A DNA stretch of 27,439 nt from Candidatus Caldarchaeales archaeon (GCA_039630085.1 JBCNVM010000013.1:1-27439), one strand, 5' to 3'. Shown: positions 1-27,439, counted from the stretch's first letter. Translations and numbers: made by a program. Notes: generated from the letters alone by a model not told the origin.

Positions 1-1
1 A

Positions 2-301
2 GCAGTCGATGGCAGGACGATCGTGATCTACGTCAGGAATCCGGGCGTCGCGGTCTCATCGGTCGCGGCGATCGAGCTGATGGGTAGGATGCATTACAGG
101 CTGCCCCGAGCGATTGAGGTAGGGGTTGGGGCCTCGATGACCTGCAGGGTCAGGCTCAACGGTGACCTTCCGGCCGGCGCCACCGTCGAGCTGGTGCTGA
201 TCACGAACACGGGCAAGAGGTTCCCGACGGCTTTCATGGCCAATTACGGCTCGGTTCATGGGCCGTTCGCGAGCGGCATCGATGAGGTGAGCTGTTTCTA
301 A
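2..301 (+). CDS. Pilin-like surface protein, 5'-truncated by the window edge; paralog of the downstream pilin
   Basis: Frame is open from the window start. Aligns by eye with the 471-935 pilin globular domain: VRNPG/LRNTG, a conserved Cys, GATVEL/GVTVEL, GKRFPTA/GKSYPTA, terminal VSC. Confidence 0.7.
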   Translation, partial: AVDGRTIVIYVRNPGVAVSSVAAIELMGRMHYRLPRAIEVGVGASMTCRVRLNGDLPAGATVELVLITNTGKRFPTAFMANYGSVHGPFASGIDEVSCF

Positions 302-428
302 TCTGTTAATCAGTCTATCCCGTTTGCTGGCGATCGGGAAAACAACCTTTAATATTAGTTGCGAGCAGGTTCGAGCTCAGAAGTTAATCAGTTAGTCTTC
401 AGATCGGTTCGGCGCGATTGTGTGTTAC

Positions 429-436
429 TTTTAAAC
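429..436 (+). promoter_or_regulatory. Archaeal TATA box candidate for the pilin gene
   Basis: TTTTAAAC in an AT-rich intergenic region about 35 nt upstream of ATG 471. Confidence 0.5.
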
Positions 437-470
437 GCTTAACTTTTGGATGCATCGAGGAATACGCGAG

Positions 471-935
471 ATGAAGGCGCGAGGAAAGAAGGCGATAAGC
501 CCGGTAGTTGCGACGGTGATCCTGGTTGCCGTAGCGATCGTGATCGCGATCGCGGTGGCGTTCTGGGCGTCGGGTCTGGTCGGCGTCTTCACGAGGTTCG
601 AGAAGCTGGAGGTAGTTTCGGCGGTGATGCTCGACCTGGACACCTTCAGGGTGAGGCTGAGGAACACCGGGTCTGCGGACACCTCGATAATTCAGGTCGT
701 CGTTCAGGGTAGGGCAGTAGGGAATCCGACTTCCCCATTTGCGGTGCCCATCGGTCAAACAGTAGAGTGTGACGTGACCGTAACTCCGTCGCCGCCTCCA
801 GGAGTCACAGTCGAGCTTGCGTTTCACAGCGCTGGCGGAAAGTCCTACCCGACCGCGGTGCTCGCCACTCTAGGCCAAGGAGGCGCTCCGTGGAACCCGC
901 AAGTCCAATCCGTAAGCTGCAGTAACGTGACATAA
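471..935 (+). CDS. Archaeal type IV pilin (class III signal peptide)
   Basis: MKARGKKA|ISPVVATVILVAVAIVIAIAVAFW is a classic PibD/FlaK cleavage site followed by a hydrophobic helix. ATG 471 preferred over 450. Confidence 0.9.
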   Translation: MKARGKKAISPVVATVILVAVAIVIAIAVAFWASGLVGVFTRFEKLEVVSAVMLDLDTFRVRLRNTGSADTSIIQVVVQGRAVGNPTSPFAVPIGQTVECDVTVTPSPPPGVTVELAFHSAGGKSYPTAVLATLGQGGAPWNPQVQSVSCSNVT

Positions 936-943
936 CTCCGCCA

Positions 944-961
944 TTTGTTTTCTATCTTTTT
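944..961 (+). terminator. Oligo-T archaeal terminator after the pilin
   Basis: TTTGTTTTTCTATCTTTTT-type T-rich tract just after the stop codon. Confidence 0.5.
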
Positions 962-1018
962 CAACTCCTCTGAGGACAACTAGATTGGAATATCGCGTGA
1001 ACGTCTGCCCGCCGGATG

Positions 1019-1039
1019 TGTCGGGGGTGGGATTCGAAC
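1019..1039 (-). repeat. Degenerate copy of a tRNA 3' end (att-like direct repeat of 2619-2639)
   Basis: tgtcgggggtgggattcgaac vs tgccgggggagggattcgaac: 19/21 identical, same orientation, 1600 bp apart. Confidence 0.65.
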
Positions 1040-1434
1040 TGCCGTCTCCCGGGCGAGCTGAAGCGTGTTTAAATCATACCCAGTGTGCAGCAGTTACTTC
1101 TGAGGTGTCATCGAAACGACACCTCAAGGCTGCCCGAATGTCCAAGGGCTGCCTGCCCGTTACCCTCATGGGACGTGCGCTGAGGGAGGTGAGGTCCATT
1201 CCGACGGAAGCGGCCCTGAGGGCACGGCCGGCTTCTGCGAGAGGAGGCTGGATGGGCCTTCCCTCGGTCCAAAGGGAGCTGCCCGGGGCGGACGAAGAGT
1301 CCGTCCGGTCGATGGGGCCGGCGGCTGGAGACGGAGGCTCTCCGGCTGCCGGTGATGGAGATGTAACTCCGATGACGACCCCTCTCAGGGGGTGGGCACC
1401 GGAGCGCGATGCTTTCCGTGTGGAGGTGGTCGAT

Positions 1435-2496
1435 GTGTCTCCTAGCCCGGGAGGCGATACTGCCGGAGGGGGGAGAAAGAAGAGACGCAAGACGCCCAAG
1501 GACCTGATGATACCGATCTACGACGACGTTCGGAGAATGCGCGAAAAGGGCACGGGGTATCGCCAGATCATCAGGGAGGTCGAAAGGAAGTACGGGGTGA
1601 GGCTGAGCACCAGCGTGATCTCTTACTGGGTTCGCGGGATACATACACCTCATGGCACCGGTACCGGGAGGCCGCCTCCGAGGGGTCGAAGGAGGTTCAG
1701 GTCGATCGAAGAGCTGACACCATCCCCTGACCTCGCCTGCGTGATAGGCGCGGTCTTTGGGGACGGAACTGTGTCCATATATCGCACTGAACCACGCGGT
1801 CGGACAGGCCTGATCAGACTGAGAGTGAAAGACTGTGACTTCGCCGTTGCTTTCGCACAGGCGCTGGGGAGGGTCCTAAACAGGGATCCCCCTCCGATTC
1901 GAGAAGAGACTATACGCGGAAGGAAGTCACACGTGGTCGAAGTCAAGGACATCACTCTTTGTGAACTGCTGATAGACAGAGACATCGAAAGTATACGGAG
2001 GTTCGTCGAACACGACGATGCCTGTCGGGCCGCGTTCCTTCGAGGGTTCTACGACTCAGAGGGGTCGGTCGGTCCACGTAATGTAAACGTGTACAATACG
2101 GGCCTCAGGATTCTGGGGTTCGTGAGAGAGCAGTTGATGGCTCTGGGGATTGACTGCACAAAACCGCGGTTGAACAGGCGGGCCGGCACACCGGTGGGAG
2201 TCGGGAACGGTGAATACTTTGCGAACACGGACCTCTACACTGTCATTATTCGTGGTTCCAACCTGCAGCTGTTTCTGAAGAAGGTGGGATTTAGCATCGA
2301 GAGGAAAAAGCAGCGGCTGGTGGAGATAGTGAGGAAGAGGATGCTGTGGCTGATGAGACTTGCCGGCAGAGATGGCAGGACGAGAAGGAAATTGAGGAGT
2401 ATACTACAGATGCTGCCGAAATACCCTTTGAGAACGCTGGCGGACAAGCCGTCTCGATCCACTCCGAGGACAGCGAAATTCGCAACTCAGCGCTGA
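1435..2496 (+). CDS. Free-standing LAGLIDADG homing-endonuclease-family protein with N-terminal HTH
   Basis: Two motifs (LACVIGAVFGDG, AFLRGFYDSEG) and an HTH-like segment GYRQIIREVERKYGVRLSTSVISYWVRG. Start placed at in-frame GTG 1435 after an SD GGAGGTG (1422-1428); the frame is open from 985. Confidence 0.85.
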   Translation: MSPSPGGDTAGGGRKKRRKTPKDLMIPIYDDVRRMREKGTGYRQIIREVERKYGVRLSTSVISYWVRGIHTPHGTGTGRPPPRGRRRFRSIEELTPSPDLACVIGAVFGDGTVSIYRTEPRGRTGLIRLRVKDCDFAVAFAQALGRVLNRDPPPIREETIRGRKSHVVEVKDITLCELLIDRDIESIRRFVEHDDACRAAFLRGFYDSEGSVGPRNVNVYNTGLRILGFVREQLMALGIDCTKPRLNRRAGTPVGVGNGEYFANTDLYTVIIRGSNLQLFLKKVGFSIERKKQRLVEIVRKRMLWLMRLAGRDGRTRRKLRSILQMLPKYPLRTLADKPSRSTPRTAKFATQR

Positions 2497-2618
2497 GAAC
2501 TCCTGAAGACACTGACAAGAACATGATGGAATGCTTCCCCCCTCTATCTTTTTCTCCTTTTCTAATACTCGTCACCATTAATATTACGTGATCGGAAATT
2601 GATCATATTATATTAAAA

Positions 2619-2732
2619 TGCCGGGGGAGGGATTCGAACCCTCGACTACTCGCGGGCCATCCCCTCACTCCGGGGATTATGAGCGCGGCCCTCTGTCCGG
2701 CCTACGCCTCTAGCCAGCTGAGGTACCCCGGC
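2619..2732 (-). tRNA. tRNA-Met: tRNA-Met(CAT), elongator type, with two BHB introns (2695-2711 in the D-loop; 2655-2676 at 38/39)
   Basis: Acceptor GCCGGGG/CCCCGGC-A, D-stem CCTC/GAGG, anticodon CAT at 2679-2681, T-arm GAGGG-TTCGAAT-CCCTC. Both inserts fit bulge-helix-bulge geometry. TTAAAT lies about 25 nt upstream. Confidence 0.9.
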
Positions 2733-2780
2733 CCGAAGAACCCACTCGTCCCCCCAATTTAACCCTCATGGGCCCTCGGC

Positions 2781-3278
2781 TCAGTTCCGCACCAGAAAGG
2801 TCGCAGCGAGCACCAGCTCGTCGCCGAAGTCCCGCAACATCACCGTCTTGACGAGGCGGTAGCACCCGGGCTCGACGTCCTCCGGCAGGTCGACGGTCAG
2901 GGTCATCGACTCCCCCGGACCCAGCGAGTAGAGAATCATGATCCAGGAGCGGTCCTTCATCCACTCGACCGAAGTCCACCTGCCTCCCTGAAACCTCTGG
3001 ACGTCGTAGGGCGCTCCGAAGTAGATCGGGCCGTCCCTGCCGTTGCGAACCGTGTACTCGATCGACCTGACGCCCCTCCTCACCGACGCAGGGTTCAGCG
3101 TCAGCCTCACGCCCTTCTCCTCGTCGACGCCCAAGTCGTCGGAGCAGGGCCCGAGCTCAGCCCCTCCCCTCCCGAGGCTCAAACCGACCCACGCGCCGAC
3201 CAGCGCGACCGCGAGGGCTCCCATTAGAGCGGCCCAGCCGAGCCTCCTCACGAGCTTACGTCGGCCCGCCGTATACAT
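2781..3278 (-). CDS. Membrane-anchored/secreted protein with an Ig-like domain
   Basis: Basic N-terminus plus one hydrophobic helix, then a beta-rich domain (TVRNGRDGPIYFGAPYDVQRFQGGRW...LGPGES...GCYRLVK). ATG 3278 preferred over 3323. Confidence 0.65.
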   Translation of the reverse strand: MYTAGRRKLVRRLGWAALMGALAVALVGAWVGLSLGRGGAELGPCSDDLGVDEEKGVRLTLNPASVRRGVRSIEYTVRNGRDGPIYFGAPYDVQRFQGGRWTSVEWMKDRSWIMILYSLGPGESMTLTVDLPEDVEPGCYRLVKTVMLRDFGDELVLAATFLVRN

Positions 3279-3396
3279 CTCGCTTTGCCCTACTCGTCGG
3301 GCAGAGGACCGACTCGGGCGCACCCGGTTCGGAGTTCCCGCCTCACTTGCACATCCTCGACTTCGCGCTCTTGATCACCGACCGATTGACGGTTCT

Positions 3397-4758
3397 TTAC
3401 CCCTGCACGGTGCCCTGCGAATCTCGAGTCTTTCTGTGAATTAGCTCGGCCATCACCAATGCCACCCCGAGCATCAATGTAGTCGTAACCGTAGCTATCA
3501 GACCCTCTATTATCCAGCTTCCCTTCGAGGCGTTGTAGATGAGAAGGAAGATGAAGTCCCAGTAAGGTAGGCCGAGGTTCATCACTACCGCAAAGGGCGA
3601 GAGCAGGGCGAGGAGGAGCGGCGGATAAGTTATCGCTCTGGAGCGGACCCGGTCCCCGTCGGACGACACGGTCAACACGACCACGACTGAGAGGAGAGCT
3701 ACGACCGGGTAGAAATAATAGGGGTAAAACTGGCGTACTAGGACGCCTTGGGTAAAGACGCCGCCCCAGCTAGAGGTCCAGTAGTTCCTCGGCAGCAGGA
3801 AGATCGTTAGCATCATGGCGGAGGCGGGTATCGCGGCGTAACCGAGGCCATGCAGCCTCCTCGTAAGCGTCACGTAAATCGTTGAGATCAGCAATGTGAG
3901 GGGTGTTAGTGCAGGGAGCGTGCTCCACGAGACTTGCCCCATACCTAAGTACGTAAGGACGTACCAAGGCAGGGACTGAGGGAGGTCGACGGTGAAGGGG
4001 CCAAGGAGAGGTGCGAGCGGAAGGTTGTTACGATGGAGATGCCCTCGAACTATCTCTTCTATGTTTCCCGGTCTCCATATTCCTGGACTGAGAGCTAATG
4101 AGGCGAGCGGAACGAGTAAGTAAACTAATGCTCTGTTAGCAGTGAGTTTCTTGGTGTGGAGCAAGAGAAGAGCGAATATTACAGTAAAGATGACGAACGA
4201 TAACTTGGTCAAGACCGCGAGGGAGGCAAAGAAGATAGCGAGGCTCATGGACCTTCTGTTGCTCGAACCGATAATGCAGGCGGCTGATAGCGCTGTGAAG
4301 AGCGTGCCGATGGAGTCGAGGTAGGCGACTGAATACTGGATGAGGAACGGGTCGAATGCGATCAAGATTGGAGCTAAAAGCGAGAATCTGCTCGCTGATT
4401 TCTTGGCTATTATGTAGACAGGGAATGCCGTTAACACTGATGCGGTTATCGGTGCGATGAGTCCCGCCTGGGAGGAACCCATGAACGGTCCTAAAGCGTA
4501 TGCTGAGAGTCCTGTGAGAATCATTCCGAGGGGCGGAACTCCTGGGTTAATGTCAGTAAGGGCCGTGAAATTCATCGATGTAATTGCATGGATGTAGGAG
4601 AGCCCGAAAGTAGTGTAAACGTCAGGATCATAAAGGGCTAAAGCCTGTCCCCTATACATTGGATAAATCCAAACGGCGTAGCGTACGGCGAATCCAGTAA
4701 CTACTATCAGCGCAAGGATGATCAGGGTCCCATCGACGTGTTTGTTACGTCTCAACAC
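3397..4758 (-). CDS. Polytopic GT-C/PMT(ArnT)-like glycosyltransferase
   Basis: Many predicted TM helices. YDPD after TM1, PPLG, FDPFLIQYS..YLD and LAVLTK motifs are typical of lipid-linked sugar transferases. Confidence 0.7.
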   Translation of the reverse strand: MLRRNKHVDGTLIILALIVVTGFAVRYAVWIYPMYRGQALALYDPDVYTTFGLSYIHAITSMNFTALTDINPGVPPLGMILTGLSAYALGPFMGSSQAGLIAPITASVLTAFPVYIIAKKSASRFSLLAPILIAFDPFLIQYSVAYLDSIGTLFTALSAACIIGSSNRRSMSLAIFFASLAVLTKLSFVIFTVIFALLLLHTKKLTANRALVYLLVPLASLALSPGIWRPGNIEEIVRGHLHRNNLPLAPLLGPFTVDLPQSLPWYVLTYLGMGQVSWSTLPALTPLTLLISTIYVTLTRRLHGLGYAAIPASAMMLTIFLLPRNYWTSSWGGVFTQGVLVRQFYPYYFYPVVALLSVVVVLTVSSDGDRVRSRAITYPPLLLALLSPFAVVMNLGLPYWDFIFLLIYNASKGSWIIEGLIATVTTTLMLGVALVMAELIHRKTRDSQGTVQG

Positions 4759-4864
4759 CGAGCTTACTAGGTCCCGACTCTTCGACGCATATTAATCTCT
4801 GCAGTACGGTGACGTGACGTAGACGGTTAAAGAGTTATATTAAATCAAGGGTAGGGTTGAGGGG

Positions 4865-5224
4865 TTGATAGCGAACCATTGGTACGTCGGGCTCGTAATA
4901 GCGGTCCTGGTGGGGCTGAACACGCTTTTCTGGGGGCTAACGCTCAAGGAGGTCGGCGCACCGGAGGTCTCCCTGAGGTTCCTCTTTACGCTCTTCTTCA
5001 ACAAGTGGTTCATACTTGCCATGCTTACGGGATTCACCGTCGCTGTACTCAGCTATTGGGTCTACGGCGACCTCGGCGTCATGTTGGGGAGGTTCTTCCT
5101 CTCGCTCTCGATACTATCGATGATGCTGGTCGGAACCCTAGTGCTGGGTGAGAGGCCGACGCTCGAGCAGTGGATAGGCGTGGCGTTTATAGTCGTAGGG
5201 GCCCTATTGCTCGGTCGGTTTTAA
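4865..5224 (+). CDS. Small 4-TM DMT/EamA-like transporter (ArnE/ArnF-like flippase candidate)
   Basis: 119 aa hydrophobic protein ending LVLGERPTLEQWIGVAFIVVGALLL, a DMT signature; lies between two glycosyltransferases. Confidence 0.75.
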   Translation: MIANHWYVGLVIAVLVGLNTLFWGLTLKEVGAPEVSLRFLFTLFFNKWFILAMLTGFTVAVLSYWVYGDLGVMLGRFFLSLSILSMMLVGTLVLGERPTLEQWIGVAFIVVGALLLGRF

Positions 5225-5468
5225 CTGACACCTCCCGTTATCCCATCTCGGTGCAGGCTCCCAGATGCGAGTCATTCTTAGATTTCTTATGATTTGTGGC
5301 CTCGGCTATTCTTGGGGTGCCCCAATGTCCGTGCAGATACGAAAGAGCCTTCATTACTGGATGCCCCTACTAGCGAAGCTGGATGATTGCGCCCTTAACG
5401 CCGTAGTCTGGGACTTTAACTATTTCATCTGTTACAGCGGACCGAAGCCCATATTTGTCACTGCCTAT

Positions 5469-5672
5469 TTAACTGAGCGGTAGGTGTGTCCTCTCGCCTA
5501 TCGCCGCGTTGACTGGAGTTATCGGTCTGCTCGCGGCGTTCTCCATAAACATCTTGTAGTGCTCTGGAGCTAGTTCTACTGCGATTGTCCTCTCTGCACC
5601 TCTGTCCGGAAAGCATAACACAGAGTCTCCTACGTAAGCGCCGACGTTCAACCCGGTCGTGCGCCTTACCAA
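5469..5672 (-). pseudogene. Decayed FkbM-family SAM methyltransferase fragment
   Basis: LNVGAYVGDSVLCF..RGAERTIAVE..PEHYKMFMEN matches the FkbM motif I/II region; the frame is short and followed by stops. Confidence 0.7.
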
Positions 5673-5709
5673 ATTAGGGACGACGTGTGAAGCCTTTTTC
5701 GTTTGACAC

Positions 5710-6609
5710 TCACGTCGGATACTGTACAGGCTTTTTCATCCCGTATGTGTGCCACTTAACGTATTGTGTCAACTTGTCGACCCTTCGCGAATCCCTGAAC
5801 GCTGACAGGCGTGCAGCTATTTCGATTATTATGGCAGGTATTAGCCATAGCAGTCGAGACGGTCTTTTGATTATCGCTAGCAGGGTTGCAGCCGCGAGTA
5901 CGTCGAGTTGTAAGCTGGGTGCAGTCGATTTTCCTAGCTGAAGATGGCCCATTATCATGCGCTTCCTTCTATTATAGAGGTGTTTTATCGACGACGACGC
6001 ATCGAAATAGACTACGCAATCTTCTGCGAAGTAGTTCTTCCCCCCGTCTCTGCTAACTAGTATGCCGACGAACTCGTCGTCATTGATCACACCAGCAACC
6101 GTCCTTATGTGCCTGAGTTTTGCACCGTACATCACGGCCCCAAGGTGAACCGTCCTGTTCAGACTCTGCTGAAGCGACTTGCCCTCAACCAGAACGCTCC
6201 ACATCAATTCATCGATCTTGTAGGCCAGCCCGGTTCCTAGAGGTATCTGGCGTGCTGAAACCCCTCCTACGGTCGGAAGCGAGAGATACGCGCAGAGCCT
6301 TCTGATACTTCCGTTTACCGGGATAGCGTCCGCACCTATCTCGATTATCGCGTCGTATTCGCCCTCCTTCGCGTAGGATACGGCTCTGCTCAGAGCGTAT
6401 GCTTTCCCGCCCCTGACCTCATTTCTGATGACAGCCGCACCTAAAGACCTAGCAATGTCTGAGGTCCGGTCCTCGCTTCCGTCGTCGACAACCAGCACAT
6501 CGAAGCCCTCCTTCAGTGCCTGTGAGACAGGAATGGCGATGCTCTTCTCCTCGTTATACGCGCAGATGACCACGAGAGTGCGTAGGGGGCGTCCTCCGCT
6601 CTGGTCCAA
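5710..6609 (-). CDS. Glycosyltransferase family 2
   Basis: VVICAYNEE, VVDDGSEDRT, GKAYAL, and INDD...RRKR motifs, with a C-terminal hydrophobic segment. Confidence 0.9.
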   Translation of the reverse strand: MDQSGGRPLRTLVVICAYNEEKSIAIPVSQALKEGFDVLVVDDGSEDRTSDIARSLGAAVIRNEVRGGKAYALSRAVSYAKEGEYDAIIEIGADAIPVNGSIRRLCAYLSLPTVGGVSARQIPLGTGLAYKIDELMWSVLVEGKSLQQSLNRTVHLGAVMYGAKLRHIRTVAGVINDDEFVGILVSRDGGKNYFAEDCVVYFDASSSIKHLYNRRKRMIMGHLQLGKSTAPSLQLDVLAAATLLAIIKRPSRLLWLIPAIIIEIAARLSAFRDSRRVDKLTQYVKWHTYGMKKPVQYPT

Positions 6610-6729
6610 GGATCACATTTCTATTGACCGGAAGTTTATAAGAGTTATCCATAACAGCGCTCGGTCGCGTGTCCTGTGGGAGAGCGTGACTGGCTCCGGC
6701 TGCCCGGCACCGAGGCGTCTAACCGCCGC

Positions 6730-6795
6730 CTATCTCCTCACGGATCCCAGCTCCCTCTCGGTATCCCTCCGCTTGACCGCCTTGTCGAAGAGGAA
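6730..6795 (-). pseudogene. 3' fragment of a small ATP-cone-domain protein gene
   Basis: Translates FLFDKAVKRRDTERELGSVRR*, resembling the C-terminus of small archaeal ATP-cone proteins; host-like GC inside a lower-GC region. Confidence 0.6.
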
Positions 6796-6971
6796 GGTAA
6801 GGTTTTGGTGTATCTATAGCTCTTTCAATAGGGTGGAAAGGGATAGACGAAAAATTAAAAATGAATACGAACGTGAGGGTGAACTGTAAATCAGGTAATG
6901 GGTGTAACGGGGAGTAAAAAGGGGGGACGTTACGTCTGAATATCGTCGGGAACGACCGGAGCTCGGTGAGT

Positions 6972-8162
6972 TTACCATCTCCAGATGGTCGACGATGTTG
7001 GCTTAACGCCAAACTTCTTCTCTACTTCTGCTGCTATCCGGTTGAACGGTAGACCTCTTTTACGTAACTCGACTGCGAATTCATAAATCTGTAATACTAG
7101 TGAAGGTTTTAGGTACCATGGTCGTTTCTCCAGTCGTATTTCGATTAGTTGATCGAGCATCTCTTGCTTTCGTTTTATGTTAAAGCCGATTAATTCTCTG
7201 AACTTCAGGATGTCATCGAACCTATCAATAGAAAATGCATAGCAGTCTTTAAGCGCGATGATCTTCCTCCCGTTCCACTCGTGCACATCGCCTACTCGAG
7301 ATGTGATGTAGATTCGCGAAGTCCTTATTCCGAACTCTTCTAGCAGCGCTTTTGCGTACTCCAAAAGTTCGCGGTTTGTGTTGTGGATTCGGACCTCACC
7401 ACTAACTGTACCTTCTGCGTCATACAGTCCTTGTAGAAACGCGATCTTGGTCTCGGTTGAGAGCTCGATAAATGGTCGGAGCTTGTTGAGATCTTTGTCT
7501 TTTAACAGCTCGAATAAAGCAACAGAGTTAACGGATACGTGATATATCGGTCGTCCGTGTTGGATATATTTTCTTATCGGTGGAGGAGATCTTACGAGAA
7601 CATGTCCGATACTAACGGCGAACCCCTGTACATAATCATGATCGGCAACCGCTAGCATAACCTTCTTCTCAACATAACCTCTTTTGGACCGCCACATCCT
7701 CACGTATCCGTCTCCTAAAACGCTGCTAACGACGTACGAGAGATCCTTGGAAGGTCTCAGATCTTCTACCTTTACCGGTCGTTTGGACTTTTTCTTGGTC
7801 TTCTTAACTGGCGGACGGGGGACTCCGCGTACCCAGTCGACAATAGTGTTGATGCTCAGTCGCTTACCGAACGACTTCTCGAGCTCATCAGCTATCAGGC
7901 GAAGGGAGTAACCCTCGCCCGTCAGTCTCCTTGCCTCCTCGCGAAGTTGAGGGTATTTAGGTCTGCATATTCGCTTCGAGGAGGGCGACGACATCCCTCG
8001 CTTTCGCGGAGGTAGCGAAATCGGCGCCATCTTCTCTCCGAGTGAGTTGTGTAACCCGCGCACCCATCTAGATATCGTGCTAGTAGGAGGCTTCTTTCCG
8101 AACCTCGAGTGAATTTCTTCTTGGATTTTCGCGTAACTTAGCCCCAGTTGCGCGAGCCGCAA
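6972..8162 (-). CDS. Free-standing LAGLIDADG endonuclease-family protein with three HTH-like repeats
   Basis: Motifs LSYVVSSVLGDG and AFLQGLYDAEG. The repeat unit GxS(Y/L/F)xxIxxE(I/L/V)xxxFGxKxxxxTIxxW occurs twice at the N-terminus and once at the C-terminus. Confidence 0.85.
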   Translation of the reverse strand: MRLAQLGLSYAKIQEEIHSRFGKKPPTSTISRWVRGLHNSLGEKMAPISLPPRKRGMSSPSSKRICRPKYPQLREEARRLTGEGYSLRLIADELEKSFGKRLSINTIVDWVRGVPRPPVKKTKKKSKRPVKVEDLRPSKDLSYVVSSVLGDGYVRMWRSKRGYVEKKVMLAVADHDYVQGFAVSIGHVLVRSPPPIRKYIQHGRPIYHVSVNSVALFELLKDKDLNKLRPFIELSTETKIAFLQGLYDAEGTVSGEVRIHNTNRELLEYAKALLEEFGIRTSRIYITSRVGDVHEWNGRKIIALKDCYAFSIDRFDDILKFRELIGFNIKRKQEMLDQLIEIRLEKRPWYLKPSLVLQIYEFAVELRKRGLPFNRIAAEVEKKFGVKPTSSTIWRW

Positions 8163-8205
8163 CCCCCTGCCCGGAAGAGAGCAGGAGGGTCCCCCCTCTC
8201 GGGGG

Positions 8206-8295
8206 TAGTGTTGCTCCGGCCTTCAGGCAGCTCACCACGACCTTCTCGTACGCGAAGGGCTCCTCGCTCCCGTCCCTCTTCTGGACCCTGACCAT
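8206..8295 (-). pseudogene. 5' fragment of a small ATP-cone-domain protein gene
   Basis: MVRVQKRDGSEEPFAYEKVVVSCLKAGATL matches the ATP-cone consensus V-x-KRDG-x-x-E-x-F-x-x-x-KI; similarity stops abruptly at about 8206. Confidence 0.75.
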
Positions 8296-8412
8296 CACGT
8301 CCACTTCGGGGCCGGGCTGAGATAACCTTTGGCCCCCGAGCGTCCGCCGGCTGAGGCCCCATCCCGAGAGGGTCAAGCCTTTATCGAGGGAGTTCCGGGC
8401 AGTCCGAGGGTC

Positions 8413-10323
8413 ATGCTGCCCTACGCTCCCTGGCTGGTCTGGCTGATACCGATCCTCGGGTCAGCGCTCGTCCCCGCGTTCTTCAAGCTCGGGAAGCGGG
8501 CCGGAGAGCTCTACTCGATCTCGCTGGTGGCCGCGTCCACCGCCTTCGCGGTCTCGATGGTCCCCGAAGTCTACGGGAAGCCCGCCCAGGTCGTGGAGGC
8601 GCCCTGGCTCGTCCTCCCCGGCGGGACCAATCTCGAGTTCGGGGTGCTGCTCGACCCGCTCTCGGTGCTGATGGCGGTCATCGCGAACGGCATCGGGCTC
8701 CTGATCCTGATCTACTCTGTTGGCTACATGGCCCACGAGGAGGGCCTCCCGAGGTACTGGTTCTTCATGACCTTCTTCATCGGCGGCATGACGCTGCTGG
8801 TCGTCTCGGACAGCCTCGCGGGCATCTACGTCGGGTGGGAGATCGTCGGGATCTGCAGCTACGGTCTCATCAGCTTCTACTACCACAGGAAGGAGGCGAG
8901 GCTGGCGGGGATCAAGGCCTTCGTCACCACGAGGATAGGCGACGCCATGCTCTTCGCGTCGATCGCGCTCCTCTTCTCGAGGTTCGGGACGCTCAGCGTC
9001 TCTGAGATCGCCCACGAGGTCCACGCCCACGGAATCGACCCCGGCTTCATGACGCTCGCGATGCTGCTGGCCTTCGGGGGAGCGATGGGCAAGTCGGCCC
9101 AGTTCCCGCTCCACGTCTGGCTCCCGGACGCGATGGAGGGCCCGACTCCGGTCAGCGCGCTCATCCACGCGGCCACGATGGTCAAGGCCGGGGTCTACCT
9201 GATGGCGAGGTACTCCTGGACGCTGGTCCCGATAGAGCACTTCGGCACGACACAGCTCTCCGACTGGTACGCGCTGATGATCACCGTCGGCAGCTTCACC
9301 TCGCTCTTCGCGGCCACGATGGGCCTCGTCATGAACGACATCAAGAGAGTGGTAGCATACTCGACGATCAGCCAGCTGGCCCTGATGTTCGCGGCGATCG
9401 GTGCCGGCTCGGTCGCGGGATGGGCCTCCGGGGTCTACCACCTGCTCAGCCACTCGGCCTTCAAGGCCCTCCTCTTCCTAGCGGCCGGCTCGGTGATCCA
9501 CGCGGTCGCGACCAACGACATCGACCAGATGGGAGGCCTCAGGAAGTACATGCCGGTCACCTTCTACACCGCGCTCGTGGGCGCCCTCAGCCTCTCCGGA
9601 GTTCCGCCGCTCAGCGGGTTCTTCACGAAGGACCTGGTCATCAACTCGCTGATCAAGGGAGGTCACTGGGTCCCGCTGGCGCTGGTCGCGGCCGCCTCCG
9701 TCCTGACCGTCGTGTACAGCATGAGGTGGGTCAGCAAGGTCTTCCTCGGCGAGTTCAGGGGCCACCTGCCGCCGCACGCCCACGCCGACGGCCACGGAGG
9801 CCTGCACGAGTCGCCGAGGGTCATGACGGTCCCGCTGGTGGTGCTCGCGGCCCTCGCGGCCGTTCTTGGACTTCCACCGCTGGAGGAGGAGTTCCTCCAC
9901 TACCTGGGCGTCGAGCACATCAAGGTCGATCCGCTGGCGTACGTAGTCTCCGCGGCAGTCCTGGTGACCGGGTTCGGAGTCTCCTACCTGTTCTACTTCT
10001 CGGGGAGGATGGATCCGACGAGCGTGAGGGAGGGCGCGCTGAGGCCCGTGCACAGGCTGCTCGTGAACCGCTACTACATCGACCAGGCCTTCGAGCTGGT
10101 CTTCGTCGCGGGCTTCATCAGGCTCTCCTCTTGGGTCAGGAGGAACCTCGAGGAGCGGGTGATAGACGGGCTCAATTACTCCTCCGCGAAGGCCTTCGTC
10201 TACTTCGTCCAGGCCTTCAGGTACATCCAGACGGGGAGCAGCAACGTCAACGTCGCGAGCATCGCCCTCGGCGTCCTGGTGCTAGTGATCTTCCTGCTGG
10301 GCAGGGTCCTCGGCCTCTTCTGA
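8413..10323 (+). CDS. nuoL: NADH-quinone oxidoreductase subunit L (NuoL/ND5)
   Basis: GKSAQFPLHVWLPDAMEGPTPVSALIHAATMVKAGVYL, DIKRVVAYSTISQL and HSAFKALLFL motifs. ATG 8413 preferred over TTG 8329. Confidence 0.93.
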   Translation: MLPYAPWLVWLIPILGSALVPAFFKLGKRAGELYSISLVAASTAFAVSMVPEVYGKPAQVVEAPWLVLPGGTNLEFGVLLDPLSVLMAVIANGIGLLILIYSVGYMAHEEGLPRYWFFMTFFIGGMTLLVVSDSLAGIYVGWEIVGICSYGLISFYYHRKEARLAGIKAFVTTRIGDAMLFASIALLFSRFGTLSVSEIAHEVHAHGIDPGFMTLAMLLAFGGAMGKSAQFPLHVWLPDAMEGPTPVSALIHAATMVKAGVYLMARYSWTLVPIEHFGTTQLSDWYALMITVGSFTSLFAATMGLVMNDIKRVVAYSTISQLALMFAAIGAGSVAGWASGVYHLLSHSAFKALLFLAAGSVIHAVATNDIDQMGGLRKYMPVTFYTALVGALSLSGVPPLSGFFTKDLVINSLIKGGHWVPLALVAAASVLTVVYSMRWVSKVFLGEFRGHLPPHAHADGHGGLHESPRVMTVPLVVLAALAAVLGLPPLEEEFLHYLGVEHIKVDPLAYVVSAAVLVTGFGVSYLFYFSGRMDPTSVREGALRPVHRLLVNRYYIDQAFELVFVAGFIRLSSWVRRNLEERVIDGLNYSSAKAFVYFVQAFRYIQTGSSNVNVASIALGVLVLVIFLLGRVLGLF

Positions 10324-10381
10324 CCCAATTCCTGGATCAGTCCTTTTAACTCGCCCGTACCCTAGGCGGTCGGCGGAGGGC

Positions 10382-11686
10382 TTGAGGGCGAGGGAGCTCT
10401 TCTTGGTGGCCTGGTCGAACGTCTCCGCGCACAAGTTCAGGTCGATCCTCACGACCCTCGGGGTGATCTTCGGGGTCGCGACGGTGATCACGGTCGTGAT
10501 GATGTCCTCGAGCGTGGAGACCTACTTCATCTCGAGGTTCACGGACCTCTTCGCGCCGGACGCCTTTACGGTGACCGTCGGCGAGGTCAGGTCGGGGGTC
10601 GGGGCGATGGGCTTCTACATCCATCAGACCCCCATGATCACCCAGAAGGACATGACGGTCGTCGGCAGGATCCCGGGTGTCAAGGACGTCTACACGCTCG
10701 GAGACCTCCAGCCCGACCTGACGAGCCCGATCAGGTTCAAGGGGAAGGTTATCTCCACGGGACTGGTGGGCTTCAGGATAGTCGCCAGCACGCCGAACGC
10801 CTTCACCCCCAACCAGCTCCACATGGGCAGGGCCTTCAGGAACGAGTTCGAGACCGTCGTGACCTACGACATCGCGAGGAGGATCGCGAAGGAGATCGGG
10901 GACGAGGAGAGGCTCGACCTGGTCCTGGGGAGGACCGTCGAGCTCAGCTTCGTCGAGGAGGGCGTGAGGAGGTCCGTGCAGGCTAGGATCGTCGGGATAC
11001 TCAAGGACATACCGTTCGTCTTCCAGAACGCGGCCTACCTGAGCCTCGACCACTACTACGACGTCGAGCGCCCGGTGCCGGGTGCCGGAGTCCAGAGGGT
11101 CTACAGGGTCCTCGGGGTCAGGGTCAACTCGGTCGCGGAGCTCGAGGAGGTCAAGGAGAGGGTCCTCGAGTACTTCAGGACCGGCTCCGATGCGGAGAGG
11201 TTCAGGAGGCGGGACGTCCCGAACCTAGAGTTCATCACCATCTCGGCGGGCGAGGTCGTCAGGTTCCTCAGGGAGCAGATCCAGCTCTTCGCGGGCTTCG
11301 TCCTGCAGATAGGGTCCTTCGCGCTGCTGGTCGGGTCGATCGGGATCGCCAACATCATGCTGGTCAACGTCACCGAGCGGACGAAGGAGATCGGAGTCCT
11401 GAGGGCGATAGGCGCGAAGCGGCGGGACGTCCTCAACATGTTCCTCTTCGAGGCCTCGCTGATCGGCGTGATAGGCGCCCTCATGGCCGTGCCGCTCGGG
11501 GTGGCGCTCGGCGTCCTCTTCCTGAACTCGGGGCCGTTCGTCGCCGTCCAGCTCCCGGTCGTGATCAGGCCCGAGTGGATTCCGCTCGCGATGGGCATCG
11601 GCGCGCTGGTCGGGATCCTCAGCGGCCTTTACCCGGCCTGGAGGGCCTCGAGGATAGACCCCGTCAGGGCCCTGAAGTACGAGTGA
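10382..11686 (+). CDS. MacB/FtsX-family ABC transporter permease
   Basis: RSILTTLGVIFGVATVI, GIANIMLVNVTERTKEIGVLRAIGA and YPAWRASRIDPVRALKYE motifs. Confidence 0.93.
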   Translation: MRARELFLVAWSNVSAHKFRSILTTLGVIFGVATVITVVMMSSSVETYFISRFTDLFAPDAFTVTVGEVRSGVGAMGFYIHQTPMITQKDMTVVGRIPGVKDVYTLGDLQPDLTSPIRFKGKVISTGLVGFRIVASTPNAFTPNQLHMGRAFRNEFETVVTYDIARRIAKEIGDEERLDLVLGRTVELSFVEEGVRRSVQARIVGILKDIPFVFQNAAYLSLDHYYDVERPVPGAGVQRVYRVLGVRVNSVAELEEVKERVLEYFRTGSDAERFRRRDVPNLEFITISAGEVVRFLREQIQLFAGFVLQIGSFALLVGSIGIANIMLVNVTERTKEIGVLRAIGAKRRDVLNMFLFEASLIGVIGALMAVPLGVALGVLFLNSGPFVAVQLPVVIRPEWIPLAMGIGALVGILSGLYPAWRASRIDPVRALKYE

Positions 11687-11687
11687 G

Positions 11688-12551
11688 GTGGCCGGGGTGG
11701 CGGTGCTGAAGAGGAGGCTCGGCAGGACCTCCGAGCTCGTCGCGGAGATCGGGCTCGGGACATGGAGGATGGGCGGAGGACCAAGACCTGACACCAGCAG
11801 GGACAGGGAGTGCGTCGAGGCGATCAGGTACGCGGTCCAGCTGGGGATGACCCACATCGACACCGCGGAGATGTACGGCGGCGGCCACTCGGAGGAGCTC
11901 GTGGGCGAGGCGATCAGGGACATCCCGAGGGAAGAGGTCTTCGTGGCGACCAAGGTCTGGCCGACCAACCTGAGGTACGAACAGGTCCTGAGGTCGTGCG
12001 AGATGAGCCTGAAGCGACTGGGGCTGAAGTACGTCGACCTCTACATGATACACTGGCCGTCCGAGGAGGTCCCTCTGAAGGAGTCGATGAGGGCCCTCGA
12101 GAGGGTGTACAAGGACGGGAAGATAATGCACGTCGGCGTCAGCAACTTCTCGGTCGAGCTGCTGGAGGAGGCGAGGAGCTGCCTCTCGGTGACGGACGTC
12201 GTCGCGAACCAGGTCGAGTACAACCTCCTCAACAGGTCGATCGAGCGGGAACTGCTCCCCTACTGCAGGAGGGAGGGGATTACCGTCACGGCTTACAGCC
12301 CCTTGGCCCAAGGCAGGATACCTGCGGAGGTCGAGAGGGGGACGAGGCTCGGCAGGGAGCTCTCGAGGGTCGCGAGGAAGTACGGCGTCACGCCGGTCCA
12401 GGTGGCCCTCAACTGGGTCATCCACCATGATGAAGTCATCGCGATACCGAAGGCCGTCTCAAGGAGGCACCTGGAGGAGAACGCCGGAGCTTCCGGGTGG
12501 AGGCTGGAGGAGTCCGACTACAGGGCGCTCTGCGAGGCGTCGGAGGCCTAG
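11688..12551 (+). CDS. Aldo/keto reductase
   Basis: IGLGTW, IDTAEMYG, VATK, YVDLYMIHWP, GVSNF, NQVEYN and AYSPL motifs; catalytic D/Y/K/H present. Confidence 0.95.
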   Translation: MAGVAVLKRRLGRTSELVAEIGLGTWRMGGGPRPDTSRDRECVEAIRYAVQLGMTHIDTAEMYGGGHSEELVGEAIRDIPREEVFVATKVWPTNLRYEQVLRSCEMSLKRLGLKYVDLYMIHWPSEEVPLKESMRALERVYKDGKIMHVGVSNFSVELLEEARSCLSVTDVVANQVEYNLLNRSIERELLPYCRREGITVTAYSPLAQGRIPAEVERGTRLGRELSRVARKYGVTPVQVALNWVIHHDEVIAIPKAVSRRHLEENAGASGWRLEESDYRALCEASEA

Positions 12552-13102
12552 TGCTCAGGGACGTTCAGGAACCTCAGGAAGACGTAGACCACGACCCCTA
12601 GGGCCAGGCTGACCGACCAGGCGACGTAAGCCACCCTCCCAACCCTCGCGTGGGGCGTCCCGGAGATCGCGGCGACCGGCAGCGTACCTCCAGTCAGGAT
12701 GTTGAAGAGGACCAGCGGCACCGAGACGATCGAGAGCGCCAGGTGGACCGTGAGGACCGGGAGGTAGACGAAGTTCCTCAGGAGCTCTGGGCCCCTGTAG
12801 ACCTCCACTCCCCCTAGGAATAGCCTCGAGACGTACATCACAAGGAACGCGGTGATCAGGACGAAGCTCGCCAGCATGAAGGCCTTGTGGGACCTCACGT
12901 CTCCCTTCCTAATCGCCCTGAAGCCCAACTGGAGCGACAGGAAGCCCGCGAGGTTGACCGCGGCGATCGCGTGGGGCAGGACCTCCACGAGCGTTCCACC
13001 TCCGCCGGGCTCCCTGGGCGACAGCAGGAGGTAGGTCAGGACCGTGTACGCGACCACGGTGATCAGCGCGGTCAGCGCGGCCTGCCTCCTCACGCCGACC
13101 AT
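12548..13102 (-). CDS. DUF420 family membrane protein (CtaM/YozB-like)
   Basis: GFRAIRKGDVRSHKAFM, FLVMY, VYLPVLTVHLALS, HARVGR..W..S..LGVVVY pattern. Confidence 0.85.
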   Translation of the reverse strand: MVGVRRQAALTALITVVAYTVLTYLLLSPREPGGGGTLVEVLPHAIAAVNLAGFLSLQLGFRAIRKGDVRSHKAFMLASFVLITAFLVMYVSRLFLGGVEVYRGPELLRNFVYLPVLTVHLALSIVSVPLVLFNILTGGTLPVAAISGTPHARVGRVAYVAWSVSLALGVVVYVFLRFLNVPEH

Positions 13103-13127
13103 ACGCCGCCGAATCGTCGTGATCGGC

Positions 13128-13133
13128 TTATAA
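13128..13133. promoter_or_regulatory. Palindromic TATA box shared by divergent DUF420 and copA
   Basis: TTATAA with exactly 25 nt to each start codon (13102 on -, 13159 on +). Confidence 0.65.
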
Positions 13134-13158
13134 CGGTGACCCGGTTCCTCGGGGACGG

Positions 13159-15258
13159 ATGGCGAGGGACGTCGTCTGCGGGATGTACGTCGACGAGCGG
13201 GAGTCCGAGTTCAGTGTCGAGCGCGGAGGGGTACTCTACCACTTCTGCAGCAGGTCCTGCATGCTCCAGTTCCTCGAGCCGGAGATCGAGCTGAGGAGGT
13301 TGAGGGCCCTCGTCGCATTCAGCCTGTCCTCGGGCGCCATCATCGGCCTCCTCGAGCTCCTCGGGCCCATTCCGGACCACCACTCGACGGGCCTCCTCCT
13401 ACTCCTCCTCGCGACGCCGGTCCAGTTCGTCGCGGGCCTCAGATTCTACAGGGGTCTGATCGACGCGCTGAGGTCCAAGCAGGCGAACATGGACAGCCTG
13501 ATCGCGATCGGGACCACGACCGCGTGGGCCTACAGCGCCCTCGTCGCGCTCCAGGACTTCGGGCTCGTCCCCCAGCTGGTCCAGCCTCCTCCCGGAGAGC
13601 ACAGGTACTACTTCCTCGAGTCGTCGCTGATCGTGGGCTTCATCCTGCTGGGAAGGACCCTCGAGCACCGGGTCAGGGTCAGGGCCGAGGAGGCGGTCAG
13701 GTCGCTCTACGAGCTCCACCCCGACAGGGCGGTCGTGGTCAGGGAAGGTCAGGAGGTCTCGGTCCCGGCCGAGGAGGTCGGAGTCGGCGAGCTGGTGGTG
13801 GTTCGGCCCGGGGAGAGGATACCGGTCGACGGCGTCGTCGTCGAGGGCTCGACCAGCGTCGACCAGTCTTCGATGACCGGCGAGAGCGCGCCCGTCGAGA
13901 AGAAGATCGGAGACGAGGTCATCGCGGGAACGGTCAACATCACGGGGATGATCCGGGTGAGGGCCATCAGGACGGGCCAGGACACGACGCTCTCGCAGGT
14001 CCTCAGGACGGTCCAGGAGGCGATACTCTCGAGGGTCCCGCTCCAGCGGCTCGCCGACAGGGTCGCCTCGGTCTTCGTCCCGGTGGTGGTCCTCGTCGCG
14101 CTCGGGGCTTCGGCCTACTGGGGTCTGGTCGCGGGGATGCCGTTCAGCTTCTCGATGTTGATCGCGGTCTCGGTGCTGATCATCGCCTGCCCCTGCGCCC
14201 TCGGGATCGCGACGCCCGCGGCGATCATGGTCAGCGCCGGGAGGGCCGCGAGGAGGGGGATCCTGATCAGGTCCGGAGAGGCGCTCGAGTCGCTGAGGAG
14301 GGCGACCGTGGCTGTCTTCGACAAGACGGGGACGCTGACCAAGGGCAGGCCGAGGGTCGTGAGGGTCGTCGCCGCCGAGGGGTTCGGAGAGGAGGAGGTC
14401 CTGAGGCTCGCCGCCTCGGCGGAGTCCGCGTCCAACCACCCGATCGCGCAGGCGGTCCTCGAGCACGCGATGTCAAGGGACGTCGAGCCCGTCGAGCTGA
14501 AGGAGGGGGGCGTCGTCGCGGGGAGGGGCGTGGTCGCGAGGCTGGACGGCTCCACGGTCAGGGTGGGGAGCGTAGCCTTCCTCGAGTCGGAGGGCGTCAA
14601 GGTCCAGGAGGAGCTGAGGGACGTCATCGGGGAGATGCAGGCCTCGGGTCTCACGGCGGTCGCGGTCGGCCTGGAAGGGAGGGCGGTCGGCGCGATAGGG
14701 CTCCTCGACGTTCCGAGGGACGAGGCCCGCGAGGTCGTCGAGTCCCTGAAGTCTAGGGGGATGAGGGTCCTGATGCTCACGGGAGACAGCGAGGAGACCG
14801 CGAGGGCGGTCGCGGACCTCGTCGGTATCGAGGAGTTCAGGGCCTCCCTCCTCCCGCACCAGAAGGCCGAGTTCGTCAGGGAGCTGCGGAGGTCCGGGGA
14901 GGTGGTGGTGATGGTCGGGGACGGGATCAACGACGCTCCGGCGCTGGTCGAGGCGGACGTCGGGATCTCGATGGGCTCCGGGACAGACCTCGCGAAGCAG
15001 GCAGGAAGCCTCGTCCTCCTCGGCAACGACCTGAGGGACGCCGTGAGGGCGATCGACCTCAGCAGGGTCACCGTCAGGAAGATCAAGCAGAACCTCTTCT
15101 GGGCCTTCGCGCACAACGTCGCCCTCATCCCCGTCGCCGCGGGCGTCCTCTACCCTCTGGGCTTCCTCCTCAACCCGGTCTACGCGGCGATAGCGATGGC
15201 GATGAGCTCGATCTCGGTGACGCTGAACTCGATGAGCCTCTACAGGGTCCCGATATGA
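13159..15258 (+). CDS. copA: Heavy-metal (Cu) P1B-type ATPase with N-terminal YHS/TRASH domain
   Basis: DVVCGM...[34 protein letters not shown] and MAMSS motifs. Confidence 0.92.
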
Positions 15259-15259
15259 C

Positions 15260-15841
15260 TCAGCCCTCCGAGGACCTCACGACGAGCAGGTCCGAATAGA
15301 GAGGGCCTTCGGGCCTCAGGACGCTCCTCTTCAGCTTGAACCTGTCGACTCGGACCTCGCCCACCTCGACGGCCGAGAGCCTCTCGATCGCCTGGAGGAC
15401 CCTGGGCCTGTTGCTGACGCCCTTGACCCTCAGGATCGTGATGTGGGGCGCGAACTCCTTGTCGGGCCTGAGGCCCAGCTTGGAGGCCCTCTCGACGACC
15501 GCCCTCTGGAGGCCGTGCATCTCGCCGCTCGGGTCCTGCACGCCCACCCAGACGACGTTGATCCTCCCGCCGCCGGGGAAGTAGCCGACCCCGGAGAGCC
15601 TGACGGTGAAGGGCCTGAACCTGATCCCCGAGAGCTCCTCCTTCAGCCTCTCGACGACCTCCTTGGGCTGCTCGCCGAAGAACTGGAGCGTCACGTGGAG
15701 CGTCTCCGGGTCCACCTGCTTCGCGATCAGCCCGGCCTCGATCAGCTCCCTCCCGACGTTCGAGATCGTCCTGGTTATCTCGGGCGTGAAGACGTCGACC
15801 GCCGCGAAGCACCTGATCAGCTCTTCGGGACGCTGGGCCAT
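15260..15841 (-). CDS. thpR: RNA 2',3'-cyclic phosphodiesterase (2H family)
   Basis: Two HxT motifs (LHVTLQFFGE, PHITILR), N-terminal RCFAAV, C-terminal SVLRPEGPLY. Own TATA-like TTTATC at 15867-15872. Confidence 0.92.
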   Translation of the reverse strand: MAQRPEELIRCFAAVDVFTPEITRTISNVGRELIEAGLIAKQVDPETLHVTLQFFGEQPKEVVERLKEELSGIRFRPFTVRLSGVGYFPGGGRINVVWVGVQDPSGEMHGLQRAVVERASKLGLRPDKEFAPHITILRVKGVSNRPRVLQAIERLSAVEVGEVRVDRFKLKRSVLRPEGPLYSDLLVVRSSEG

Positions 15842-15887
15842 CCGTCGGCCGTCGGGTCAGCCCGGAGATAAACGGCTCGCGGCCGCG

Positions 15888-17483
15888 TCAGAGGGGTCCC
15901 GCGCCCCTCATCCTGCGGAGCATCGCCCTGCTGACCCTCTCCGCGACGACGTCCCAGTCGAGTTCGCCGACCGAACCGGCGTTGACGTTGAGGGTGACGT
16001 TCAGGGTTATCGGCCTGGAAGGCCCCGGCCCGAGCCCCCCGAGAGAGGAGATCAGCCTCTCGACGGCCTGGAGCGTCTCGGACTGTCCCCACTCCGTCCA
16101 CCTGACCACCTCGGTCCACATCTCAGGGACGATCGACCTGCCCACGAGCTGGTTGTGGAGCCACTCGAACGCCGAGCGGATCCCCGAGACTATTGAGTTG
16201 ATCAAGTCCAGAACGGGCCTCAGGAGCGACTCGGCGGCGCCGTGAATGGCGGAGAATGTCCTCGACGCGGCCTCGGAGAGCCACCCGAGCGCCTCGCCGA
16301 AGGCCCTCACCGCGGAGACCGCCTGCCCGGCGACGAACCCGACCAACGGCACCAGGACGCTGTTCCAGACCCACGACGCCGTCTCCCCGAGCCTGTTAAA
16401 CGTCGAGGTCGCGGCCTCCACGAACTTGGAGGCTGTGGTGAAGGAGCTCACGAGCTGTCCGATCAGGAACGCGGCCAGGGGCTCGAGCGCGTTCTTCCAC
16501 AGCCAGCTCAGCGCCGCCGAGAGCGCCTCCGCGATCGCGGCGAACGTCCTGACCTGACCGAGCAGCCACTCGAGGACGACCGAGAGGACGGAGCCGAGGA
16601 ACGATCCGATCGGCGCGAGCACGTCGTTCAGCAGCCACTCGAGCGCCGGGCCCAGCGCGGAGCTCACCGCGGAGGCGACGCCCTCGAAGACTGGGGTCAC
16701 CTTCTCCCAATTGGCGGCGATCAGGGCCGCGGCCGTCCCAATCCCGACCAGGGCCAGGCCGATCGGGCCCATGGAAGCGTAGAGCGCCGCGAAGGCCGCC
16801 TTCACCGCGCCGAGCGCGGAGCTCAGGGTGGGCGAGAGCGCCGCGACCGCCGAGAGCCCGTTCACGACCGACATGAACTTCGGGACCAGCTCGACCGAGC
16901 TCAGGCCGACCGCGAACAGCTGCGCCTGAAAGCTCCTCATCGAGGCCTCGACGTCGCCGCTCGCCTTCTGGAGCTGCCTCTGGACCTCCTCGACGCTACT
17001 CAGGGCCTCCCTCAGCCTCTCCGCGGCGGGCCCGCTCGCCTCCTTCGCGCCGATCATCTCCCTCAGCGCCCGCGCAGCCTCCTCGGCCGTGGAGGCCTGT
17101 ATCCCGAACTCGGCGTTGAGCTCCCTCAGCAGGGACGCCTGCCTCTCTTGGGCCGAGGCGAGGACGAGCTGGGCGGCGTGGAGCCTCGTCATCGAGGCGT
17201 CGAGGGCCGTGATGACCCTCGAGACCGACTCGCCGAGCCCCGCGACCTCGCCCAGCTGCCTCGCGACGAACTGCGCCCTCTCCCCGAAGACCTGCGACTC
17301 CTCCTGGACCGCCCTGAGGACCGCCTTCTGCTCCCTCGACTGCCTGACGACCTCCTTCGCCCTCGCGACCACCTCCTCGTTGGCCTCGCCGAGCCTCCTC
17401 AGCTCCTCCGAGACCGACGCGATCTCGTCGGTGGCGTCGTCCCTCCCAACGAACTCTATTCCTATCCTATACGCCTCGCTCAC
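15888..17483 (-). CDS. Tail tape measure protein
   Basis: N-terminal IGIEFVGRDDAT, Ala/Glu-rich coiled coil, GPIGLALVGIG..LIAANWEK, periodic Trp/Phe repeats (EWLLNDVLAP, SWLWKNALEP, SWVWNSVLVP), VGRSIVPEM. Confidence 0.85.
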   Translation of the reverse strand: MSEAYRIGIEFVGRDDATDEIASVSEELRRLGEANEEVVARAKEVVRQSREQKAVLRAVQEESQVFGERAQFVARQLGEVAGLGESVSRVITALDASMTRLHAAQLVLASAQERQASLLRELNAEFGIQASTAEEAARALREMIGAKEASGPAAERLREALSSVEEVQRQLQKASGDVEASMRSFQAQLFAVGLSSVELVPKFMSVVNGLSAVAALSPTLSSALGAVKAAFAALYASMGPIGLALVGIGTAAALIAANWEKVTPVFEGVASAVSSALGPALEWLLNDVLAPIGSFLGSVLSVVLEWLLGQVRTFAAIAEALSAALSWLWKNALEPLAAFLIGQLVSSFTTASKFVEAATSTFNRLGETASWVWNSVLVPLVGFVAGQAVSAVRAFGEALGWLSEAASRTFSAIHGAAESLLRPVLDLINSIVSGIRSAFEWLHNQLVGRSIVPEMWTEVVRWTEWGQSETLQAVERLISSLGGLGPGPSRPITLNVTLNVNAGSVGELDWDVVAERVSRAMLRRMRGAGPL

Positions 17484-17886
17484 GGAGCAGCGACCTCGCC
17501 AGCTCGCGGAGACCGCGCAGGGACTCTCCGGCGGCCCTCCCCAGGAACCGGTGCGGCCTGATACCGGGATGGACGTCGACGAACCTGAAGCCCAGGCCGC
17601 TTACGTAGACCGGAGCCCCGAGCCTGAAGGGCCTGACGCCGAACTCGACGTAGGGCCAGTAGCTCGCGCCCGGAGTCACCGAGAACCTCATCGCGCCCAA
17701 CCTTCTCGCCGAGATGCTCGCCGCCAGCCTCCCGGTCCTCTTAGGGGCGTACTGAGCGGCCTTAGACGCGGTGATCCTCGCGAGCGATTCCAGCAGCCTC
17801 TCCTCCGCATCCGCGACGGCCCTCGGGTCCAGCGACCTCAGGGCCTTCTCAAGGCCCCTGACCCTCACCTCCGTAGCTCCCTCCAC
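17467..17886 (-). CDS. HK97 gp10-like tail completion/neck protein
   Basis: VRGLEKALRSL...AAQYAPKRTGRLAASI...YWPYVEFG...HPGIRPHRFL consensus. Confidence 0.85.
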   Translation of the reverse strand: MEGATEVRVRGLEKALRSLDPRAVADAEERLLESLARITASKAAQYAPKRTGRLAASISARRLGAMRFSVTPGASYWPYVEFGVRPFRLGAPVYVSGLGFRFVDVHPGIRPHRFLGRAAGESLRGLRELARSLLRERGV

Positions 17887-17964
17887 CTCCTCCGGTCGTC
17901 CAGGGAGAGCTCGCGGGCCACCAGAAGGTCCAGCACGAGGTCCTCCAGCCTGCCCCTCAGCATC

Positions 17965-18276
17965 TCAGAGGGCCTCCTCCCGAACCTCTCCGCCACCCTT
18001 CCGAGCGCGAGCATCTCCTGCCTCCCGAAAGCTCGCGGCCGCCTCCCTCATCAGCGACGCGTAGAGCGCCATCACCTTGGCCAGGACTACGTCCTCGTCG
18101 CCCTCGGGGTAGGGCTCGACGCATATCTCGAGGACCTTCCTCTCCGCGAGCTCGATCCTGTCGTCGCTGGGCGGGGCATCGGTCAGCGCCCTCGCGAGCG
18201 TCTGGAGGTGAGGCCAGGCCTTCGCCCTCAGCCTAACAGCGTAGGACCTGCCGTTGGCCTCGACACTGAAGGGCAA
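17965..18276 (-). CDS. Tail assembly chaperone (G form); +1 frameshift product (GT form) would extend to 17865
   Basis: Lies directly after the tail tube gene. AGC-TTT-CGG at 18025-18033; the +1 frame reads FGRQEMLALGRVAERFGRRPSEMLRG...RELRR*. Confidence 0.75.
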   Translation of the reverse strand: MPFSVEANGRSYAVRLRAKAWPHLQTLARALTDAPPSDDRIELAERKVLEICVEPYPEGDEDVVLAKVMALYASLMREAAASFREAGDARARKGGGEVREEAL

Positions 18277-18280
18277 GGCG

Positions 18281-19204
18281 TCACCCCGGCAGCTGCTCCT
18301 CGGTCTGGACCCTGAACCTCACGGGAGGCTCGCCCTGAGGGGTCGCGAGCGCCCTGAACTCGACCTCCTGGACCGACCTCTCGGAGGGCACCACCTCGCA
18401 GCTCCAAGAGGAGTAGCAGACCCTCGGGAGCTCCACGACCACCTCCCTGTCGATGCCCTGCGCGACCGAGCCGCTCCTCATCCTGACCGAGATCGATGTC
18501 TCCTGGCCTGAGAGGAACCTGTCGAGGTGCGCCCTGCTCCCGAACCTCCCTGAGAACGTGCCCGTCACGCTGAGCCCTCCGAGCTCGTGCCTCCTGAGCG
18601 TCCTCGACCCGATGACGTAGTGGTCCGAGGAGAGGTCGTTCTCGAGCCTCAGCGTCAGCTCCTCCAGCTCGACCTGCTCTCCACCTATCAGGCAGACGAC
18701 GTCCTCGGGCCTCACCGGGTGGACCCTCGAGAAGCTCGGGGACCTGGGGCTTCCGGGCAGCTCGTTCAGCCCGAGGAACTCCAGCGACGCGGTCGCCGGC
18801 TCGTCGGGCCTCAGGCTAAGCTCCATCGAGTTCCCGAAGGCCCCCGCGACTACCCTCGTGACCCCTTCGTCCCTGAGCTCGACCGTGAAGGTAGGGAAGC
18901 TCTCCCACCTCTCGACTGGAACGAAGGAGTGGACGAAGTAGCCGTCGGAGCCCGTCGAGTCGACCCTCCCGAGCGTCATCGCCAGCGCCAGCATCGAGAA
19001 CGCGTCCGGGCCGAAGAGCCCCTCGACCTCGCCCTCGACCCTCAGGCCGCCCAAGTGCCTCAGCCTCGGGAACCTGCTCGCGACGGTCTCGATAGCCCTC
19101 TCCTCAAACACCGGCCTCACGTCGAACCTCCTCGGGTCGATGAAGACCTGCGGCGCGACGGGGTTCCCCTGCGTCGACTCCCTCCCGATCCCTACGTACC
19201 TCAT
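18281..19204 (-). CDS. Tail tube (major tail) protein, siphovirus type
   Basis: YVGIGRESTQGNPV, PTFTVE, GAFGNSMELS, LTLRLENDL, VTGTFS and ELPRVCYS pattern of non-contractile tail tube proteins; position upstream of chaperone and tape measure. Confidence 0.85.
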   Translation of the reverse strand: MRYVGIGRESTQGNPVAPQVFIDPRRFDVRPVFEERAIETVASRFPRLRHLGGLRVEGEVEGLFGPDAFSMLALAMTLGRVDSTGSDGYFVHSFVPVERWESFPTFTVELRDEGVTRVVAGAFGNSMELSLRPDEPATASLEFLGLNELPGSPRSPSFSRVHPVRPEDVVCLIGGEQVELEELTLRLENDLSSDHYVIGSRTLRRHELGGLSVTGTFSGRFGSRAHLDRFLSGQETSISVRMRSGSVAQGIDREVVVELPRVCYSSWSCEVVPSERSVQEVEFRALATPQGEPPVRFRVQTEEQLPG

Positions 19205-19264
19205 CGGCCCTGACCGCCCGACGGAAGGAATTTCTGGACTGTGCCACAGTCACCGTGACGCACT

Positions 19265-19459
19265 TCACCTGTAAAACGGCGCGCGTGCGGCCCTCCTCTC
19301 CGACTCCTCCATCGCCGCGAGGCCCAATTTGATCAGCTTCGCGATGTACCTGCTCCTCGGGACGTCGCCCCTCATCTCCTCGATCCTCATCAGCAGCTCC
19401 TCGTCGATGTAGATCGTCACGTGGTAGCCGGGCACGCTCTCCCGCCTCACCGACACCAC
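19265..19459 (-). CDS. Ribbon-helix-helix (CopG-like) DNA-binding protein
   Basis: HVTIYIDEELLMRIEEMRGDVPRSRYIAKLIKLGL fits the beta-alpha-alpha RHH pattern. Confidence 0.8.
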   Translation of the reverse strand: MVSVRRESVPGYHVTIYIDEELLMRIEEMRGDVPRSRYIAKLIKLGLAAMEESERRAARAPFYR

Positions 19460-19602
19460 ATATCGGTACGAGCGCGAGCGACGTGGTGCGTTCGCCCGGT
19501 ATTATGCACGTCACGCAGGTGTAGTCGTTATCGTAACCCCAGCAGTGTTAGATCTACTAGTTTTGGCAGAAGAGTGAATTCCTCTCGCTAAGAGCTGCGG
19601 GC

Positions 19603-20847
19603 GTGCTGGCGCGGGTGATGAAGGCGCTAGCGAGGGCCGCGGCGAGTCGTGACGGGTCGGCGGCGATCTCTCCTCAGGCGTGCGTGATCGGGTCCGTCGA
19701 TTACCACCTCAGGGAGCACTCGGACCCGGACTTCGGTCTACTCGTCGAATGGTACAGGAGGGACAGCTACGTCAAGTTCGCGGTTGACTCGATAGTCGCC
19801 AGGATAGGCGCGAGGTACTACCTTGTCGGCGAGGACGGGGAGCTCCTCAGGGTCGTCGACTCGTTCCTGAGGAGGAACAGGTTCCTCGAGGTCCACATGA
19901 AGGTCGCGAGGGACGTCGTCCTCAGCGGCAACGCCTTCCTCAACTTGGTCCCCAGGGGAAGGGTCAACACGATCCATTACGTCCCGCTCTCGAGCGTCAG
20001 GTCCGTTGTCCGGGGGCCCGACGGCAGGCCCCTGAAGTACGTCCTGAGCTGGCACGGGAGGACGGTAGAGCTGGACGCGGAGGAGGTCTGGCACTTCAGG
20101 TTCAACCCTGTCGACGAGGGCGCCTTCGGGGAGGGCCTCGTCAACCACCTCGCGAGGCCGGGCGTCGGCTACCCGGTGAGGGGGAGGACCGTGAGGAGGC
20201 CGCCGCTCCTGGAGGTCAAGGAGAGGATCGACAACGCCGCGAGGGTCCTCGTCGAGAAGTACCCGCAGAGGAGCGTCTTCGTCGTCCCGAGGGCGGCGAG
20301 GGACTCCTTCAAGGAGGCCTACGAACAGGCGATGGTCGGACAGGACCTCGTCGTGGACTTCGACGTCAAGCAGCTGGAGGTGAAGGTCGACTCGAGGACC
20401 AGGTTCTACGAGCTGATCGAGCACCTCGACAGGCAGGTCGTCACCGGCCTCAGGAACCCGCTGATCAGGCTGATCACCTACACGGGGTTCACCTACGCCA
20501 GCGCCCAGGCCGCGATCGAGACGCTCGAGCCCGAGGTCGCCCTCCTTAGGGACTTCCTCAGCTCCCAGTACGAGGAGATGATCTCGGTGGTCCTCAGGCA
20601 GCACGGGATCGACCCGGGGCCCTCGGGCGTGAGGCTGGTCTTCGGCGAGCCGCAGGCACCTTCGTGGGACGTGAAGGACGTCATAGCGGCCGCGAGGGGC
20701 GACGACCGGAACCCTCCCATCATCTCGATCGAGGAGGCGAGGGAGATGCTCAGGCTCGCGGGCTGGAGGCTCCAAGGAGGCCAGGCCAGGTCCTCCCCGA
20801 GGACCTACTGCCTCTCCGGGGGCGTCCTGAGGGAGCGGGGGTGGTGA
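19603..20847 (+). CDS. Portal protein (HK97-like)
   Basis: YVKFAVDSIVARI, ARDVVLSGNAFL, LDAEEVWHFRFNP..GAFGEG and ISIEEAREML motifs; first gene of the head operon. Confidence 0.88.
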   Translation: MLARVMKALARAAASRDGSAAISPQACVIGSVDYHLREHSDPDFGLLVEWYRRDSYVKFAVDSIVARIGARYYLVGEDGELLRVVDSFLRRNRFLEVHMKVARDVVLSGNAFLNLVPRGRVNTIHYVPLSSVRSVVRGPDGRPLKYVLSWHGRTVELDAEEVWHFRFNPVDEGAFGEGLVNHLARPGVGYPVRGRTVRRPPLLEVKERIDNAARVLVEKYPQRSVFVVPRAARDSFKEAYEQAMVGQDLVVDFDVKQLEVKVDSRTRFYELIEHLDRQVVTGLRNPLIRLITYTGFTYASAQAAIETLEPEVALLRDFLSSQYEEMISVVLRQHGIDPGPSGVRLVFGEPQAPSWDVKDVIAAARGDDRNPPIISIEEAREMLRLAGWRLQGGQARSSPRTYCLSGGVLRERGW

Positions 20848-20848
20848 C

Positions 20849-21889
20849 GTGAGCTCCAAGGGCGTGAGCGAGCTGAGGGCCGAGCTGCTGAGGCTGGTCG
20901 CCACGAGGGGCCACGAGAGCCCCGAGGCGAGGTCGAAGGCGAGGGAGCTGGCGGAGCTGGTGACGTCCTCCGAAAGCCGGAGGCCGCAGGCCGCCTCGCA
21001 CTCCTTCAGCTGGGTCTCTCCGGGCGCGCACCACGGGAGGGTCGTCAGGGTCGTCGCGGTCAGGGCCGGGAGGAGCAGGGGAGAGCCCTCCTACTTCATC
21101 TCCGGAGAGGAGCTCGTGAGGGCCGCGAGGACGCTCGCCCTGAAGCCCGTCGACGTCGACCACCTGCTCTTCCCGACGCCGATCGCGCTCCTCTTCCCCG
21201 AGGTCGCCGACGCCTACGCCGGGAAGTGGGGGATCGACGTGACCAGGTGGGCCGGGACGGTCCTCGACGCGGAGGCCGAGGACGACCGGCTCGAGGCAGT
21301 GGTGGCCCTCGAGGAGCCCAGGGTCCACGCGCTGGCCCTCTCGGGGGCCTTCAGGGGCGCGAGCGTCGTCGAGTGGGCGAGGAGCGAGTCCTGCAGGGCG
21401 ACCGACTCCGGCACCGTCTGCGAGAGGAGGGGCGTACACTTCAGTGCCCTCTCGCTCTGCCTGGAGTTGGAGCCCGCGTTCGAGGGGACGGGCGTCGAGC
21501 CGCTTTCCTCCGAGTCACAAGGGGCCCTCGGGCCCGCGGTCTTCTCCCTCACAGGGCTCGCCGGACTTCACCCGCCCTCGGCCGCGATCGCGTCCCGGCC
21601 CGACCCGCCGGAGCCCTGCGACCACTCGGAGTTCCTGAGGGCCCTCGAGTTCGAGGTCCCGCGCCAGGTCCCCGCGTACTTCCTGAGGGAGGTCGCGAGG
21701 AGGCTCGAGAGGGAGGTCGGCTCGTGCGGTCACTCGTACGTCCTCGGCCTCCTCCCGGCGCCCGAGGGCCCGAGGGTCAGCGGCGCCCGGCTCGCGGCCG
21801 CGCTCAGGCTCCTCAGGGATCACCTCTCGAAGAGCCCGAGGTCGAACTCCTCGGGCGCGAAGGAGGTGTCGTGTCGTGCCTGCACCTGA
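20849..21889 (+). CDS. Prohead protease/scaffold-like protein
   Basis: ISGEELVRAARTLALKPVDVDH (His), GTVLDAE, GAFRGASV (Ser), FSALSL..EPAF; located between portal and capsid genes. Confidence 0.7.
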   Translation: MSSKGVSELRAELLRLVATRGHESPEARSKARELAELVTSSESRRPQAASHSFSWVSPGAHHGRVVRVVAVRAGRSRGEPSYFISGEELVRAARTLALKPVDVDHLLFPTPIALLFPEVADAYAGKWGIDVTRWAGTVLDAEAEDDRLEAVVALEEPRVHALALSGAFRGASVVEWARSESCRATDSGTVCERRGVHFSALSLCLELEPAFEGTGVEPLSSESQGALGPAVFSLTGLAGLHPPSAAIASRPDPPEPCDHSEFLRALEFEVPRQVPAYFLREVARRLEREVGSCGHSYVLGLLPAPEGPRVSGARLAAALRLLRDHLSKSPRSNSSGAKEVSCRACT

Positions 21890-22337
21890 AGGGATCGGAA
21901 GGGCAGGAACCCTGCTCTGGAGGGCAGGAGAGGTGGCGAGCTACGTCGTGAGGAACCCGTCGGGGAACGCGCTGAGGGGAGGCGAGCCGCTGGTGGTCAG
22001 CGAGGAGGACGGGTCGCTGGTCCCGTCGACGGAAGGAGGCCGGAGGGCGGTCGCGGTCTTCGCAGAGGGCCAGGAGCTCAGGCCGGGCGAGAGGGGGACG
22101 AGGGCGGTCGTCTTCGTTGGGAACGTGGTCAGGGCCAGGGCCGCCTCGCAGATAAGGAGGGGCGGACTTGTCGCGGCCGGGGCCGGAGGGTTCGTACAGG
22201 TGGGAGAGCCCTCGCACCCCCAGGCTTACTCGGCCTCGAGCTCCGACGCGGTCGAGAGGGAGACGAGGAGCGTCTCAGGGATATCGCTCGACGAAGCTCA
22301 GTCTCCGGGCGAGGAGATCAGGGTGGTGCTGGTTTGA
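21876..22337 (+). CDS. Capsid cement/head decoration-like protein
   Basis: Small Gly-rich beta protein (LRGGEPLVV, GNVVRARAASQIRRGGLV, GISLDEAQSPGEEIRVVL) directly before the capsid gene; SD GGAGGTG at 21862-21868. Confidence 0.65.
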   Translation: MPAPEGIGRAGTLLWRAGEVASYVVRNPSGNALRGGEPLVVSEEDGSLVPSTEGGRRAVAVFAEGQELRPGERGTRAVVFVGNVVRARAASQIRRGGLVAAGAGGFVQVGEPSHPQAYSASSSDAVERETRSVSGISLDEAQSPGEEIRVVLV

Positions 22338-23323
22338 TCGAGGAGCTCAAGTCCAAACTCGAGGAGCTAGCGGCGGTCTACCCGGCGCTGCTGAGCAGGA
22401 GGTGCTACTCGATGCTCGACGTGGACTCCCAGGTCCTCAGTCACATCCCGAAGAGGGCCGCGGGCAACAAGTTCGTCCAGTACTGGGCCAAGCACGCGCT
22501 GACGGGGAGCGACGCGGGAGCGGTCGCGGAGGTCGTGAGGCAGGTGGTCGACGCGGCTTACCCGAAGCAGGTCTGGAGGGCGATGGGGACTTGGTACGAG
22601 GTCAGGGAGGCCAAGGTGAAGGTCCCGGTCGTCCCGAAAGTCCAGGCGCTCTTCGACGCGAAGGGAGCGGTCACGCCCGACGTCTCGACTCCGCCGAGGT
22701 ACCTCGAGATCGACACGGACCTTGACGCCGACGGACGCAGGATCAGGGCCAGGATCCTCTGGGACGTGAGCTTCCTCAACTCCGCCAACTGGCAGGTCGT
22801 TGAGGCCTACACGAGGAGCGTCGGGGAGGCCATCATGGTCAAGGCCACCGAGCACGTCTACGGCCTCTACGAGGGCCTCAGGTCCTCAGAGGTCGCCGAG
22901 GACGCGACGGTCGCGGGTCCCCTGAAGCTCGACCACCTGCTGGACCTCCGCGCGGCGATCGACGGCTCGGACCTCACGCCCTCCTACGGCAGCTACAGGT
23001 GCTTCCTCCACCCGGCGAGGTACAACGACCTCCTGAAGGACCAGAAGTTCGTCGACAGCCTGATGTTCGGCGAGTCCCTCGACAAGACCACCGGGATGCA
23101 GTCTAGGTCGACGGTCGGGATCGACTTCCACGTAACTTCGGTCGTCCCGAGGGACAAGGTCCTCCTGGTGAACCCGGAGAGGTCGCTGGTCGGCGTCGTC
23201 TACCAGAGCCTGATCGTCGAGCCGGTCGAGGTCAGCACCACGCTGACGGGGATAGACGCCTACATGCACGTCGCGGCGAAGGTCGCGGAGCCGAGGGCGG
23301 TCGCGAGACTGAGGCTGGCATGA
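22334..23323 (+). CDS. Major capsid protein, HK97 fold
   Basis: EVVRQVVDAAYP, LDHLLDLRAAI, FLHPARYNDLLKD, GIDFHVTSVVP..VLLVN, AAKVAEPRAVARL C-terminus. Confidence 0.85.
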   Translation: MIEELKSKLEELAAVYPALLSRRCYSMLDVDSQVLSHIPKRAAGNKFVQYWAKHALTGSDAGAVAEVVRQVVDAAYPKQVWRAMGTWYEVREAKVKVPVVPKVQALFDAKGAVTPDVSTPPRYLEIDTDLDADGRRIRARILWDVSFLNSANWQVVEAYTRSVGEAIMVKATEHVYGLYEGLRSSEVAEDATVAGPLKLDHLLDLRAAIDGSDLTPSYGSYRCFLHPARYNDLLKDQKFVDSLMFGESLDKTTGMQSRSTVGIDFHVTSVVPRDKVLLVNPERSLVGVVYQSLIVEPVEVSTTLTGIDAYMHVAAKVAEPRAVARLRLA

Positions 23324-23373
23324 CCGACAGGGACGAGCACTGGGAGGTCATTTACGTCAGGAGGGACACCCAC
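23297..23373 (+). repeat. Direct repeat copy 1 (capsid 3' end plus RHH 5' end)
   Basis: 76/77 identical to 27363-27439. Confidence 0.95.
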
Positions 23374-23496
23374 GGGATGCTGAAGCGCCAGGCGATCGAG
23401 AGGGGCCTCACGATGCGGGAGTTGGCCGACAGGGTCCTCTACGCGGTCCTCTCGGACAGGGAGGCCCTCGAGAGGGTCCTGAGGCGCTTCGCCTAA
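23320..23496 (+). CDS. Small RHH-like DNA-binding protein (58 aa, not in the ORF track)
   Basis: ATGA overlap with the capsid stop. MTDRDEHWEVIYVRRDTHGMLKRQAIERGLTMRELADRVLYAVL...; followed by a GTTTTTT tract. Confidence 0.75.
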   Translation: MTDRDEHWEVIYVRRDTHGMLKRQAIERGLTMRELADRVLYAVLSDREALERVLRRFA

Positions 23497-23582
23497 CCCG
23501 ACCCGATCTCCGTGTTTTTTGGGTAATATCGGTCCGCCTATCCCGTCTTTTCCGGCTTAAACGCATAAATTGTGAGCCTCGC

Positions 23583-23777
23583 GTGACCTACCGAACGGAG
23601 TTGCCACGGGACTCGCTGGTGGTGGAGACGAAGGTCAGGGAGCTGCTCCCGGAGGGGATGAGGCTGAGGGAGGACGCCCTCGAGGGGCTCAACGAGCTCG
23701 TGAAGGAGGCGGTGCAGAAGGCGGTGAAGAGGTGCCAGGCCAACAACAGGAAGACGATCATCAAGGAGGACTTCTGA
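23583..23777 (+). CDS. Small histone-fold protein
   Basis: LVVETKVRELL..MRLREDALEGLNELVKEAVQKAVKRCQANNRKTIIKEDF retains the RKT-x-x-x-x-D histone signature; TTAAA at 23557-23561. Confidence 0.85.
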   Translation: MTYRTELPRDSLVVETKVRELLPEGMRLREDALEGLNELVKEAVQKAVKRCQANNRKTIIKEDF

Positions 23778-23960
23778 GCGGCTCCGTTGACCCAACACCA
23801 GGTCGTTCCTTTGTTGTGGTCCTAAGAGGGGCATCGTGAAGAGCTGGGGTTTCTTACTCGTCCCCGCTCCCTCTTCGTTGCGTGGGGCCGGAGGCCTCCC
23901 GGTGGGTCTGTCGCAGGGAGTAGGGTGGGTGTTGCGGCTTGTCGGCCTCTTTGAGGGAGG

Positions 23961-25094
23961 CTAAGCCTCCGGCAGGTCTTCTAGGAATCGCTTGTTCAGG
24001 GCGTAGTAGACCGTCACCATGAACCCGAAGAGGAAGACGACGAGGACCGCGAGTATGGCGAAGACGAGGGGCCAGGGAATCTGGATGTAGATGTTGGTGA
24101 AGGCGGCCGGAGGTAGGCCCGTCTCTCCTAGCAGGACGAGGTACGGAGACCTCCCGCCGTCGTTCATGTATTCGCCGAGGAGGGCGGTGAGGACCGCGAG
24201 GGGGCCGAGCGCTAGCGCGTATCTCGGCGCCTCCCCAGCCCCGCGCCTGACAGTACGCCAGACCCGGTATGAGAGGGCGGCTAGGGCTGCTATGACGAGA
24301 AGCTTAGCGATGAACATGGGCAGCAGATTGACCGTGGATTTAGCTGTGCCCAAAACGTTGTCGTAGAGTACGGGCGCCTTTCCTCCGAGAGTCAGGAGAT
24401 ACCAGAGCCCGACGAGCGGCTGGACTGCGAGGAAAAGGACTCCATGCCACAGACCTATCCAGAGGAACTTCGGCGACGTGTTGCCCTTGATCGCGAAGAA
24501 GGACGCTGTGACGAAGCCCCCAACGGACATGGCTCCCATCCACGTGTGGAGTATCAGGGGCGGGTAGAGCGGGTTGTAGAAGACAGCGAGCCTCGCGATG
24601 TCCGGCGAGCCCCCAAGGGCCGTTCCCACACCGTGCGGGTAGGTTATCTCCGAGAAAACGTATCTGAAGCCCATCGGGACGGCGAATCCCGATAGGGCCA
24701 TGACGAATCCGAGGGCCGAATGTACGCTCGGCTGAAGCTTCCCCCAAGTATACCAGAAGAGGGCTATGCTCGGAATCCTGACTATTATGGCGGCCAGTGC
24801 TATGAGTAGGGGATAAAAAATCACGTCCGTGGCGATTGCTAACAACGTGGGGAAGAAGCCTGCCAATATGACCGTTATGATCGTCCCCCAGACACCGCTG
24901 AAGAGTTCGTGGACGACGAGTATTTTGAAGACCCGGCGCGACATTATCTCGAGCGAGGGATCCTCTCTACGCCAGGCCAGGAACCGCGCCATGGCAGATA
25001 TCCAGCCGGTCCCTATCGTGATGTTGACGAACGCTACGTGGACGAGGACGGCGATGCCGAGGATGTAAAATCCCAGGAATTCCGTCGCGTTCAT
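23961..25094 (-). CDS. Cytochrome bd oxidase second subunit, CydA-paralog type (CydA')
   Basis: Looks like a shortened CydA rather than CydB: HVAFVNITIG, SGVWGTI, LILHTW, GEYMNDGGRSPYLV (compare GWFVREVGRKPW). Confidence 0.8.
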   Translation of the reverse strand: MNATEFLGFYILGIAVLVHVAFVNITIGTGWISAMARFLAWRREDPSLEIMSRRVFKILVVHELFSGVWGTIITVILAGFFPTLLAIATDVIFYPLLIALAAIIVRIPSIALFWYTWGKLQPSVHSALGFVMALSGFAVPMGFRYVFSEITYPHGVGTALGGSPDIARLAVFYNPLYPPLILHTWMGAMSVGGFVTASFFAIKGNTSPKFLWIGLWHGVLFLAVQPLVGLWYLLTLGGKAPVLYDNVLGTAKSTVNLLPMFIAKLLVIAALAALSYRVWRTVRRGAGEAPRYALALGPLAVLTALLGEYMNDGGRSPYLVLLGETGLPPAAFTNIYIQIPWPLVFAILAVLVVFLFGFMVTVYYALNKRFLEDLPEA

Positions 25095-26671
25095 TCCTCA
25101 ACACCCGCCCCCCTTCTCAGAAGCCTGACGAACTCCAGCGGCCTCGTAGCCACGAGATACATGCCGACGACACCTGCTATGGACATGGCCGTGAAAAGCG
25201 TCGTGAAGGCGGCCATGGTCGCGGCTGAGACTTCTGCGGGCGTCACGAGCTCCTCCGGATAAAGCAGGCCGTAGACTGTCCAAGGCTTCCGACCCACCTC
25301 CCTCACGAACCAGCCCAAGGAGGCCGAAAGCACGGAGCCGAGAAGGGTCAGAAGGGCAAAGATGAAAATTAGTCGCCTCGCGCCCAGACGGCCGAACATC
25401 ACAGAAACGATTCTAGAGAGTGGGCCGAGGTTGAAGACCGAGGACGTCAGGGCCACCACCGAGGCCAGAGCCGTCACACCTGCCCCTATCTTAGCGTAAT
25501 AAGCCCCGTTAACCAGTTTGAGCCGGCCCTCGGCCGCCGCCAAGTCCCGAAGGCAGAGGTCTCTAAGCTTGACGTTGCTGGAGGGGCCGGGTTTGTATCC
25601 TGGAACTACCGCTGAGGCGACTTTACCGACGGTGGTATCGCCATGAGCTTCGCATTCTCTGCGGAAGGCGTCGAACCCGAGTATGGGTCTGGAGGGGTCG
25701 CCGTAGGCTAGGAATCCTAGTAGGGGGTTCTGGGTCGTCGTGGCCGCGCCCTCCATCAAGGCGAATTTCGTCGGCATGAACTCCGCAACGGACTTACCCA
25801 TTAGGTCGCCGAAAACAATAGGTTGGATAACGAGCAGAATCAGAAGGATCGGGAGGAAAGGCCTCAGGATCTTAACGTATCTCTGCTCTCCGGCCCGGAA
25901 GTGCATGTAGGATAGGGCTGCGGAAGCGATGGCAATTCCAATGATCACCGCGGCGGTCACGTTGTGGAGGACACTGACTAATGCGTAAGGTGAGTAGAGC
26001 GCTACGAACGGGTCGTTAAGGCTGATGCCGACGGCTCGAGCCACTTCAGGGCTCTGAAGAATCTGAGAAGCTGTTCCAACCGATAGCAGGCTATCTACGA
26101 GAGCCAGCTTGACCTTGACTAGGACGGCGGTGTCGAAGGCCGTAGGCCCATACTCCGGGAGATAGGGATAGAGGACGGAGGCGAGGGCCCCAGTCCCCCA
26201 AGGGACGTTAATCCAGCTGTTCACCATCGTTATCAAGGCCCCAGAGAAGGCTGCGAAGGCGAAGTAACCGCTCAAGAGCGCGATGCTTAGCCAGGGCTTC
26301 ACCCGCCGAAGAGTAACTATGAACGCGACGAGAAAGACAATTTCGCCGATGAAAGCCACCAGCTCCGCTGCTAAGGGGACGAAGGCAACGGTCGCTATAG
26401 CGTATATCGTGCCCGGCCAGGCTTGAACTAGGCCGAACTCCACGAGCGTGCCCGTTATGGCCCCTAAAGCGAAGTTAACGGCCAGGACGCCTGTCGCCGT
26501 CCTAGCCGCCTTGTAGTAATCCTCGTCGCGCGTCCTCCACCACTTATACAGGAGCGCCCCTATGACGAATGGGAAACCCAAAGTGATGGTGACGAATAGT
26601 GCATGCAAGTATATTCCGAGCGCGCTGATCGGCATTAGCAGGGAGACGCTTTCGGCGGCCTGCATGTCCAC
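25091..26671 (-). CDS. cydA: Cytochrome bd oxidase subunit I
   Basis: YLHALFVTITLG, NFALGAITGTLVEFG, VLHNV, PTKFALMEG and GWFVREVGRKPW motifs. Confidence 0.93.
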   Translation of the reverse strand: MDMQAAESVSLLMPISALGIYLHALFVTITLGFPFVIGALLYKWWRTRDEDYYKAARTATGVLAVNFALGAITGTLVEFGLVQAWPGTIYAIATVAFVPLAAELVAFIGEIVFLVAFIVTLRRVKPWLSIALLSGYFAFAAFSGALITMVNSWINVPWGTGALASVLYPYLPEYGPTAFDTAVLVKVKLALVDSLLSVGTASQILQSPEVARAVGISLNDPFVALYSPYALVSVLHNVTAAVIIGIAIASAALSYMHFRAGEQRYVKILRPFLPILLILLVIQPIVFGDLMGKSVAEFMPTKFALMEGAATTTQNPLLGFLAYGDPSRPILGFDAFRRECEAHGDTTVGKVASAVVPGYKPGPSSNVKLRDLCLRDLAAAEGRLKLVNGAYYAKIGAGVTALASVVALTSSVFNLGPLSRIVSVMFGRLGARRLIFIFALLTLLGSVLSASLGWFVREVGRKPWTVYGLLYPEELVTPAEVSAATMAAFTTLFTAMSIAGVVGMYLVATRPLEFVRLLRRGAGVEE

Positions 26672-26740
26672 TCAGCAGAAAGTCTATAATTTGGGTAGTT
26701 AATAAACATGTGCGACAATACTCTGCGAATTGTGAAAATT

Positions 26741-26795
26741 ATACAACGTTCTACAAGCCTATACAATATTATACAAACCAGACAATATTATACAA
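26741..26795. repeat. About 10-bp-phased (T/G)ACAA array upstream of cydA
   Basis: TACAA at 26742, 26752, 26762, 26772 and 26791, GACAA at 26781; includes ACAATATTATACAA twice (26763, 26782). Confidence 0.7.
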
Positions 26796-27043
26796 GCCAA
26801 TAGACGCCGCGACATCGCTCACAACCGTGAAGCTGTTATATTATGAAAGCCGGCCCGGCCGGAGAAACCCTGTTCTTAATTACTTTAAGCAGCCGAATGG
26901 GCTATCCTCGTTCATGCTGTAACAGTATAACGATGTCGGAGACCGCAGTCAAAAATGCTTGTCCCCGACAGCTCGTCTACCTCGTGAGTCTGATACAGCG
27001 AACCTTTCCTCAAGTGACGAATTAAAAGCACACGTGCGCCGCT

Positions 27044-27169
27044 CTAGTCAGCGATTCTGCTGTTCTCCAAAGGGTTCAACCGCAGCTCCTCTACCCGTTC
27101 CTTAAGCAGGTAGGCGGTGGTTTTCTCATCGATCAAGAGAACCTTGGCGCGCTGGCAGGAGAACTTCAC
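27044..27169 (-). pseudogene. Possible RelE/ParE toxin N-terminal remnant
   Basis: 41-codon frame VKFSCQRAKVLLIDEKTTAYLLKERVEELRLNPL resembles the RelE N-terminal half; weak. Confidence 0.3.
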
Positions 27170-27362
27170 CGATAGACTCCCTCACACACAACCTCGTGCG
27201 CGACATGCAGAGTCAGCGACGATTTACCAGTCCAAAGCTCCCCCGCCAAGACGACCAGCGCATGCTTCGGAAGTAATGGCTCAGAAAGAAATTCTATATA
27301 CAGAGCCGATTCTATAATATTTGAGGGAGCTTGCGGACTCAGGCTAGGGGCAGACTACGGGC

Positions 27363-27439
27363 GCGGTCGCGAGACTGAGGCTGGCATGACCGACAGGGAC
27401 GAGCACTGGGAGGTCATTTACGTCAGGAGGGACTCCCAC
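27363..27439 (+). repeat. Direct repeat copy 2, runs off the window end
   Basis: 76/77 identical to 23297-23373; single A>T at 27434. Confidence 0.95.

Follow-up and report, generated by a model that had tools for sequence, protein, structure and literature searches.

A probable host-maintained, GTA-like tailed-virus particle system at three loci of a Candidatus Calditenuis-like archaeon

The window, that is, the whole stretch of 27,439 bases that was analysed, is a complete contig, and positions 15888–23496 of it are occupied by ten open reading frames (ORFs) arranged as two divergent operons. The minus-strand operon comprises the genes for RHH1, the tail tube, orf103, a gp10-like protein and the tape measure, and the plus-strand operon those for the portal, the predicted prohead protease, orf153, the HK97-type capsid and RHH2. 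With the host genes on either side, the locus reads:

15260..15841, minus strand: thpR (2',5' RNA ligase / cyclic phosphodiesterase), host flank (PF02834)
15888..17483, minus strand: tail tape measure protein (TMP), 531 aa (PHROG families)
17467..17886, minus strand: HK97 gp10-like tail completion / neck protein, 139 aa (PF04883, phrog_5)
17965..18276, minus strand: orf103, small conserved protein, between the tube and gp10-like genes
18281..19204, minus strand: major tail (tube) protein, 307 aa (PF18906, phrog_290, structure-linked profile)
19265..19459, minus strand: RHH1, ribbon-helix-helix repressor-like, first tail-operon gene (phrog_4738)
19460..19602, no strand: divergent control region, 143 nt, between the operons (six-genome alignment)
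19603..20847, plus strand: portal protein, 414 aa (PF04860, phrog_12, homologues)
20849..21889, plus strand: orf346, predicted prohead maturation protease, 346 aa (AlphaFold/Foldseek)
21876..22337, plus strand: orf153, candidate scaffolding or decoration protein (phrog_673)
22334..23323, plus strand: major capsid protein (MCP), 329 aa (PHROG, Atlas)
23320..23496, plus strand: RHH2, small RHH-like protein, end of the head operon (by eye)
23583..23777, plus strand: histone-fold-like small protein, host flank (NCBIfam)

The frames abut or overlap, as a preliminary description of this DNA had stated, with overlaps of 17 nt (TMP/gp10-like), 14 nt (protease/orf153) and 4 nt (orf153/MCP and MCP/RHH2) and remaining intergenic gaps of 1, 4, 60 and 78 nt. 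The same description had likened the codon and GC style of the module to that of the neighbouring host genes and set it apart from AT-richer islands, and GC3 and CAI agree: the values are 0.82–0.97 and 0.70–0.84 in module genes, 0.91–0.96 and 0.80–0.88 in the neighbours CuATPase, thpR, AKR and NuoL, and 0.52–0.66 and 0.35–0.45 in the island genes at 1–8.2 kb. The virion gene set proposed for this site is confirmed as real.

In the tail operon, the tube protein was matched by PF18906 (1e-21) and phrog_290 (2.4e-25), and its profile matches the solved "major tail structural protein" 8xan_B at 3.1e-10 (dN/dS 0.16–0.20). TMP, the last gene of the operon, with its stop codon 46 nt before the thpR start codon, was matched by at least 10 PHROG tape-measure families (best 1.1e-11), is intact at 532–533 codons in all six module-bearing genomes and has a dN/dS of 0.17–0.27 in close pairs. 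The gp10-like protein was matched by PF04883 at 1.1e-9, above the family cut-off, and by phrog_5 at 9.5e-13 (dN/dS 0.24–0.30). No family in Pfam, PHROGs or NCBIfam matched orf103, which is always placed within the tail operon, with identities of 75–92% within the genus and 31–44% in two other genera (dN/dS 0.16–0.24). The earlier label of chaperone reflects its position, which makes a tail assembly chaperone possible.

Two RHH regulators had also been proposed. RHH1, which is in every module-bearing sister genome, was matched by a transcriptional repressor family (phrog_4738, 1.3e-6; Pfam RHH_1 only 0.083). RHH2 had no match in Pfam or PHROGs and is RHH-like by eye only. RHH2 is conserved in all seven genus genomes (the window's own included), even in genome G001 after the deletion described below, and is followed by a T-run at approximately 23513–23522. 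The conserved blocks of the control region are TATTATGC (19500–19507), the palindrome TAGATCTA (19549–19556) and AGTTTTGGCAGAA (19559–19571); in G006 and G004 the palindrome core is altered symmetrically, from AGATCT to AAATTT. We infer that positions 19460–19602 may serve as promoter and operator.

In the head operon, the portal protein was matched by PF04860 at 1.2e-5 (below the family cut-off) and by phrog_12 at 8.2e-5, and nine aligned portal homologues include five matched by Phage_portal and two by Portal_Mu; conservation extends to its start codon (ATG in G006 and G004), and its dN/dS is 0.08–0.13. PHROG major-head families matched seven of nine MCP homologues (best 5.4e-8), and the MCP has an Atlas feature score of 0.97 to Phage_capsid_4 clusters and a dN/dS of 0.08–0.11. 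It is assigned to the HK97 type by sequence, its AlphaFold model (pLDDT 45) being too poor for fold comparison. There was no sequence-family match for orf346, whose AlphaFold model (pLDDT 70) has an assemblin-like fold at approximately residues 65–220 followed by a helical C-terminal extension. Herpesvirus assemblin proteases were its top Foldseek matches in the PDB, the first at E 4e-3 and probability 0.98, with the top matches spanning E 4e-3 to 0.1, probabilities up to 0.99 and TM scores by target of 0.3–0.46. Together with the invariance of His105 and Ser172 in eight homologues, the model upholds the earlier label of protease and supports orf346 as the predicted prohead protease. The label of cement protein is not confirmed for orf153, a candidate scaffolding or decoration protein whose sole family match is to phrog_673 "head scaffolding" at 6e-5; its gene lies between those of the protease and MCP in three genera (dN/dS 0.07–0.14).

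The module had been described as lying between thpR and a histone gene, of which thpR is secure (LigT, PF02834, 1.8e-29), whereas the histone assignment is weak (NCBIfam archaeal histone at E 0.02, below the cut-off; no Pfam match at E ≤ 0.001). Six genomes of the same genus, with record titles naming Ca. Calditenuis or Caldarchaeales, served as the sister set, and all genomes compared are MAGs. Five of the six (G003, G005, G002, G006 and G004) have all ten genes in the same order between CuATPase–thpR and RHH2, the capsid gene of G006 and G004 being split by overlapping contig ends. The histone-like gene comes next wherever the sister contig extends that far, and is conserved beside RHH2 in G003, G004, G006 and G001. 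Likewise, thpR adjoins the locus in all sisters whose contig extends there, G001 included, and was not found in the neighbourhood of related elements in other genera. All five close JGI metagenome contigs have the same context wherever they extend, so that the occurrence at this locus in relatives, which the preliminary description had proposed to look for, was found in five of six sisters and in these contigs, and long sister contigs continue into host genes rather than into a provirus. The sixth sister, G001, has a single clean 6.4 kb deletion that removed the capsid, portal, protease, tube and gp10-like genes and left the 3' part of TMP and RHH2.

Family, repeat and assembly-wide searches agree with the earlier report of a module lacking an integrase, an att pair and replication genes. 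Within 15888–23496 they found neither an integrase or replication gene nor an att repeat or tRNA; the window as a whole has no tRNA, no att-like exact repeat pair flanks the module, and no PF00589 integrase was found anywhere in the 90%-complete assembly. The preliminary description had proposed a genome search for orphan terminase, baseplate and adaptor genes; terminase, adaptor and tail-tip genes were indeed found between host genes on contigs C45 (locus 2) and C1 (locus 3), the module itself being locus 1, and no integrase or replication gene was recognised at any of the three. The three loci are on three contigs: locus 1 is separated from locus 2 by at least 34 kb and from locus 3 by at least 134 kb. 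In G000, one match each was found for MCP, TerL, tube and the tail-tip protein tail652.

Locus 2 (C45, 64.8–70.2 kb) encodes a gp17-like tail completion protein (2.5e-9 with a purpose-built HMM; PF11367 at 0.021), a small membrane protein, a head-tail adaptor-like protein (Mu Gp36, 1.8e-4; phrog_195, 0.019), a large terminase (TerL) and a viral-type ABC-ATPase/GNAT protein, along with two small ORFs positioned like a small terminase. TerL was matched by PF03237, PF17289 and phrog_2 (4e-44), and five aligned genus sequences, G001 included, all conserve what we take to be its Walker A, Walker B, STP and nuclease acidic motifs; judging from these motifs, the large terminase is catalytically intact. 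Locus 2 is fixed in position in every genus genome whose contig includes the flanks, its GC3 and CAI match those of host genes, and its dN/dS is 0.06–0.30, apart from one short ORF (0.51 over 63 codons).

Purifying selection and congruence with the host tree, both of which the preliminary description had proposed to examine, were found for loci 1 and 2. By simple NG86 estimates, in which distant pairs are saturated, three close pairs give dN/dS values of 0.07–0.30 in most genes of the module and of 0.08–0.18 in the flanks; the exceptions are RHH1 (0.55 over 64 codons) and a 30-codon fragment of orf153 (0.34). Between G000 and G003, dS is flank-like, at 0.25–0.31 in seven of ten module genes and 0.08–0.17 in three short ones, with 0.23–0.25 in the flanks. 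By rough estimate, neutrality at d = 0.25 would give approximately 54 new stops in 2,444 codons, and none was observed. All ten locus 1 genes and all five locus 2 genes tested are intact in every module-bearing sister, and maximum-likelihood trees built separately from the host flank, from locus 1 and from locus 2 share one topology, with supports of 87–100.

Locus 3 (C1, 130.4–133.9 kb) consists of three genes between host genes that were found through homology to the ORFs that follow the tape-measure gene at five related loci. Because their homologues come after the tape measure in related elements, the locus 3 proteins are tail-tip candidates; they also have a phrog_1887 "tail" match at 1.4e-4. 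One flank is kept throughout, and the other differs in G001. The gene for tail652, a tail-tip protein of 652 aa, has a dS of 0.74 compared with 0.22 for the flank, and low GC3 and CAI, which points to horizontal exchange. In G003, where the gene lies at a contig end, its frame changes near residue 141–150, and another contig has a second, divergent fragment. The G006 copy is broken after residue 512, and searches of G005 and G002, which are 66% and 84% complete, found no copy. Locus 3 could come from a different element lineage and is the weak point of the three-locus reading.

The deeper history of the system is mosaic. For TerL and tube, the nearer relatives are in another family, at 41% and 38% identity, and not in the same-family genus g4, at 30% and approximately 30%; the capsid has the opposite affinity and is nearer g4. 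In G009, from another genus of the same family, the tail operon, adaptor, TerL and ABC/GNAT genes are in one locus and the head module is 19 kb off, so that these parts have changed position within chromosomes and yet remained intact. Across the order (n = 76, with kin not independent), MCP and tube occur together in 17 genomes, MCP only in four, tube only in four and neither in 51. Patchy presence with pseudogenisation, named beforehand as evidence against the proposal, was encountered in part: the module is kept in five of six sisters, but some loss or pseudogenisation is seen in G001, in the tail-tip genes of G003 and G006, and in G020 and G023 of another genus. In that genus, g6, the relatives are in decay: TerL of G020 has six stops and its capsid gene one, and G023 has only a TerL fragment. 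In one JGI contig, the tape-measure gene is spread over two frames. G001 keeps an intact locus 2 with sister-like dN/dS (TerL 0.14), which implies either a recent deletion or a separate use for locus 2. In the source run, the depth of the module contig is 11.9, against 14–15.7 for flanking contigs, and a record of depth 2.4 joins 15962 to 22370, which hints that a minority of the population may be without most of the module.

On balance, we consider it fairly probable that the module in the window is one of three loci that together make up a GTA-like system for tailed-virus particles, immobilised and maintained by its Ca. Calditenuis-like host. Synteny, selection, trees and dispersed loci support a GTA-like system rather than a recent provirus, as originally suggested, and most of the checks proposed in the preliminary description were run and mostly favour it. 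Immobilisation and selection are well supported, and we infer from the genes that the particles may transfer DNA between cells. As the gene loci are far apart and have neither replication nor excision functions, a particle would carry cellular DNA and not its own gene set. In the mechanism we envisage, the RHH proteins would gate the divergent promoters; upon induction in some cells, procapsids would assemble on the portal, be matured by the protease and be filled with DNA by the terminase, and tails built on the tape measure would be joined via the adaptor, gp10-like and gp17-like proteins. Which cells are recognised might depend on the exchangeable tail-tip cassette. With a full complement of head, tail and DNA-packaging genes that are inherited and conserved as host genes are, the locus set is a strong candidate for an archaeal GTA-like system in a hot-spring host.

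A host-kept particle with a function other than transfer, such as a PBSX-like killer, a DNA-release or biofilm device, or a decoy against related viruses, is in our estimation unlikely, if well short of negligible. The immobilisation and selection data fit it equally well, the hypervariable, exchanged tail-tip cassette resembles, by analogy, bacteriocin-like target-range switching, and killer particles are named as an alternative by Abby et al. 2018 (PMC5797428). However, pure tail-type bacteriocins need no DNA packaging, whereas the portal, capsid and intact terminase are conserved (dN/dS 0.08–0.14), which argues that packaging is selected. Between a PBSX-like and a GTA-like particle as such, the present data would fit both alike.

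It is improbable that the genes belong to an active temperate virus or a helper-dependent satellite, with replication and integration genes among the unannotated ORFs or supplied by a helper. Archaeal virus replication genes are often unrecognisable, and orf103, orf114, orf104 and orf294 are without assignable function; satellites such as cf-PICIs, however, are not known to carry tail shaft genes, which counts against a satellite. In genera g13 and g15, related elements form one contiguous stretch of approximately 17 kb, and Balbay et al. 2023 take Caldarchaeales regions as Mu-like prophages. Here, by contrast, the genes are at three chromosomal places at least 34 and 134 kb apart, loci 1 and 2 are fixed in position across the genus and locus 3 keeps one flank, dS is host-like, the trees are congruent, and no integrase was found in the assembly and no att pair around the module. 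In addition, none of 235 CRISPR spacers matches the loci, and pattern scans of IMG/VR found capsid and portal relatives at only 23–29% identity. That the loci are functionless, slowly decaying debris of one or several old proviruses is very improbable. The clean deletion in G001, the broken tail-tip genes of G003 and G006, the G020 pseudogenes and G023 TerL fragment, and the possible deletion variant within the source population would suit debris, mosaic affinities could reflect parts of different proviruses, and DNA of 65–70% GC seldom yields stop codons. Even so, approximately 54 stops are expected under neutrality even in the closest pair, the locus 1 and tested locus 2 genes are all intact in module-bearing sisters, dN/dS is 0.06–0.30 at dS up to approximately 0.9, every function is present exactly once with no redundancy, and codon usage is fully ameliorated.

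The GTA-like reading can be set against known systems. PBSX-like defective prophages are likewise chromosomally fixed head-tail gene sets, unable to propagate, whose particles take up host DNA. PBSX itself occupies a single prophage-like region of a bacterial chromosome and kills rather than transfers, whereas the genes here are dispersed. The VTA of Methanococcus voltae, a tailed phage-like particle proposed to move host DNA, belongs to a euryarchaeal mesophile and is defined by its transfer activity and particles, not by its genes. In RcGTA of Rhodobacter capsulatus, the model for the gene transfer agents (GTAs) of Alphaproteobacteria, the large terminase heads the main cluster and control is of the quorum-sensing/phosphorelay type, whereas in this archaeal thermophile, likened to it by gene set, the large terminase is apart from the head genes, the predicted regulators are two RHH proteins and the tail-tip genes look horizontally exchanged. 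Shared with RcGTA, as partly covered in PMC5026251, PMC5721377 and PMC10883770 and partly general background, are a siphovirus-like head and tail set without integrase or replication genes, additional essential genes at other loci (a multilocus "genome"), and vertical inheritance with purifying selection, host-like codons and occasional lineage loss. The VTA is cited in PMC5797428.

To call the system undescribed, as the preliminary description did, overstates the case, since GTA-like status has already been raised for immobilised head-tail elements of this order and its sister group. The portions of Krupovic et al. 2019 (PMC6563490) and Abby et al. 2018 (PMC5797428) used here describe three immobilised head-tail elements, CalSub-Pro, NCAV2-Pro1 and Nvie-Pro1, from Ca. 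Caldiarchaeum and thaumarchaea, hosts of the same or the sister group, with TerL, portal, HK97 capsid, protease and tail genes and no att, integrase or replication genes. Their authors raised a GTA-like, domesticated status for these elements and found them highly divergent from each other. As presented in those portions, the elements are single loci around terL with approximate borders, whereas three loci are involved here, and genus-wide synteny, dN/dS, dS parity and tree congruence are added by the present analysis. The order's genomes also include a joint arrangement of gp10-like, tail652, orf355, orf140 and TerL genes, to which the Calditenuis tail-tip genes are homologous.

Two further contigs appear to complete the gene set of the module in the window. 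The window is the whole of contig C5 in an assembly (G000) of 1.41 Mb, 66 contigs and about 90% completeness, and the runs that contain this stretch are labelled as hot-springs metagenomes.

Virion-gene module of the window
15888-23496, both strands: ten ORFs in two divergent operons
Minus-strand operon: RHH1, tail tube, orf103, HK97 gp10-like protein and a tape measure protein (TMP) of 531 aa
Plus-strand operon: portal, orf346, orf153, major capsid protein (MCP) of 329 aa and RHH2

Sequence comparison identifies the tube, gp10-like protein and TMP solidly, whereas the portal and MCP assignments are weaker from single sequences and are backed by their homologues. At about 0.15 nm per residue, the 531-aa TMP would predict a tail of roughly 80 nm on a small siphovirus-like particle. 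Seven of nine MCP homologues matched major-head families of PHROG (best 5.4e-8) and Atlas placed the protein at 0.97 with Phage_capsid_4, so that at the level of sequence it classes as an HK97-type capsid protein; an AlphaFold model from a 9-row alignment (pLDDT 45) did not confirm the fold. PDB sequence searches with profiles of the capsid, portal and protease and with the 652-aa tail-tip candidate tail652 returned nothing usable. No sequence family or Pfam S78 match was obtained for orf346. Herpesvirus proteases headed the Foldseek results for its model, weakly (E 4e-3, TM 0.24-0.46), and His105 and Ser172, its putative catalytic residues, are invariant among its homologues. Based on this assemblin-like fold, of moderate confidence, and the invariant His and Ser, we accept orf346 as a probable prohead (assemblin-like) serine protease.

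The labels of the preliminary description, which had been made from sequence alone, stand for the tube, gp10-like protein, TMP, portal, capsid and protease. Its "cement" and "chaperone" do not, as orf153 has a weak match to one scaffolding family only and orf103, whose label rested on position, had no match at all in family searches; an NCBIfam search with orf103, orf114, orf104, orf355 and orf153 was also without match. Of the two flanking host genes it named, thpR is clear but the "histone" is a sub-threshold match only. Its observation of a host-like style holds, with the GC, GC3 and codon adaptation of the module equal to those of the adjoining housekeeping genes and unlike those of the AT-richer islands at 1-8 kb. 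Those islands (window 985-8162) have GC of 0.47-0.54, GC3 of 0.52-0.66 and low CAI.

ORFs of the AT-richer islands
985-2496 and 6972-8162: LAGLIDADG-domain ORFs, the latter also with HTH domains
3397-4758: ORF of 453 aa
5710-6609: family-2 glycosyltransferase

Past the histone-like gene, at 23961-26671, are two membrane-protein genes of lower GC3 (0.70-0.77), one weakly resembling cytochrome bd oxidase subunit I; the pair is absent from that position in the sister genome G003, which has host genes homologous to contig C15 of G000 there.

The search for orphan virion genes that the preliminary description had proposed recovered a large terminase (TerL) and an adaptor-like gene on contig C45 (locus 2) and tail-tip candidates on contig C1 (locus 3). 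Terminase_6N had a single match in the assembly, and the second terminase family (PF03354) had none in G000.

Genes of locus 2, contig C45
64776-65195, plus strand: gp17-like tail-completion protein (E 2.5e-9 to an HMM of six homologues taken from related elements)
Minus strand: small membrane protein, convergent with the gp17-like gene and overlapping it by about 166 nt (pair spans 64776-65640)
Adaptor-like protein of 108 aa (Mu Gp36, 1.8e-4)
Two small ORFs just upstream of TerL
TerL of 437 aa (PF03237 and PF17289; phrog_2 at 4e-44)
68710-70230 (L030:8711-10231 in locus coordinates): ABC-ATPase/GNAT fusion of 506 aa, directly after TerL

Locus 2 is flanked by host genes, a carbamoyltransferase on one side and SMC further along the other. 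Five aligned sequences of the genus, that of the sister genome G001 among them, all conserve what we take to be the ATPase and nuclease motifs of TerL. The convergent overlap of the gp17-like and membrane-protein genes looks like the breakpoint of a rearrangement that moved the tail operon away, since in g4, another genus of the family, both genes are on the strand of the adaptor gene. The conserved membrane protein might, speculatively, be an egress or exclusion factor. The ABC-ATPase/GNAT fusion is element-linked in four genera (g1, g4, g13 and g15) with different other-side neighbours in each; its protein clusters are about half tailed-virus proteins and its dN/dS is 0.16-0.28.

In five related loci there are ORFs after the TMP gene whose only G000 homologues form locus 3, bordered by genes for an amino-acid permease and an 8-oxoguanine glycosylase.

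Genes of locus 3, contig C1
130420-133868 (L065:4420-7868 in locus coordinates): tail-tip candidates, three genes of 652, 355 and 140 aa

The first of these, tail652, weakly matches a PHROG tail family and occurs in 37 of the order's 76 genomes, in many cases next to a TerL gene. The three loci are on three contigs, and by contig arithmetic the distance from the module (locus 1) is 34 kb or more to locus 2 and 134 kb or more to locus 3. The capsid, TerL, tube and tail652 have a single G000 match each. As would be expected of a gene transfer agent (GTA), the head, tail and packaging genes appear to be virus-derived, intact and resident in the chromosome.

Comparison with relatives, by a capsid search in 40 of them followed by DNA and protein comparisons, revealed all ten module genes in five (G003, G005, G002, G006 and G004) of the six further genomes of the genus, in the same order and orientation and with unchanged gene lengths. 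The thpR/histone locus, at which the preliminary description had suggested looking, is indeed the shared site: in these sisters the module has CuATPase-thpR on one side and RHH2 on the other, with the histone-like gene next wherever contigs reach that far, and the sixth genome has a deletion remnant there. Overlapping contig ends cut the capsid gene in G006 and G004, and in G005 and G002 RHH2 and histone are separated by a few inserted genes of host type. In the sixth genome, G001 (91% complete, 3 contigs), a single clean deletion of 6.4 kb extends from the RHH2 start to about TMP codon 188; about 14 nt are common to both sides of the junction, and the remaining 3' part of TMP is open for 345 codons. 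Despite its lost head and tail, G001 has intact loci 2 and 3, and its locus-2 dN/dS is not above that of its sisters. Five JGI metagenome contigs (capsids 77-78% identical) have the same context wherever they extend; in one of the five the TMP is in two frames. On the 94 kb contig of G003, host DNA homologous to contig C15 of G000 follows the histone, so that the module is not continued into an ordinary provirus, an outcome that would have refuted the GTA-like proposal.

The possibility that thpR is part of the element was rejected, as it adjoins the locus in this genus only, stays put in G001 and has a host-like dN/dS. The run that is the probable source has the module as a Logan contig of its own, with a depth of 11.9 versus 14-15.7 for the flanking contigs, ending within about 30 nt of the TMP stop (15870-15899) and just past the capsid stop (23326-23472). 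In the same run, 15962 is connected to 22370, with three other letters in between, by a record of depth 2.4. Possibly, contig depths being crude, some one-sixth of the source population lacks most of the module, through a presence/absence or deletion polymorphism. The four runs compared are all DNA contigs; uncovered parts in X2 were given no weight, and a 14497-21388 joint in X8 was discarded (21-letter side).

Selection was assessed with three close, independent pairs of genomes, and the dN/dS check advocated in the preliminary description gave values mostly of 0.07-0.30 in the module, with flank-like dS.

dN/dS (Nei-Gojobori) in the pairs G000-G003, G006-G004 and G005-G002
Portal: 0.08-0.13
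Capsid: 0.08-0.11
Tube: 0.16-0.20
Tape measure: 0.17-0.27
gp10-like: 0.24-0.30
Protease: 0.23-0.30
Flanks: CuATPase 0.16-0.17; thpR 0.08-0.18; histone 0.13
Outliers: RHH1 0.55 over 64 codons; orf153 fragment (30 codons) 0.34

Between G000 and G003, dS is 0.25-0.31 in seven module genes and lower in three short ones, compared with 0.23-0.25 in the flanks, indicating that in these lineages module and surroundings are of equal age. On a crude equal-rates estimate (d=0.25) about 54 new stop codons would be expected in the 2,444 module codons, and 0 were observed. Portal and capsid are conserved at the protein level at least as well as CuATPase and thpR. In locus 2, dN/dS is 0.06-0.30 (one short ORF has 0.51 over 63 codons), and each of the seven genomes of the genus has the five genes tested. 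Congruence with the host tree, also advocated earlier, was likewise found: ML trees of the host flank (6 genomes), of six concatenated locus-1 proteins (6 genomes) and of four locus-2 proteins (7 genomes) all have ((G000,G003),(G006,G004)) versus (G005,G002,G001), with supports of 87-100, although with so few taxa this is a consistency check only. Loci 1 and 2 are thus vertically inherited under purifying selection, as in a GTA.

Locus 3 departs from this pattern by an excess of dS, which between G000 and G003 is 0.74 versus 0.22 in its flank, about three times that of the neighbouring permease. GC3 (0.77 and 0.67) and CAI are below those of the rest of the system, tail652 apparently shifts frame in G003 and is interrupted in G006, and searches did not recover the locus from the two genomes of lowest completeness in the genus. 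The dS and codon bias point to horizontal replacement or strain-level hypervariability, and we read locus 3 as an exchangeable, strain-variable receptor-binding cassette; alternatively, it could be a piece of a different element lineage.

Neither a tRNA nor an att-like repeat pair is present in the window, nor is any integrase or replication gene recognizable there, and no PF00589 integrase was found in the whole G000 assembly, about 90% complete. Around the module, the att search found low-identity repeat families only, typical of GC-rich coding DNA, and no replication families were found among the genes of the loci, small unannotated ORFs remaining. From its gene content the system appears immobilised and incapable of self-replication, excision or integration, in the manner of a GTA. 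A comparison of 235 unique CRISPR spacers from the G000 arrays with the assembly and all fetched loci gave matches to other arrays only, with the three loci and fetched related elements matched by 0 of 235. The arrays share one 24-nt repeat and are mostly on short contigs (C6, C7, C12, C26-C32, C41, C44-C46, C52 and C57-C61), those at the ends of C45 being at 66-1334 and 98883-100561. IMG/VR pattern scans with the capsid and portal profiles found 2 and 4 loci only, at 23-29% identity; such scans depend on shared peptide patterns and do not allow the absence of free viruses to be inferred.

Several explanations for these genes were considered. An integrated temperate provirus of Caudoviricetes would have a contiguous genome with integrase and att sites and with replication and lysogeny modules. 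Here the genes are split over three host-flanked loci, with neither integrase nor att sites found, and in long sister contigs the flanks are host genes. More generally, genes that are dispersed, fixed in place and evolving with the host argue against any working provirus. A cf-PICI-like satellite carries integrase, replication/primase and head genes and lacks tail shaft genes and a large terminase; it was rejected because tube, TMP and TerL are present here and no integrase was found. Against neutral debris, the genes are all intact, non-redundant and under purifying selection. For the same reasons, each function occurring once and all being under selection, debris of separate proviruses at the three loci is less likely; the mosaic affinities might reflect a chimeric origin.

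By elimination we read the genes as a domesticated particle system. Because its most conserved parts include the portal, the capsid and a catalytically intact terminase, the function under selection probably involves DNA packaging, which favours a GTA-like or PBSX-like particle rather than a tail-only bacteriocin; the conservation of the packaging genes fits the PBSX-like particle as well as the GTA-like one. The GTA-like interpretation of the preliminary description is supported, except for its "undescribed".

Across the 76 genomes of the order the distribution is patchy and mosaic: capsid and tube occur together in 17, the capsid without the tube in 4, the tube without the capsid in 4, and neither in 51. 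The Calditenuis TerL and tube are nearer to elements of another family, and the capsid to the same-family genus g4. Head and tail are together in Calditenuis, apart from the terminase and from the tail tip, whereas in g4 and g6 the head is apart from tail and terminase and in g13 and g15 the same gene families are contiguous. These different arrangements suggest that parts moved within chromosomes while being kept. An ancestral shared site is hinted at by the G000 homologues of host genes flanking the g4, g13 and g15 elements, which are 15-28 kb from locus 2, and by C65-type genes adjoining locus 3 in G001. In the g4 genome G009 there are two element types, one (C7) with split head and tail plus TerL, whose tail652 copy has an internal TAA, and a second set at C14:17838-22544 (L076) with gp10-like, tail652, orf355 and TerL; the C14-type arrangement is widespread in genera g3, g7, g9, g10 and g11.

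The system is undergoing loss in some lineages. In genus g6, the 98%-complete G020 has pseudogenised TerL (C6:180466-181470, six stops) and capsid (C7:63189-64109, one stop) genes, and G023 has a 45-residue TerL fragment only (C2:170698-170832). The patchy loss and pseudogenisation that would weigh against domestication are thus seen in part, as the G001 deletion, the breaks in locus 3 and this decay, but the module is kept intact in five of six sisters.

GTA-like status had been raised in print. From Ca. Caldiarchaeum subterraneum and two thaumarchaea, Krupovic et al. 2019 (PMC6563490) reported head-tail elements that lack att sites, integrase and replication genes, and saw a "distinct possibility" of domesticated, GTA-like elements; Abby et al. 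2018 (PMC5797428) made the same suggestion and also mention killer particles. Balbay et al. 2023 (PMC10547907) treat such regions of Caldarchaeales MAGs as Mu-like prophages and count an RNA 2',3'-cyclic phosphodiesterase, a gene of the thpR type, among their genes. In the light of the present comparison, automated "prophage" calls in these MAGs may be host-kept systems. Within the literature searched no paper was found that names both Caldarchaeales and GTAs, and a search on Calditenuis capsids had nothing on this system among the matches listed. The three-locus architecture, the genus-wide evidence of synteny, selection and congruence, and the hypervariable tail-tip cassette were not found in the literature searched.

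Our joint reading, which we offer as a possibility falling somewhat short of an even chance, is that Caldarchaeales carry an ancient, chromosomally fixed GTA-like system whose parts were shuffled between genera, functional throughout, with the tail tip swapped horizontally to retarget it. Were this so, neither the Thermoproteota lineage nor any thermophile would have had a gene-defined GTA before, and archaea would offer an independent parallel to the multilocus RcGTA. To our knowledge, GTAs are genetically well defined in a few bacterial groups only, and the archaeal evidence comprises one old phenotype and speculation on immobilised proviruses. Comparing seven species-level genomes reveals genomic GTA hallmarks: a complete, non-mobile particle gene set, multi-locus dispersal, host-like evolution, purifying selection and occasional loss. 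The list of capsid, portal, terminase, tube and variable tail tip can be used for particle searches in hot-spring mats and for tests of particle DNA exchange among thermophilic archaea and of the frequency of virus domestication in archaea.

The 143-nt region between the divergent operons is conserved, with a palindrome (19549-19556) whose core changes symmetrically in two species, and together with RHH1 and RHH2 it is a candidate control element of the system.
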